Below are positions 1 through 64,000 of a stretch of 64,000 nt of DNA, piece after piece; positions within the stretch are counted from its first letter, which is position 1; the number at the start of each line of letters is the position of its first letter. The stretch spans positions 32,202-96,201 of the forward strand of contig JBEVNR010000012.1 of the NCBI GenBank assembly GCA_040507985.1, read 5' to 3'. The stretch is from Rickettsiales bacterium (lineage in GTDB: Bacteria > Pseudomonadota > Alphaproteobacteria > Rickettsiales > UBA6187). The position numbers and the translations under genes are program-made. The notes beneath the pieces were generated by a model. The model saw only the letters and a list, made by a program, of their open reading frames with translations. It did not search any database and had not been told where the DNA came from.

Positions 1-388
1 AAGCGAAATGCTTCTTAACAGGTTCGGCGATTTTGACATCGTATGCATCATATGGGGCTATTTGCCGTGGGGCGCCGGACCGATGAACGACATATGGTAT
101 CGCATCGGCAATTTTCCCGTGCCCATTTTCCGTGTGGGCGCGTTTTTAGTGTCGGTATACATGTTCCAAAACACCATCGACTGGATTACGGACCTGGCGC
201 GCAGGTTCGGCGACGCCTTCGATACTTCCTTTAGTCAGGTGCAGTTGACGAACCAAGCGGCGGGCCAAGTGACGTCGCAACCGCTTCGCCTGGCGAGACA
301 TACCGGCGGATTCGTTAAACACTCAGGAAAAGAAGGATTTAAAACCGCGCGTCAAGGCATTAGAACGATAAAAAAAATGGACGTATGA
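1..388 (+). CDS. virB6: VirB6/TrbL-like type IV secretion protein, 3' part only (5' end lies outside the window)
   Basis: Frame is open from the window edge. The segment VCIIWGYLPWG followed by a hydrophobic helix resembles the C-termini of the two downstream VirB6 paralogs. ATGA overlap with the next gene. Confidence 0.65.
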   Translation, partial: SEMLLNRFGDFDIVCIIWGYLPWGAGPMNDIWYRIGNFPVPIFRVGAFLVSVYMFQNTIDWITDLARRFGDAFDTSFSQVQLTNQAAGQVTSQPLRLARHTGGFVKHSGKEGFKTARQGIRTIKKMDV

Positions 389-3030
389 CGATGAGCCATA
401 TCCCGTCATGGTCAATGCGACTGAAAAGAGCGTTATGCCTCTTGTCGCTGCTCGCGTGCGCGGCGTGCATTAACATGCCAAGTTATTGCCTGAAGCCCGG
501 CGACATCGGCAATTTCGAGATATATCAGTTTACCGTTCCCGCAAACGCGCCGTATTTCAACACGAACGTCGCCGTCGACGCCGGCGACGAGTTTAGCTTA
601 CACATTCAAGGCTCGATGAATCTTTGCCCGGGGGAGCTGGCGCTTTCGCCGAAAAATCCTTCCTTTCCGATTTCTCCCCAAAAAGAAACCTGGCAGGAAA
701 CGCCGTTTAAAGCCCGTAAGGACAATCCGTTCGCGCTCCGGGCGGCGGGTGCGTATTTCGATCGTTCGGGAAGGCGCGAATTAGGAAAAGGATTATACGT
801 CCTTATCATCGACGAAAAAGAGTTTGAGGCGCAAAAATCGCAACTGAACGATTTGGATTTCGACGCCGATCCCGAACCTAACAACGATCATAAAGCGTTT
901 GGGGGCAAGCAAAACTACGAAATGTTTTCGTTTGACAAGATAAGCGGAGGAAAAGAGGTCGTTAGCCTATCCATGCCCTTTGACGGACGGATATATTTTC
1001 GTTACGCACGCAGCGCCGACGCCAAAAAAGTCGTCAAAAGCGGGGGCGATTTACGACCGGAAAGTCCTTGGCGCGGCTATTACGCGTGGACGGACAGGTG
1101 CGATCCATGCGTTAAAATGGGTCCGCTGGCAGCCATTACGGAAGTATGCCGGGATTACGCGCCGGATTCTCCGAATTGCAGGGAACCGACGGGCGACCAC
1201 TGGGTGGACGACGACTACAAAAAAAATAGCGGCGGCTACGACGTCACGTTTTATTCCGGGTGTTACGTCGAAAACGGCGCGAATATCGACGTCGCCTTCG
1301 GCGGCCTTGGAGAAAGCGTTCCCAATACGCGATATAAGGGAACCAACGTACCATGCATTAGCCAGTCGAACGGACTGTGCGAAAATAGCGGCACGTTCTC
1401 TCCAAACGGTGCGCCGAGCGGCACGCCCTACGCGCCCGGAAAAGATTTTCTGGGCGTAAAGGTTAACCTTGCCGGCGCGATGGAAAAAATGGCTAAGGCC
1501 CCCGGTAAGGGCAACGTTATTTTTAAGCTCAACGACCAATACCAAAAACCGAGCGACTTGGTTAGTCCTTCCGGCGCATGCGCGGGCGCGGGTAAGGACG
1601 TGTCGCCGGCATGTTGCTTTCTGAACGCATGGCCGGAGGATTCTATAGGCGAAAAATTTAACGACGCCTCTTGTCCCTCTCCCATACAGAAATCCGGTGC
1701 GCAATTATGCGCGAAATACAGCAATTCCTGTATTCCGGCCGCCGGCTACACCGGTTATGCCGATAATGTCGGTTCCTATACCGTGGTGCTAAACGTACAG
1801 AGAAAACCTAAAATTAATCGCTTTTTGCGCGCGGTGAGCAGGCCGGTGGAACGATTGCTGTACGGCGCATGTTCGGGAAACGATTCCGCCAAAAGCGAAG
1901 CCGAATGCGGCAACACGGACTGGACCAAAGGCATTGCCGAACGCGTCTATACGGCGGCGGTCGAAAGCAAGGGTTATCGATTAATCGTCTATGCGCTCGC
2001 CACGCTCATGGTAACGCTATACGGTTATGCTCATATGCTGGGTTTGGTGAAGGACACGGCTAGAGAGACGATCGTTCGGGTTATTTATGTCGGGATCGTG
2101 TTTACCTTGCTTGCGCCGGAAAGTTGGCAAATATTGTATAAGTATTTGTTTAGCTTTTTTATCGAAGGCATAGACGGCTTTATGATCATCTTGCAATCGG
2201 ACATATTGTTTAGTTTTTTTGATGACGTTGACACCAGCGCCAACGAAATTCAAAATATCGCGGAACCGACGGCAAGCGGTTTCCCGGGTATTAGCATAGA
2301 AGATCCGTTTGATTTCTTCTACTATACGTTTTATTGGATATTTAACGGAATGACGATATTAAAAATGTTGTCGTTCCTTATGTACGAATTTCCCTTCGGC
2401 ATTTTTTATTTATTTTTGTTCCTCATCATCCTTATTTTGTATCTCGTGCTTATTTTACGTACGTTTTTTATGGTGTTGGTCGCAAAAGTGACGATGGCTA
2501 TTCTTATCTCGGTAGCGCCGATGTTCTTTATCATGCTCTTTTTTAATAAAATGCGTCCGCTTTTTTATAACTGGCTAAAAATATTGGCCAGCTTTATGAT
2601 GCAGGCCGTCGTGATGGTTACCGCCGTCGCGATGTTTAACATCTTGTTCTTTGTGTTCATGTATAAGCTTTTATCGATACCTTTATGCGTCGGGTGCGTT
2701 ATTAATTTAGAAATTTTTCCTTTCTGGCATTGGTTTGACTTTTGCCTATTTTATTTTTTTAAGCCGCATCCAAACTACGTGAAGCCTCTATTGTTTTTCG
2801 TTATCATATTAACGCTGCACGTCGGTCAACACGTCAGCTTGTCACTTACAAAGTGGACGGCCATCATGTTTGAGGCCGGCTCGGCCACGCTTAAGGAGGT
2901 GGCGGAAAAGATGAGCGCCGATGCCCAACGGGCGATAACCGCCCCGATACTTGGAGGCATGCGCATGGCAATGAAAGGCGCGTCCATGGCGTCTAAACTG
3001 GGCAAGGGGGGCGGAACAACGAACCGTTAG
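385..3030 (+). CDS. virB6: VirB6/TrbL family type IV secretion protein with long Cys-rich N-terminal extension (881 aa)
   Basis: N-terminal signal/lipobox-like segment. Polytopic core with LLAPESWQILYKYLF, ILISVAPMFFIMLFF and LFYNWLKILASFMMQ, typical of TrbL/VirB6. Confidence 0.9.
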   Translation: MTMSHIPSWSMRLKRALCLLSLLACAACINMPSYCLKPGDIGNFEIYQFTVPANAPYFNTNVAVDAGDEFSLHIQGSMNLCPGELALSPKNPSFPISPQKETWQETPFKARKDNPFALRAAGAYFDRSGRRELGKGLYVLIIDEKEFEAQKSQLNDLDFDADPEPNNDHKAFGGKQNYEMFSFDKISGGKEVVSLSMPFDGRIYFRYARSADAKKVVKSGGDLRPESPWRGYYAWTDRCDPCVKMGPLAAITEVCRDYAPDSPNCREPTGDHWVDDDYKKNSGGYDVTFYSGCYVENGANIDVAFGGLGESVPNTRYKGTNVPCISQSNGLCENSGTFSPNGAPSGTPYAPGKDFLGVKVNLAGAMEKMAKAPGKGNVIFKLNDQYQKPSDLVSPSGACAGAGKDVSPACCFLNAWPEDSIGEKFNDASCPSPIQKSGAQLCAKYSNSCIPAAGYTGYADNVGSYTVVLNVQRKPKINRFLRAVSRPVERLLYGACSGNDSAKSEAECGNTDWTKGIAERVYTAAVESKGYRLIVYALATLMVTLYGYAHMLGLVKDTARETIVRVIYVGIVFTLLAPESWQILYKYLFSFFIEGIDGFMIILQSDILFSFFDDVDTSANEIQNIAEPTASGFPGISIEDPFDFFYYTFYWIFNGMTILKMLSFLMYEFPFGIFYLFLFLIILILYLVLILRTFFMVLVAKVTMAILISVAPMFFIMLFFNKMRPLFYNWLKILASFMMQAVVMVTAVAMFNILFFVFMYKLLSIPLCVGCVINLEIFPFWHWFDFCLFYFFKPHPNYVKPLLFFVIILTLHVGQHVSLSLTKWTAIMFEAGSATLKEVAEKMSADAQRAITAPILGGMRMAMKGASMASKLGKGGGTTNR

Positions 3031-3033
3031 ACT

Positions 3034-5652
3034 ATGAGTGCCTTCTTTAAGAAATTTTTTCGGAACGGATTGTCCGCGTTGCTGCTTATGCTCCTTACCG
3101 CCTGCGGGGATTACGGATGCGTGGACGCGGACGATTGGGGGTATCCTAAAATTCCGTTGTTGATGGATTTTGAAGACATGCAAAAAGACGGCACGCTGGT
3201 GCTTTATCCGGGCAATGATTACATTCAATATATGCAACCGGTGGACAGCCATCAATTGCTGATGGGAACGCCGCTTATTATTAAGATGGATCGCGCGCAC
3301 AACCAATGGGCGCCGTTTCTCGGACCCTGGCTCAACCCGATGTTTGACGGCGACGGCGAAGAGCGCATGGTGGACGGGTGGTGGCCGGAAAAACTGATTC
3401 CTAATCGCGAATGCCGATATTTCGTCTATGATCCAAGTCTGAACTATAGTTACATAGATAAACAATTTTACGATCCGAACTTTCCTTCTAACCAACCCAC
3501 CATCGCGCTTCAAAAGCAACAACTCATTAAATGCGCCAGAAATAAGGAAAACGCTTCCGATTTTACCGACGCCGATTTTTACGGAGATTGCCTAGCTCCA
3601 TGCTTCGTTCGTCACGGCGTAGGGTTATATATGGCTATTTTCCCGGAGAAGAAAACACTGGACGATCTGGCGACGCTCACGCCCGAAGATTTGCATCTTA
3701 CGCATTTAACCGACTTTCCCCTGAACGGTCCGCTTAACGCGCCGGAAACCGGTCCCGACGCGCGCGCAATCGACGGATTTTTAGTCACCGGCAGCGTTCC
3801 CGGCACGAAAAGAAACGACCGCTTATATTTTAAGATTGAAGACACTTATTACCAGGACAATACCGGCGGCTATATCGTGCATTTAAAATGCGGCACGAAA
3901 CCCGACAAAAAAGGGCCGTTCCAATACGCCACCGACATGGTCAGAACGTTTTCGCTTTCCATGGCCGAAGCGATGTACAAGATTCTTACCTCTGCCGAAG
4001 GATTTATCAACATCGTGCGGGCGCTTCTCGTCCTTAGCGTCGTATTGTACGGCCTTAATTTTCTCATGGGAACGGTGCCGCTTTCTTTAGGCTCCACCAT
4101 CCGCATGTCCGATTTCATTCTATACGTTCTAAAATTGGGCGCGGTCATCACCCTTATTAGTCCGGAGAGCTGGGACTTTTTCTACAATCACTTTTTTAAG
4201 GTGTTTACTTCCGCCGTCGATTTTCTGGGAGGATTGTTTTTAGAGGGAGTCGACGATCTAGGGCTTGGGTGCAACTGGCTCGGGGAAGAATCTCCGTGGT
4301 ACGCGGCCGACGTCATGTTTCGGGTGTTAACCTCGGACGAAACATGGCGAAAGGTGGCGTCCACGTTATTTAGCAATGTATGGGGCTGGTTGTTTATCGT
4401 CACGTTCATTGCGGCGTTCGTCATATTTTTTATCGCCGCCGCCAAAATGCTGCTTATTTATTGCCTGGGGTTCATCTCCCTCGCCATATTGATCATATTG
4501 TTCCCCATATTTTTCGTGTTGTATTTATTTGGGTGGACGAAAGACTATTTCGCGAAGGAATGGGTGAGCCAAGTGGTGGCGAACGTCACCGAAATCGTCT
4601 TTTCGGTGGCGCTGCTCGGCTTTATTTTCCAATTAATTATGGTGATGCTGCAAGGAACGCTAGGGTATCGCGTGTGTTGGAAAACGTTTTTTGAGTTCCC
4701 TAAAACGCCGGTATTGGTGTCCTTGGAATTTTTTATGCCGGATATCGGTCCCGTCATTGAAATGACCGACACCGACGGAGACGGAGCGACCGATACCCAA
4801 CGCTATCGCGACATGCCGTATTTTGATCTGACGAAAGACGCCGACAAGATACAACGCTATTTGCGCGGGAATAATTTTATCGATCTATCGGGATTGGTCG
4901 GACTGCTGGCCGTGATGCTGATATTCCGTTACATGAGCGATTTGCTATCGAAAATCTCCGACGAACTCAAGGCCGGTGGCGACTCCTTCCGCCAAAGCGC
5001 CAGCCTTGCCTCCGGCGGGGCGTGGACGCCGAGCGCCGTTCTCAACGACGCGAGGCAAACGCTTCCCGTCAAGCGGCGCATGGCATTTGGATTCATACCG
5101 TGGATTGGGCTTCGTAAGGGCGGGGCATTCGTCGATACCATGGTGCGCGCCTCAACCGTCGGTAAGGCCGCCATTGGCGTCGCGATGGAGCAAGGTAAGG
5201 AAGCCGCGAAGGAAACGAACGCCTCGTTTAACGAAAGCTTCTTTAAGGAATTGGAGGGTCGCAAGACGAAATACGAAAAAGCCCTTGGCGACGCGATGAC
5301 CGCAGGTACGCCGGAAGAACAAAAAGAGGCCCGTAAATTGATGCTCGCCAATAATAAAGTTCTGTTGAAAAAAGGGTTAAAGGTGGCGGAAAATGTAAAC
5401 GCTCGACGTAGCGGCGATAAAAGCGCGATCCGCAACGTGACGGTTAACAGAGACGACCTTGTCTATCCGGGCATTAGCGACGCCGGGTACATTACCGCCG
5501 CCAATAGGTTTGCCGACGCGGTCAATACGCTTCAAGACAACGAAAGAAGGGGCGTAAAAGACTTAAGCGGCGACGTCAGGGAGCTAAATGACGCGGCGGA
5601 AAAATTCGAGGTGGCAAACGCGCTCTACGAAAAACGCATCGATAACGAATAG
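3034..5652 (+). CDS. virB6: VirB6/TrbL family type IV secretion protein (872 aa), lipobox LTAC
   Basis: LLTAC lipobox and CVDADDWG N-terminal motif. Core has LISPESWDFFYNHFF and LFPIFFVLYLFGWTKDYF, paralogous to the upstream gene. Confidence 0.9.
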   Translation: MSAFFKKFFRNGLSALLLMLLTACGDYGCVDADDWGYPKIPLLMDFEDMQKDGTLVLYPGNDYIQYMQPVDSHQLLMGTPLIIKMDRAHNQWAPFLGPWLNPMFDGDGEERMVDGWWPEKLIPNRECRYFVYDPSLNYSYIDKQFYDPNFPSNQPTIALQKQQLIKCARNKENASDFTDADFYGDCLAPCFVRHGVGLYMAIFPEKKTLDDLATLTPEDLHLTHLTDFPLNGPLNAPETGPDARAIDGFLVTGSVPGTKRNDRLYFKIEDTYYQDNTGGYIVHLKCGTKPDKKGPFQYATDMVRTFSLSMAEAMYKILTSAEGFINIVRALLVLSVVLYGLNFLMGTVPLSLGSTIRMSDFILYVLKLGAVITLISPESWDFFYNHFFKVFTSAVDFLGGLFLEGVDDLGLGCNWLGEESPWYAADVMFRVLTSDETWRKVASTLFSNVWGWLFIVTFIAAFVIFFIAAAKMLLIYCLGFISLAILIILFPIFFVLYLFGWTKDYFAKEWVSQVVANVTEIVFSVALLGFIFQLIMVMLQGTLGYRVCWKTFFEFPKTPVLVSLEFFMPDIGPVIEMTDTDGDGATDTQRYRDMPYFDLTKDADKIQRYLRGNNFIDLSGLVGLLAVMLIFRYMSDLLSKISDELKAGGDSFRQSASLASGGAWTPSAVLNDARQTLPVKRRMAFGFIPWIGLRKGGAFVDTMVRASTVGKAAIGVAMEQGKEAAKETNASFNESFFKELEGRKTKYEKALGDAMTAGTPEEQKEARKLMLANNKVLLKKGLKVAENVNARRSGDKSAIRNVTVNRDDLVYPGISDAGYITAANRFADAVNTLQDNERRGVKDLSGDVRELNDAAEKFEVANALYEKRIDNE

Positions 5653-5783
5653 CGGTTTAAAAGGAGCCAACAAAAATCTTTTTTGTTAAAAAAACGTAAA
5701 CTATCGCGCTTATAATAAAAGCATCCGGGGTTTCGACGCATGTAAATTTCGGAGCGTTTAATTTTTTTTAGGAGCTTTTAACC

Positions 5784-6137
5784 ATGTATTCCCTCTATAA
5801 ACCGCGTTTCGAGACCACGCACTTGTTGACGGCGTTAGCGGTGCTGCTTATCGCAATTATGCCCGACCTGTCTTTCGCGCAAGGCACGGGCGGCGGCGGC
5901 GCCGCCGAAGGCGCCGACGAAATTATGGACGCCGTATGCGCCGTCATTAAAGCGTTGCAAGGCCCCGTGGCTAGAGGCGTGGCAGCCTTCGGCATTATCT
6001 TCTTGGGATTCTCTCTTTTCCTAGGGAAAATTTCATGGGGTACCGGTATTGCCTTGGCGATCGGTCTTGGCGCCGTGTTCGGTGCAAAAACCATCGTCGG
6101 TGCGTTAGGTAAAACAAAACAAGGATTTTGCGAATAA
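5784..6137 (+). CDS. virB2: TrbC/VirB2 family pilin
   Basis: 117 aa with a signal peptide, then C-x-V-I-x-x-L-Q-G-P-V-A-R-G-V-A, two hydrophobic helices with GKISWG, and a C-terminal Cys. AGGAG SD upstream. Confidence 0.9.
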   Translation: MYSLYKPRFETTHLLTALAVLLIAIMPDLSFAQGTGGGGAAEGADEIMDAVCAVIKALQGPVARGVAAFGIIFLGFSLFLGKISWGTGIALAIGLGAVFGAKTIVGALGKTKQGFCE

Positions 6138-6175
6138 AATTACCGTTACTTCCAAGCGAAGGCATGATTTCCATG

Positions 6176-6201
6176 CGGGGGTTTCCCTAGGGAAGCCCCC
6201 G
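6176..6201 (+). terminator. GC-rich hairpin after virB2
   Basis: CGGGGGTTTCCC-TA-GGGAAGCCCCCG inverted repeat; weak U-tract. Confidence 0.55.
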
Positions 6202-6251
6202 TAATTCGCATCTCTACGGTAAAAACATTTTTCCTAAAGGAAGGGAAACAT

Positions 6252-6611
6252 ATGTCGGAAACAGACTTAAACGTTGCGGACGAAACGCATTTAAAACAAT
6301 TGTTTTATCGCTTATATCGCCAGATCGACGCCGTCTATTCCGACGCGTCTGCCGCAGCGGAGGAACGTCAAGGATTTTCCGAGGGAGATTATTTCGCGCT
6401 CGAAAATAAGCTGACGCATATCGAAGGCGCGGGGGACGCGTTATGCCGATCGTTGTTTTCCCGTTCGCTTCCCGCTGCTTTTTCCGAGAGCGCCGCAAAC
6501 GCCAACAATGAAAATTGCGACGCAAGCATGAAGGAACTATTAGGCGCGATCGAAAATTACGGACGCTTTTGTCGGGCGATGGCCTCTTCTCCCTCATTGA
6601 AACCATCTTAA
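6252..6611 (+). CDS. hypothetical protein (119 aa, helical)
   Basis: ATG preceded by purine-rich AAGGAAGGGA; fills the intergenic space; no motif recognised. Confidence 0.6.
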   Translation: MSETDLNVADETHLKQLFYRLYRQIDAVYSDASAAAEERQGFSEGDYFALENKLTHIEGAGDALCRSLFSRSLPAAFSESAANANNENCDASMKELLGAIENYGRFCRAMASSPSLKPS

Positions 6612-6661
6612 AATCCGTGTAGAATGTCGCTGACGTAGCGAACGGAAATTAAGAGCCTCAT

Positions 6662-6979
6662 ATGACGCCGCACCATCATCGGGAGAACGACCTTTTAGGA
6701 CGCGCACATTCCTTTTATCTTCATAAAAAAGGCGACTCAATCGACGGGTTTCATCATAACGGCAACGATTCCTCCGAAAGCTCCGGCGCCGGAGGGAGCG
6801 ACTCTTCCGCCTATTATAAAAAACTCTCCTCCTACTATTCCGATTTTCTTGATTGCTATGTAAAAATTTATAATTTCTTACGCAGTCGTGGCATACTAAA
6901 ACACAAGGTGCGCGCCGCCGAAATAATGAACGAAAAGGAAGAACAGTCTCAGGACGCCGATCGCGGCATGGGGGATTAA
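6662..6979 (+). CDS. hypothetical protein (105 aa, His-rich N-terminus, Ser/Gly linker)
   Basis: ATG-started ORF ending just before a terminator hairpin. Confidence 0.55.
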   Translation: MTPHHHRENDLLGRAHSFYLHKKGDSIDGFHHNGNDSSESSGAGGSDSSAYYKKLSSYYSDFLDCYVKIYNFLRSRGILKHKVRAAEIMNEKEEQSQDADRGMGD

Positions 6980-6981
6980 AT

Positions 6982-7008
6982 AAAAAGAGGAGGCTTTCGC
7001 CCCCTCTT
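6982..7008 (-). terminator. Intrinsic terminator for the flagellin gene (possibly bidirectional)
   Basis: AAGAGG...GGC-TTTC-GCC...CCTCTT hairpin with an A-run on the + strand (U-run on the minus transcript), between convergent genes. Confidence 0.65.
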
Positions 7009-7034
7009 CCCCTTCCTGCATCCCCCTAAGGATA

Positions 7035-9407
7035 CTAAAATCGCAGCAATTGCAGCAACTTGCCGATGCGCGAGTTGACTTGCGCCAGAATCGCGGAGGC
7101 GGCGTCGGCCTTGACGGTTGCTTCGGTAAACTCGGTGGACTCTTTGGAATAATCCGTGTCCAACAAGGACGAACGCGCGGCGTCCGCGTTTTGGATGGAC
7201 GATTCGTTGTTGGCGATGGCGGAGTCGAAGGACGACGTCGCCGCGTCTACGTCGGAGATCAGCGAAATCACCTTGTTGATCGCGTTGTTCAGCACGTCGC
7301 CGGCCTTTTTTGCGCCGTCCAGCGTGCCGATGTTGAGCGATTGGGTGACGCTGCCGCTGTCCTTGTACAAATCGCTCGTCGTGGCGCCGCCGATGGACAC
7401 GCCGATCGCGTCGCTGGACGCGCTGCCCACTTGGAACGATAGCGAGTTATTGGAGGCCACGCCGAACAAGTTGTTTAGCGTCGTGGCGAAATTGGACGCC
7501 GCCGTGTCGGTCGAAAGGTCGATCGAGGTGGTGTTCACGCCGTTCGCGCCGCCCGCTCCGGCCAATTCAAGGATAATTTGCTTGCCGTCGCCTTCGGTGG
7601 ACGAGTTCAGCACGATCTGCACCCGGTCCGCCGAGTTGATCGTAATGTTCTTGTTGCTCGTGCTAAAGCTCGATCCGTTAGCGCCCACGACGCTTAAACC
7701 CAAGTCGCTGTTCAGCGAGGCGGTGCCGGCCGAGGTGCTGTCGGACAAGTCCGCCGTGTACGTCACGCCGTTAACGGTCGTACTCAGTTTAAACGTGTCC
7801 TTGTCGTAGCTGAACGAACCGATGCTGCCGAAGGAGCCGTCGCTGCCGAAGTTGTCGCTACGGACGCGAAGCGCGCCCGTCACGCCGCCCGACGCGCTGG
7901 TGCTATAGCCGGTCAGCCCTTCCAGAACCGTGCCGACCGCCGCTTTCAGGGAATCGTCCGTCGCGCTGACATGGTCGGCGTTGATGGCGCGCTCTTGCAC
8001 GATGCTCGCTTTGGAAAGCTGCTCGCCCAGCGCCGTCGAGGTGCTGTTAAGCGCGTTTTGTATCGTCGTCAGCGAGGCGCCGCTGCCGCCGAGCGACACG
8101 TCGCTCGAACCGAACGTCAACTGGAAGCCGTTGTCGGTCAGGTTGCCGCTTGAATCCTTGGCGCCGTTCGCGTTAAAGAAAGTCAATGCTTGGCTTCCCC
8201 TAATCACGGTGTTCGTGCCGGTGTCCTGCAACCCGACGGAGTTCGACGTGTAGGTTTGGCCGTTGACTTCGGCGCTAAAGGTGACGCGTTTTTCCGCTCC
8301 CTCTTGCGTGACGGTCGCGCTGATGTTTTTGATTTGCCCTTCTAGTTTTGCGTCGAACGTGCTGTTGGAAGCGTTGCCCCGATTCGCGCCTTGCGTTACC
8401 CCGCTTTCGGCGGAAACCGCCGCAATGGTGCGGGAGCTGCCCGCGATGTCCGTCGGCGTGGTGTTGCCCACCGTCGCGGTGGCGCCGGCCTCGATGCCCG
8501 TCACTTGGAAGGAAATCGTGTTGGCGGCGTCGCCGGCGTCTTTCGCGGTGACGACAAGGCTGGAGCCGACGGCTTCGTAGGTGAATTTACGGGCGTTTGC
8601 GTCGGTGCTTTGGTTTAACGCGGTGGCGGCGGCGTTTACGAACGCCACGCCGTCCGCGGCGGCGTTGCCGGCGGCGCTATAGGTAAAGGCGATGGCCGAA
8701 CCGCCCGCCACCGTAATGCTGGCGGCCTGGGTGGCGCTGCCGGCGGCGGCGTTACCGACGACGTCGATGCTAAATTGCGCGCGCGTGGTGCCAATGTTTT
8801 CTGAGGCGACGGCGCCGAAGGCGCCGATGACGTTGCCGTCCGCCTGCGCTTCGGTACTGCTGGTGTCGGCGGCAAGCGAGCTGACCAGGTTGCCGGAGGA
8901 AACGGTGCCGGCCAACCGGAATTGGTTGGTGCTGGTGAGCGAGTAATTTTCGCTGGTTTCGGCGGTTTTCGTCGAGCCGCTCGCTTTACCGGAAATCGAA
9001 CCGTTAATCAGCGCCTTGCCGTTAAAGTTGGTGTTGTTGGCGATGCGGTCTATTTCTTTGGACAACGCCTGGAACTCCTGGTTCAAGAATCCGCGTTCGT
9101 TGTCGGAGAGGGAGTCGTCGGACGCTTTCGTCGCCAGGTTTTTTTGCGACGTTAAAAGGTCCGCGATGGTTTCTAATCCGCCTTTCGCCGTGCTTAAAAG
9201 GCTTTTCGCTTGTCCGGCGTTGAGAGTGGCCGTCTTAAGGACCTCCACTTTGGTGCTAAGCACCGTACCGACGGAGAAATCCGCCACGTTGGCGTTCTGG
9301 CGCTTGCCGGTAACGAGGTTGGATACGGATTCGGACACGGCCGAAGAGGCGCGGTTAATGTTTGCCTGCGCTATCTTCGAGTCCGAGCTACTAATGGAAA
9401 CTGGCAT
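7035..9407 (-). CDS. fliC: Flagellin, large (790 aa)
   Basis: N-terminal EFQALSKEIDRIANNTNFNGKALING; C-terminal LSFQVGS and ARSSLLDTDYSKESTEF...LLQLLR. Ala/Ser/Thr/Gly-rich variable middle. GGAG SD. Confidence 0.93.
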   Translation of the reverse strand: MPVSISSSDSKIAQANINRASSAVSESVSNLVTGKRQNANVADFSVGTVLSTKVEVLKTATLNAGQAKSLLSTAKGGLETIADLLTSQKNLATKASDDSLSDNERGFLNQEFQALSKEIDRIANNTNFNGKALINGSISGKASGSTKTAETSENYSLTSTNQFRLAGTVSSGNLVSSLAADTSSTEAQADGNVIGAFGAVASENIGTTRAQFSIDVVGNAAAGSATQAASITVAGGSAIAFTYSAAGNAAADGVAFVNAAATALNQSTDANARKFTYEAVGSSLVVTAKDAGDAANTISFQVTGIEAGATATVGNTTPTDIAGSSRTIAAVSAESGVTQGANRGNASNSTFDAKLEGQIKNISATVTQEGAEKRVTFSAEVNGQTYTSNSVGLQDTGTNTVIRGSQALTFFNANGAKDSSGNLTDNGFQLTFGSSDVSLGGSGASLTTIQNALNSTSTALGEQLSKASIVQERAINADHVSATDDSLKAAVGTVLEGLTGYSTSASGGVTGALRVRSDNFGSDGSFGSIGSFSYDKDTFKLSTTVNGVTYTADLSDSTSAGTASLNSDLGLSVVGANGSSFSTSNKNITINSADRVQIVLNSSTEGDGKQIILELAGAGGANGVNTTSIDLSTDTAASNFATTLNNLFGVASNNSLSFQVGSASSDAIGVSIGGATTSDLYKDSGSVTQSLNIGTLDGAKKAGDVLNNAINKVISLISDVDAATSSFDSAIANNESSIQNADAARSSLLDTDYSKESTEFTEATVKADAASAILAQVNSRIGKLLQLLRF

Positions 9408-9703
9408 GAATATCTCCTACATGGAATAAGGGCCTGTGAGAGGTCGCGCTACTTGCGCGCCTTTTTTATACTTTCCAGTATAGGCGAGGAAGAATTAAAT
9501 AATTATGTATATTTTATTCAATTTTGAGAAAAAACATCTGCAAGGAAAGGGATTTTTGGCAAACGCGTAAAGATGAAGCAAAATTTGAACGACAATTCAT
9601 ATTTCGCTTAAGAAACGAGAGCGTGCCCGGTCAAAAAAATATGGCGCGCCCAAAAAAAATTAAGTATATAGACTAAACGAACTAGACGCTAAAGCGGGTT
9701 GAT

Positions 9704-10477
9704 ATGAAAAATTTGGAAGGCAATAAAATCGTCGCGTCCGTGTTGCTCGCGACGCTCATCGCGTTGCTGTGCGGAAAGTTGGCGCATTTTTTGTATCGTC
9801 CCGTCCTTAATCCGGAGCCGCGCGGCTTCTCCGTCGCCGCCTCCGACGACGGCGCCCCCAAGGAACAAGCGAAGGAAATTCCGTTTGAAACCCTGCTGCA
9901 AAACGGTAGCGCCGACGCCGGCAAAAAAATATTCGCCAAGTGCGGCGCATGCCATAACGACGCCGAAGGCGCCGGGGCCAAAATCGGGCCCAACCTGTAC
10001 GGCGTGCTCAACCGCGACAAGGGAACCGAACCTGGCTTCGCCTATTCCGACGGCATGAAGGACAAGGGCGGCAAATGGACCTACGACGACTTGCATCATT
10101 TCATAAAATCGCCACGCGATTTCGTCTCCGGCACGAAAATGAGCTTCGCCGGACTACGTAAGGATGAAGACATAGCCAACGTCGTTCTGTATTTGCGCAG
10201 CATGGGCGACGTCGACGTCCCGTTACCGGAAGCCCCGGTCGCCGCTCCGGACGAAAAAGCGCCTAAAGATGAAAAAGCGTCGGCGGAATCCTCCAAGCCG
10301 ACCGACGCCGCCGCGAAAAAAGAAGGCGCCGAAGAAACCAAAAACGAAAAATCCTCCGAAGCCACTTCCGAAAAAGAAAAGAGCGATAAAACTTCTCCGG
10401 AGGACGAAAAAAAGCAAGAAAAGAACGCGCCTCCTTCTCCGATTAAAGGGAAGCATGAAGACGATAAAAAGGAATGA
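9704..10477 (+). CDS. cycM: Membrane-anchored cytochrome c (CycM/c2 family) with long charged C-terminal tail
   Basis: N-terminal TM helix, CGACH heme motif, GPNLYGV, GTKMSFAGL Met ligand. Confidence 0.9.
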   Translation: MKNLEGNKIVASVLLATLIALLCGKLAHFLYRPVLNPEPRGFSVAASDDGAPKEQAKEIPFETLLQNGSADAGKKIFAKCGACHNDAEGAGAKIGPNLYGVLNRDKGTEPGFAYSDGMKDKGGKWTYDDLHHFIKSPRDFVSGTKMSFAGLRKDEDIANVVLYLRSMGDVDVPLPEAPVAAPDEKAPKDEKASAESSKPTDAAAKKEGAEETKNEKSSEATSEKEKSDKTSPEDEKKQEKNAPPSPIKGKHEDDKKE

Positions 10478-10516
10478 CGCCAAGATACCGCGCCCTCCAA
10501 CACGGATTTGTTTTTT

Positions 10517-12724
10517 ATGGCAGACGCGCATGACGAAGAAAAATCCGTCCATCATCGCTATTTAAATCGCGAAACATCCCTGCTCGCCTTTAACGCGCGC
10601 GTGTTGGAAGAGGCGCAAAACCCGAACGTCCCCCTGCTTGAGCGCATAAAGTTTCTATCTATTTCCGCCGCCAATCTCGACGAATTTTACATGATTCGCG
10701 TGGCGGGATTGATGGACCAGCGCACCAACGATCCGGAGAGGCGCGGACTTGACGGCAGAAACGCCGAAGAGCAATTGGCGCTGGTGCGCGAGCGCGCGGG
10801 ACAATTATTCGACGCGCATCAACAATGTTGGCGCGCGCTCCAAGCGGCGCTGGCGGAGGAAGGCTATCGCGTTTGCCGCCCGGACGCATTAACCCCGCAT
10901 TGCCTAAGCGTGCTGGAATCGTATTTTGACGCCTGTTTGTTCGCCGCCTTGTCGCCGATTATCGTCGACGCCGCACATCCGTTGCCTTTTCTGCCAAACT
11001 TAGGGTTAACCGCCGTCGTGGGGCTGGAAAGCGACGGCGACATTGAAGCGTTGCCGTTCATCCATCGCTACGGGCGCTCCGCCCATGCCGTTATCATTCT
11101 TCCCGGAAAAATCGACCGCTTCGTCGACCTTCCCCCGATAGAGGGCGAAAAAAAGCGTTTCGTCAAAGTGGAGGACGTGATTCGGTTGTTTATCCACAAA
11201 TTGTTTCCCAACCGCCGCATCGCGGCGTTCGGCGTCATTCACGTGACGCGCGACAGCGATCTAGAGATAGAGGAAGACGCCGAAGATTTAATGCGCCATT
11301 TTGAAAGCGCGGTGAAGCAACGTCGGCGCGGCAGGATCATTCGCCTGCAATCCAGCGACGACCTGCCGGAAGACGCGCTGAAATTCGTGCTCGACGCGCT
11401 GGAGCGCCACGACGCCACGTGCGTGAGCGGGGCCATGGCGTGCCTACCCCACGTCGCCGAGCTGTGCGCGCGCATATCGGATGAGAAGCTTGCCTTTCCG
11501 CGCTATAAGCCGCGCTTTCCCGAACGGGTGTCGGATTTTGGCGGGGACTATTTTGCGGCGATACAGTCCAAGGACATGATCGTCCACCATCCTTACGAAA
11601 CGTTTGACGTGGTGGTCGATTTCTTGCGACAGGCCGCCGCCGATCCGGACGTGGTGGCCATTAAGCAAACGCTCTACCGCACCAGCAACGACTCTCCGGT
11701 AGTCAAGGCGCTCGTCGAGGCGGCGGAAGCCGGCAAGGCGGTGACGGTGGTGGTGGAGCTAAAGGCCCGGTTTGACGAGGAGGCCAACATTAAATGGGCG
11801 CGCAACCTCGAGCTGGCGGGCGCGCAAGTGGTGTTTGGTTTCGTTAACCTTAAAACCCACGCGAAATTGTCGCTCGCGGTGCGCCGAGAGGAGGGAGCCT
11901 TTAAAAGCTACGTCCATTGCGGCACGGGAAATTACCATCCCGTGACGGCAAAAATTTATTCGGACCTGTCTTTTTTTACGTGCGACGACGTGTTATGCCG
12001 TGACGTAGCCAATATTTTTAACTTCCTGACGGGCTACGCCGATTCCAACGACTTTGAAAAAATCTTCATCGCGCCGGTAAAATTGCGGGAGGCGGTCATG
12101 CAACTGATCGACAAGGAAATGGCGTTCGCCGAAGAGGGAAAGCCCGCGACGATATGGGCGAAAATGAATTCCCTGCTCGATAAGCGCGTGATCGACAAAT
12201 TATACGAGGCGTCGGGCAAGGGGGTGAAAATCGCGCTGATCGTGCGCGGCGTCTGCGCCTTGCGGCCGGGCGTAAAGGGCTTGTCGGAAAACATTACCGT
12301 CAAAAGCATCGTCGGACGCTTTTTGGAACATTCGCGCATTTACTGTTTCGGCAACGGCGAACCCATGCCGTCCCCGGGCGCAAAAGTGTTTATCTCTTCC
12401 GCCGACTTAATGTCGCGCAACCTAAGCCGGCGCGTCGAAGCGCTTGTTCCCGTCGAAAATCCGACCGTCCACGAACAAACGCTTGGGCAAGTCATGCTCG
12501 CGAACATGCGCGACAATACGCAATCCTGGCATATGGACGCCGAAGGAAATTATCGCCGCGCCGCCCCGAAAAAAGGACAAAAGCCCTTTTCCGCCCATCT
12601 GTATTTTATGGAAAACCACAGCTTGTCCGGACGAGGGGCCTCCAACGACCGCAACCTTTCCGTCGTGACGACGTCCGATAAAAAACCCCTGCGATATAGC
12701 CTGACGGAAAAAGAAGACGCCTAA
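10517..12724 (+). CDS. ppk1: Polyphosphate kinase 1
   Basis: RYLNRETSLLAFNARVL, NLDEFYMIRVAGL, HHPYETF, ELKARFDEE, LKTHAK, GTGNY, VGRFLEHSR. ATG at 10517 chosen as start. Confidence 0.97.
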   Translation: MADAHDEEKSVHHRYLNRETSLLAFNARVLEEAQNPNVPLLERIKFLSISAANLDEFYMIRVAGLMDQRTNDPERRGLDGRNAEEQLALVRERAGQLFDAHQQCWRALQAALAEEGYRVCRPDALTPHCLSVLESYFDACLFAALSPIIVDAAHPLPFLPNLGLTAVVGLESDGDIEALPFIHRYGRSAHAVIILPGKIDRFVDLPPIEGEKKRFVKVEDVIRLFIHKLFPNRRIAAFGVIHVTRDSDLEIEEDAEDLMRHFESAVKQRRRGRIIRLQSSDDLPEDALKFVLDALERHDATCVSGAMACLPHVAELCARISDEKLAFPRYKPRFPERVSDFGGDYFAAIQSKDMIVHHPYETFDVVVDFLRQAAADPDVVAIKQTLYRTSNDSPVVKALVEAAEAGKAVTVVVELKARFDEEANIKWARNLELAGAQVVFGFVNLKTHAKLSLAVRREEGAFKSYVHCGTGNYHPVTAKIYSDLSFFTCDDVLCRDVANIFNFLTGYADSNDFEKIFIAPVKLREAVMQLIDKEMAFAEEGKPATIWAKMNSLLDKRVIDKLYEASGKGVKIALIVRGVCALRPGVKGLSENITVKSIVGRFLEHSRIYCFGNGEPMPSPGAKVFISSADLMSRNLSRRVEALVPVENPTVHEQTLGQVMLANMRDNTQSWHMDAEGNYRRAAPKKGQKPFSAHLYFMENHSLSGRGASNDRNLSVVTTSDKKPLRYSLTEKEDA

Positions 12725-12751
12725 ACATATTGCCGCCTTTTTTCCCGTAAG

Positions 12752-12788
12752 CTTAGTAGGACTTACGCAGTGCGTAAGTCCTACTAAG
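12752..12788. repeat. 37-bp perfect palindrome (18-bp arms, 1-nt centre)
   Basis: CTTAGTAGGACTTACGCA-G-TGCGTAAGTCCTACTAAG read directly from the sequence. Confidence 0.95.
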
Positions 12789-12932
12789 AACTCGCCTTAC
12801 AACGACCCGATCAATGGATGTTTTTGTCCTGAACGCGCCTTATTTTTAAGTTGAGAAAACGCTAACGTTACGGTATGATGCGCGGCATTATAACTAATTT
12901 TTATCATCTCTATATTTTTTAAGGAGCCTTCG

Positions 12933-13121
12933 ATGGAATCTAAAAAACTTACCCTTGCCGCGCTTGCGGGCATGACCGCCATCTCTTTGGCCGGCTGCAA
13001 GTCCATACACGACAAGAAAGAAACCAACGCGTGTAAAACCGAAACGAAAAAAGAAGCGAATACGTGTAGCGCGAACGACGCGCATAGCTGCGCCGCTCGC
13101 GATAACAACAGCTGCAAATAG
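12933..13121 (+). CDS. Small Cys-repeat lipoprotein (62 aa), candidate RiPP precursor or metal-binding peptide
   Basis: AAGGAG SD, lipobox LAGC, four (E/D)-x-(N/H)-(A/T/S)-C repeats, own downstream hairpin. Confidence 0.8.
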   Translation: MESKKLTLAALAGMTAISLAGCKSIHDKKETNACKTETKKEANTCSANDAHSCAARDNNSCK

Positions 13122-13135
13122 CTGTCTTATTTATA

Positions 13136-13182
13136 TCCCGCTTCAAGAACGGTTTTTCGTTAGAGCGTTTCTTGAAGCGGGA
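13136..13182 (+). terminator. Long hairpin after the Cys-repeat lipoprotein gene
   Basis: TCCCGCTTCAAGAA ... TTCTTGAAGCGGGA, 14-bp inverted repeat. Confidence 0.65.
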
Positions 13183-13238
13183 AAATGACCTGACGTGTTT
13201 ATCTACCCTTAGACGTCAATCTTTTTTTTCTCAGCGCC

Positions 13239-14702
13239 ATGCGTTTCTTTCATTCTTCCGATTCGTTTTTTCCTAAGGAAGTCTTTCGTTTGTACGACAT
13301 ACGCGGAAAGACAGACGCGCAACTCACTCCCGTTTTTGCCTTTTACCTCGGTCGAGCCTTCGCCTGCCATATCGCCTCGAAGGGAGGAGTTGCTCCAAAC
13401 GAATTAACCTTATGCGTCGGCAGGGATTGCCGCCTGTCTTCGCCGGAGCTGGAAGAAGCGCTGGCGTCGGGCATGGCGCATGAAGGAGTAAACGTGATTC
13501 GCGTCGGATTGTTGCCGACGCCGGCCCTGTATTTTTCCGTGAAGCGTTACAAAGCGGACGGCGGCATAATGGTCACGGGTTCGCATAATCCGAAAAATGA
13601 CAACGGATTTAAGTGCATGGACGCCCATTTGGCCCTGCACGGCCCCGCGATTCTGGACCTATGCGACCGCATGGAGGCCATGAAAAAACAAGACGGCGAT
13701 GCGCCGATTGTCGTTCCGTCGGCGCCCACATGTTTTCGCGACGTGTCGGGCGACTATGTCGACCGCATACTTTCCGTTGCTTCTTATCCCCGCACGTTGG
13801 CGGAAAGTCGCGTAAAAGCCGCGTGGGACCCGGGAAACGGCGCGGCCGGAGACATGCTTCACCAATTAATTTCGCGCCTTCCCGGCGAGCATATTCTCAT
13901 AAACGCGGCGCCCGACGGCAATTTTCCGGCGCACCATCCCGACCCGAGCGACCCTCAGAATATGCTCCAGTTGCAAGAGGCGGTGCGCGCCGAGGGGTGC
14001 GACGTGGGTTTCGCCTTCGACGGAGACGGCGATCGACTGGGCGTCGTCGACGGAAGGGGCGAGCCTTTATCAAGCGACGCGCTTGGGTTTACGTTCGCCC
14101 GCGATTGCGTCGAGAAATTCCCCGAGGCGCTGTGCGTGTTCGACGTAAAAACCTCCGGACAAACCTTCTCGGCGATCGAACGCGTCGGCGGCAGAACGCT
14201 GATGGGCAAAACCGGGCATTCGCTCATGAAGGAAAAAATGAAGCTTTCCGGCGCCATCTTTGGCGCGGAGGCAAGCGGCCACTTGTTTTTCGCCGAACAT
14301 GACGGTTTTGACGACGCGATTTTCGCCGCCGTCCGTTTTCTCGACGTGATGCACCGTCGCGGGGAAAGCGCCGAAATGCTAGGCGCCTCGTTACCGCGCG
14401 GAAGCCGAACGCCCGAATGGCGTCTGGACGTAGGGGAGAAAGAAAAATGGCGCTTGCTTGACGGCTTGAAAAATGCGTTGCGATTGCGTAGCGAAGCGTT
14501 TAACGACTTAGACGGCATTCGGGTGGACGACGAAGAGGGATGGTGGGTGGCCCGCGCGTCGAACACCCAGCCGGCCGTGGTGGTCATGGCGGAAGGCAGG
14601 GACGAAGCGGCCCTGCGGCGGCGCGTGGAATATATCGACGCGCTTTGCCGGGAGGCCGGATTTTCTTTCCCCCTTTTTAAAACCGGCGCTATTTCCGCTT
14701 AG
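13239..14702 (+). CDS. Phosphomannomutase/phosphoglucomutase
   Basis: FRLYDIRG, catalytic TGSHNP, metal loop FDGDGDR, GAEASGH, RASNTQP. Confidence 0.95.
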   Translation: MRFFHSSDSFFPKEVFRLYDIRGKTDAQLTPVFAFYLGRAFACHIASKGGVAPNELTLCVGRDCRLSSPELEEALASGMAHEGVNVIRVGLLPTPALYFSVKRYKADGGIMVTGSHNPKNDNGFKCMDAHLALHGPAILDLCDRMEAMKKQDGDAPIVVPSAPTCFRDVSGDYVDRILSVASYPRTLAESRVKAAWDPGNGAAGDMLHQLISRLPGEHILINAAPDGNFPAHHPDPSDPQNMLQLQEAVRAEGCDVGFAFDGDGDRLGVVDGRGEPLSSDALGFTFARDCVEKFPEALCVFDVKTSGQTFSAIERVGGRTLMGKTGHSLMKEKMKLSGAIFGAEASGHLFFAEHDGFDDAIFAAVRFLDVMHRRGESAEMLGASLPRGSRTPEWRLDVGEKEKWRLLDGLKNALRLRSEAFNDLDGIRVDDEEGWWVARASNTQPAVVVMAEGRDEAALRRRVEYIDALCREAGFSFPLFKTGAISA

Positions 14703-16534
14703 AACGCCTGCCCGATGCTGACATACACGCCGAATTTAAGGTTGTTTCCGTCGTTGATTTCGTCCAGCGGGAAGCCGACGTCCAGCCTGATCGGGCCGAT
14801 GGGACTATAATATCGTCCGCCGACGCCGGCGGAGAAGAACAATTCTTGCGTCGGCTTCACGAATTCCTCGTCATACACGTTTCCCGCGTCGACGAAGGCG
14901 ACGCCGCCTACCGCGTCGTTAAAGCGCAGGCGCGTTTCGGCGCTAAACTCCGTCCATACGGTTCCGCCGGCCGGCTCTCCGTTATCTTTGGGACCGATGG
15001 AACGAAAATCGTATCCGCGCACCGATCCGCCGCCGCCCGCGTAAAAACGCAAGTCGGCCGGCACGGATTCCGACGAGGCTCCGTTAATTTGTCCGTAGGC
15101 GGCACGCAGCGCAAGAGTGGGTTTCCACACCCATTTTTCCTGCGTGAAGTAGGTTTGGGCCTCGATTTCCGTTTTTAAAAAACCGATTCCCTTTCCGGTC
15201 ACGTCGGAATAATACGACGTCGCCCCGCGCCCGTATATCCCTTCGGTCGGGTCGAGGTTATCGTCGCGGTCGTCCCATTCCGCGTAGACCGGAAAATATA
15301 GAAAGCCGAAATTTTCGGTGCGGTCGCCGGCTTCGTCCACCCGGGACGAACGCCAGCCCGTGCCCCCGCCGACGGAAAATTCTTTCGTCAAGCGTCGATC
15401 GATCGTCGCCAGGGCCGACGCCGACGCCGAATTATAGGTGTCGGTGCTTTCTTCGGTCGTGCTGCCGGTCACGTTCAATTTTTGGTTGTCGCGAAGAAAA
15501 AACGGTACGGTATAGGTGCCTTTCACGCCGTATTCCAGCTGTGAGACCACCGCCTTGCCGGTGAATTTATGGGCCTTGCCCCGCAAGTTGCGATGCTCCC
15601 ACCCCGCGCTGACGCCCACGCCCTCGTCGCTACCGTAGGTGGCGCCGGCGGTGACGGTGCGATGCGGACGGTCCGTGACGGTCACGGTCATCGGCGCCTC
15701 GCCGTCCTCGTTCGGGGCGTCCGGATAGGAGATTTTAGCGCTTGCGAGCAGTTGCGTTTGCAACAGGGCCGTTTGGGTCGCCTCCACCTTCTCGTAGGTG
15801 AAGCATTCGCCCTTTTTCCATTTGACATATTTTTTTAATATTTCTTCGCTTACGGCGGTATCGCCGTCGAAATGCGTATCTCCGAAATTGGCGGAGGCGC
15901 CGTGGGCGGCGCGGTATTGCACCGCCGCCGTTCCGCCTGCGCGGTTTAGCACCACGCGCGGCGTCACGTCAAGCGAGAGGAAGCAGCGATTTTTTCCGGT
16001 TTCTCTTTTTATCTCTTCCGCTCCGTCCAAAATTTTTTGGGCTTCGGCGATGCTGCCGGGCGGAAGGAAAAACTTTTCTACGCCGGGAACCTCGATCGGA
16101 TCGTTTTCCCAGAGAATTTCGCTTTTCTGCACTTTATACCGCCGACCGGGAACGACGTCGAAAGATACCTTCCCTTTTTTTCCCTTATCGCCGACGGAGG
16201 CGACGCTCGCTCGCGCCGTTGCGTCGTAATAGCCGCGCGATTCCATCGCTTTGCGAATGCGTTCGGCCATCAATCCGCCATAAACGCCAAGCTGCCCAAC
16301 GGTTTTAGGGGAGCGGTCCTTGTCTATCGCTTGTCGGGCAAGCTTTTCCAACTCGTATTTTTTTACGATTTTTTTATCAAGCCCATCAATCTCGACGCTG
16401 TATTTTATTCCCTTATTGCCGAAAGGCCACCAGTCGAAGGCCCGGGCCTCGCGCGCATGAAAAAGAATCGCCGCCCCCAATACAAAGGCGACGACAACCA
16501 TCCGAACGCAGACATTACCATAATTAACACTCAT
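14699..16534 (-). CDS. tamA: TamA-like Omp85 outer-membrane protein
   Basis: Signal peptide, POTRA-like region, RFYAGGGGSVRGYDF, GVGGRYYSPIGPIRLDVGFP, terminal SIGQAF. Confidence 0.92.
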   Translation of the reverse strand: MSVNYGNVCVRMVVVAFVLGAAILFHAREARAFDWWPFGNKGIKYSVEIDGLDKKIVKKYELEKLARQAIDKDRSPKTVGQLGVYGGLMAERIRKAMESRGYYDATARASVASVGDKGKKGKVSFDVVPGRRYKVQKSEILWENDPIEVPGVEKFFLPPGSIAEAQKILDGAEEIKRETGKNRCFLSLDVTPRVVLNRAGGTAAVQYRAAHGASANFGDTHFDGDTAVSEEILKKYVKWKKGECFTYEKVEATQTALLQTQLLASAKISYPDAPNEDGEAPMTVTVTDRPHRTVTAGATYGSDEGVGVSAGWEHRNLRGKAHKFTGKAVVSQLEYGVKGTYTVPFFLRDNQKLNVTGSTTEESTDTYNSASASALATIDRRLTKEFSVGGGTGWRSSRVDEAGDRTENFGFLYFPVYAEWDDRDDNLDPTEGIYGRGATSYYSDVTGKGIGFLKTEIEAQTYFTQEKWVWKPTLALRAAYGQINGASSESVPADLRFYAGGGGSVRGYDFRSIGPKDNGEPAGGTVWTEFSAETRLRFNDAVGGVAFVDAGNVYDEEFVKPTQELFFSAGVGGRYYSPIGPIRLDVGFPLDEINDGNNLKFGVYVSIGQAF

Positions 16535-16689
16535 AGGATATTAATTATAATGAAGCCGGCATAAAAAAGCCATGGTTAACGAAAAACGACGCCGCCTTCC
16601 TTCATACGCATTACCGCTTGCCTTCTTGCCGCAAAAACGCTACGTTCGCGCGGATTATTAAATACGATAAAACATATGTTCGGAGCCAT

Positions 16690-19200
16690 ATGCGCCCCTC
16701 TAAATGGAAACTCGCCCTGTATGCGGTCGTCATTGTCCTGGGATGTTTGATCGTCGCGCCGAACGTGATGACCGACGCGCAATTGGCCCATTTGCCGAGT
16801 TGGGCGCCGCATAAGCGCATGACGCTGGGGCTGGACATTCGCGGCGGCTCGCACCTGGTGTTGCAGGTGGACGAGCCCGCGTTAAAAAAGGAACGGCTCG
16901 AATCGCTCCAAGAAAGCCTGCGCGCCTCCTTCCGCGAAAAAGGCGTCTCCGGCGCCTCCGTCCGTCAAGACGGAGAAGCGATTGAAATAAAAATCCGCGA
17001 AGGCGCGCCAAAAGATAAAATCCGCGAGACCGTAAACGACATAGGCAAATCTTCGGGCTTGTTCGGCCATACGGGCGCGGCGCTTGACGTGAAAGAGATT
17101 CCCGACGGCTTTACCGTTAATATCAGCGAGGCGGCGGCACAAGAATTTATCGACGCAGCGGTGACGCAAAGCCTCGAGATCGTGCGGCGGCGCATCGACG
17201 AGGTGGGCGTGGCCGAACCCGGCATTCAGCGCCTCGGGCGCGACCGCATCGTGGTGCAGCTTCCCGGCGTGCAAGATCCGGACGCCATTAGAAACCTTCT
17301 CGGCAGCACCGCAAAGCTTAGCTTTCATATGGTGCGCGGAGGAGGCGACATGCCGCGCTCCGTGCAAACCATGCGCCTGCCGGACGCGAAAGGCAACGGC
17401 GAGTATTATACCGTCGACCGCATTCCTCTCTTGCAAGGCGATCGCTTGGAAAACGCCATGCCGGGCTACGACCAGCAAACCGGACAACCGATTATCTCGT
17501 TTCGGTTGGACGACATAGGAGCGCGGCGTTTCGGCGACGTCACGCGGCAAAACGTCGGCAAACCCTTCGCCATCGTCCTTGACGGAAAAATACTGAGCGC
17601 GCCGGTCATTCGCGAACCCATTCCAAGCGGATCCGGCCAAATTAGCGGCCATTTCACCACGGCGGAAACGACCTCGCTCTCGGCGCTGCTCCGCGCCGGC
17701 GCGCTTCCCGCCCCGTTGCACGTGATAGAAGAGCGCACCGTTGGGCCGGACTTGGGTAAGGACGCCATCCGCATGGGCGGCATGATGGGGTTGGCCGGCT
17801 TCGGACTGGTGATCGTTTTCATAACGATGTTGTACGGCAGGTGGGGAATGGTGGCAAACTTGGCCCTCATCGCCAACGTCGTATTGACCTTCGCCGCCTT
17901 AACGTTGCTGGGAGCGACGCTCACCCTTCCCGGCGTCGCCGGCGTCGTGCTGGGCATCGGCATTGCGGTGGACGCCAACGTCTTGATAAACGAGCGCATA
18001 CGCGAGGAAACGCGCCTCGGAAAACCCGCGCGCCACGCGCTTGAGCTTGGGTTTAAGCACGCCTATTCGACCATCGTCGACTCTAACGTCACCACCCTTA
18101 TCGCGACGACGCTGTTGTTTTTTTTCGGATCCGGTCCGGTAAAGGGCTTTGCCGTCACCATGGGATTAGGGATCGCCATATCGATGTTTACCGCCGTCAC
18201 GGTCGTGAAAGCGATCATGGGCGCGTGGGTGGACGCAAAGCGCCCAAAGCAATTTATCATCACGCCGCTGTTCGGCATGCAGATTTTTTCGGATCATTCG
18301 TCCATTAAATTTATGAAGGCGCGCTTTTTTGGCATCGGCGTGTCCATGGTTTTATCCGTTGCCTCCATTATCTTATTTATAAAACCGGGGCTGAATTACG
18401 GCATCGATTTCGTGGGCGGCACCTTAATCGAAGCCCATACGCAACGACCGGCAAATTTAGCGAACATACGCAATGCGTTGGAAGGCGCGGAGTTAGGAGA
18501 GGCCGCCGTGCAGGAATTCGGCGACCCCACGGCGTTTTTAATACGATTAGAGCGCCAAAAAGGAACGGATTCCGCCGCCGTCGCCGACGCGGCGAAGAAA
18601 ATTTTAATAAAAGCGGAGCCGGACGCGACCGTCGTTCGCACCGAAACGGTAGGGCCGAAGCTTAGCGACGAGCTGGCCTATATGGGAATCGTTTCCGTCA
18701 CCTTGGCAAGCTTAGCCATGATGGCCTATATTTGGATGCGTTTTGAATGGCAGTTCGCCATCGGCGCCATTGCCACCCTGGTGCTGGACGTGACGAAAAC
18801 CGTCGGATTTTTTGCGCTGACGCAGCTTGACTTCAACCTTACCGCCATCGCGGCGCTATTGACCTTGATAGGGTATTCCGTCAACGACAAGGTGGTGGTG
18901 TACGACCGGATGCGGGAAAATTTACGACTGAACAAAAAGACGACGCTGCGCGAGGTGATAGACGTCAGCATCAACGCGACGCTGAAACGCAGTATCTATA
19001 CGTCGGCCACCGCCATGCTGGCCATGCTTCCCATGGCGATAGCGGGAGGAGAGGCCGTGAAAAGCTTCGCCATACCGATGACGTTTGGCATCGTCATCGC
19101 CACCAGCTCCTCCATTTTCATCGCCGCGCCGATTCTTCTCTATTTCGGCGAAAAAATGGAAAAACAAGGGCGCGGATATTTTAAGCCGGCGCCAAATTAA
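16690..19200 (+). CDS. secDF: Fused protein translocase SecDF
   Basis: LGLDIRGG, RRRIDEVGVAEP, VDANVLINER (SecD half); YGIDFVGG, GYSVNDKVVVYDRMRE (SecF half). ATG at 16690 with GGAG SD. Confidence 0.95.
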   Translation: MRPSKWKLALYAVVIVLGCLIVAPNVMTDAQLAHLPSWAPHKRMTLGLDIRGGSHLVLQVDEPALKKERLESLQESLRASFREKGVSGASVRQDGEAIEIKIREGAPKDKIRETVNDIGKSSGLFGHTGAALDVKEIPDGFTVNISEAAAQEFIDAAVTQSLEIVRRRIDEVGVAEPGIQRLGRDRIVVQLPGVQDPDAIRNLLGSTAKLSFHMVRGGGDMPRSVQTMRLPDAKGNGEYYTVDRIPLLQGDRLENAMPGYDQQTGQPIISFRLDDIGARRFGDVTRQNVGKPFAIVLDGKILSAPVIREPIPSGSGQISGHFTTAETTSLSALLRAGALPAPLHVIEERTVGPDLGKDAIRMGGMMGLAGFGLVIVFITMLYGRWGMVANLALIANVVLTFAALTLLGATLTLPGVAGVVLGIGIAVDANVLINERIREETRLGKPARHALELGFKHAYSTIVDSNVTTLIATTLLFFFGSGPVKGFAVTMGLGIAISMFTAVTVVKAIMGAWVDAKRPKQFIITPLFGMQIFSDHSSIKFMKARFFGIGVSMVLSVASIILFIKPGLNYGIDFVGGTLIEAHTQRPANLANIRNALEGAELGEAAVQEFGDPTAFLIRLERQKGTDSAAVADAAKKILIKAEPDATVVRTETVGPKLSDELAYMGIVSVTLASLAMMAYIWMRFEWQFAIGAIATLVLDVTKTVGFFALTQLDFNLTAIAALLTLIGYSVNDKVVVYDRMRENLRLNKKTTLREVIDVSINATLKRSIYTSATAMLAMLPMAIAGGEAVKSFAIPMTFGIVIATSSSIFIAAPILLYFGEKMEKQGRGYFKPAPN

Positions 19201-19348
19201 CGAAAACTTGATTCGCACTAAAGTATAGCAATTAGCGATAGGTTGGCGTAGGATGCGCGCTGCGTCGGGAAACCGCTAGGTTTTCACCGTTTTCCGTTAT
19301 ATAATACATCTGCCGCCGTTGCGGCGTAGCGATGAAAAGCGGAGAGTT

Positions 19349-19906
19349 ATGGCATATTTCGGACGCGTCGGTTGCGCGATCGTCGGGTTGGCGTTGTCGT
19401 CATGCGCCGCCGACCCTAAACAGGTGGACGCCGTCATTTACGGCAACGAAACCGAGCTCACCTGCCGCCAGCTCACCAACGAAATGGACAAAACCTTATC
19501 CTATCTTCGCGAGGCGGACAGGTACGACCGGTTTCAATGGAGATACATGTTCCCCCCGACCGGCGCGGCGTCCGTCTATAATATTGTGACAGCAAAGAAA
19601 AAAGCGGTGCGGCGCAAGGAGTATCTGGAAGAAGTAATGCGCCGCAAGCAATGTTACGGCGGACCGCAATTTAGTTCGTTCATTGAAGACGGCGCGCTTT
19701 CCCCCACCTTCAACCAGGCCGGCCTGAATCGCGCCTCCGGCTCGTTTCGCAACAATTACGACGTGAATTTTCACGGCATGAGGTTCGAGCGCCAAGGCAG
19801 CGACCAAAAAGGCACGTTTCAGGGAACCATGAACGCCGTTCCTTACGATCCCGAGCGTACCGAGCAAGGCAACGAACAAAGCATGACCTCTCTGTTTGCG
19901 GAGTAG
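19349..19906 (+). CDS. Putative lipoprotein
   Basis: Lipobox LSSC, paired Cys around a helical hairpin (LTCRQL...RRKQC), GGAG SD before ATG 19349. Confidence 0.7.
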   Translation: MAYFGRVGCAIVGLALSSCAADPKQVDAVIYGNETELTCRQLTNEMDKTLSYLREADRYDRFQWRYMFPPTGAASVYNIVTAKKKAVRRKEYLEEVMRRKQCYGGPQFSSFIEDGALSPTFNQAGLNRASGSFRNNYDVNFHGMRFERQGSDQKGTFQGTMNAVPYDPERTEQGNEQSMTSLFAE

Positions 19907-20049
19907 ATTTTTTGCAGTCGCGACTTTTATGTCGAGGCGCCATCGTTAAAACGGCGGCCGGATAAAAAACCGTCCACCTTTTTCATGATTTGGTAGCAAA
20001 TATCCGGTAGCGGTAAGATATGGTTATGACATATTAAGGAAGCTCCTGC

Positions 20050-21744
20050 ATGCATGCTGCGGACGACGCCCGACGCGGCGCGTTTTCTTTCGTTTGCGCC
20101 CCCTTGTACCGCCTGCCGGAATTGACGGCGAAACGTTTTTGCGATCGTCCGGCGCTGGATTTCTTCGGGAAAAAAACGACGTACGGCATGCTTGCCGCCG
20201 ACATTTGCCGCTATGCCGCCGCGCTTGCGCATATAGGAGCGAAAAAAGGCGACCGCATTATTTTGGCGACGCCCAATTGTCCGCCCGCCGTTGCCTTTTA
20301 TTACGCCATATTGCGCGTCGGCGGAACGGTGGTGAACCTCAATCCCGCCTCCGCTCCGCACGAGGCGGCCCGCATTCTCGCCCTTAGCGAGGCGAAGTTC
20401 GCCGCGACCGTCAACATAAGGCGCGTCACCGACATGCTGGGCGAGGCGTGCGCCCTCGCCGGCGACGCGTGCCGCATACAGAAAATATTGACGGAAGATT
20501 TCACCGAACGCTTGCCGTTTGGAAAAAAATATGCGTTCCGCATTCTCAAATCGGGCGAATTGATCCCGCCGCATCTGTGCCAAGGCACGTTCTTCGCCAT
20601 GCGGCACGTGCCGAGGCGCGCGCCGGTTCCTCCCTCGGCGTCGATCGATCCCCGCCGCGACGTCGCCGCGCTGCAATATACCGGCGGCACGACGGGCGCA
20701 TGCAAGGGAGCGATGCTTACCCACGCCAATTTATACGCGAACGCCGCGCAATCGGCGCAACGCATGGATTTCCTGAAGGAGGGAGGCGAAACCGTGGCCG
20801 CCGTCCTGCCGTTCTTTCACGTCTTCGCCATGACCGCCATCCTGAATACGGGCGTCTATAAGGGGCTGTGCATCAAGTTATATCCCCTGCCGAACGTGGA
20901 ATCCTTATGCAAGGACGCGCGCGCCGGCAAGATAACCGTGTTGCCGGGCGTGCCGAACCTTTTCGCGAAGATGGCGCAATATTGCGCCGCGCGGCACGTC
21001 GACCTTTCCTCGCTCGTCTGCGCCGTCTCGGGCGGCGCGCCGCTTTCGGGCGCCGTGAAGGAAGAATTCGAGCGCTTTACGGGCGCCTATGTTATGGAGG
21101 GGTACGGACTCACCGAAGCGTCGCCCGTCGTCGCGCTGCACCCCTATCGACCTGCCGGAGGGGATAGGCCCGGTTCATCCGGCCTGCCCCTGCCCGGAAC
21201 GGAAATACGCATATGCGCGTTGTCGGAGGGCGGAGGCGTTGCGTCCGATTTGCGCGTCGGGGAAACCGGCGAGATTTGCGTGCGCGGCCCGCAAGTGATG
21301 GCGGGATACGACAAGAGCGATGCGTGCGACGAAAGCAACGCATTAGGGCCGGATGGCTGGCTGCGCACCGGCGATCTGGGCTATCTCGACCGCGACGGCT
21401 ATCTCTACGTGGTCGGAAGGCGCAAGGAGCTTATCATCGTCTCCGGATTTAACGTGTACCCGCGCGAAATCGAGGAATTGCTGTGCGTGCGCGACGACGT
21501 GGCGGAGGCCGCCGCCGTGGGCGTCTCTTGCTCGCGAACGGGTCAGGCCGTCATGCTGTTCGTCTCTCCCGCTCCGGGGAAAAATCCGACCGAAAGCGAC
21601 ATATTCGCCTATGTGGAAGAGCGGCTTAGCCGCTACAAGCTTCCCCGTCGGATCGTGTTTTTAAAGGAACTGCCGAAAACCCCGTTGGGCAAGCCGGATA
21701 AAAAGCGGTTGTGCGCGGAATTGGAAGAGATAAAGAGCAAGTAA
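20050..21744 (+). CDS. fadD: Long-chain fatty-acid--CoA ligase (AMP-binding)
   Basis: LQYTGGTTGACKG, EGYGLTEASP, GWLRTGDLG, SGFNVYPREIE, LPKTPLGK. Confidence 0.9.
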   Translation: MHAADDARRGAFSFVCAPLYRLPELTAKRFCDRPALDFFGKKTTYGMLAADICRYAAALAHIGAKKGDRIILATPNCPPAVAFYYAILRVGGTVVNLNPASAPHEAARILALSEAKFAATVNIRRVTDMLGEACALAGDACRIQKILTEDFTERLPFGKKYAFRILKSGELIPPHLCQGTFFAMRHVPRRAPVPPSASIDPRRDVAALQYTGGTTGACKGAMLTHANLYANAAQSAQRMDFLKEGGETVAAVLPFFHVFAMTAILNTGVYKGLCIKLYPLPNVESLCKDARAGKITVLPGVPNLFAKMAQYCAARHVDLSSLVCAVSGGAPLSGAVKEEFERFTGAYVMEGYGLTEASPVVALHPYRPAGGDRPGSSGLPLPGTEIRICALSEGGGVASDLRVGETGEICVRGPQVMAGYDKSDACDESNALGPDGWLRTGDLGYLDRDGYLYVVGRRKELIIVSGFNVYPREIEELLCVRDDVAEAAAVGVSCSRTGQAVMLFVSPAPGKNPTESDIFAYVEERLSRYKLPRRIVFLKELPKTPLGKPDKKRLCAELEEIKSK

Positions 21745-21754
21745 GTTTCTAAAC

Positions 21755-21778
21755 TAGACCTCTTGCATAACCCTATCT
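21755..21778. mobile_element. Possible remnant terminus of a MITE/RPE-like element
   Basis: TAGACCTCTTGCATAACCCTATCT resembles, from memory, the end of Rickettsia palindromic elements. Only a degenerate partner (TTTATGCA near 21838). Confidence 0.35.
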
Positions 21779-21962
21779 AGGGCCAATCTAACGCCAACGG
21801 CGCGAAAGGCGGCGGGATGCGTTTTATTTTTTGTTTTTTTATGCACAGCATTACCAAAAAACACCTATGTAAGGAATGCCTCCGTATGTAATTAAGCCAT
21901 GTCCCGCATGCTTATATACGTTGTTGTTGATAAAAAGCGCCTTGCCAAGGATATTTCCTTGC

Positions 21963-22826
21963 TTAGGAAAGGACCGTTAATGCGCGAGAGGTTTTGTCTT
22001 TACTTTTCTTTTGTAAAGCCGATTGGCTTATAACCAGCCCCGTTATGCCTAGGGCGCCTCTATCGAATAGATTCGGGCCTCTTAGAACGGTCCGCAATAT
22101 CCTCGTTCCAGAATACCATCTCCTTTTGAAAGGCGTTGCCGGGTTAGCCTTTTTCAGTAGTCTAAGCATGTCATGATTGGAACGTTTGGTCACGTCGTGG
22201 GATGCATTATCATCAATGACGGGCTGTTCTTCCTCCTCCTCGATAGGTGCGGCAGGAGCTTTTTCCTCAATGACGGCGGAGATAGCTGCTTCCTGAGGGG
22301 CAATTTTTACTTCGGACGGAAAGAATGGCCTAAAAACCTGAAGCGGAACGACGCTAACGGCAGAACTTTGCTCTAGCGTCGAAACGAAGTCCTTGAACCA
22401 AGGTTGCTCGTCATCAAATCCCTCAGCCATGGAGATATGGAAGGCGCCTTCTTTATTCGCCTTTTCAATTTGTTGCAGTAGCTTAAGAAAGCCGGAACGC
22501 TCATCTTCCGAGGGCTGCCAAGGAGGAAAAGCGATGACGCAATAGTGATTCCCGGAGGAAGGGCCATACTGTTCCCATAAGAGCGACATATTCTCAAAGA
22601 AGGTACGAGGCAGGGCTGAATTCTCCGAATCCGGAAGTTCTACTTCGCCCAATTCGCTTTTATCCACTCTGCCTATGGTAATCAGGTATCGTGCAATATT
22701 GCCCGCCACCGCATGTCGCCATTCATCCGAGCCACAGCTTTCATCAATCAAACAACAATAACCTCCGGATGATTTCTTTGGAAGATACGCCTGTAAGTCG
22801 TGGGGTTTTCCGGAGTAGGAAGCCAT
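21963..22826 (-). CDS. Orphan hypothetical protein (287 aa), acidic linker and basic C-terminus
   Basis: Longest ORF in a visibly less GC-rich interval; AT-rich upstream region. Confidence 0.65.
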   Translation of the reverse strand: MASYSGKPHDLQAYLPKKSSGGYCCLIDESCGSDEWRHAVAGNIARYLITIGRVDKSELGEVELPDSENSALPRTFFENMSLLWEQYGPSSGNHYCVIAFPPWQPSEDERSGFLKLLQQIEKANKEGAFHISMAEGFDDEQPWFKDFVSTLEQSSAVSVVPLQVFRPFFPSEVKIAPQEAAISAVIEEKAPAAPIEEEEEQPVIDDNASHDVTKRSNHDMLRLLKKANPATPFKRRWYSGTRILRTVLRGPNLFDRGALGITGLVISQSALQKKSKDKTSRALTVLS

Positions 22827-23119
22827 ATCGCAAATAATAACGGACGAAAGAAAAGCGATTTGGTCAGATTCGGATGAGGAAAGAGAGGAACGATCAGAGA
22901 GGAGCGCATAAACTAAGCAGAATTTAATAGTTATTATATTATTTCTTGGTTAAGCAATCAACCGCAAAAACCTAATCAACAAAAATATTATAAATTTTAA
23001 CTTGTATAAACCTTCAGCAGCTTAGCGTCAATCGTGGGGGTTGCTTAATATAGGTTTGCCTTTTGGCGCTAACTTTCGTATTCTGCCGTTCCGGAATGAT
23101 CGGAAATAAGGAGATTTCG

Positions 23120-23890
23120 TTGTCGTTCGTTAGCGCCATCGGTCGCGTGACCCTAGGTTTCGCCGCCGGCGTGGGGGCGTTCGTCCTGTTTGTGGCGGAC
23201 GGCCTAAGCCATGCGTTTCGTCCTCCCTTTTATTTTCGCCGCTTCGCGGCGCAATGCCTGCATGTCGGTTTTTACTCGCTGCCCATGGTGGGCATGACGG
23301 CGCTGTTTACCGGCGCGGTGCTGGTGCTGCAAAGCTACACCGGGTTTTCGCGGTTTAACGCCGAAAGCTCCATCGCCGCCGTGGTGGTCATTTCCATCAC
23401 GCGCGAGCTTGGCCCCGTGTTGGGAGGATTGATGGTGGCGGGAAGGATCGGCGCGGCCATTGCGGCGGAAATCGGAGCCATGCGCGTGACGCAGCAAATC
23501 GACGCGCTGACCACGCTCTCAGTGCATCCCATGAAATATCTGGTGGCGCCGCGCCTGCTGGCCGGGGCCTTGTGCCTGCCGCTGTTGGTGGCGGTCGCCG
23601 ACGTGGTCGGCGTGATGGGCGGCTGGCTGGTGGGCGTGTATAAGCTGGGGTTTTCCTCCGGAAGCTACTTGACCAACACGTTTCATTACGTCGAGGCGTC
23701 CGACGCGCTCTCCGGCTTGGCCAAAGCCTGCGTTTTCGGCCTTATCATCGCCTCGGTCGGGTGTTATCAGGGATATAGGGCGGAAAAAGGCGCCGGCGGC
23801 GTGGGGCTTGCCGTCATGCAGGCCGTCGTACAGGCGTCGGTGTTGATATTGGCGTCGAACTATCTGCTGACGGAACTGTTTTTTAAATAG
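23120..23890 (+). CDS. mlaE: MlaE family ABC permease
   Basis: RELGPVLGGLMVAGRIGAAIAAEIGAMRVTQQIDAL, GGVG motif. TTG start after AAGGAG. Confidence 0.93.
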   Translation: MSFVSAIGRVTLGFAAGVGAFVLFVADGLSHAFRPPFYFRRFAAQCLHVGFYSLPMVGMTALFTGAVLVLQSYTGFSRFNAESSIAAVVVISITRELGPVLGGLMVAGRIGAAIAAEIGAMRVTQQIDALTTLSVHPMKYLVAPRLLAGALCLPLLVAVADVVGVMGGWLVGVYKLGFSSGSYLTNTFHYVEASDALSGLAKACVFGLIIASVGCYQGYRAEKGAGGVGLAVMQAVVQASVLILASNYLLTELFFK

Positions 23891-24637
23891 GTGCGACACA
23901 TGCGGGCGCTCGTTGACGACGCGTATAAATCATACGGCCAAAAAAAAGTGCTGCAAGGCGTCTCGTTCGAGATTCCGTCCGGCTCCTCGCTGGTGGTGAT
24001 CGGAGGTTCCGGCAACGGCAAGTCGGTGCTGATGCGCTGCATGATCGGGCTGGAGAAGGCCGACAAGGGCCGCATCGTCATCGACGACGTCGAGGTGAAC
24101 GGAACGAAAGGCAATGTGTATGCCGCGCTCATGCGGCGCATCGGGGTGCTTTTTCAGGCCGGCGCCTTGTTCGATAGCCTGCCGGTGTGGAAAAACGTCG
24201 CGTTTTCTGCCATCCACCACGACGGAGCAAGCAAAAAAGAGGCGCTCGCGCTGGCCCAAGCAACGCTCGAAGAGGTGGGACTGGGCAAAGAAGCGTTGTT
24301 TTTATCGCCGGCGGAACTGTCGGGCGGCATGCAAAAGCGGGTGGCGCTCGCCCGCGCCGTGGCCTCGAAGCCGGAGCTTATTTTTTTCGACGAGCCGACT
24401 ACCGGCCTCGACCCGATCATGTCCGAAGTCATTAACGGATTAATCGTCAATTGTCGTAAAAAATTGGGCGCGACCACCTTCACCATCACCCATGACATGC
24501 ATTCGGCGAAAACCATAGCCGACCGCGTCGCATGGCTGCATGACGGCGTCATTAAGTGGCACGGCGCGCCGGACGAACTGAAAAATGCCCAAGATCCTTA
24601 TTTGCAAAGCTTCTTGAGCGGCGCCGGCGGGGCGTAA
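23891..24637 (+). CDS. mlaF: MlaF family ABC ATPase
   Basis: Walker A GGSGNGKS, LFQAGALFDSL, LSGGMQKRVALARA, FDEPTTGLDP. Confidence 0.93.
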   Translation: MRHMRALVDDAYKSYGQKKVLQGVSFEIPSGSSLVVIGGSGNGKSVLMRCMIGLEKADKGRIVIDDVEVNGTKGNVYAALMRRIGVLFQAGALFDSLPVWKNVAFSAIHHDGASKKEALALAQATLEEVGLGKEALFLSPAELSGGMQKRVALARAVASKPELIFFDEPTTGLDPIMSEVINGLIVNCRKKLGATTFTITHDMHSAKTIADRVAWLHDGVIKWHGAPDELKNAQDPYLQSFLSGAGGA

Positions 24638-24689
24638 TCCCCGCCAAAGCGGGATAGCAGTCCACATTGAATCATTTTAATGCGACATT

Positions 24690-25499
24690 TTATCCGAACT
24701 TTCCGCCGACATAGTCGCGCGTCTCCTTTCGGGCGGCCTTTCCCCCGAAAATATTGGCGGTTTTGTCGAATTCCATCAATTCGCCCATGTGAAAAAATCC
24801 CACATAGTCAGACACGCGTTGGGCCTGGCTCATGGAATGGGTGACGACCACGATGGCGAATTTTTCCTTAAGCTCGCTCATCAATTCTTCGATCACTTTG
24901 GTGGCGATGGGATCCAGCGCCGAACACGGCTCGTCCATCAGCAGCGCCTCCGGCTTGACGGCAATCGCTCGGGCGATGCACAAGCGCTGTTGTTGGCCGC
25001 CGGAGAGATCGGTGGCGACGCTTCTTAGCCTGTCCTTCACCTCCGGCCACAACCCCGCGCGGCGCAAGCTGTTTTCCACCACGTAGTCGAGCGCGTCGCG
25101 CCCGTCGCAAATGCCGTGAATGCGCGGCCCGTAGGCCACGTTGTCGTAAATGCTTTTGGGAAAGGGGTTAGGTTTTTGGAACACCATGCCGACGCGCGCG
25201 CGAATCATCGATCCGTCCACCGATGGGCCGTACATGTTTTCGTCGTCGAGCAGCACGCGCCCTTCGACGCGACACCCGGGAATATAGTCGTTCATGCGGT
25301 TGAGGCAGCGCAGAAACGTGGATTTTCCGCATCCCGACGCGCCGATCAGCGCGGTGACGCTTTTAGCGGCGACGTCCATGCTTACGTTGCTAAGCGCGAG
25401 CTTGTCGCCGTACCGCACGTTTAAATCGCGGATTCTCATCTTGGTTTTCGTTCCGGGAACAAGTCCGGGAACGGGAAGGGCGGAAGAAAGGGCGGCCAT
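24690..25499 (-). CDS. pstB: Phosphate ABC transporter ATP-binding protein
   Basis: [51 protein letters not shown]. Start trimmed to ATG 25499. Confidence 0.96.
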
Positions 25500-25525
25500 A
25501 TGTTTTCCTTGCGTATGTAACGATG

Positions 25526-25912
25526 TTATTCCCGCTCCAGCTTCTTCAGGGCGACGTCGATGCGCGACGCCTCGTCGAATCCCTTGTCGAAGGCCAGCGT
25601 AATTTTTGGCGTGTATTTCGTTTGCAACTCCTTCGCAATCAGGCGACTGCATTCGGCGGCGCATTCGGCAAGCGCTTTCTCGAACTCGCGCGTCGGCTCG
25701 ATCCCGAGCGGCGCGACGAACGCCTTGGCGGTGCGCAAGTCCGGCGCGACCTTCACGTGCGAGACGGTGAGCGGCGCGCTCGCGAACCCTTCCGGCACGA
25801 CGTCGCCCCGCAAGAAAGCGGAGGAAAGTATCTCTTTAATGCGCCTCGCCACCCTATCCGGGCGCCGTCCGTCGCCTTTTTGCTTCTCTTTAATAATGTT
25901 CCGGTAGTGCAT
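25526..25912 (-). CDS. rbfA: Ribosome-binding factor A
   Basis: [44 protein letters not shown]. Confidence 0.9.
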
Positions 25913-25933
25913 AAGGTTTCCGTAAAAAAGACG

Positions 25934-27130
25934 TTAGACGTTGACGTGGTCGCGCACCCCGGCCGCAAACAGCAGGGTAATGGCCGAGGTGAGCATCGAC
26001 ATGACGAAGACGGTGAAGGTTTTTTTCAGGCGCTTGGGCTTGGTGGAAATCTCCGGCGCCTTCGGCTCGATGACGCGCACGATATATTTGCTTTTGCGAT
26101 GGGCGTTGACCATCGCCGCCTCGTAGGAGGTAAGCGCAATTTCATAGCGCTTGAGCGCGAAGTCTTGCCGCATCGACAGTTTTCCGTATTCTTGCATGAC
26201 GTCCGAAAGAGGCTCGACGCGCGACCCCAATAGCTTCTCGCGCTGCGCGTCGATGGCGTCGGTGAGCGCCGCAATCTTAATTTTCATTTGTTTCACCTCG
26301 AACGCCCTGTCGCTGAGCGTTTCGCGCAAGGCCGCTAATTCCGCGTTTAACTTAATCTTATCCACTTCCAATTGTTGAATAAATCTAAATAAGCCCGATC
26401 CGCTTTTTTCGGGATCGAGGTTGTTGTTGCTTTTGCGAAAGCGATTAATTTCGTCCATGGCTTCCACCACGCGGTTTTCCGCCTCCTTCAATTGTTTTTG
26501 GTCGAACGCCACGTCGTCGTTGCGAATGCGCGTCATCATGTCGTTCATGAAAGATTCGGTAACGTCGAGCACGGCCTTGGCGATGCGCTGCGCGTCGGCG
26601 GGAGCGAAGGCGCTCACCTCCAGATCGATAGTGCCGGCGTCTTGGTTCAGCGTGATTTTTATCATGCCGCGATAATAATCAAGAAAATCTTCCTCCGTCG
26701 CGCCTTCCTTCAAACGGGCGATCGCGTCGGCGCCGGGGCGGCGGTATATGTCTTTTAGCTCCAGGCGCTCGCTTAGCTTGGCGAGCAGCGCCGGCGATTC
26801 GATATAGTCCTTGACGATGAGCAAATCGCGCTTCTCTTGCGTGTCCATTAACCCGTACGCCGCGCCCACCATGCCCAAATCGATGTTTTTCTGCTCGGCG
26901 TACACCGAAAACGAGGTGAGCGACACATACTGGTCGGACGCGACGAAGGCGTAATATATTCCCGAGACGAGGGTGGGAAGCAGGGTCGCCGCCACGAAGA
27001 ATCGAAAATACCCGTTTTTAAAAAGCGCGCTCCAGCGAAACTTGCTGTGTTCCGATTGTAAAATCGACGGATCGGAAGCGGCGGGAGCGTTTCCCGCCGA
27101 AGGTTCGACGGGCAAGGCGGCGTCGGGCAT
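25934..27130 (-). CDS. Capsular polysaccharide export inner-membrane protein (KpsE/CtrB/RkpR family)
   Basis: Two terminal TM helices, ASDQYVS, VKDYIES, AFAPADAQRIA, long coiled coil, P-x-x-P-E-x-S-x-x-P-K-R. Confidence 0.85.
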   Translation of the reverse strand: MPDAALPVEPSAGNAPAASDPSILQSEHSKFRWSALFKNGYFRFFVAATLLPTLVSGIYYAFVASDQYVSLTSFSVYAEQKNIDLGMVGAAYGLMDTQEKRDLLIVKDYIESPALLAKLSERLELKDIYRRPGADAIARLKEGATEEDFLDYYRGMIKITLNQDAGTIDLEVSAFAPADAQRIAKAVLDVTESFMNDMMTRIRNDDVAFDQKQLKEAENRVVEAMDEINRFRKSNNNLDPEKSGSGLFRFIQQLEVDKIKLNAELAALRETLSDRAFEVKQMKIKIAALTDAIDAQREKLLGSRVEPLSDVMQEYGKLSMRQDFALKRYEIALTSYEAAMVNAHRKSKYIVRVIEPKAPEISTKPKRLKKTFTVFVMSMLTSAITLLFAAGVRDHVNV

Positions 27131-27143
27131 GAAAGAGGGTTTC

Positions 27144-27806
27144 CTACGATAGCGTTACGGTAATGGCAAGCGCGTTTTCTTCGTAACGCGGCTCAATGCG
27201 CGCGCCCGCTTTTCGGCATAGCGACGCGAGGGTGGAGGCCGCGAGGTTTTTATAAGTCGCGCGCGGAAGCGGGAAGTCCGGTTGCGTCGCGGCGTCGAGC
27301 GTGGCACGCTCTTCGGCGTCGAGCATAAAGGCCCGTCCTTCGGCCCGCATGACAAATATTTTTCCCTCCGCGCGAAACGTCACGCGCGCCTTTCGGGGAA
27401 ACGCTTTATGGACGATAAGCGCAAAGGCCAGCGCCGCCTTGTCGGCGTATGGGGGAAAATGCGAAAACGCCGCGTCGCCTTCCGGTTCGATTACCTCGAA
27501 ACCGCGCAAATAGTGGCGCACGAGCGCAACGGTAGCGTAAAAATCGGATTCGGATTCGGCGCCCACGCCGAAGAGCTTGCGAAAGACACGCAGGCGCGCG
27601 GAGGCGTCCTCGGCGCTGATTTTCAACAATTCGACGGAAGAGGCGCGCATGGAATCGTCGTCCGCATGTTCCGCTAAAATTTCCGCCCCGTTCGCGAAGG
27701 CGCTCACCAGTCCGGCCAGGTCGTGGCATAGCCGTGTGGCGACAAGCTCCGAGACGGGCGCCCCTGCGTTGTTGTCAGCCTCCGCCGACGCGTTTCTTGA
27801 CGTCAT
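27144..27806 (-). CDS. chpT: Histidine phosphotransferase ChpT
   Basis: LVATRLCHDLAGLVSAFANGAEIL and ARLRVFRKLFG match the ChpT signature. Confidence 0.85.
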   Translation of the reverse strand: MTSRNASAEADNNAGAPVSELVATRLCHDLAGLVSAFANGAEILAEHADDDSMRASSVELLKISAEDASARLRVFRKLFGVGAESESDFYATVALVRHYLRGFEVIEPEGDAAFSHFPPYADKAALAFALIVHKAFPRKARVTFRAEGKIFVMRAEGRAFMLDAEERATLDAATQPDFPLPRATYKNLAASTLASLCRKAGARIEPRYEENALAITVTLS

Positions 27807-27925
27807 ACGCCCCCCCCTTCGCCGCGTTTATCGTCGCTTCCGGCGTAAAATTACGCAGAAACCGCTTGCAAACATACCGGCGTCGTCGGTAAAAGTATAG
27901 AAAAAAGGCGAGCCGGTCACATAGC

Positions 27926-28762
27926 ATGAAAGCGACGTTATTGCAGTTAAACAGCGGAAACGACCTTGTCGCGAACGTCGCTGCCGTGCGCGACATGGCG
28001 GCGAGGGCGGTTGAACGCGACGCGCCGAACGTCGTTTCCATGCCCGAAAACGCTTTCATGATGCCGGGAAGCCCGCAAGAATTATTTGACGCCGCCATGC
28101 CCGAAGCGTCGCACCCCGCCGTGCTCGCCATGCGCGAGCTTGCCGCCGATAAAGGCGTGTGGATACATATCGGCGGCGTGGCCGTGCCGTCCCCGACCGC
28201 GCCCGGCAAATGCGCCAACCGCACCTTGCTTATTTCTGCGGAAGGAGAGGTTGTCGCGCGATACGATAAAATTCACCTCTACGACGCCTCTCCCGCCGGA
28301 GGGGAAAGCCATCGGGAATCGGCGCGCTTCTCTCCCGGGCGATCCGCCGTCGCCGTCGACGCGCCTTTCGGACGCGTCGGCCTCACCATTTGCTACGATT
28401 TGCGTTTTCCCGGCCTCTTCCGGCGATTGGCCCGCGAAGGATGCGCGGTCATTTTCGCTCCCGCCGCCTTCACCGCCTACACCGGTCGCCTGCATTGGGA
28501 GATATTGCTTCGCGCCCGCGCCGTTGAAACCGGATGCTTCATCGTCGCGGCGGCGCAAACGGGAGCACATCCCGCCGGACGGCACACGTTCGGGCATTCC
28601 ATGGTCGTCTCCCCCTGGGGCGAGATTATCGAAACGAAAGAGAAGGACGCCGGATTCCTTACCGTTGACATGGACCTATCCGAAACGGAACGCTATCGCG
28701 CGCAAATTCCCTCGCTCGCCTTAGAGGCGGAATACGACTTTGCGCTGACGGACGCGCGATGA
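27926..28762 (+). CDS. Carbon-nitrogen hydrolase (Nit1 / deaminated glutathione amidase type)
   Basis: Triad motifs MPEN, YDKIHL, ICYDLRFP; also HWEILLRARAVE and GHSMVVSPWG. Confidence 0.92.
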   Translation: MKATLLQLNSGNDLVANVAAVRDMAARAVERDAPNVVSMPENAFMMPGSPQELFDAAMPEASHPAVLAMRELAADKGVWIHIGGVAVPSPTAPGKCANRTLLISAEGEVVARYDKIHLYDASPAGGESHRESARFSPGRSAVAVDAPFGRVGLTICYDLRFPGLFRRLAREGCAVIFAPAAFTAYTGRLHWEILLRARAVETGCFIVAAAQTGAHPAGRHTFGHSMVVSPWGEIIETKEKDAGFLTVDMDLSETERYRAQIPSLALEAEYDFALTDAR

Positions 28763-29430
28763 ATGTAGAAGGCGTACGCCTAAACGAGTGCACGGATCGC
28801 CCCTTCCTATCGCTCGCCCTACGAAACGGGACGCTCGTCTCTCGCCTCGACCCGTTCGACAAGCCGAGTTTTCAGCGGCGATTGCGCAACGTCTCCCAAA
28901 AGGAAGCCTTCGCGCGGGCGCTGGGGTTAAAATCGTCCGCGCCGAAAACCGTTTTCGATATGTGCGGGGGAACGGGCGCCGACGCCGTTCTCATGGCCGA
29001 ATTCGGCGCGCGCGTGACGTGCTGCGAAAAACATCCCGTCGTTGCGACGTTGCTCGCCCACACGCTCGCCGCCATGAGGGAACGCGAGGAAGACGCCGAG
29101 ACGGCAAGCCGCATCGCGCTTTTCGTCGGCGACGCACGGGAGTGCGCCGAGCCGGAGGCGTTCGACGCGGCGCATATCGACGCCATGTTCCTCAAAAACG
29201 GCGCCGCCCTCGCCCATAAGGACATGCGCCTGCTGCAAGAATTAACCGAGGGCGAGCCGGACGAATCGCAAAGCCTGCTCGCCTGCGCGCTCGCGAAGGC
29301 GCCCCGCGTGGCCGTCAAGCGCGCGGCGTCGTCCTCGCCCCTGGCGCCGCCCTGTTTTTCGATCGAAGGAAAGGCGGTGCGATACGACGTGTACGTGCGG
29401 AGGAATGCGCGCATTTTTGAAAGCGGTTGA
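28759..29430 (+). CDS. rsmJ: RsmJ-like SAM-dependent methyltransferase (16S m2G1516)
   Basis: VFDMCGGTGADA, IDAMF, RVAVKR, GKAVRYDVY. ATGA overlap with the upstream gene. Confidence 0.75.
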   Translation: MNVEGVRLNECTDRPFLSLALRNGTLVSRLDPFDKPSFQRRLRNVSQKEAFARALGLKSSAPKTVFDMCGGTGADAVLMAEFGARVTCCEKHPVVATLLAHTLAAMREREEDAETASRIALFVGDARECAEPEAFDAAHIDAMFLKNGAALAHKDMRLLQELTEGEPDESQSLLACALAKAPRVAVKRAASSSPLAPPCFSIEGKAVRYDVYVRRNARIFESG

Positions 29431-29511
29431 AATGTCGTCGCCGTTAGGGTAATGTAAGAAGCGCGCTTTGCATAATTAAAGCGTAACCCAACCATTTCTG
29501 CATCGTTATTT

Positions 29512-30369
29512 ATGCGCGTTCGTTACGTGAAGTCCGACGGTTCCTCCGCCGGCATGTCGCTCATAGAGCTATCCATCACCATTACCATCATAGGCTTGCT
29601 GCTCGCGGCAACGCTGGGGGGTCTAAGCCTCGTGGCCTCCGCTAAAATAAAAAAACTCACGGCGGAGCTGACCTCCATGGAAGCCGCCGTCCGGGAATTT
29701 AAGGGTTCCTACCGCTTTTACCCCGGCGACGCGCCGGAGGCCGATAAATATTGGCCCGGGCCTTGCGCGAAGTTCGGATCGGGCGAATGCAACGGAAACG
29801 GCAACGGGAGCGTCGAGTTCACCGAACGCGGCGTCGCCCCCACCACCGCCGGCGAGCCGTACGAAGATTTAATGGCCCCGTTCCATCTCTCCGCCGCCGG
29901 CCTGATTCCCGGCAGTTATGGCGGAAGACCGACTTCGTCCGGGCGCTATTCGATAGGTTTGGACGATCCCGCCAAAGCGAACGCGCCCAATTCTGACGCC
30001 TTCCCCCAGGCGGGATTCATGATTCACGAGGAATACGACCCGGCAGGGGCGAAAACCATTTACGGCACGCGCGGCCATACGGTGCGCGTCGGATCGATCG
30101 TTACCTTGAGTCCTTCCTTGTCCGGCATGCCTTACGGCGGATTTATCGACGCCAAGCAAGCCTTCGCGCTCGACAAAAAAGCCGACGACGGCAAGCCCGC
30201 CTCCGGCCGCATCTACGCCCTTCGCGAATATGACGACTTAACCAACCCCGATACGCCGGAAGGATGCGTCACCAAAGAATGGTTTACCGAAGATAAGGAT
30301 TCGGTGGAATACGCCATGGCAAACACGTCGAAAAGTTGTTCCCTCGTTCTTTGGTTGAGTAAGATATAA
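29512..30369 (+). CDS. Prepilin-type N-terminal cleavage/methylation domain protein
   Basis: G|MSLIEL cleavage site with hydrophobic helix, YPGD, GNGNG, DKKADDG motifs. Confidence 0.88.
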   Translation: MRVRYVKSDGSSAGMSLIELSITITIIGLLLAATLGGLSLVASAKIKKLTAELTSMEAAVREFKGSYRFYPGDAPEADKYWPGPCAKFGSGECNGNGNGSVEFTERGVAPTTAGEPYEDLMAPFHLSAAGLIPGSYGGRPTSSGRYSIGLDDPAKANAPNSDAFPQAGFMIHEEYDPAGAKTIYGTRGHTVRVGSIVTLSPSLSGMPYGGFIDAKQAFALDKKADDGKPASGRIYALREYDDLTNPDTPEGCVTKEWFTEDKDSVEYAMANTSKSCSLVLWLSKI

Positions 30370-30496
30370 TAAATAAATTTTATTGGCTATATCGACGCTT
30401 TTATCAAAAAACATACGGATTTTTGCGTTGAAAAACGTGCGAAGGGCGATATAAAAACTCTTTGTTAACGTCTAACGCAGCTTAAGGAACGCGCGT

Positions 30497-31180
30497 ATGA
30501 AAAAAATAACGAAAACATTGGCGGCGTGGGCGGTTTCATTGGCGGCGATAACCCATAGCGGAGATTCTATGGCAAAAAGCGAATCGGATTCGAACGACGC
30601 GCGCTTCGTCGTCGGATACGTCGAGAATATTTACATCCCCGCCGTCGACTTAAAGCTAAAGGCAAAGCTCGACACGGGCGCCGCCACCTCGTCCATCCAC
30701 GCCACCATCATTGAGGTGCGCTCTCCCGAAGACGAGGAGGAGGACGAAGGCGACGGCGCCAAAACGGACGCATCGGACAAACGCGATGAAAGAAACGTCG
30801 CGAAAAAAAAGACGAAAAAACGTAAAAGCAACAAAGAAACCATTATTTTCAAGCTCGAAATTAACCATGCGGGCAAGGAAGGGGAAGAGGTTGACTCCCG
30901 GCAGTTAAAATATCCGGTGGAACGGTGGGTGCGCATTAAAACCAAAAAGGGCGGCACCGTCCGACGTCCCGTCATTCGCATGAGCTTTTGCGTCGCCGGC
31001 ATCCTGGTGGAAGACGAGGTCAACCTAGCCAATCGCGACAATTTTAACTACGACGTGCTTATCGGGCGAAACATGCTGGTGCGTGGCGGGCTTGCCGTCG
31101 ATCCTTCAAAAGCGTTTACGGAGCAGCCAAATTGCTCTATAAAGAAATCTTCCCCTCCTAAGGAAGGGGACCAAGAGTAA
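30497..31180 (+). CDS. Exported retropepsin-like protease (RimK-associated family)
   Basis: Signal-like N-terminus, VGYVE, KAKLDTGAATSSIHA, RRPVI, EVNLANRDNFNYDVLIGRN. Confidence 0.88.
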   Translation: MKKITKTLAAWAVSLAAITHSGDSMAKSESDSNDARFVVGYVENIYIPAVDLKLKAKLDTGAATSSIHATIIEVRSPEDEEEDEGDGAKTDASDKRDERNVAKKKTKKRKSNKETIIFKLEINHAGKEGEEVDSRQLKYPVERWVRIKTKKGGTVRRPVIRMSFCVAGILVEDEVNLANRDNFNYDVLIGRNMLVRGGLAVDPSKAFTEQPNCSIKKSSPPKEGDQE

Positions 31181-31213
31181 TCCCCCTTGACGCCGCTACG
31201 GAGTAACGCTTAC

Positions 31214-32854
31214 ATGAGCAGAACCGCCTTTGCCTGGATGTTATTTTTATTGCTGTCCGGCGCGGCGGCCATAATCATATGGTATAAGGCGACGCGCCTT
31301 TCCTATCCGCTTATGCCCAACGACACCGTGCAAAGCTGGTACGTCGAGGCGCACGCCCAATTGCGATCCCCGTCCCGCGAGGAGCGAAAACATGAAAAAG
31401 AGGACGCCGACGCAAAGGCGCTTGAGCTTAGCCTCGTGATGCCTACCGATTCCGATAAATTCGCGGTCGCCGGGGTGCAAACCGTTGCGAACGGCTTCGG
31501 CGTGCAGAACTTTGCGAAGGAAGGGCGCCATTACCGCACCTTCGCCAAGCGCAACGCCAGGGAAACCGAAACGGTCTATTTGCGCTTCATGTTGTACGAA
31601 TTGGACGACAACGCGGCGCCTTCCGAGGAAACCATCCAAAGATATGCGCGAAGCGAGTTTAGCAAAGGAAAAAGGCTCGCTAATCCCGACGCCCACACCC
31701 AGGCCCTCTACGATACCGTGGACGAAACGATCGAGGCGGCGCGCAACCGTTCGTCCGGCGCCTCGTCCTTCCTGATCGAAATGACGCGCTATCTAGAAAA
31801 CGACCTAAATAAACGCGATTTCTTATTAGAGCAAACCCATAGTCCGGACATTACCGCCTTGCTCGTGAAACTTATGCGCGCCGCCGGGTATCCGGCCCGT
31901 TCGGCCAACGGATTGGCGCTTGAGGAGCAAATTCAGGACGCGCCGATATTGCGGTGGGTGGAAATTATCGGCGACGGTAAACAAAAATGGCGCGCCTTCG
32001 ACCCTAAAACCGGCCGTTTCGACCTGCAACGCGACATATATCGCTGGTGGATAGGCGACGCGCCGCTCTATGACGCGCATAACGCCTCGGCGTTCTCCCT
32101 ATCCGTGTTCGTCAAGTCGAATCGCGACGCCGCCTTTACCCGCGCCATGTGGCGCACGCAAGAGCAACAACCGTGGATATATAAACTCAGTCCGCAGTCT
32201 TTGCCCCTCGACCAACAATTATTGGTGCAAATTTTATTGTTATTGCCTATCGGAGGCGCGTTCGTGGCCTTTTTCCGTCAGGTGATAGGGTTTAAAACGG
32301 TCGGCACCTTCATGCCGGTGTTGATTGCGCTGGCGTTCCGCGAGACGGGCGCCCTGTACGGCATATTGTTTTTCGGCGTGTTGATTATGTCGGGTTTCGT
32401 GATGCGCGGCTATTTGGACCGATTAAGGTTGTTGCTGGTGCCGCGCCTTGCCGCCGTGTTGACGTTCGTCATATTAATGATCGCCTATTTCATGATCGCC
32501 AGCAAAAATTTAGGCTTGCCGCTCGGCTTATCGGTCGCGTTGTTTCCCGTGGTCATCATTACGATGTTTATCGAAAGATTGTCAACCATGTGGGAGGAAT
32601 CCGGGCCGAAGCAAGCCGTTTCGGCGTCCATCGGCACCATGTCCATAGCGGTCATTATTTATTTGCTGCTGATTAACACCTACGTGCGCCATTTCGTGTT
32701 CACTTTTCCGGAGTCGTTACTCGCGGTGTTCGGGTTTTGCTTAATTTTAGGACGGTATAACGGGTATAAAGTGACGGAATATTATCGCTTTTGGCAACTT
32801 CGCAACGCGATTAAAGCCGAGCGACAAAAAAATGCGGATTCCGGCGGAGCCTAG
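31214..32854 (+). CDS. Inactive transglutaminase plus 7TM domain membrane protein
   Basis: N-terminal TM, periplasmic domain (LMRAAGYPAR, WVEI, FDP), C-terminal RQVIGFKTVGTFMPVLIALAF, LVPRLAAVL, LFPVVIITMFIER, GRYNGYKVTEYYRF. Confidence 0.88.
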   Translation: MSRTAFAWMLFLLLSGAAAIIIWYKATRLSYPLMPNDTVQSWYVEAHAQLRSPSREERKHEKEDADAKALELSLVMPTDSDKFAVAGVQTVANGFGVQNFAKEGRHYRTFAKRNARETETVYLRFMLYELDDNAAPSEETIQRYARSEFSKGKRLANPDAHTQALYDTVDETIEAARNRSSGASSFLIEMTRYLENDLNKRDFLLEQTHSPDITALLVKLMRAAGYPARSANGLALEEQIQDAPILRWVEIIGDGKQKWRAFDPKTGRFDLQRDIYRWWIGDAPLYDAHNASAFSLSVFVKSNRDAAFTRAMWRTQEQQPWIYKLSPQSLPLDQQLLVQILLLLPIGGAFVAFFRQVIGFKTVGTFMPVLIALAFRETGALYGILFFGVLIMSGFVMRGYLDRLRLLLVPRLAAVLTFVILMIAYFMIASKNLGLPLGLSVALFPVVIITMFIERLSTMWEESGPKQAVSASIGTMSIAVIIYLLLINTYVRHFVFTFPESLLAVFGFCLILGRYNGYKVTEYYRFWQLRNAIKAERQKNADSGGA

Positions 32855-32856
32855 CC

Positions 32857-33726
32857 ATGTTCGGTTTTTTACGCAACCTCGGATTGTCGAAATACGGCAT
32901 CGTCGGCATTAACCGACGTAACGTCGATCTTATTTTAGAGCATAACCGGCGAAAATATTATCCTTTCGCCGACAGCAAATTCAAGACGAAGCAAATTGCG
33001 CAATCGGTCGGCGTGAACGTGCCGGAATTGTTCTTGATGCTAAACTACCCGTTCGAGATCGCCGACTTCCATAAGGCGCTTGAAGGAAAAGGCGCCTTCG
33101 TGATTAAGCCCGACCACGGCAGCGGCGGCGGGGGCATCATCGTGATCAGGGAAAAAGCGCGAAACGGTTTTCGCAAGGCGTCGGGCGTGGTCGTCGAATT
33201 TGCGGAATTGCGCTACCACATGCAAAACATTCTCAGCGGCATGTATTCGCTGGGAGGGCGCCCGGATAGCATTCTCATCGAAGAAGCCGTGGCGTTCGAT
33301 CCGTTATTTGACGAAATAGCCTATCAAGGCGTGCCGGACGTGCGCCTCATCGTCTTAAACGGGCGACCGCTGATGGGAATGCTGCGCCTGCCGACCAAGG
33401 CGTCGGACGGCAAGGCGAACCTGCACACCGGCGGCCTGGGGGTAGGGGTTAACATGGACACGGGCGTCACCACCTACGCCATTCAACGCAACCGTTACGT
33501 CACCCACCACCCGGAAACGGGCTATCCCTTAAGGGGACGCGCCATTCCTTTTTGGCGCGACATGCTGGATATTTCCGTTAAAATGCAACAAGCGTCCGGT
33601 CTGGGGTATGTCGGCGTCGACATCGTCATCGACAAACGTAAAGGACCGATGGTGCTTGAAATTAACGCCCGTCCCGGCATCGCCATTCAAGCGGCGAACT
33701 GCAAGGGGCTGGGCGATTGCCTGTAA
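32857..33726 (+). CDS. Alpha-L-glutamate ligase-like ATP-grasp protein
   Basis: GINRRN, FVIKPDHGSGGGGI, GVPDVRLIV, SDGKANLHTGG, LEINARPGIAIQAAN. Confidence 0.9.
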   Translation: MFGFLRNLGLSKYGIVGINRRNVDLILEHNRRKYYPFADSKFKTKQIAQSVGVNVPELFLMLNYPFEIADFHKALEGKGAFVIKPDHGSGGGGIIVIREKARNGFRKASGVVVEFAELRYHMQNILSGMYSLGGRPDSILIEEAVAFDPLFDEIAYQGVPDVRLIVLNGRPLMGMLRLPTKASDGKANLHTGGLGVGVNMDTGVTTYAIQRNRYVTHHPETGYPLRGRAIPFWRDMLDISVKMQQASGLGYVGVDIVIDKRKGPMVLEINARPGIAIQAANCKGLGDCL

Positions 33727-33746
33727 CCAATTAGCGAAACCGCGTT

Positions 33747-34817
33747 ATGTCCCCTTCCCTTCTCCATTATTGCTCCCTGTCGCGCGAAGAAACGGAAGAT
33801 TTTTTTAAGCGGCGCGGTTGGCCGCGCTTTCGCGCCGACCAATTTTTTCATGCCCTGTATAAGCGGCGCATTTTCGACCCCGCCAACATGACGAACTTGC
33901 CGGCGGCGATGCGCGAGGCCTTAGCGTCGGACGGGAGCGCGGCGTTGCCGGAGATAGCGCAAGAACAAATATCGACGGACGGCACGCGTAAATGGCTGGT
34001 GAAGTTTGCGGACGGCAAGCTGGCCGAAACGGTCTACATCCCAGAAACGGGTCGCGGCACGCTATGCGTGTCGTCGCAAATTGGGTGCAGCCTTACCTGT
34101 AGTTTTTGCCATACCGGCACGCAAAAATTGCAACGCAACCTCACCGCCGACGAAATCGTCGGGCAATATTTGCTGGCGGAAGCGCGGCTCGGCCAATCGT
34201 CGCCGGATATTGCCGAACGCGGTCCCGTCACCAACGTGGTGATGATGGGGATGGGCGAACCGCTGATTAATTACGACAACGTGGCCCGCGCCTTGCGCAT
34301 TTTAATGGAGCCGGAAGGAATAGGCTTTTCCAAGCGAAAAATCACGCTTTCCACGTCGGGCTACGTGCCGAAAATCGTGGCGTGCGGAGAGGAATTGGGC
34401 GTCAACCTCGCCGTGTCGCTGCATGCGACGACCGACGAGGTGCGCGATTCCCTGGTGCCGCTCAACCGAAAATACCCGATCGCGGCGCTGCTTGAGGCAT
34501 GCCGCGCCTATCCGCACAATTCCGCCTACAGGCGGATGACGTTTGAATACGTGATGCTCGACGGAATAAACGACGCCGACGCCGACGCCGAACGTCTTGC
34601 CGAGATAATCGCGCCCATTCCCGCGAAGGTCAACCTTATTCCCTTCAATCCATGGCCGGGATCGGCCTATCGGTGCTCTCCGGAGGAACGCATCGCGCGT
34701 TTCGCCCATATGTTGGAGCGTCGCGGCGCCTACGTCACGGTGCGCACGCCCCGAGGCCGCGACATTTTCGCCGCCTGCGGCCAACTCAAAAGCGCCAATG
34801 CGCTAGCGGTTGCGTAG
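33747..34817 (+). CDS. rlmN: Dual-specificity RNA methyltransferase RlmN
   Basis: LCVSSQIGCSLTCSFCHTG radical-SAM motif, MGMGEP, SLHA, AACGQL. Confidence 0.97.
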   Translation: MSPSLLHYCSLSREETEDFFKRRGWPRFRADQFFHALYKRRIFDPANMTNLPAAMREALASDGSAALPEIAQEQISTDGTRKWLVKFADGKLAETVYIPETGRGTLCVSSQIGCSLTCSFCHTGTQKLQRNLTADEIVGQYLLAEARLGQSSPDIAERGPVTNVVMMGMGEPLINYDNVARALRILMEPEGIGFSKRKITLSTSGYVPKIVACGEELGVNLAVSLHATTDEVRDSLVPLNRKYPIAALLEACRAYPHNSAYRRMTFEYVMLDGINDADADAERLAEIIAPIPAKVNLIPFNPWPGSAYRCSPEERIARFAHMLERRGAYVTVRTPRGRDIFAACGQLKSANALAVA

Positions 34818-35040
34818 TTTCAAACTAAATCAAAGGCTCCCCGCTTGAGCCGAGATGACGGCAAAAAAAGATTGATACCTTAATTATAATTTTTATCGTA
34901 TTTTTTTATGCTGAGCATGGAGATATTTTCTTACGTCGTTTTACGCAACCATAAAAAAAATAAAAAATTAAACATATTAAGCGCCTGATGCGCCTTAGCG
35001 TATTCTTGGCAATTTTCCCCTATCATATAACGACGTTACC

Positions 35041-36201
35041 ATGATGGGGAAATATTATATGCCATCCTCCGCTTTCGCCTCCTCTTCCGCCAACGCGTCC
35101 GGCGCGACCGGCTCCGCCTCCCGCGCGCCTTCCTCCAAAAAGAAGAAGGGACGGATTAAACACCGCGACATTCTTATTTTCACCAAAAAACTTTCGACCA
35201 TGGCGGCGGCCGGGTTGCCCGTCATGCGCACGCTGCGTATGCTCGAAAACCAAGCCGAAAACGCGGCGATGAAAGATATTATCGGCCAAATTTATAAAGA
35301 CGTCGAAAGCGGGGCCACCTTATCGGAAGCGTTTGAGAAGCATCCGTCGGCCTTCGACGTGGTGTACGTGAACTTAATGCGCGCCGGCGAGGCGAGCGGA
35401 CGGCTCACGACCTTCCTCAATCGACTGATCGTACAAATAGAGAAAAGCGAAAAGATTCGCGCAAAAGTCAAAAAAGCGTTGATGTACCCCGTTATTTTAT
35501 TATGCGTGGCGTTTGCGGTCATCATGGTGATGATGATTAAAGTGGTGCCGGTGTTCGCCAACATGTTCGGCGCGATGGGAGCCGAACTTCCGGCGCCGAC
35601 GCAGTTTTTAATCAACGCCAGCGATTTCGTGCGCAATCCCTCTCAGGGCGGATTGGCGTTCGCCCTCGTCGCCGGCGCGTGCTGGGCGACGCGCCGCGTC
35701 ATTAAAACGAATAAAAACGCTAAGCGCAAGTGCGACGCCCTCATGCTCCGTCTGCCGGTACTCAGCATGGTGCTGCGCCATTCCGTGCTGGCGAAGGTGG
35801 CGATGATTCAAGGCAACCTATCCTCTGCCGGCGTATCGGTAATGGAGTCGCTCGACATCATTCGCCGCACCATGAAAAACGCGCTCTACGACGAGGCGTT
35901 GGCGCGGGTGCGAAGCGGCGTGGCCGTGGGAGCGCCGTTGTCCGACCTATACGCGGCGGAAGGCGAATTGTTCCCGCCCGCCTTTTGCCAGATGCTCGCC
36001 GTCGGAGAGGAAACCGGCAACGTGGACGAAATGCTGGAGTCCACCGCCTTTTACTTCGAGGAAGAGTTCGACATGTCCGTCGACCGCATGACCGAGTTGC
36101 TCGAACCGATCATGATCGTCGCGATGGGTTTAACCGTCGGTTTCATTATTGTGGCGATGTACATGCCCATCTTCCAAATGGGCAAGGTGATGGGGGGCTA
36201 A
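35041..36201 (+). CDS. pilC: Type II secretion / type IV pilus platform protein (GspF/PilC)
   Basis: AGEASGRL, KALMYP, VVPVFANMF, ELPAPTQ, VGEETGNVDEML, LLEPIMI, AMYMPIF. Confidence 0.92.
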   Translation: MMGKYYMPSSAFASSSANASGATGSASRAPSSKKKKGRIKHRDILIFTKKLSTMAAAGLPVMRTLRMLENQAENAAMKDIIGQIYKDVESGATLSEAFEKHPSAFDVVYVNLMRAGEASGRLTTFLNRLIVQIEKSEKIRAKVKKALMYPVILLCVAFAVIMVMMIKVVPVFANMFGAMGAELPAPTQFLINASDFVRNPSQGGLAFALVAGACWATRRVIKTNKNAKRKCDALMLRLPVLSMVLRHSVLAKVAMIQGNLSSAGVSVMESLDIIRRTMKNALYDEALARVRSGVAVGAPLSDLYAAEGELFPPAFCQMLAVGEETGNVDEMLESTAFYFEEEFDMSVDRMTELLEPIMIVAMGLTVGFIIVAMYMPIFQMGKVMGG

Positions 36202-36462
36202 CGGCGCGCCAAGTGCGGCGCCGACGCCACCATACCTTAAAAAATGAAATGATTTTCGTGTTGGCGGCGTATTTTTTATCCCACGTGCCGGTTACGTTCA
36301 TTATCATGCAAAATGACGTTTGCATGCGTGCCGTACGGCTTTGCCGCATGGCAGCGCAAGTTAAGCGACAAAATTTCATGGCGAGGATGTTTCATGGGGC
36401 GTTTCGTAGTAAAGTTCTTGCAGGAATCCGTCCTTGCGCGGGTCGTTTCCCACGGCACATGC

Positions 36463-37827
36463 ATGCGCGCGCGCTCTCGCACATACGTTAAGAGCGCGGC
36501 TTTGGGCGTATTGCTTATTTTCTCGCAAACCGCCGCCGCCTGCGCGCAGCCGCAGGACGAAACGATTCGCATGCTTGACTTGTTCGGCGACGTGTTCGAC
36601 AAGGTAAAAAGCGACTATGTGGAAGAAGTGGACGACAAGGAGCTGATTGAGGCGGCGATTAACGGCATGCTCTCGTCTCTCGACCCCCATTCCAGCTATT
36701 TGAACGACGAAGAATTCAAGGAGATGCAGATTCAAACCTCCGGAAAGTTCGGCGGGTTGGGCATCGAAGTCACCATGGACAAGGGGCTGGTGAAAGTGGT
36801 CGCCCCCATTGACGACACGCCGGCCGCCGAAGCGGGCCTGCAAGCCGGAGACTATATCAGCAAAATCGACGGCGATGCGGTGATGGGCATCGCCCTTCGC
36901 GACGCGGTGGAAAAAATGCGCGGCGAGCCGGGCACGGAAATCACGCTCGAAGTGTTGCGCGAAAACGAAAAAGAGCCGCTCGTTTTTAAATTAAAGCGCG
37001 CCATCATTAAAATCGCGTCGGTGAAACATAAGGTCATCGACGAGGAAATCGGCTATTTCCGCATCACGGCGTTTTCCGAACAAACGGCGTCGCTGCTTGA
37101 GAAAAAAATCGACTTGGTGAAAAAACAGCTAAAGGACGATCTGGAGGGAATCATCATCGACCTTCGCAACAATCCCGGCGGGTTGCTCGATCAAGCCATC
37201 GACGTCTCCGACCTGTTCCTCGACAAGGGCGAAATCGTCTCCACCGGCGGGCGCGTCGAGGAAAGCAACAAGCGCTTCAACGCCACAAAAGGCGACATGC
37301 TGCAAGACATGCCCATCGTCGTGCTGATTAACGGCGGATCGGCGTCGGCGTCCGAAATCGTGGCGGGCGCCCTGCAAGACCATAAGCGCGCCATCGTGAT
37401 GGGAACGCAGTCGTTCGGCAAAGGTTCGGTGCAAACCGTCCTGCCGCTCTCGGCGAGCAATGGAGCCATGCGGCTCACGACGTCGCGCTATTTCACTCCG
37501 TCGGGACGGTCCATTCAGGCCCAAGGCATTGCGCCCGATATTGTGGTCGAGCAATCTAAGCTGGAAACCATGGCCGGCGAGCCGATGCCCGGCGAATCGT
37601 CCCTGCCTAAACATTTAGAAAATAACGACGCGAAAAAAGACCCGACGAAGGGCAAGGAAAGCCCCGACAAAAAAACGACCGACAAAAAAACGACCGATAA
37701 AAATAAGGCGGCTAAAAAATCGGATACGGACGTAAGTTCTTCCGACGTGTATAAAGACGACTACCAATTGGGCAGGGCGGCGGACTTAATTCGGGCGATA
37801 TATCTCTATGAACACCGAAACAAATAG
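36463..37827 (+). CDS. ctpA: Carboxyl-terminal processing protease (S41)
   Basis: LDPHSSY, PDZ FGGLGIEV, DLRNNPGG, SASASEIVAGALQD, SFGKGSVQ. Start uncertain (36394 is an alternative). Confidence 0.95.
   Translation: MRARSRTYVKSAALGVLLIFSQTAAACAQPQDETIRMLDLFGDVFDKVKSDYVEEVDDKELIEAAINGMLSSLDPHSSYLNDEEFKEMQIQTSGKFGGLGIEVTMDKGLVKVVAPIDDTPAAEAGLQAGDYISKIDGDAVMGIALRDAVEKMRGEPGTEITLEVLRENEKEPLVFKLKRAIIKIASVKHKVIDEEIGYFRITAFSEQTASLLEKKIDLVKKQLKDDLEGIIIDLRNNPGGLLDQAIDVSDLFLDKGEIVSTGGRVEESNKRFNATKGDMLQDMPIVVLINGGSASASEIVAGALQDHKRAIVMGTQSFGKGSVQTVLPLSASNGAMRLTTSRYFTPSGRSIQAQGIAPDIVVEQSKLETMAGEPMPGESSLPKHLENNDAKKDPTKGKESPDKKTTDKKTTDKNKAAKKSDTDVSSSDVYKDDYQLGRAADLIRAIYLYEHRNK
37664..37703 (+). repeat. 15-bp tandem repeat encoding DKKTT in the CtpA linker
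   Basis: CCGACAAAAAAACGA twice plus a partial third copy. Confidence 0.8.
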
Positions 37828-37842
37828 ACGGCGCGCGCGTGT

Positions 37843-39042
37843 ATGAAGCGCAACACTTCCCTGGCGTTAGGATATGCGTTTTCGCTCATATGCGTGTTGC
37901 TTTCGGTGACGTTGGTCATGCAGCGCTATTCCTATCCCGGCGAAGAAGCGCTGCAATACGAAATTAAAAACGGCACCCGCGTCGTCATTGACTTAACCAA
38001 CGGAAAAATTCACGAACGCTTGCGCTCTCAACAACAGGAACCCGCCCCTTTTAGCGCCGCCGCCCAAATAGTGCCCGTTCCTTCCGACCATAAAGACGCA
38101 AAACCCCTCCCCGAGAATAAAGCGGTGCCGACGTCAAGCGACCATACCGCCGCTCCCTTAGCAAAAAACGACTCGCCGAGCGACCCGCAAATTCCGGACG
38201 CTCCTCCCGAAGCAGGGACGCAACCTGCCCCGCCGACGGTTGATTTTCGCGATAAAGGCAAGCCCGTCGTCGCGGTGATGGTGAAAGGACTGGGGATGAG
38301 CGGTTTTCCGACCGAATTGGCGCAGCACCTCCCCGATTACGTCACGTTGGGTTTTTCCCCTTATTCTCCTTCGCTTGACGAAGACATAAAAAACGCGATT
38401 GAAAACGGCCACGACGTATTAATTAACCTGCCGATGGAATCGTCCGACCTCACGTCGGAAGATCCCGGGCCGTATTCGTTATTGTCGGCCATGACGCCGG
38501 AGGACAATTTGCGCCGGCTAAACCTGGCCTTGTCGCGCACGGTGCGCTATGCCGGCGTCTACACCGACCAAGACGAGCATTTCACCTCATTACCGAGCGC
38601 GGCCATGCCTATCGTCAAGGAACTCAAAAAGCGCGAGATCGAATTGGTATACGGGGCGGGATACCAAAATTATTCCTTCATTCAATTGGCGGAAAAAAAC
38701 GGTTATCCGGTATTGGCGACGGACGCGCACGTGAATTCCGCAATCGACGGCGACGCCGCCAACGACGCCATGAACGCGGCGCTCGAGTCGGCCCAAAAAA
38801 AGGGATTCGCCGTCCTTATGGTGGCGTCGTATCCCATGACGATAAAACTCGCGGAAGAGTGGATGAATCGGGTGGATAAGGAACGCGCGACCTTCGTGCC
38901 GGTATCGTATTTGCTTGCCAAAAATCGCGAGGCATTGCAGACGAACGCCGCCCTTCCCTCCCCTGCGATTAAAAGCGAAAAAAATCCTCCCTCAAAGACG
39001 GAGCGGCCCGATCCCCATGGCGCGCCTTCGGGCAAGCATTAG
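37843..39042 (+). CDS. Divergent polysaccharide deacetylase family protein (YibQ-like)
   Basis: N-terminal TM, Pro-rich linker, VTLGFSPY, GHDVLINLPME, DPGPYSL. Usual position downstream of ctpA. Confidence 0.85.
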   Translation: MKRNTSLALGYAFSLICVLLSVTLVMQRYSYPGEEALQYEIKNGTRVVIDLTNGKIHERLRSQQQEPAPFSAAAQIVPVPSDHKDAKPLPENKAVPTSSDHTAAPLAKNDSPSDPQIPDAPPEAGTQPAPPTVDFRDKGKPVVAVMVKGLGMSGFPTELAQHLPDYVTLGFSPYSPSLDEDIKNAIENGHDVLINLPMESSDLTSEDPGPYSLLSAMTPEDNLRRLNLALSRTVRYAGVYTDQDEHFTSLPSAAMPIVKELKKREIELVYGAGYQNYSFIQLAEKNGYPVLATDAHVNSAIDGDAANDAMNAALESAQKKGFAVLMVASYPMTIKLAEEWMNRVDKERATFVPVSYLLAKNREALQTNAALPSPAIKSEKNPPSKTERPDPHGAPSGKH

Positions 39043-39050
39043 CGTTTTTC

Positions 39051-40151
39051 ATGCGTATCGAGGAAACCTATCTTGCGCGAACGAATTCCGGGGAATTGCG
39101 GTTCGACGAACGGCAACGGCGCATAGCGCAAGCGCTGGACGAAATTTTAGACATGTTGAAGGACGCGACGTCGATAAGGCGAAGCGCATGGACCCGCATT
39201 CTTTCCCGAAAAAAACGTGCGGCGCCCAAAGGCTTATACGTGCACGGCGCCGTAGGAAGGGGGAAAACCTTGCTGATGGACGTTTTCGTGGAATGCGCAC
39301 GCAATCTGCCGGTGCGTCGGGCGCATTTCCACGACTTCATGAAAGACGTCCACCGCCGATTGCGACGGGCGCGCGCCTCCTCCGGCGTCGTCGACCCGAT
39401 AGACAGCGTGGCGTCCGACATGGCGAAAGAAGCGACCATATTATGTTTCGACGAGATGGAAGTGCACGACGTTGCCGATGCAACGTTGCTGGAACGTTTG
39501 TTTTCTCGATTGTTCGCCGAGGGAACGACGCTCATATGCACCTCCAACGTCCCTCCCGAAGAATTATATAAAGAAGGACTGCAACGCGAGCATATTCTAC
39601 CGTTCATCGCATTGTTGCGCGATAGGTGCCGGGTGGAGCGCCTCGACGCGGAAGGGGATTATCGTTTACGCGGAAAAGAGGCGAAACGGGAGGAAAAAAG
39701 GTGGTTTCGTGCGGATACGGAAGGAACGGAGGCTTTAAGGCTCGCCGTTCTGCGCTACGCACCACCCGGCGGTTTTGCACCCGAATCGGTGCGCGTCGTC
39801 GGGCGGGAAACCACTTTTCGCCGCGTGGCCAACGGTGCGTTATGGACGGATTTTGACGAACTGTGCCGACGTCCGCTTGGCGCCGGCGATTACGCGGACC
39901 TATGCTCCGCCTTCTCCGTTATTGCCGTCGAAAACGTACCGACTCTGCACGCGGGCGAGACGCATCCGCTCTTGCGGTTCATTCACTTTATCGACGTCGC
40001 CTACGAAAAACGCGTGGCGCTCCTATGGTCCGGAGCGGACGAGCCGGAAGCGATATATCCCCACGAACCCAAGCCTTACGGCTTCGCCCGCATGGTTTCC
40101 CGCTTGCGCGAAATGCGTTCCGACGCATATTGCGACGCGAACACAGCCTAG
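39051..40151 (+). CDS. zapE: Cell division ATPase ZapE (AFG1 family)
   Basis: GLYVHGAVGRGKTLLMD, HFHDFM, LCFDEM, TSN, GLQRE, RMVSRLREM. Confidence 0.94.
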   Translation: MRIEETYLARTNSGELRFDERQRRIAQALDEILDMLKDATSIRRSAWTRILSRKKRAAPKGLYVHGAVGRGKTLLMDVFVECARNLPVRRAHFHDFMKDVHRRLRRARASSGVVDPIDSVASDMAKEATILCFDEMEVHDVADATLLERLFSRLFAEGTTLICTSNVPPEELYKEGLQREHILPFIALLRDRCRVERLDAEGDYRLRGKEAKREEKRWFRADTEGTEALRLAVLRYAPPGGFAPESVRVVGRETTFRRVANGALWTDFDELCRRPLGAGDYADLCSAFSVIAVENVPTLHAGETHPLLRFIHFIDVAYEKRVALLWSGADEPEAIYPHEPKPYGFARMVSRLREMRSDAYCDANTA

Positions 40152-40194
40152 CAAAGTCCTTGCCTAGCGCCTAAATCGACTTAGGGACGCAACA

Positions 40195-40932
40195 TTATTC
40201 CGCATTTAACCACATGACGGACCTGCACGACTCCGTATCGTCGCTTAACGTATATTCCGCCGTTGTCGCCGAATGATAGTCGGCGCTCACGCATACCGCT
40301 TCGGAGGCGGCGGCTTCGCCCCGTGCGGCATAGACGCTTCCGCCGGCGGGATCGGCGTCGTCCGTTTTTTTGTCGATGATGCGGGCCGTTTCCGGCAAGA
40401 CGGCGCCTTCGTTGGGGCCGGCGTCTTCCTTTCCGGAAAGTTGGAGAAAGTTGCCCGAACGTCCGTACATTTGGCCGTATTCAATGAAGTAAAAAGCGGA
40501 TTTAAGGGCGGACTCCGGCACGTTTTCGTTTATTTCGTATCCCGACGCAGTGTTGGCGGAAACGACGCCGCTATAGAGTCCGTTCACCATGTTCGCCTTA
40601 GCCAAATGCCGCCATGCGCGCAAGCATTCGGTGCGGCAGGAGACGTTGTCCTTGTCGTCGATGCGGTTATTGCCGTCGCCGTTGGCGTCGGCGCCGTCCG
40701 CTTCCCAATAGTCGTAGGCGTTGGGAAGGTCGCCCGGGAAAAACTTATATTTCTTGCGAAAATCTTCCGTCGCTTGCTTATAAAATCCAAGCGATGAAAT
40801 AAGTTTGTTGATGCGCGCTGCCTCCATTAAATGCGCGCCGCCCGCAATCGCGGCCAACGCGAGCGCCGTAATGAGAAGCGTAATCGACATTTCGACGAGA
40901 CTGAAGCCTTGCGGCGATCTTCTTAAAGGCAT
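40195..40932 (-). CDS. Prepilin-type N-terminal cleavage/methylation domain protein, paralog of 29512..30369
   Basis: G|FSLVEM site, FPGD, NGDGN, AWRHL, DKKTDD. Confidence 0.88.
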   Translation of the reverse strand: MPLRRSPQGFSLVEMSITLLITALALAAIAGGAHLMEAARINKLISSLGFYKQATEDFRKKYKFFPGDLPNAYDYWEADGADANGDGNNRIDDKDNVSCRTECLRAWRHLAKANMVNGLYSGVVSANTASGYEINENVPESALKSAFYFIEYGQMYGRSGNFLQLSGKEDAGPNEGAVLPETARIIDKKTDDADPAGGSVYAARGEAAASEAVCVSADYHSATTAEYTLSDDTESCRSVMWLNAE

Positions 40933-40945
40933 TTCGCGTTTTTAT

Positions 40946-42313
40946 TTACCTCACGTCCGCATAAATCGGGAACTTCGCGCAGAGGGCGCGCGTTTTTTCC
41001 CGCACCGTTCTAATCGCGTCGGATAGTGTGGCGTCGTCGCCGGTGGCTTGCGCGTCCAGCACGTCGCAAATCAGGTGGCCGACCGTTTTAAATTCTTCGA
41101 CGCCGAAGCCGCGCGAGGTGCCGGCGGGAGTGCCGAGGCGAACGCCGGAGGTGACGAACGGTTTTTCGGGGTCAAACGGAATCGCGTTTTTGTTGCAGGT
41201 GAGTCCGGCTGCCTCCAGCGCTTCTTCCGCCGCCTTCCCCGTCAATTTTTTTGGGCGCAGATCGGCCAGCACCACATGGCTGTCGGTGCCGCCGCTTACC
41301 ACGTCGACTCCGCGCGATTGCAATATCTGCGCGAGCGCCGCCGCGTTGTCGACCACTTTTTTTGCGTATTCCTTAAATTCGGGCGTGAGCGCCTCGCCGA
41401 ACGCCACGGCCTTTGCGGCGATGACGTGCATGAGCGGTCCTCCCTGCAATCCGGGGAACACCGCCGCGTTCAGCGCCTCTTCGAGCGTGACTTCTTTTCC
41501 GGAGGGCGTTTTTCGCACCACGACGCCGGGCTTTGCCGAAACGATAATGCCGCCGCGCGGACCGCGCAACGTTTTATGGGTGGTGGACGTCACGACATGC
41601 GCGTGGGGAAGCGGACTGGGATAGACGCCACCCGCGACCAACCCGGCCACGTGCGCCATGTCGACCATAAACCACGCGTCAATTTCGGCGGCAATTTCGG
41701 CGAATTTTTTCCAATCGATCACGCGCGGGTAGGCGGAGCAGCCGGCGATAATCAGTCGGGGCCTATGTTCCAGCGCCAGGCGGCGCACTTCGTCGTAATC
41801 AATGAGGGCCGTGTCTTCCTTTACGCCGTAACATACGGCATCGAACCATTTTCCGGATAGATTGACGGGCGCGCCGTGGGTTAAGTGTCCTCCGGCGGCA
41901 AGGGAAAGGCCAAGCACCGTATCGCCCGGCTTAAGCAAGGCGAGCAGCACCGCCTGATTGGCTTGCGACCCGGAGTTGGGTTGCACGTTGGCGTAGGAAC
42001 AATCAAATAATTGGCACAGGCGCTCTTGCGCGACGCGCTCGACTTTATCGACCTTCTCGCAACCGCCGTAATAGCGCTTGCCCGGATAGCCTTCCGCGTA
42101 TTTGTTGGTAAGGACGGTGCCTTGCGCCTCTAGCACCGCTTTGCTTACGATGTTTTCCGACGCAATAAGCTCTATCGTGTCTTGTTGGCGCGTCAACTCT
42201 TCTTTGACGAAGCCGAAAATCTCGGCGTCGCGACGTTGCAAGCCTTCGGAGAAAAACGGAGGAAGGCCGGCGTTGCCGGAAAAAGAGGGGGCGGCGGCGG
42301 AGGGAGCGGACAT
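40946..42313 (-). CDS. glyA: Serine hydroxymethyltransferase
   Basis: [42 protein letters not shown]. Confidence 0.98.
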
Positions 42314-42326
42314 ATGCTAAATTACC

Positions 42327-42803
42327 TTATGCAACGTTATTGTCGTCGATGAGCGCTACGCGACGGCTGTGGCGCCCTTCGTGGAAATCGGTGAGAAAAA
42401 ATCGTTCTACCATGGCAAGCGCGGCGTCGCGATGCGTAAGGCGTGCGCCCATCACCAGAATATTGGCGTCGTTATGTTGGCGCGCCAGCTTCGCCATGTC
42501 TGCGTTAAAACATAGAGCGGCGCGAATGCCGGGGAAACGGTTGGCGACGATGCTCATGCCGACGCCGCTTCCGCAGATGAGCACGCCTTTTTCCGCTCTT
42601 CCCTGCAATATGGCGTCGGCCACTTTTTTGGCAAAGACGGGATAATCGCACGAGGCGTCGGAATCGGCGCCGCAATCGATGGCGTCGGCGCCTTGGCCGA
42701 CGATAAAATCAAGCGCGGATTCCTTTAGGTCGTACCCGGCATGGTCGGACCCAACGGCGATTTTTTGCCCTTGAAACAGCACTTCTTCCGAAGAAGAGGA
42801 CAT
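42327..42803 (-). CDS. rpiB: Ribose-5-phosphate isomerase B
   Basis: GSDHAG, LICGSGVGMSIVANR, ARQHNDAN, GRHSRRV. Confidence 0.96.
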   Translation of the reverse strand: MSSSSEEVLFQGQKIAVGSDHAGYDLKESALDFIVGQGADAIDCGADSDASCDYPVFAKKVADAILQGRAEKGVLICGSGVGMSIVANRFPGIRAALCFNADMAKLARQHNDANILVMGARLTHRDAALAMVERFFLTDFHEGRHSRRVALIDDNNVA

Positions 42804-42830
42804 TATTTTCCTCGCGTCATAGACTCGCCG

Positions 42831-43448
42831 TTACGCCGCCTTGGCTTTTTCGGTCGCGGCGTTAAAATTTTTAGCGACGAATTCCCAGTTAATCAACTTA
42901 TCGTTAAAGGTGGCGATATAATCGGGGCGCTTGTTGCGGTAATCGACGTAATAGGCGTGCTCCCACACGTCGATCGTGAGCAGGGGAACGCACGCGTTGC
43001 TTTTTATGGGCGTGTCGGCGTTGCCGGTTTTAATAATTTCCAGCCTGCATTTTTCGTTGCTATAGACGAGCCACGCCCACCCGCTGCCGAATTGCGTAGC
43101 GGCGGCGTCGGCAAATTGTTTTTTAAAATTATCGAGAGAACCGAAATCCTTGGCGATTTGCGCGGCGAGCTTCGGGCAGGATGGCGCCGAAGAAGCGTTC
43201 GGCGCCATGCAATGCCAGTAGAACGTGTGGTTCCATATTTGTGCGGCATTATTGAAAATCGGTCCGTCGGACGTAGATATCACTTCTTCCAGAGGCGCGT
43301 TGGCAAGGGGAGAGTCCTTCAGCAATTCGTTTAATTTATTCACGTAGGCGGCGTGATGCTTGCCGTGGTGATATTCCAAGGTTTCGGCGCTAATATGCGG
43401 CTCAAGGGCGTTTTTGGGATATGGCAGATCGGGCAAAGCAAAGGGCAT
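42831..43448 (-). CDS. sodB: Fe superoxide dismutase
   Basis: HHGKHH, FNNAAQIWNH, FGSGWAW, DVWEHAYY. AGGAGG SD. Confidence 0.96.
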   Translation of the reverse strand: MPFALPDLPYPKNALEPHISAETLEYHHGKHHAAYVNKLNELLKDSPLANAPLEEVISTSDGPIFNNAAQIWNHTFYWHCMAPNASSAPSCPKLAAQIAKDFGSLDNFKKQFADAAATQFGSGWAWLVYSNEKCRLEIIKTGNADTPIKSNACVPLLTIDVWEHAYYVDYRNKRPDYIATFNDKLINWEFVAKNFNAATEKAKAA

Positions 43449-43768
43449 GGCGGCCTCCTGTAACTATATACTATCGCATGTAAGCCGGCACCATACCCCT
43501 TAACGCACACAGGCGCAAGCATGATTTTAAAAGCAACCGCAAAGCCGTCCCAATCGTCGGCATAAAATAGTCCCTTCCTCATGGATGAGTTATCGTCAAG
43601 TTTTTTTACCGTTTCTATGTCGCCCCCTCCGACGACCATGCAGCGCCCCCCCGCGTTTTGCGGCTTATCGTCTTTAACATTCATTTTTTCTTTTTTTAAG
43701 AATTCGACGTTTCGTCTATTCGGTCTGCTTCGCGTCTGTTGGCAAACGACGCTGCGATAGGTGCAGGC

Positions 43769-44116
43769 TTAGGAAGAAGCGGCAGGTTCAACGGAAATAG
43801 CATTGGGCTCCATTCCCTGTTGTTTAGAAATAACGGCGAAAATTTCCTTCGTAAATTTTACGTGCAACGAAATAAAATGCTGTTGCTCATTAACCTTACC
43901 CGAGTTGGTGACTTTAATCGGTCTTTTCAAGGGAGTAGAGGTACAGGTGCAGGTCACGTCACTGACGTTATGCTGGCCGCAAGCAAATTTCGCGTTATCG
44001 AAATCGCAACTACAGACATATTGCACGTCGTCATCCTGACGGTTGCAGTCTTCTACGTCGCACTCAATGACGACCTTCCACTTTCCGTTAGCGTCTTTTT
44101 CCGTTCGGTAGGGCAT
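43769..44116 (-). CDS. Orphan Cys-rich protein, putative double-zinc finger (115 aa)
   Basis: ATG-started ORF in a less GC-rich gap; pattern C-x4-C-x10-C-x-C-x8-C-x2-H-x6-C-x-C. Confidence 0.55.
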   Translation of the reverse strand: MPYRTEKDANGKWKVVIECDVEDCNRQDDDVQYVCSCDFDNAKFACGQHNVSDVTCTCTSTPLKRPIKVTNSGKVNEQQHFISLHVKFTKEIFAVISKQQGMEPNAISVEPAASS

Positions 44117-44236
44117 GGCGAAAGAATCGTTCTAAAAGAATAACGATAGAGGTGGCTGAGTTTCTTGTGCCGAAAATTGAGTATACGAAAATTTAGTCTA
44201 ACCATACGCGTTTTTTGCGCAGGCACAACGCAATTT

Positions 44237-45409
44237 TCATTGCGCGCCGATATGCCTTGCATAATCGTCATAGGAAAAATTGCGAACGACGCGAAAATCG
44301 TCTCCGCCTTCCCATAAGACGAGCGACGGCAACGGCACGCCGTTGAAGTAATTATATTTTACGGCGGCATATTGCATCAAATCGCCGAAAAGGAGCGTTT
44401 GTCCGATTTTCAAGGGTTCATGAAAACGATATCGGCCGATGACGTCGCCGCTCATGCAGGTATTGCCGCCCAGAAGATAATCATATTCCGTAAAGGGAGC
44501 GTCCGCCTCGTCGACCATTTCCGCGCCGACGAGCGGGGGAGTATAGGGAACCTCCAGCACGTCCGGCATGTGGGCGCTGGCCGATACGTTCAGCATGGCG
44601 GTGCGAACGCCGGCGTTGTCGACGATATCGAGAACGGTTGCCGACAAATATCCCGAGTTCAGCACGTGCGCGGCGCCCGGCTCTAAAATGGCTTGCACAT
44701 TATGTTGCTGTTGAAAATGCCGCAATTCTTCGATAAAGATATCGGCGTTAAAATTTTCGTGGGAGTAAAAATGTCCGCCGCCGAAATTCACTTCGCTCAC
44801 GCATTCCAATTCTTTGGCGAATGTGGCGGAGATATGACGCATGAGGGCCACGCCGTCCTCCGCCATGTTTTCGCATAAATTATGGAAGTGCAGGGCGTCC
44901 AGCTTCGCCAACATTTCGGGAGTAACGTCCGCCTGGCGCGCTCCGAATCGGCATCCGGGAGAGGACGGATCGTATAGCGGGTTCTTCGCTTGCGACAAGC
45001 CGGCGTTGACGCGCAAAGCCAATTTGACGCTTGGCTTGATTCGCTTCGCCATATCGCCGAAGCGGAGGAGCTGGGAGACGGAGTTAAAATACAGATGGTC
45101 GGCATATTCCAAAATAGCGGGAACGTCCGCCTCCGCATAAGCGGGGCTATAGCAATGCACCTCCTTGCCGAAATAGGTTTTGCCTAGCCTCGCTTCGTAC
45201 GCGCCGCTCGCGGTCGTGCCGTCCAGCGCGTCTATCATGTAGGGAAACGCCGCCGTCAACGAAAACGCTTTCGTCGCCAACAACATGCGCGCGCCGGATT
45301 CGCGCTTAATGCGCTCCGCTTTGCGCATGTTTTCCTTAATGCGCCGTATGTCGACAATATAGGCCGGCGCGGGAATATGGTGCCGGGGAAATTCTTCCGC
45401 AGGACGCAT
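44237..45409 (-). CDS. nspC: Carboxy(nor)spermidine decarboxylase
   Basis: LLATKAFS, TTASGAYEARLG, HFHNLCE, NFGGGH, HMPDVLEVPY, CMSGDVIG, FNGVPLP. Confidence 0.93.
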   Translation of the reverse strand: MRPAEEFPRHHIPAPAYIVDIRRIKENMRKAERIKRESGARMLLATKAFSLTAAFPYMIDALDGTTASGAYEARLGKTYFGKEVHCYSPAYAEADVPAILEYADHLYFNSVSQLLRFGDMAKRIKPSVKLALRVNAGLSQAKNPLYDPSSPGCRFGARQADVTPEMLAKLDALHFHNLCENMAEDGVALMRHISATFAKELECVSEVNFGGGHFYSHENFNADIFIEELRHFQQQHNVQAILEPGAAHVLNSGYLSATVLDIVDNAGVRTAMLNVSASAHMPDVLEVPYTPPLVGAEMVDEADAPFTEYDYLLGGNTCMSGDVIGRYRFHEPLKIGQTLLFGDLMQYAAVKYNYFNGVPLPSLVLWEGGDDFRVVRNFSYDDYARHIGAQ

Positions 45410-45413
45410 GGGG

Positions 45414-46625
45414 CTATGTATGCTCTCCCAATCCGCACGGCAAGGATTTCACGTGCCAAGGCAAGCCTTGCCTGGCCACTTCTTCCATAAACGGATCGGG
45501 ATCTAACTGCTCGACGTTAAATACGCCGGGCGTTTTCCCCCAGACGCCTTGCGCCATCAAGATGGCGGCGGTGGCGGCGGGAACGCCGGTAGTGTACGAT
45601 ACGGCTTGAGCCCCCACTTCCTTATGGGTGCGCGCATGGTCGCACACGTTATAAATCAGGACGGTTTTTTCCTTGCCGTCTTTCTCGCCGGTAAGGATCG
45701 TGCCGATCGACGTTTTTCCGGTATAGTTTTCGGACAAATCGGACGGGGCGGGCAATAACGTCTTTAAAAATTCAAGGGGAATAATATCGACGCCGTGATG
45801 CGACACGGGATCGATGCGGGTCATGCCGATATTTTGCAGTACCTCTAAATGCTTAATGTAATTGTCGGAAAACGTCATCCAGAAGCGAATTCGCTCCAGT
45901 CCCTTAATGTTCAGAACGAGCGATTCCAATTCCTCATGGTACAGCAAATAGGCTTTTTTCTCTCCGACGTCGGGAAAATCGATCATTTTTCCGAATTGAA
46001 GCGGAGCGGTTTCCAGCCATGTTCCGCGCTCCCAATATTTTCCGCGTTGCGTGACTTCGCGAATATTGATCTCGGGGTTAAAGTTGGTGGCGAACGCCTT
46101 GCCATGATCGCCGGCGTTACAATCGACGATATCGATTTCTCGAATGGAATCAAACAGATTTTTTTGGGCATAGGCACAGTAAATATTCGTTTGCCCCGGA
46201 TCGAAGCCGCAACCAAGGATCGCCGTTAGCCCCGCCTTCTCAAATTTTTCCTTATACGCCCATTGCCAGCGATACTCGAACTTCGCTACATCGCGCGGCT
46301 CATAATTGGCCGTGTCCATATAATGTGCGCCGGCCTGCAAGCATGCGTCCATAATCGCCAGGTCCTGATAGGGCAACGCCATGTTAATGACGAGGTTGGC
46401 GCGCGTTTCGCGAATAAGCGCAGCGGTGGCGGCCACGTCGTCGGCGTCAATCTGCGAGATGCCTATCTCTACGCCGAGGCGTTCGCGACACCATCGCTGC
46501 GTTGCTTGGCATTTAGAAAGCGTACGGCTGGCTACATGAATGCCGGAAAAGCGCTTGGCGTTCATCGCGCATTTTTTTGCCACGACGCTACCGGCCGCGC
46601 CTGCGCCAATAATTAAGAGGTTCAC
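45414..46625 (-). CDS. Carboxy(nor)spermidine dehydrogenase (saccharopine dehydrogenase family)
   Basis: GAGAAG, ALPYQDL, DTANYE, GCGFDPG, FATNFNPEINIRE, HEELESL. Paired with nspC. Confidence 0.93.
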   Translation of the reverse strand: MNLLIIGAGAAGSVVAKKCAMNAKRFSGIHVASRTLSKCQATQRWCRERLGVEIGISQIDADDVAATAALIRETRANLVINMALPYQDLAIMDACLQAGAHYMDTANYEPRDVAKFEYRWQWAYKEKFEKAGLTAILGCGFDPGQTNIYCAYAQKNLFDSIREIDIVDCNAGDHGKAFATNFNPEINIREVTQRGKYWERGTWLETAPLQFGKMIDFPDVGEKKAYLLYHEELESLVLNIKGLERIRFWMTFSDNYIKHLEVLQNIGMTRIDPVSHHGVDIIPLEFLKTLLPAPSDLSENYTGKTSIGTILTGEKDGKEKTVLIYNVCDHARTHKEVGAQAVSYTTGVPAATAAILMAQGVWGKTPGVFNVEQLDPDPFMEEVARQGLPWHVKSLPCGLGEHT

Positions 46626-46679
46626 TTTCTTATTTTCTGCCCGCGCTTAAAGGAATCACGATATAACTTCGCTTTATGG

Positions 46680-47009
46680 CTAGGCCGCCGTTTCGACGTA
46701 GCTTTCCAGCCATTGCAAAATGGCGCTCTTTGGCAACGCGCCCACTTTCGTTGCGGCGGGGGCGCCGTTTTTGAATAAAATCAGGGTAGGAATGCCGCGC
46801 ACGTTATATTTCGTGGGAACGTCCGGATTTTCGTCGATGTTGATTTTTACGACTTTAAGCGTTCCTTCCAAATCCGTCGCTATTTCGTCGACGACGGGCG
46901 ACAATTGACGGCACGGTCCGCACCATTCCGCCCAAAAGTCAACCAGCACCGGTAGCGCGCTTTTCAACACGTCTTTGTCAAAAGAAGAATCCGTTACGTT
47001 ATTGGCCAT
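46680..47009 (-). CDS. trxA: Thioredoxin
   Basis: VDFWAEWCGPC, VRGIPTL. Confidence 0.97.
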   Translation of the reverse strand: MANNVTDSSFDKDVLKSALPVLVDFWAEWCGPCRQLSPVVDEIATDLEGTLKVVKINIDENPDVPTKYNVRGIPTLILFKNGAPAATKVGALPKSAILQWLESYVETAA

Positions 47010-47261
47010 GGGCGCCACCTAAATTATTAACGTTAAAAAATCGCAAAAATCTTCCGCTTGCCGATGCGAATCGTGAGGCTGAAAAGCATTGGCAGCGTGC
47101 GCGACCAATTGGCGCGTGTTATTGCCACCCGCAACTATATCGCGCGGAAGGTATGATTGCAATAAAATTTCCTATGTCCTTGAAATTGTTTTATAGCGTC
47201 GACCGAAATGTTTGTCGGGAAACGCGATTTCATCCGGACAATGCATTCATTCTTCGTTAGG

Positions 47262-47705
47262 ATGCGAAAAACGTTATGGTTAACGGAGAGCGTCTTGCCG
47301 GCATTTCGAATCGCCATCGTGGCCGCGTCGTTTCATGCGCGGGAAACCGACGCCATGATCGCCGAAGTTCGCCGCGTATGCGCGCAAAACGGCGCGTCGG
47401 AAGCCATGTGCGTTCTCACGCCGGGAGCCATGGAAATGCCGCTGGCGCTGAAGCGCGCGCTTCGCCGGTCCGACGTCGACGCCGCCGTGGCGCTCGGCAT
47501 TATAGAAAAAGGCGAAACCTTGCACGGCGCCGTTATGGGAGAGGCGGTGATACGCGCCGTCATCGGGTTGCAGCTCGAATACATGAAGCCGATCGGTACG
47601 GGAATACTAGGGCCGGGAATTTCTGCGGACCAAGTGCAAGCGCGCGTCGTTCCGTATGCGCGCGCTGCGGCGGAAGCCGCGATTCACATGCTCCATCACA
47701 CATAA
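47262..47705 (+). CDS. ribH: 6,7-dimethyl-8-ribityllumazine synthase
   Basis: IAIVAASF, PGAMEMPL, VALGIIEKGETLH. Start uncertain. Confidence 0.88.
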   Translation: MRKTLWLTESVLPAFRIAIVAASFHARETDAMIAEVRRVCAQNGASEAMCVLTPGAMEMPLALKRALRRSDVDAAVALGIIEKGETLHGAVMGEAVIRAVIGLQLEYMKPIGTGILGPGISADQVQARVVPYARAAAEAAIHMLHHT

Positions 47706-47725
47706 TTTACAAGGAGCTATCTAGT

Positions 47726-49033
47726 ATGCGAATTGCGATTTTCGGAGCGGGGTATGTCGGCTTGACGTCCGCCGCCTGTTTTGCCCATATCGGCCACCGC
47801 GTTTCCTTGATCGACGCGAGCGTCGAACGTATGGCCGCGCTGCGGCGAGGGGAAACGCCGATTTACGAAGAAGACTTAAGCGATTTGCTGCGCAGTCCGA
47901 ACGTTTCCTTTGCGCGCGACGCCCGGGAAGCCCTGAGGGAGGCCGACGTCGCGCTCATTGCCGTCGGCACCCCGCACGACCCGGAGAGTGGCGCGACCGA
48001 CATGCGACAGGTGTTTGCGGTTGCCGAAGAAATGGCCGCCCTGCTCACCCATCGCGTGACGGTGGTAACGAAATCGACGGTGCCGGTCGGCACGGCGAAA
48101 AAATTGCAGGCGTTTTTTGACGGGCGCCGCCCGGACTTGCGCATCGACTGTGCGTCGAATCCGGAGTTTTTGCGGGAAGGAAGGGCGATCAAAGATTTCC
48201 TTGAACCGGATCGCATCGTCGTGGGAGCGGAGTCCCCGAAAGCGAAGGAGGACTGCCTGAACCTTTATAAGCCGATAACGGATAAGGGCTACCCGATCTA
48301 TTGTTACGGCGCCGCGTCGGCGGAGGCGGTGAAATACGCATCCAACGGTTTTCTTGCGATCAAAATCGCTTACGTGAACGAAATCGCCGATTTTTGCGAG
48401 CGCACCGGGGCCGACGTCGACGAGGTGGCGGAAGGCATGGGCGCCGACCTGCGCATCGGCAGGCAATTTTTACGGCCCGGTCCGGGCTATGGCGGCTCGT
48501 GCTTTCCTAAGGACACGCGTTCGCTGAAAGCGCAGGCGCAACGCGCGGGCGCGGAGGCGCGCCTGATCGAGGCGGCCATCTCCTCAAACGAGCGCCGACC
48601 GGCGGCCCTTCTATGTCGGGCAAAAGACAAACTGGCCGGAGGCGATTGGAAAGGCAAGCGCATAGGCATGCTTGGCGCGGCGTTTAAGGGAGAAACCGAC
48701 GACGTGCGCGAAAGCCCGGCCCTCGCTCTGGCGCGCATATTGTGCGAAGAGGGGGCACACGTGGCGATCTATGATCCGCAAGCGCTGAAAGGCGCGAAGA
48801 ATGCGTTGGCCGGTCATGCGTCCGTCGTGTATGCGGCCGATTGGCAAGAGGCGGCGAAAGGCGCCGATATCGTCGTGATTGCCACCGAATGGAAGGAATT
48901 TTCGCGCATCAACCTTAAGGATCTGGCCGCCCTCACGCAACCGGACGCCGCGTTGTTCGACGCGCGCGGCATGATCGACGGCGAAAGCGCCGCCAAGGCC
49001 GGATTGCGCTATGTGCGGGTAGGAAAAAGCTAG
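47726..49033 (+). CDS. ugd: UDP-glucose 6-dehydrogenase
   Basis: GAGYVGL, AVGTP, KSTVPVGT, NPEFLREG, GYGGSCFPKD, DDVRESP. ATG 47726 after AAGGAG. Confidence 0.95.
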   Translation: MRIAIFGAGYVGLTSAACFAHIGHRVSLIDASVERMAALRRGETPIYEEDLSDLLRSPNVSFARDAREALREADVALIAVGTPHDPESGATDMRQVFAVAEEMAALLTHRVTVVTKSTVPVGTAKKLQAFFDGRRPDLRIDCASNPEFLREGRAIKDFLEPDRIVVGAESPKAKEDCLNLYKPITDKGYPIYCYGAASAEAVKYASNGFLAIKIAYVNEIADFCERTGADVDEVAEGMGADLRIGRQFLRPGPGYGGSCFPKDTRSLKAQAQRAGAEARLIEAAISSNERRPAALLCRAKDKLAGGDWKGKRIGMLGAAFKGETDDVRESPALALARILCEEGAHVAIYDPQALKGAKNALAGHASVVYAADWQEAAKGADIVVIATEWKEFSRINLKDLAALTQPDAALFDARGMIDGESAAKAGLRYVRVGKS

Positions 49034-49193
49034 CTTCCGTAATTGAAAAATGATGCTTTTTCCTGCTTTTCTCATTCAAATTACTTGAAACTTATAAACT
49101 TAAGCCTTATAGCTACTCCCTTACGGGCGCAACGCACTAAGGGTTGCGAACATCTATTATACGTTAAAGCAAAAATTTACGCGGGAAGACGCT

Positions 49194-49979
49194 ATGTTTG
49201 CAAAACCAATCATCATCGCAAACTGGAAAATGAACTGCTCGTTGGTGGAAGGCGTACGCCTTATGGGCGAAATTCGCGCGCACGTACAAAAAAACAAACT
49301 TATTTCTACCTGCGTCGTTTGTCCTCCCTTTACCTTGCTACGGGACTTCGCCGACGTCGTTCCCGGCACGTCCCTAAAATTAGGCGCCCAAAATTGCCAT
49401 TTCGAGACGGAAGGCGCCTATACCGGCGAAATCAGCCCGACCATGATAAAGGAAATGGGATGCAATTTCGTCATCGTTGGCCATTCCGAGCGCCGCATGT
49501 ATTTCAACGAAGGCAGCGAAGCGGTGCTGAAAAAAACCGTGGCCGCGCAAAAGGCCGGCCTGACCGCCGTGGTATGCGTCGGCGAAACGCTGTTCGAGCG
49601 CAGGAACTCCATGGCGCGCGAAGCCGTCGCCCAGCAAATTGATTACTCGATTCCCGAAGGCTCCGCTCCGTCGAACCTTATCGTGGCTTATGAGCCGGTA
49701 TGGTCCATCGGCAGCGACCAACTTCCGACGCTGCAAGAAATTCACGACATGCACGCCTTCATTCGCGAGCGCGTCATGCGTAAGCTGCGCGGCGCAAGCG
49801 GCGATGCTGCGGTCGTTTACGGCGGGTCCGTAAACGTCGAAAACGCCGGAGAAATTTTAGCGTGTCCGCACGTGGACGGGCTGTTGCTCGGGCGAGCTTC
49901 CATAAACGCAAAATCGTTCTTAAAAATACTTGCCATTTCCGACATTCAGGCCAATAATATGGTTTTGGTAAGTAAATAA
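49194..49979 (+). CDS. tpiA: Triosephosphate isomerase
   Basis: ANWKMN, GAYTGEIS, GHSERR, AYEPVW, YGGSV. Confidence 0.95.
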   Translation: MFAKPIIIANWKMNCSLVEGVRLMGEIRAHVQKNKLISTCVVCPPFTLLRDFADVVPGTSLKLGAQNCHFETEGAYTGEISPTMIKEMGCNFVIVGHSERRMYFNEGSEAVLKKTVAAQKAGLTAVVCVGETLFERRNSMAREAVAQQIDYSIPEGSAPSNLIVAYEPVWSIGSDQLPTLQEIHDMHAFIRERVMRKLRGASGDAAVVYGGSVNVENAGEILACPHVDGLLLGRASINAKSFLKILAISDIQANNMVLVSK

Positions 49980-49994
49980 AAAATTAACGCCCTC

Positions 49995-52213
<2,219 letters not shown>

Positions 52214-52245
52214 CCGGAAAAGAAGCTCGTTCGCCGTTAGCTCCG

Positions 52246-53694
52246 TTATGCATGAGGTCCATTTTTAAGCGCACGCAACGTCTCTTCCACGTCGGAAAAA
52301 TGGCTGCGCGTTCCCATAACTTCCTGATAGTCCTCGTGTCCCTTGCCGGCGATAAGCACGGCGTCGCCCGGTTTGGCGCACTTTACCGCCTGCGCGATGG
52401 CGGCGCGGCGGTCGCCGATTTCGCGCGTTTTGGACGGATCGCATCCCGCGAGCACCTCAGCCCGAATCGCTTCCGGAGCTTCGCTGCGCGGATTGTCGTC
52501 GGTCACGATAATCGCATCAGCCAATCTCGACGCAATCTGGCCCATTATCGGACGTTTTCCGGCGTCGCGATCGCCGCCGCACCCGAAAACCACGACGACG
52601 CTTCCTTGCGTCGCGCGACGCAGTCCGGCAAGGGCGTTTTCAAGCGCGTCCGGCGTATGGGCGTAATCGACGTAAAACGCGGCGCCGTCCTGCACGGCCA
52701 CGCATTGCATGCGCCCCGGTACGTCCGGTACGCTCGCCAAGGCGGCGACGGCCTCTTCCATCGAGCCGTCTTTCACATATGTAAACGCGCATAGCGCATA
52801 CAGGGCGTTTCTGCATTGAAATTCGCCCCGCAGCCGCATGCGCGCGCCATATTCCTTGCCTTTATACGCAAAGCGCATTTCTTGCGTCGCTCCTTCCGTG
52901 CGCATGGAGATAAGTCGGCAATCGGCGCCTGACGCTTCGCCGACGGAAATAATCGGCGCGTTTTTTTCCTTCGCAACGCGTTGAAGGCGGGAGAAATAGG
53001 GGGAATCCGCGTTCGCGATCATAGGGGCGCCGGGTTCGAGCAGATCGAACAACAGGCATTTAGCGGCGAAATATGCATCGAAATTTTTATGATAGTCCAG
53101 ATGGTCTTGCGTTAAGTTGGTGAACATGCCGAGGGCGAAGCGGCAACCGGCGACGCGCCGCTGCTGCAACCCATGGCTTGAGGCTTCGATGACGGCACGA
53201 ACGGCGCCCTCCTCGCCGGCTCTTTTAAAAGCCTTATGCAGACTCGCGGCGTCCGGCGTGGTGAGGGGCACGTCAACGCGGGCCTCGCCGCCATCGTTTA
53301 TCACGCCGAGCGTGCCGACGCTCACGGCTTTTTTCCCGGTTCTTTCCCACAATTCCCGCAAAATCCACGTCACGGAGGTTTTGCCGTTGGTGCCGGTGAC
53401 GGCCACTTTTTTCTCGATGGCGTCGGCATAGAAAAAAGCGCAGGAACGGGCGAACGCGCCGGCCAAATCGTCGCATCGGTAGTAAGCGACGCCGGGAGCG
53501 CGCTTTTCCTCCGGCAGCTTTTCGAACGAAATGACGGCTTTTACGCCCTTGGACAATCCGTCCGCGACATAGCGCGGATCGAACGCGAACAAGGCGTCGC
53601 CTTTTTGCGCCAGCCGAGAATCCCGCGCGACGCCGGCAAGCAATATGGGCGATGCGCCGGCGTATAGCTCTCCGAAATAATCGCCCCATTCCAT
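52246..53694 (-). CDS. murE: UDP-N-acetylmuramoyl-tripeptide synthetase (DAP-adding)
   Basis: VTGTNGKTS, LTTPD, EASSHGL, TNLTQDHLDYH, DYAHTPD, DNPR, AGKGHE. Confidence 0.96.
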   Translation of the reverse strand: MEWGDYFGELYAGASPILLAGVARDSRLAQKGDALFAFDPRYVADGLSKGVKAVISFEKLPEEKRAPGVAYYRCDDLAGAFARSCAFFYADAIEKKVAVTGTNGKTSVTWILRELWERTGKKAVSVGTLGVINDGGEARVDVPLTTPDAASLHKAFKRAGEEGAVRAVIEASSHGLQQRRVAGCRFALGMFTNLTQDHLDYHKNFDAYFAAKCLLFDLLEPGAPMIANADSPYFSRLQRVAKEKNAPIISVGEASGADCRLISMRTEGATQEMRFAYKGKEYGARMRLRGEFQCRNALYALCAFTYVKDGSMEEAVAALASVPDVPGRMQCVAVQDGAAFYVDYAHTPDALENALAGLRRATQGSVVVVFGCGGDRDAGKRPIMGQIASRLADAIIVTDDNPRSEAPEAIRAEVLAGCDPSKTREIGDRRAAIAQAVKCAKPGDAVLIAGKGHEDYQEVMGTRSHFSDVEETLRALKNGPHA

Positions 53695-53699
53695 ACGGA

Positions 53700-53981
53700 T
53701 TATCCCTTGAAATGCTCAAAAATCGTCCATCCTCCGATAAGCACGAAACCGATTCCGGCGAACAGCTTCAGCGGAATCGCCTCAAGATATTTCGCCGCAA
53801 ACGCTCCCAGCAAGACGGCCACGGCGGTAGAGGCGATCAGCGCCGCCGACGCGGCGGCAAACACGACCCACGGATTGTTTTTACCCTCCGACGCGAAAAG
53901 CACGGTGGCAAGTTGCGTCTTATCGCCAAGCTCCGCGAAAAAAATCGTTAAAAAAATGGCAAAAACGGCGGGGACATGCAT
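53700..53981 (-). CDS. TMEM165/GDT1 (UPF0016) family protein, single-repeat form
   Basis: AELGDKTQLA motif, three hydrophobic helices, 93 aa. Confidence 0.9.
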   Translation of the reverse strand: MHVPAVFAIFLTIFFAELGDKTQLATVLFASEGKNNPWVVFAAASAALIASTAVAVLLGAFAAKYLEAIPLKLFAGIGFVLIGGWTIFEHFKG

Positions 53982-54075
53982 GAAAAAGATAATTTTTTGT
54001 TATATTCTTCAGCAACTATATGCTAAAACCAACTAAGGAAGCAAGCCTATATCCGTTTAAAGCCTGTTTTGCATC

Positions 54076-55635
54076 ATGAGGCGTCGCGCCATGAACGACA
54101 CGACCATATTGCTCACCGTTCGGCAAGAGCGCTCCGGAGACGTGCCGGGCGTGCTTGACCTTAACCGCCGCGTCTACGGGCCTGAGGGCTTAAGCGAGGA
54201 AATGTTCATCGGCCAGCTGGCGAACTTCCCCGAAGGCCAATTCGTGGCCGAATATAACGGAAAGATCGTCGGCTATTGCGCCACGTTCGTCACGAGCGGG
54301 GGCGTCGCCCTCAAGCCCCATAATTGGGAGCGCATTACCGGCCATGGCTTCGCCTCGCGGCACGATCGGGAGGGGGATTACCTCTACGGCATGGAAATTT
54401 GCGTCGATCCGGAATATCGCCGCCTGCGCATCGGCCAACGCCTCTACGACGTGCGGAAACGCTTGTGCGAGGAAATGCGCCTGAAAGGCATCGTCTTCGG
54501 CGGACGCATGCCGAACCTCTCGAAACGCATCAAGCGTTTCGGCACGCCGGAAAATTACTTAGAAGCCGTGAAAGAGCGCAAGATCAACGATCCGGTGGTG
54601 AATTTTCAGCTACGCAACGGTTTCGAGATCATCGGATTGCTGAAAAATTACGATCCGAACGACAAGGAGTCGCTCGGCTACGCCACGCATATGGTGTGGC
54701 ATAACCCGGTGGTGGAGCCGGACGAGCGCAAGAAAAAATTGTGGGACAGGCGCAAGCACCCGCCGGTGCGCATTGCGTCGGTGCAATACCAGGCGCGGAA
54801 GGTCGATTCTTTTTCCGACTTTACCAAACAGGTGGAATATTTCGTCGACGTGGCGGCGGAATACCGATCGGATTTCGTCGTGTTTCCCGAAATGTTCACC
54901 CTGCCGTTGCTCTCCATCCAAAACAAGCCGCTCTCGCCGGAAGAGTCCATCGCCAAAATCACGGAATATACCGACGATTACGTAAGCTTCATGCAAAATT
55001 TGGCGGTGTCGTACAACATTAACGTCGTCGGCGGCTCGCATCCCACCAAAAACGACAAAGGTGACCTGGAAAACGTCGCCTACGTGTTTTTGCGCGACGG
55101 CGCCGTCCATACCCAGCCGAAATTGCACCCAACGCCGCACGAGCGCTATTGGTGGAACATTAAGGGCGGCAACGTGCTCAAAGCCATCGCCACCGATTGC
55201 GGATCGATCGGTGTGATGACGTGCTACGATTCGGAATTTCCCGAAACGGCGCGCCATCTGGCCGACCAAGGGGCCAAAATTCTCTTCGTGCCGTTCTGCA
55301 CCGACGAGCGGCAAGGCCATTTGCGGGTGCGCTATTGTTGTCAGGCGCGGGCGGTGGAAAACCAGATATACGTCGTCACCTCCGGCATCGTCGGGAATTT
55401 GCCGGACGTCGAAAACATGAACGTCCATTACGCCCAAAGCGGCATTTACACGCCGTGCGACTTCCCCTTCGCGCGCGACGGCGTGGCGGCGCTCGCCGAC
55501 TCGAACACCGAGACGATCATCTTCGCCGATCTGGACCTGGAGCAGCTCACCGTCAGCCGAAACTCCGGCACGGTGCAGAATTGGCAGGACCGTCGGTTCG
55601 ATTTATATAAAGTGGCGTGGAAGAAGCGGCAGTGA
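54076..55635 (+). CDS. GNAT acetyltransferase / carbon-nitrogen hydrolase fusion
   Basis: N-terminal FPEGQFV and VDPEYRRLRIGQRLY; C-terminal triad VFPE, KLHPTP, CYDSEFPE. Alternative start 54091. Confidence 0.92.
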   Translation: MRRRAMNDTTILLTVRQERSGDVPGVLDLNRRVYGPEGLSEEMFIGQLANFPEGQFVAEYNGKIVGYCATFVTSGGVALKPHNWERITGHGFASRHDREGDYLYGMEICVDPEYRRLRIGQRLYDVRKRLCEEMRLKGIVFGGRMPNLSKRIKRFGTPENYLEAVKERKINDPVVNFQLRNGFEIIGLLKNYDPNDKESLGYATHMVWHNPVVEPDERKKKLWDRRKHPPVRIASVQYQARKVDSFSDFTKQVEYFVDVAAEYRSDFVVFPEMFTLPLLSIQNKPLSPEESIAKITEYTDDYVSFMQNLAVSYNINVVGGSHPTKNDKGDLENVAYVFLRDGAVHTQPKLHPTPHERYWWNIKGGNVLKAIATDCGSIGVMTCYDSEFPETARHLADQGAKILFVPFCTDERQGHLRVRYCCQARAVENQIYVVTSGIVGNLPDVENMNVHYAQSGIYTPCDFPFARDGVAALADSNTETIIFADLDLEQLTVSRNSGTVQNWQDRRFDLYKVAWKKRQ

Positions 55636-55913
55636 CAATCTATTTTTCTCTAAGAACCGCTCTTATCGTCGTCGCCTGCGCCAACCTGCTGGCGTTCGCC
55701 TTATGCGCGCTGGACAAAAGCGCGGCGCGGCGCGGCGCGCCGCGCATTCCGGAGGCAATGTTCTTTACCCTCGCGCTCGCCGGCGGATGGCCTCTGCTGC
55801 TTGTCGCCATGCGCATGTTTCGGCATAAAACGGCGAAAACGTCGTTTAAGATGCGCGTCTATCTGGCGGTGATCTGCGACCTTATATTAGCGGCGTACGT
55901 GATTTTTTTATAA
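55632..55913 (+). CDS. DUF1294 family membrane protein
   Basis: DKSAARRG, RIPE, GGWP, FRHKTAK. GTGA overlap with the upstream stop. Confidence 0.88.
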   Translation: MTIYFSLRTALIVVACANLLAFALCALDKSAARRGAPRIPEAMFFTLALAGGWPLLLVAMRMFRHKTAKTSFKMRVYLAVICDLILAAYVIFL

Positions 55914-56012
55914 TTTTATTTTTAAAACGACGAGAAATAACTGCCATGATAACGCCGATAAAAGAAATATAAAAAATTTCTCGACGCCCGCGCCGAGGCA
56001 ACAGAAAAGCGC

Positions 56013-57251
56013 TTAATTCGATGTGAAAAAATATGGATTGACGCGAATTTTTACGTCAAGAGACGAGCGCGTTAGACGGACGGCACATGATATGTCCGAT
56101 CCATTATGAGCCGAAATAACGGAGATATCGTCAAAAAATCGAGCTTGATATCGTTCTTTCGGGGTCAATATGTGGGGAGATGTAAGCGCGTTCACCGTCG
56201 TGACGAGATCGCGGTATAATTCGGAATTGAGATTATCGCACAACGATTGTATCTGCGTTGCCATTTCTTCCAAACATTTTTTCGTATCTGCGTCAAGCGC
56301 TTCCCATATCATGACCTTCTTAAGCGAAGAAAAGATTTCCGACAATATCCGTTCGGGATGACAGGTCATTCTCACCTGCACCGTATCTTCTTGGATCTGC
56401 GTTTCCGTCTTGCGCAATTGTTCCGCAAAAGGAATGGAACCGCCAGTCTGAATCGCGTGGGCGAAAATAAGGGCATAAAGAACGTTCAGAGCGGGAAGGA
56501 AGCGCGTATCGTGATAACCAAATTGTTTCGCGCACAGCATATGGCAGCGCCGCACGGCGGCGTATACGGTTCCGAGCGACCTCTCTTCGACCGTCCACCC
56601 GTCATACTCGAATACGATAAGCAAAAACTCCGTACACGCAATGACGAGATCGCTCGCGTCGCGTTGCCGAACAGGAGAATCTGCGATTTTTTTCAACGCA
56701 GCTTGCAATCCGTTGCACGGTTTTTGCATATATGCCGTTTCGTTGCCGGAAATGTTTAACAGGCTTATTTCACCAACGATATTTGCCATCCGCTCGCGTA
56801 GCTCGGGGTATTCACTTTTAAAAACAACGTGAGGGGCGATAGACTCGAAGCCGCGCCAAAGAATCCATTCGGGTTCGTTTTCTTGATCGCCCCGGGTGTT
56901 GCTTGCCGCCAATTGCTCTTCGACTTCCACAATTTTAGCTGCAAAATCGGCGCTTGCGTCGGCAAACAATTTGCGCAAGAAAATGTCATTAAAGTATTTC
57001 GTTAATATGGTAGTGAATTCGCTTTCTGTATTGGCGCTTTTGCCAAAACGCGTTTCGCATAAGGCATGGAAATGTTTAGCCGCAGCGTATAATGCGATAA
57101 GCAACCCGTCGGTGAAAATAACGGTATCTTTTGATTTTTCCAATGCGAATACGTCTAGAAAAAAGTCCAGGCATTTCGAAATCAAGAGATCAAGTCTTTC
57201 TTTTTGATCTTTCGGCGGATGGGCGTCGAAGGAAGACAAGGCATCCACCAT
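56013..57251 (-). CDS. Orphan helical protein with an internal two-fold duplication (412 aa)
   Basis: Long ATG-started ORF whose two halves align by eye (see findings). Confidence 0.75.
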   Translation of the reverse strand: MVDALSSFDAHPPKDQKERLDLLISKCLDFFLDVFALEKSKDTVIFTDGLLIALYAAAKHFHALCETRFGKSANTESEFTTILTKYFNDIFLRKLFADASADFAAKIVEVEEQLAASNTRGDQENEPEWILWRGFESIAPHVVFKSEYPELRERMANIVGEISLLNISGNETAYMQKPCNGLQAALKKIADSPVRQRDASDLVIACTEFLLIVFEYDGWTVEERSLGTVYAAVRRCHMLCAKQFGYHDTRFLPALNVLYALIFAHAIQTGGSIPFAEQLRKTETQIQEDTVQVRMTCHPERILSEIFSSLKKVMIWEALDADTKKCLEEMATQIQSLCDNLNSELYRDLVTTVNALTSPHILTPKERYQARFFDDISVISAHNGSDISCAVRLTRSSLDVKIRVNPYFFTSN

Positions 57252-57607
57252 GGCGACGAATTACGATCGGAGCAATCAAGGATATGCAAAAACGATATAC
57301 GCAACGAGCGAGCGGAAGGCTGAGCTCAAAATTGTATGATTGGCAATTAATAATGGTTGCTAGCCGTTTTGTCAAGAGGCGCGATGCGCGGGACCGGAGA
57401 CTTCTTTTTTAAAAAAAATAGATGCGTTGCGTCGTCCGTCGTTACGTTTTGTTATAGGATTAGGCGGAAAATAAAAAGAGGAAATGCGTTAAACTATCCA
57501 AAAAATAGAAGATTGATATTATATTTCATTATTATTTAATATCAATTCTTTATGTTCTTTTGATGCGTCGGCAAGAAGTAAGGAAGAATAAGGGGAAGAG
57601 GCGGCAT

Positions 57608-57937
57608 ATGGCAAAATGTTTGATTATCGCGGCGGACGAATATATCCGCGACTCGGTGGCCGACATGACGGAAGGGTGCGGTTTTGAATGCCGCACCGCC
57701 GAAAATTCCATTCACGGGCTTATCGCCTGTTCCGAACGCATGCCCGACGTCATTATTATCAACTGTATGTTGCCGGACATGAACGGCATTGAGTTTTTCG
57801 AGATATTGCGCGGCATGCCGGGAGGAAGGCGCCCATTCGTGATTTTATGTTCCGACATTCAAATGCGTTCCGGAAAGGGTGCGGCAAAATATTTAGAGTC
57901 GCTTCGCGACAGCGTCGTTCGGGCGGCGTTCGCCTAG
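57608..57937 (+). CDS. Single-domain pseudo-receiver (CheY-like) protein
   Basis: CLIIAADE, PDVIIINCMLPDMNGIEF receiver-fold motifs; phospho-acceptor Asp replaced by Asn. Confidence 0.75.
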   Translation: MAKCLIIAADEYIRDSVADMTEGCGFECRTAENSIHGLIACSERMPDVIIINCMLPDMNGIEFFEILRGMPGGRRPFVILCSDIQMRSGKGAAKYLESLRDSVVRAAFA

Positions 57938-58219
57938 GTTAACGCGCAAAGTTCATTTTTATAAAAAATATTTTTTTTTGCGCAAGGTAAGTGTCTGTGG
58001 AACGTCGCCTTAGACCGGCTAGGGCGCGCTTCCGAAGAAACGTCAAAAAAGCGACGAGGCGCTTTCATGGGGAAGAATGGAAGCGTAATTAAATAATTAC
58101 GCGGTGCGCCATAGCGATACATAACTAACTATACGTGACCGAAATGACTGTATGAGGAAATTTCGAGATGTGCTTGGCGACGAAGAGCGGACGTTTGGAG
58201 GTGCGGCGGGGGTTTAGTT

Positions 58220-59440
58220 TTAGAAGAAGTATCCTTCGAGATGTTGTTGATTAGAGGGAACGGACTGCTGATTAGGAATCCAGCCACAATCCGTTCCGTT
58301 GAATATCTGCACAACAACTTCATCCTCCCCTAGTGGTTGGTGAATATCGCTATAATTAGCGGGCATGGTAGCAGATCTTTGCTTAGGCCGATACACATCA
58401 GGCGACAACATCTGACTACCACGCGTTGCCATTGATATTCCGGTAGGGGATGCAACCGGCGGGGGGAAAGCCGGTTGTTGATTTTCTCCCTTCATAACGA
58501 GTTTGGTATCGGTATAGGATCGCACAAGGGGTGGGTGCGGCCGCACATTTTGATATGTATCCCCGTTCTTCGGAGGCACAGCAGGCCGCATATCTGCTTG
58601 AAGTTTACCACCAACGCGATTCGAATCATGCATATTGGAATCGAAAGCGGTCGATGGTAACATAGAATGTAGCTTGAACGATGAAGGAGAACGTATCGCC
58701 TCGGGAGAAGGCAGGGAAGTCAAACTATTGTACGACGCTTCCCCAATCAAGTTTGATTGAGACTGCGATTGGCTATCCAAAGCAATACGTATTGTCCTGT
58801 CACGGTGAAGATGTTTATCAAGCCAATCTCCTATCTTATCGCACCAACTATCTTTTTCGGGTTGATGGGATAGACGATGCTTCTTCATATCCTTCAGTTC
58901 CGTCACTTTAGGTAATGAGCTGCATTTACGAATTGCCTGAAGGCGGCTGCGCAGACGCAGGTTGCGACGAGAACTCGTAAAAAACATCAGCGACCACAAT
59001 GCGATTCCTGCAAATATACACCCGAAGCAAGTTACCGGCGACCACTCGGGCAATAGAGTAAGACCGATAAACAAACCTGAGGTCACGTTTCCGACGTTCG
59101 CCATCGCGGCCGTGTCGCCGGAGACATATTCCTCATGCCACGTTGCTACCCGAGAGGGTGACAACTGATCGCGTTGCAAGATATGTGTAACATAAAAACT
59201 GCGCGCATTGTCGTACCAGTAGATCGATTGGGTAAGGATAAAACCCAGGATCAATATGACGCAGTAAAAGATCATCGTGCGTTTAGCATTTCCTTCGGTA
59301 TGCGCCATGATTATGAAGACAAGAACAAAGATAAACGCCCACCACAAAACGCTAAACAATGCGTGGGAAATGCGCTTTACTTTTTCGCTCGTCGATTCAT
59401 ATCCAGAAAAGGCGCTGAGATATTTTCTTTGTGCTTTCAT
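58220..59440 (-). CDS. Orphan membrane protein: four hydrophobic segments and a long Ser/Pro-rich tail
   Basis: Long ORF in atypical-composition DNA. ATG at 59440; frame open to TTG 59575. Confidence 0.7.
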   Translation of the reverse strand: MKAQRKYLSAFSGYESTSEKVKRISHALFSVLWWAFIFVLVFIIMAHTEGNAKRTMIFYCVILILGFILTQSIYWYDNARSFYVTHILQRDQLSPSRVATWHEEYVSGDTAAMANVGNVTSGLFIGLTLLPEWSPVTCFGCIFAGIALWSLMFFTSSRRNLRLRSRLQAIRKCSSLPKVTELKDMKKHRLSHQPEKDSWCDKIGDWLDKHLHRDRTIRIALDSQSQSQSNLIGEASYNSLTSLPSPEAIRSPSSFKLHSMLPSTAFDSNMHDSNRVGGKLQADMRPAVPPKNGDTYQNVRPHPPLVRSYTDTKLVMKGENQQPAFPPPVASPTGISMATRGSQMLSPDVYRPKQRSATMPANYSDIHQPLGEDEVVVQIFNGTDCGWIPNQQSVPSNQQHLEGYFF

Positions 59441-59679
59441 CGCGTAAGCGAACTCTTGGCGACGGTTGAAGAATGTGCGTGAGTATGGACCGGGTAAGCG
59501 AACAGGCGGTTCAAGGCGAGGAACCGAAAATTTAAGTGGTATTCTTAGTGTATAGGATAAGGTAACAAGAGGCAATTTCTTAATAATATATGTCGCATTT
59601 TTTTAATAATTCATCTTCCGCGGCAGGGCAATGTCATAAATTAACGAGCTAACAATTTGCGCTAAAAATATGAATTTTC

Positions 59680-59842
59680 GTCATTCCCGCGCAGGCGGGA
59701 AAACAAGCGTAGCGCAGTTTCGCCAATCCGGTGTCCTAAAAAACTTGCGTGGGCAGCACACTCAATCTTCGTTAAAGGATTTTGAAATGTGCTTTGCGCA
59801 TAAGTTTATTTTTAAAATCCGGATTGGCGCCTGCGCGAGAAT
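59680..59842. repeat. REP/RPE-like long palindromic element
   Basis: GTCATTCCCGCGCAGGCG...GCCAATCCGG left arm, CCGGATTGGCGCCTGCGCGAGAAT right arm, inner AGCACA/TGTGCT pairing. Confidence 0.75.
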
Positions 59843-60242
59843 AGAAGAATGCATTCAATCATTTTCAGTCGGATTCGCTATACATCTTATTTTTAGCATC
59901 AGGCGGAAACAATGGCGCCGTATCGCCGCGCAAAATTTTCCTGAAAAACAAAAAATAATATAATTTCACTTAATAATAACAACTATAAGTTAAAAAACTT
60001 TAACTTTAAATTGAATATACAAAATGAATTTTAACTTTCTTAAAAAAATTACGGGAAATGTCATTTTTTTATTGATTAACGGAAAATTTAGAAGTATTAA
60101 TTAAATCACCAAACACACTCTCGCGAACGACTGAACAGCTAAACACTCTCAGAAACACCGAGTACAGAAAAGCCAGTCTTTCTTGCTTCATTGTTTTTAG
60201 CCTAAACGCTCCCTATCTCCGTATCTTTGAACCGGTTTCAAG

Positions 60243-61442
60243 ATGCATTTCAGTCAAGCATTTCTTCAAGTTGCCATTCCTTTCCTTCTTCTTGGATCCG
60301 TCGGTGCAGTTCCTGCTCGTGGAAACGGAAACAATGGAAATGGTAACGGGAACAATCGTTCAACTACTTCTTCCGTTCATCCTAGCTCGACTCCGTTGAC
60401 TAGCTCTTCGATTCGTCCTAGCTCCACCCGTCCTGCTTCCAGCTCGACTCCGTTGACTAGCTCGATTCGTCCTAGCTCGACTAGCCTTAGTTCATCGCTG
60501 ATCTCCTCTTCTACTGTTCCTGTACCCACGGGTAAACCTTGGTCTTCCGTATGCAATGGCGTCAAGAATGGTCCTGGCGAGTGTCCTTACACTCCTCTCG
60601 ACACTAAATGGGATCCCACTGACTACGTAATTGTTCAAGATGCTCTCTGGGATCTTTGCAAGCCAAACGGTAAGGCGGAAGATGCTTGGAACAAGCTACA
60701 GAGGCAAGCTACCATCGAACACGATGCACGAGTGAATGTCAATCTAACAATGGAACAATCATCTCGGGATAACGTCACTCTTACAAGAGAGCTAATCCTT
60801 GATGCTGATGAAGATGCTTCCCTTGCTCAACTTGATCGGAACATCACAGCAAAAGAGAATCGTCTAAACGTTCTCGTTGCACTGGTTCCTAAGTGTTATG
60901 CAGACATTCTAATCAGCAACGAATGGAAGAGGCAAAACGAAACTTGTCACCGCGCCTCTATGCTTAATAGCCGAGTCGATGGTTATGTGGAAAGGGCTGA
61001 AGACTCCAACACTAACGCTCAAAAGAGACGGGTATTGCTTGAACGTGCTCATAACGTAAACAAGACGATTTATATGCCCGCTTTGCAAACTTGCCAAAAA
61101 TGGCAGGACAAAGTTGCTGATAAGACAAATGCATGCAACGCCATCAGAAACGAGCGTGACGAATTGGTCCGAGAGATTCCTAAGGAAAAAGCTCTTAGCC
61201 AAGAGCTTCACACACAAGATGCCGTACGTAACGGAAATCTTGTTGAGCTTGGATACAAGGCAGGTAACTCTACTAAAGCGTATCAGGATGCAATTCGCAA
61301 AGCTGACCAAGAAGGTGAAACCTTACGTGATCGCCAATCTAAGTACAATGCCAAGCTTCAAGTTATCAATGATTACTTGTATTGCCCTGCTCAAGCCGTT
61401 ATGCGTTACCTACGTCGCTCAATTCCAGTTATGTTTTTGTAA
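60243..61442 (+). CDS. Secreted Ser/Thr-rich, disulfide-containing coiled-coil protein with eukaryote-like features (399 aa)
   Basis: Signal peptide, Gly/Asn repeat, mucin-like region, 8 Cys, 7 N-x-S/T sequons, many T-ending codons. Confidence 0.85.
   Translation: MHFSQAFLQVAIPFLLLGSVGAVPARGNGNNGNGNGNNRSTTSSVHPSSTPLTSSSIRPSSTRPASSSTPLTSSIRPSSTSLSSSLISSSTVPVPTGKPWSSVCNGVKNGPGECPYTPLDTKWDPTDYVIVQDALWDLCKPNGKAEDAWNKLQRQATIEHDARVNVNLTMEQSSRDNVTLTRELILDADEDASLAQLDRNITAKENRLNVLVALVPKCYADILISNEWKRQNETCHRASMLNSRVDGYVERAEDSNTNAQKRRVLLERAHNVNKTIYMPALQTCQKWQDKVADKTNACNAIRNERDELVREIPKEKALSQELHTQDAVRNGNLVELGYKAGNSTKAYQDAIRKADQEGETLRDRQSKYNAKLQVINDYLYCPAQAVMRYLRRSIPVMFL
60381..60484 (+). repeat. Intragenic duplication encoding SSTPLTSS(S)IRPSST twice
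   Basis: AGCTCGACTCCGTTGACTAGCTC occurs at 60384 and 60441, each followed by GATTCGTCCTAGCTC (after an extra TTC in the first copy). Confidence 0.9.
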
Positions 61443-61842
61443 CCGGCCGGTTCAGTTCACTTTCCTTCACCTTGTAAAACAAGTTCTTGGGTTCAGGCAA
61501 CAAAACGGTCTAGGTTAAGGCGTTTTCTTTCTTAGGTATGTTTTCCTTATTTCCTTCATCTTTTTCTTTTACCGGGACTCTAAGCTAAGAGTCAAAGCCA
61601 TTACTAAGCTGGCTTAGTAGACAAAATCCCCATCATAAACTGGAACTAAGTTGTGGTGCGAGGGATGACCGTTATGGAACATAACGGTTGTTTCTTCACC
61701 ACGCTAAATGACGTAAGAACTCACAAAACCCTTATGTCGCTTGCGGGCGCGTTCTTCTCGAATGTTCGAGCGGAGCGCGCCCGTTTTTTTTGCCCTGACG
61801 CCACGCGAAAAACGCGCCTTATGCTTTGCCGCCAAAGGCGTT

Positions 61843-63618
61843 CTACAACGCTCCCTCCCTCACCCGCAGGCTCTCGCCCCCGGCGGCGATCTTCGCCAGC
61901 AGGCTATGGTGTTCGGGGAGGATTTTATCCATAAAAAACCGTCCGACGGCAATTTTATCGTCGTAATATTCCGCAGAAAACGCGCCCCCTTTGTCTTTGG
62001 CCTCGCACGCCGCCTTGGCCATGAGACAGTACATATAGCCGTGCAACGTGCATCCGATAAGGCGCATATAATCGTAGGAAGCGGCGCCGGCTTCGTACGG
62101 ATCGCTTATTGCTCGCATGGCGATGAGCATCGACGCCTGCCTTGCGCTTTTGAGCGCCCCATACATCGGCTTGGTGAAACGCCTTAGCGTCGCGTGGTCG
62201 CGATGCTCCTCGACGAACGCGGCGGCGTCGTGAAAAAAAGGACGCAAATACCGGCCTCCGCTTTTCACCAGTTTACGCCCAACCAAATCGAGCGCCTGTA
62301 TTCCGTTGGCGCCCTCGTAAATTTGGGCGATGCGCGCGTCTCGCACATATTGCTCGACGCCATATTCCCTAACATAGCCGTGTCCGCCGAACACTTGCAT
62401 GGCGAGATTGGCGCATTCAAATCCCATGTCGGTCATGTAGGCTTTAATGACGGGGGTGGCGAATTGAATGAAATCGTCGGAGCGGCGCTGCGTTTTTTCG
62501 TCCGAATGGTGTTTGGATATGTCCACGCGCAGCGCGGCATACAGCGCCAGCATGCGCGCCGATTCGCAAAAGCTTCGCATGGTCAGCAACATGCGCCGCA
62601 CGTCCGGATGCGCCGTAATCGGATCGGCTTTTTTGTCGGGATTCTTCACGCCGTCCAGACCCCTGCCCTGCAAGCGCTCCTTAGCGTAGGCGACGGCTTG
62701 GCGCCGCGCAATTTCGGCCAACCCCAGCCCTTGCACGCCGACATAGATGCGCGCCTCGTTCATCATGGTGAACATGGCCTTTAAGCCTTCGTGCGGCTTG
62801 CCGACCAGATGCCCGACGGCGTTTTTAAATTCCATGACGCAGGTAGGCGAGGCATGGATGCCCATTTTTTCCTCCAGCGAGACGCACGTCACGCCGTTGG
62901 GCTTTTCGTTCGCATATTTCGTCACCAAAAACAAGCTAATCCCCTTGCTTCCTTCCGGCGCGTCCGGAAGTTTCGCCAAGACCATATGGACGATATTGTC
63001 CGTCCAGTCGTGGTCGCCGCCGGAGATGAACATCTTATTGCCGTTCACGAGATAACCGCCCCCTTCGCGCGGCGTCGCGGTCGTGCGGATAAGCCCCAAA
63101 TCGGTGCCGCAATGCGCCTCCGTCAGGCACATCGTGCCGGTATGCTCTCCGGACGCCAGTTTCGGCAGATATTCTTGCTTCAGCGCGTCCGATCCGTGCA
63201 AATACAGCGCGTTATAGGCGCCGTGGGTGAGCGCCGGCGTGATGCCGAACGCCAGGTTCGCCGAACATATCATTTCGGTTATCGGCATGTTGAGCGCCTC
63301 GGGCAAACCTTGTCCGCCATATTCCGCTTTGCAGGAAAATCCCGCCCATCCCCCGTCGCAATAGGCGCGGTACGCTTCCTTAAACCCTTTTGGAGTGAAG
63401 ACGACGCCGTTTTTTATGCTCGCCCCCTCTTTATCGCCCGATTGGTTGAGCGGAAAAAGCACGTCCTTGCATAGACGCTCCCCCTCAGCCGTCAGCGCGT
63501 CAATCAATCCGGCGTCAACGTCTTTGTAAGGCGCAAGCGCGTCGCGATATTGTTCAACCTTCAAGACTTCGAGCAACATGAAGCGGTAATCGTCTAACGG
63601 CGCATGAAATTCCGGCAT
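61843..63618 (-). CDS. Acyl-CoA dehydrogenase
   Basis: EYGGQGLP, TMCLTEAHCGTDLG, EEKMGIHASPTC, MFTMMNEAR, QVFGGHGY, IYEGANGIQALDL. Confidence 0.96.
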   Translation of the reverse strand: MPEFHAPLDDYRFMLLEVLKVEQYRDALAPYKDVDAGLIDALTAEGERLCKDVLFPLNQSGDKEGASIKNGVVFTPKGFKEAYRAYCDGGWAGFSCKAEYGGQGLPEALNMPITEMICSANLAFGITPALTHGAYNALYLHGSDALKQEYLPKLASGEHTGTMCLTEAHCGTDLGLIRTTATPREGGGYLVNGNKMFISGGDHDWTDNIVHMVLAKLPDAPEGSKGISLFLVTKYANEKPNGVTCVSLEEKMGIHASPTCVMEFKNAVGHLVGKPHEGLKAMFTMMNEARIYVGVQGLGLAEIARRQAVAYAKERLQGRGLDGVKNPDKKADPITAHPDVRRMLLTMRSFCESARMLALYAALRVDISKHHSDEKTQRRSDDFIQFATPVIKAYMTDMGFECANLAMQVFGGHGYVREYGVEQYVRDARIAQIYEGANGIQALDLVGRKLVKSGGRYLRPFFHDAAAFVEEHRDHATLRRFTKPMYGALKSARQASMLIAMRAISDPYEAGAASYDYMRLIGCTLHGYMYCLMAKAACEAKDKGGAFSAEYYDDKIAVGRFFMDKILPEHHSLLAKIAAGGESLRVREGAL

Positions 63619-63888
63619 GGGGCGGCGCTCTCTTTTTTAATGAAAAGATAGTTTTTATTTTATCCGACAATACATAAAAAATCGGTAAGGAGGCAATGGT
63701 AGCGAGTGACAAATCGCCGCTTTGCCGCTATAAGCAATTTTCATGTTCCTTATTAAATGTAAAATAGACTTCCAATTGGATTCCTAATGCAAGGCTCTAC
63801 CCCGCAAAAGGAACGCCGGACTAGGAAGTTAGAGTAGGATGTTATGCCTGCGAACCGTACATGGGCATGCGGGAATTTTTGTGGGGAT

Positions 63889-63965
<77 letters not shown>

Positions 63966-64000
63966 TTCTCCTTAGAAACTACATCTTCTTGCAATTTTGC

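Follow-up and report, generated by a model that had tools for sequence, protein, structure and literature searches.

Genes and features of the locus

The window, that is, the whole stretch of 64,000 nucleotides that was analysed, contains an ORF of 399 codons predicted to encode an exported protein, which shares a low-GC segment with two further orphan genes. The features of this segment are as follows.

55800..61800, no strand: low-GC segment with three orphans, GC 0.34-0.53, flanks about 0.55-0.61 (GC profile)
56013..57251, minus strand: orphan neighbour of 412 aa (ORF list; GC3 0.51)
57560..57937, plus strand: stand-alone response-regulator receiver domain of 125 aa (Pfam Response_reg, E=2e-8; GC3 0.64)
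58220..59575, minus strand: orphan neighbour of 451 aa with membrane segments and a Ser/Pro-rich tail (ORF list; GC3 0.47)
59624..59850, no strand: dispersed repeat of the genome's own, about 160-230 bp, with inverted ends at 59683-59697 and 59828-59842 (blastn; inverted repeat I5)
59964..60242, plus strand: upstream region, AT-rich at 59964-60099 (82% A+T), then a G-poor leader at 60100-60242 (sequence count)
60243..61442, plus strand: the ORF under study, 399 aa, orphan gene for a predicted exported protein (ORF list, translation)

Neither orphan neighbour could be assigned to a Pfam or NCBIfam family or matched in 200 further genomes of this order; a search of 5.8 billion proteins with the 451-aa protein and a large-library search with the 412-aa protein each returned the query alone. 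The low-GC segment is not bounded by direct repeats and bears no signs of a mobile element. All 12 family genomes compared keep the acyl-CoA dehydrogenase gene at 62781 (57-62% identity), but in the seven relatives examined none of the other window genes stands beside it.

Features of the predicted protein

The 399-aa product is divided into the following parts.

60243..60308, plus strand: signal-peptide-like N-terminus, aa 1-22, with the n-region MHFSQ devoid of K/R, a hydrophobic core and a VGA end followed by VP (by eye)
60321..60356, plus strand: Gly/Asn repeat GNGNNGNGNGNN, aa 27-38 (translation)
60360..60530, plus strand: Ser/Thr/Pro-rich stretch with internal repeats, aa ~40-96 (translation)
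60675..61439, plus strand: C-terminal domain of long helices with Cys and six N-x-T sequons, aa 145-399 (predicted structure)

The gene begins with ATG inside an open frame of 403 codons, so that this ATG is the first start past a stop. It is present in one copy, with no paralogue in its own genome, and the gene caller's public version (P0001, 230 aa) covers aa 170-399 only. The signal peptide, K/R-free n-region, Gly/Asn repeat, Ser/Thr/Pro stalk and seven sequons described by the first-pass annotation are all present in the translation. The signal peptide reads MHFSQAFLQVAIPFLLLGSVGA followed by VP, with zero K or R ahead of the hydrophobic core, and by eye its features are compatible with bacterial and eukaryotic types alike. 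Signal peptides lacking K/R are unusual among bacterial Sec substrates; a crude heuristic scan of the genome returned 63 K/R-free N-termini among 322, a noisy figure that also counts Rossmann folds and membrane proteins and is unusable as a rate.

The DNA of the Ser/Thr/Pro stretch holds an exact 23-nt direct repeat (60384-60406 and 60441-60463) and a 20-nt unit that occurs three times. Tandem Repeats Finder reported no array. Six of the seven sequons are N-x-T (N167, N177, N200, N232, N273 and N342) and one is N-x-S (N38, NRS); aa 100-399 contain 25 Asn, with six N-x-T and no N-x-S, in agreement with the earlier count of six in 25 after the stalk. The protein has eight Cys and ends in RYLRRSIPVMFL, a basic C-terminus (RYLRRS) in which GPI signal grammar (omega site, spacer, hydrophobic end) is absent. 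A single-sequence AlphaFold2 model (mean pLDDT 55.5, confident only over about aa 190-335) places helices at 145-223, 226-254, 259-339, 344-357 and 361-393. A Foldseek search of the PDB with this model gave generic coiled-coil matches, none of them at E<=0.001.

Integrity of the gene and its assembly

Several observations might suggest that the ORF is an assembly chimera or a non-genic open frame: the public gene call retained just the last 230 codons, a consensus scan gave no promoter, no Shine-Dalgarno (SD) sequence precedes the ATG, no RNA run is listed as containing the stretch, and a language model gave the protein a low 'recognition' score of 1477. We regard this explanation as very improbable. 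An independent Logan assembly of run X1, the only DNA run in which the stretch is listed and probably the source of the assembly itself, contains one contig (depth 14.9) that covers the stretch from the bacterial genes at 53000 as far as 59825 and a second (depth 16.6) running from 60434 into the acyl-CoA dehydrogenase gene at 62781, so both junctions are spanned at equal depth. The Logan assembly splits into short unitigs at the repeats of the Ser/Thr/Pro stretch, and a further unitig break with loose ends near 59670-59825 is explained by the dispersed repeat that sits there. This repeat, 400 bp upstream of the gene, has 19 partial blastn matches on 13 further contigs of the same genome and no family in Rfam, and its presence as a native element also argues against an artefact, as do the 399-codon frame at 45% GC with a canonical signal peptide at its start and a third-position bias equal in both halves. 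The gene is real and correctly assembled, and the chimera that the first-pass annotation had named as a possible refutation is not found at this locus.

Homology searches

Searches with the 399-aa protein returned the self-match alone from 1.84 billion representative proteins and from a word search of 5.8 billion proteins, no match in genome, metagenome and viral contigs, and no homolog among PDB sequences, Pfam, NCBIfam and the ESM Atlas. A screen of 40 relatives gave one further match, of 17.9 bits with two stop codons inside, which we read as noise. As judged by these sequence comparisons, in libraries whose coverage of eukaryotes may be incomplete, the protein is a lineage-specific orphan found in this one soil bacterium alone. 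The broad bacterial homologs lacking sequons, which the first-pass annotation had named as a refutation, were likewise not found.

Codon usage, upstream region and possible origin of the gene

It had been proposed that the gene was captured from a eukaryotic host or a eukaryotic virus and kept the signal peptide, sequons and codons of its donor. The K/R-free signal peptide, the mucin-like stretch, the N-x-T sites, the missing SD and the position in a 6-kb low-GC segment beside two more orphans are all consistent with such an event. The capture is left without homology support, since no eukaryotic, viral or bacterial homolog occurs in any library searched, the 1.84 billion representatives and the viral contigs included.

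The first-pass annotation noted strongly T-ending codons, and the counts bear this out: of the 399 third positions, 158 are T, 94 C, 82 A and 65 G, giving T3 0.40 and GC3 0.40 against T3 0.16 (sd 0.055) and GC3 0.68 (sd 0.086) in the 821 ORFs of at least 300 aa. As a foreign mark, however, this usage fails, because it is the genome's own translation-gene usage. The RSCU values of the ORF correlate at 0.56 with those of ribosomal-protein genes and at -0.21 with those of the bulk, and its codons rank second of 1244 ORFs in likeness to translation genes (17 of the 18 reference genes confirmed by Pfam); the usage also fits an AT-rich family, the relatives having 30-43% GC. A preference for Lys AAG, Asn AAC and Tyr TAC and an avoidance of TTA do set the ORF apart from ribosomal-protein genes and could favour a foreign donor. 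Low GC3 (<0.52) is found in 191 of 1590 ORFs, and the genome has many orphans of this sort.

The leader was correctly described as devoid of an SD, with no SD-like tetramer in the 143 nt ahead of the ATG, and it is weakly pyrimidine-rich (55% pyrimidine, 14% G). The missing SD is nothing special to this gene, since SD absence is the rule in this genome: a loose SD precedes 293 of the 725 ORFs with high GC3 and 15 of the 79 with low GC3, against a background of 19%. A consensus scan upstream found no sigma-70-like site on the plus strand and no more sites than in shuffled sequence; by eye, a candidate TTGATT-17-TATTAA lies near ~60072-60100. Enriched k-mers 5' of low-GC3 ORFs are AT-rich words alone. 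Capture is further opposed by the lack of poly(A) remnants, flanking repeats or mobile-element marks, by the native repeat directly upstream and by the remaining sequon-rich orphans of the genome, which have bulk-like GC3 and stand alone among housekeeping genes. We consider capture improbable.

A set of sequon-rich orphan exported proteins

The binomial test suggested for the sequons gives p=0.0017 (shuffle p=0.0009) for N-x-T in aa 100-399, a region picked post hoc. Over the whole protein p is 0.016, which ranks 15th of 1237 ORFs of at least 200 aa, and five of these 1237 ORFs have p<=0.002 against an expectation of about 2.5; for these reasons the excess in this protein, taken alone, is marginal.

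The signal is much stronger in a topology-defined class of 12 ORFs with a signal peptide and a C-terminal membrane anchor, delimited by hand-made heuristics drawn up after examples had been seen. This class contains 23 N-x-T where 6.5 are expected (Poisson p=4e-7; none of 5000 shuffles reaches 23), three of the ORFs supplying 17 of the 23, whereas N-x-S is found six times against 7.7 expected. Among 1586 ORFs, the six most enriched in N-x-T all have a C-terminal hydrophobic anchor, and ORFs with a signal peptide and no anchor show no class-level excess (220 observed, 214 expected). By eye, five other orphans of the genome have C-termini that fit GPI-signal grammar (a small-residue triplet, a spacer of 8-10 residues and a hydrophobic end of 13-14 residues without basic residues), and in three of them a Ser/Thr stalk lies ahead. 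Type-I tails also occur, one being CCLRCCCGRKRR and another holding YARV.

The genome holds at least eight unrelated orphan exported proteins (predicted) whose Asn are biased to N-x-T, where orphan status rests on large-library queries for the 399-aa protein and on one metagenome scan, Pfam and the PDB for the other seven members. Two of these seven were also searched against 100 order genomes, and a PDB sequence search with two members returned nothing but one match at E=0.072 to a 'putative lipoprotein'. The model of the member at C19:32203 has a pLDDT of 38. No comparable set was seen in 798 kb of one family relative. The other sequon-rich orphans occur singly amid housekeeping genes, with a bulk-like GC3 of 0.57-0.65 against 0.40 in the 399-aa protein. 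We infer that the latter belongs to the set, and put it no more strongly because its sequon excess is marginal, its C-terminal anchor is absent and its GC3 is unlike that of the other members.

Search for glycosylation enzymes

The bacterial oligosaccharyltransferase whose search had been suggested did not come to light: no STT3/PglB is found in this genome (91.7% complete), and none of 151 order genomes, this one included, has a match above the cut-off. A GT41 N-glycosyltransferase is also missing from the genome, although control genomes did match, and so is Wzy_C. The one GT-C enzyme in the genome is of the PMT_2 family, and its gene adjoins a gene for a small membrane protein, a context that appears to resemble that of lipid-A-modifying enzymes.

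These results bear on the idea that the set is N-glycosylated in the bacterial periplasm, by an enzyme that is neither STT3/PglB nor GT41 or by one encoded in the unassembled 8% of the genome. A signal peptide with a C-terminal membrane anchor gives a periplasm-facing topology, as in known bacterial N-glycosylation substrates, and the topology of the set agrees with it; the PMT_2-family enzyme could be a candidate. N-glycoproteins have moreover been reported from Ehrlichia ruminantium, five of them via PNGase F-based mass spectrometry (excerpt of PMC6429767). Against this stand the missing STT3 and GT41, the likely lipid-A context of the PMT_2 gene and the hydrophobic ends of 13-14 residues, which are short for a bacterial membrane helix. 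The PglB-type extended sequon is D/E-X-N-X-S/T, and only one of the seven sequons of the 399-aa protein has D/E at -2 (N200, D-R-N-I-T). Bacterial glycosylation seems to us improbable.

Secretion system and proposed role

The window also carries part of a type IV secretion system (T4SS).

385..5652, plus strand: the last two members (881 and 872 aa) of a four-gene tandem of large VirB6/TrbL paralogues that follows VirB4 (Pfam TrbL)

The four TrbL-matching ORFs lie at C4:27393-36842 and VirB4 at C4:21677, with a second VirB4 copy on C6; TrbL matches are present in 61 of 61 order genomes, 57 of which have three or more. A duplicated VirB4 with several VirB6 is the rvh pattern (excerpt of PMC2653234), and an rvh-type T4SS is accordingly assigned to this genome. 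Two ankyrin-repeat ORFs are present in the genome. The ATP/ADP translocase (TLC) gave no match in this genome and none in the control genomes either. Among 1586 ORFs, a scan for host lipidation motifs gave nothing notable: 12 MGxxxS-like starts and two CaaX-like ends, one belonging to ribosomal protein S8. The relatives of its CTP synthase belong to mixed phyla, with identities of only 52-63%. We call the bacterium Rickettsiales-like because of the T4SS pattern alone; it is probably intracellular.

Another possible explanation for the 399-aa protein and the anchored set is that the proteins, once delivered from the bacterium, would enter the host ER, the host oligosaccharyltransferase would glycosylate the N-x-T sites, and the anchored members would receive a GPI anchor or insert as type-I proteins. 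The earlier suggestion of a bacterial product adapted to the host secretory pathway is of this kind, and it stays live yet unproven because of the T4SS, the N-x-T-rich anchored set and the lack of STT3. It is favoured by the N-x-T excess among the anchored orphans, by the five GPI-grammar C-termini (three behind a Ser/Thr stalk), by the type-I tails and by the lack of STT3 (in the genome and the 151 order genomes), GT41 and Wzy_C in a bacterium with a T4SS. Toxins tagged with sequons become N-glycosylated on reaching the ER, and in yeast the entry of GPI proteins into this compartment is post-translational. On the other hand, we know of no route by which a bacterial protein reaches the ER lumen as a substrate of signal peptidase, oligosaccharyltransferase and GPI transamidase, and a literature search found no such case. 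The 399-aa protein has no anchor, the topology calls are heuristic and come from a single MAG, and at 91.7% completeness the gene for a bacterial enzyme could be unassembled. We judge this explanation unlikely, if less so than capture or bacterial glycosylation. Equally unlikely is the broader reading in which the bacterium, lacking an oligosaccharyltransferase, would deliver at least eight unrelated orphans written in eukaryotic secretory grammar (signal peptides, N-x-T sequons, Ser/Thr stalks and GPI-signal-like or type-I anchors) for the host ER to glycosylate, anchor and display on host or symbiont-containing membranes, as effectors that are clients of the host secretory pathway.

We propose, with confidence a little above even, that the ORF is a genuine native orphan gene of a T4SS-bearing, Rickettsiales-like and probably intracellular bacterium, and that it encodes an exported host-interface protein of the sequon-rich set. 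The bacterium would synthesise the protein and send it out through Sec by means of the N-terminal signal peptide. The flexible Gly/Asn and Ser/Thr/Pro stretch may then present the long-helix domain, which the eight Cys could stabilise by disulfides and which would work where the bacterium meets its eukaryotic host. The N-x-T bias of the set may reflect selection for Asn-linked glycosylation or for its mimicry.

Our literature search turned up no description of a protein set that joins signal peptides and GPI-signal-like ends to a five-fold N-x-T excess in a lineage with no known N-glycosylation enzyme. If it is the host that glycosylates and anchors the set, symbionts would have a novel means of installing their own proteins on host membranes; if it is the bacterium, an N-glycosylation enzyme new to the Rickettsiales is implied; and if it is neither, the protein is one more lineage-specific secreted protein, an ordinary case.

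Comparison with known systems

Orphan effectors are common among intracellular bacteria, and the orphan and eukaryote-like secreted effectors of Rickettsia, Orientia and Legionella resemble the 399-aa protein in being lineage-specific and without a family, and in lying in a variable low-GC region of a T4SS genome with ankyrin-repeat proteins. What sets the protein apart is a Sec signal peptide that looks cleavable and sequons biased to N-x-T. To our knowledge, the effectors described so far are host clients in the cytosol, and none is a client of the ER lumen.

The Ehrlichia 'mucin-like' proteins gp36/gp47 and TRP32/47/120 are secreted, have Ser/Thr-rich repeats and were once thought to be glycoproteins; according to excerpts of the same reports, these acidic tandem-repeat proteins have no signal peptide, leave the cell by type 1 secretion and proved to be non-glycosylated (PMC3533933, PMC2832021, PMC3417381). 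The 399-aa protein differs from them in its signal-peptide-like N-terminus, its stalk, which is not acidic, and its Cys/helix domain, and shows no sequence similarity to them. With the N-glycoproteins of the Campylobacter (PglB) type and the HMW1C/NGT type it shares N-x-S/T sites and, as predicted, an exported or surface location, but its genome lacks STT3/PglB and GT41 and its sequons are mostly without the acidic residue at -2. Surface glycoproteins of fungi and protists that are GPI-anchored and have Ser/Thr stalks share with the 399-aa protein its signal-peptide-like N-terminus, its N-x-T sites and a stalk rich in Ser and Thr, and their GPI-signal-like ends are matched by other members of the set. 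Unlike these, the 399-aa protein is bacterially encoded with a bacterial codon-position GC, carries its stalk at the N-terminal side and has no GPI-like end; no homology to them was seen.

An intact orphan gene and its product

The ORF proposed to encode an exported protein is located as follows:

60243-61442, +: target ORF of 399 codons, beginning at the first ATG past a stop

Its translation bears out most of what the first-pass annotation had described. The N-terminus is MHFSQAFLQVAIPFLLLGSVGA followed by VP, a putative signal peptide lacking Lys and Arg ahead of its hydrophobic core; a Gly/Asn repeat (GNGNNGNGNGNN) and a mucin-like Ser/Thr/Pro stalk of ~57 residues with internal repeats come next, the latter containing a 23-nt exact repeat at a spacing of 57 nt, and the domain beyond the stalk carries 8 Cys. 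All seven sequons (N38, N167, N177, N200, N232, N273 and N342) are where the annotation had placed them, and N-x-T is found at the claimed 6 of 25 Asn over residues 100-399, with N-x-S at none. The codons are indeed strongly T-ending, with T3 of 0.40 versus 0.16 and GC3 of 0.40 versus 0.68 in 821 long ORFs of the genome. The leader (143 nt) had been described as pyrimidine-rich and devoid of a Shine-Dalgarno (SD) sequence; no SD-like tetramer exists within it, but at 55% pyrimidine it is better called G-poor. A single-sequence AlphaFold2 model placed long helices in the Cys-bearing domain, with a mean pLDDT of 55.5 and confidence limited to about residues 190-335.

The public gene call starts at Met170 (230 aa) and keeps residues 170-399 alone, so that the signal peptide, Gly/Asn repeat and stalk encoded by 60243-60749 are missing from protein databases. 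The long form is favoured by the open frame over its full length, by the signal peptide and by a uniform bias at third codon positions.

Assembly and neighbourhood

The assembly comprises 2.07 Mb in 58 contigs and is 91.7% complete, with the window at C4:32202-96201. The stretch is present in one soil-metagenome run (X1), from which the assembly probably derives. Two Logan contigs of this run, assembled independently, bridge both sides of the target: one of 7346 bp (depth 14.9) carries MurE, a nitrilase-like gene and two orphans and ends at 59825, and one of 2348 bp (depth 16.6) runs from 60434, within the target, to an acyl-CoA dehydrogenase gene at 62781; the repeats between them are spanned by short unitigs. 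The Logan break near 59800 lies in this element:

59624-59850: dispersed repeat of ~160-230 bp with inverted ends ATTCCCGCGCAGGCG / CGCCTGCGCGAGAAT

We counted 19 partial copies on 13 further contigs of this genome. The element matches no Rfam family and is reminiscent of a MITE or a REP. An assembly chimera, which had been named as one of the findings that would undo the earlier reading, was not seen and is very unlikely, because both flanks are bridged and the repeat is shared with 13 contigs of the genome.

The target shares a 6-kb low-GC segment, at which no flanking repeats or mobile-element marks were found, with three other ORFs:

56013-57251, −: orphan ORF
57560-57937, +: stand-alone receiver domain (Pfam Response_reg)
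58220-59575, −: orphan ORF

Judged by eye, the receiver domain has Asn at the expected phospho-accepting Asp position (DVIIINCMLPDMNG), which makes it a possible pseudo-receiver.

The window has an unmistakably bacterial gene content, with genes for flagellin, PPK1, SecDF, TamA, GspF, PyrG and MurE. The occurrence of flagellar genes in a Rickettsiales-like genome is noteworthy, and the flagellin itself contains 16 sequons (7 N-x-T and 9 N-x-S) at a GC3 of 0.80:

7035-9407, −: unusually long flagellin of 790 aa, with NCBIfam flagellin matches at both ends

Homology searches and codon usage

Capture of the gene from a eukaryote had been suggested, and we found no positive evidence for it. Searches of 1.84 billion representative proteins (phmmer) and of 5.8 billion proteins (word-indexed) returned the target alone; no homolog was found in scans of genome, metagenome and viral contigs, in PDB sequences, Pfam, NCBIfam and the ESM Atlas, or by structure in the PDB (Foldseek), and no paralogue among the ORFs of its own genome. 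The sole other match in 40 relatives (17.9 bits, with 2 stop codons inside) we regard as noise. The two neighbouring orphans, which with the target were the only queries to the large protein libraries, are equally without homologs.

Of the 1590 ORFs that reach 120 aa, 191 have a GC3 below 0.52. Genes for ribosomal proteins and translation are among them, spread over three contigs and with one cluster 3 kb past the window end; Pfam bore out 17 of 18 such assignments. Low-GC3 ribosomal-protein, SecY, Adk, RpoA and NusG genes (GC3 0.19-0.51 versus 0.68 in the bulk) are at:

C50:49048-54302
C4:96424-98867
C11:83971-86728
C30:1846-3036

The RSCU of the target correlates at 0.56 with the translation genes and at -0.21 with the bulk, and it ranks 2 of 1244 by likelihood ratio of 'translation-gene' to 'bulk' usage, differing from the translation genes in preferring AAG, AAC and TAC and avoiding TTA. 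A loose SD precedes 293 of 725 high-GC3 and 15 of 79 low-GC3 ORFs, against a background of 19%. The family relative G005 has a GC of 0.39 (798 kb), and GC is 0.30-0.43 at the orthologous locus in 11 family relatives; the genome is a GC-rich outlier in an AT-rich family, whose composition its translation genes and orphans retain. The T-ending codons and missing SD of the target are native traits of this genome, and since they match its own genes they give no pointer to a eukaryotic donor. The target is an intact orphan, correctly assembled, and its codon usage is native to the Rickettsiales-like genome that carries it.

Many of the 191 low-GC3 ORFs, among which the family scan covered the target and its two neighbours, are large orphans that are Pro/Gln/Ser-rich or have coiled coils or Cys-x-x-Cys repeats. 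The large ones look like an effector repertoire.

Sequon excess in the target and in other exported orphans

The sequon enrichment proposed for the target is marginal when the protein is taken alone. It holds beyond the stalk (p=0.0017; shuffle p=0.0009), a region picked post hoc, but weakens when the full length is tested (p=0.016), where the target comes 15th among 1237 ORFs; p<=0.002 is reached by five of these versus ~2.5 expected.

The six ORFs with the top N-x-T excess among 1586 all begin with a signal-peptide-like stretch and end in a hydrophobic anchor (four of the six anchors were caught by a heuristic, and the other two tails were read from the printed ends). Seven orphan ORFs outside the window, each opening with a signal-peptide-like segment, have 4-7 N-x-T and 0-2 N-x-S apiece; GPI-signal-like ends were assigned by a by-eye grammar of a small-residue triplet, a spacer of 8-10 residues and a hydrophobic end of 13-14 residues without basic residues:

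C19:32203-32952, +: GPI-signal-like end
C4:107884-108969, +: GPI-signal-like end
C37:52387-53373, −: GPI-signal-like end, preceding Ser/Thr stalk
C1:16182-17279, −: GPI-signal-like end, preceding Ser/Thr stalk
C48:25217-26425, −: GPI-signal-like end, preceding Ser/Thr stalk
C48:24108-24767, −: type-I-like protein, CCLRCCCGRKRR tail
C19:23664-24503, −: type-I-like protein, YARV in tail

These seven are unrelated to one another and match no Pfam family. Their GC at each codon position is that of ordinary coding sequence, with bulk-like GC3 (0.57-0.65), and they lie singly or as a pair amid housekeeping genes. No match was found for two of them in 100 other order genomes each, or for one in metagenome contigs.

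When ORFs were selected on topology alone, by rules drawn up after examples had been seen, 12 qualified: they begin with a signal-peptide-like segment, end in a C-terminal anchor and have no membrane segment in between. These contain 23 N-x-T versus 6.5 expected (Poisson p=4e-7; reached in 0 of 5000 shuffles), 17 of them supplied by 3 ORFs. N-x-S is at 6 versus 7.7 expected, and the N-x-T:N-x-S odds are raised 5.2-fold over the remaining genome (p=8e-5). The 260 anchorless signal-peptide ORFs show no excess (N-x-T 220 versus 214 expected). Eight hand-picked proteins including the target total 44 N-x-T and 6 N-x-S, a circular tally. In this one MAG, N-x-T excess is linked genome-wide to anchored exported orphans. 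The target may belong with them on account of its signal peptide, Ser/Thr stretch and N-x-T:N-x-S ratio of 6:1; it differs in GC3 and in having no C-terminal anchor.

In G005 (798 kb, 664 ORFs), three anchored signal-peptide ORFs have 0 N-x-T versus 2.7 expected, and the lowest N-x-T p-value is 6e-3. The set was not seen in this sample and, if real, would be restricted to the lineage of the present genome.

Proposed role and comparison with known systems

The first-pass annotation had called for a search for a bacterial oligosaccharyltransferase, and none that might glycosylate the set was found: the genome as assembled contains no STT3 or STT3-PglB core, GT41 or Wzy_C, and 0 of 151 order genomes exceed the STT3 cut-off (one sub-threshold match). 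Known Asn-glycosylating enzymes are absent from the assembly. The one PMT_2 enzyme has a gene context that resembles lipid A modification. We propose that the target protein is exported by Sec, has a stalk-and-head design and would act at the host interface.

VirB genes lie at and before the window start:

C4:21677-37850: VirB4, then four tandem VirB6-like ORFs (open frames 821-1527 codons)
385-5652: two large VirB6 paralogues at the window start, the last of the four in tandem

A second VirB4 is located on contig C6, and VirB6/TrbL matches occur in 61 of 61 sampled order genomes, with three or more in 57. The arrangement is rvh-type, the Rickettsiales pattern of duplicated virB4 and multiplied VirB6 described in PMC2653234. 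This pattern and two ankyrin-repeat ORFs suggest a Rickettsiales-like bacterium living with a eukaryotic host. In Ehrlichia ruminantium, five N-glycoproteins are reported (PMC6429767).
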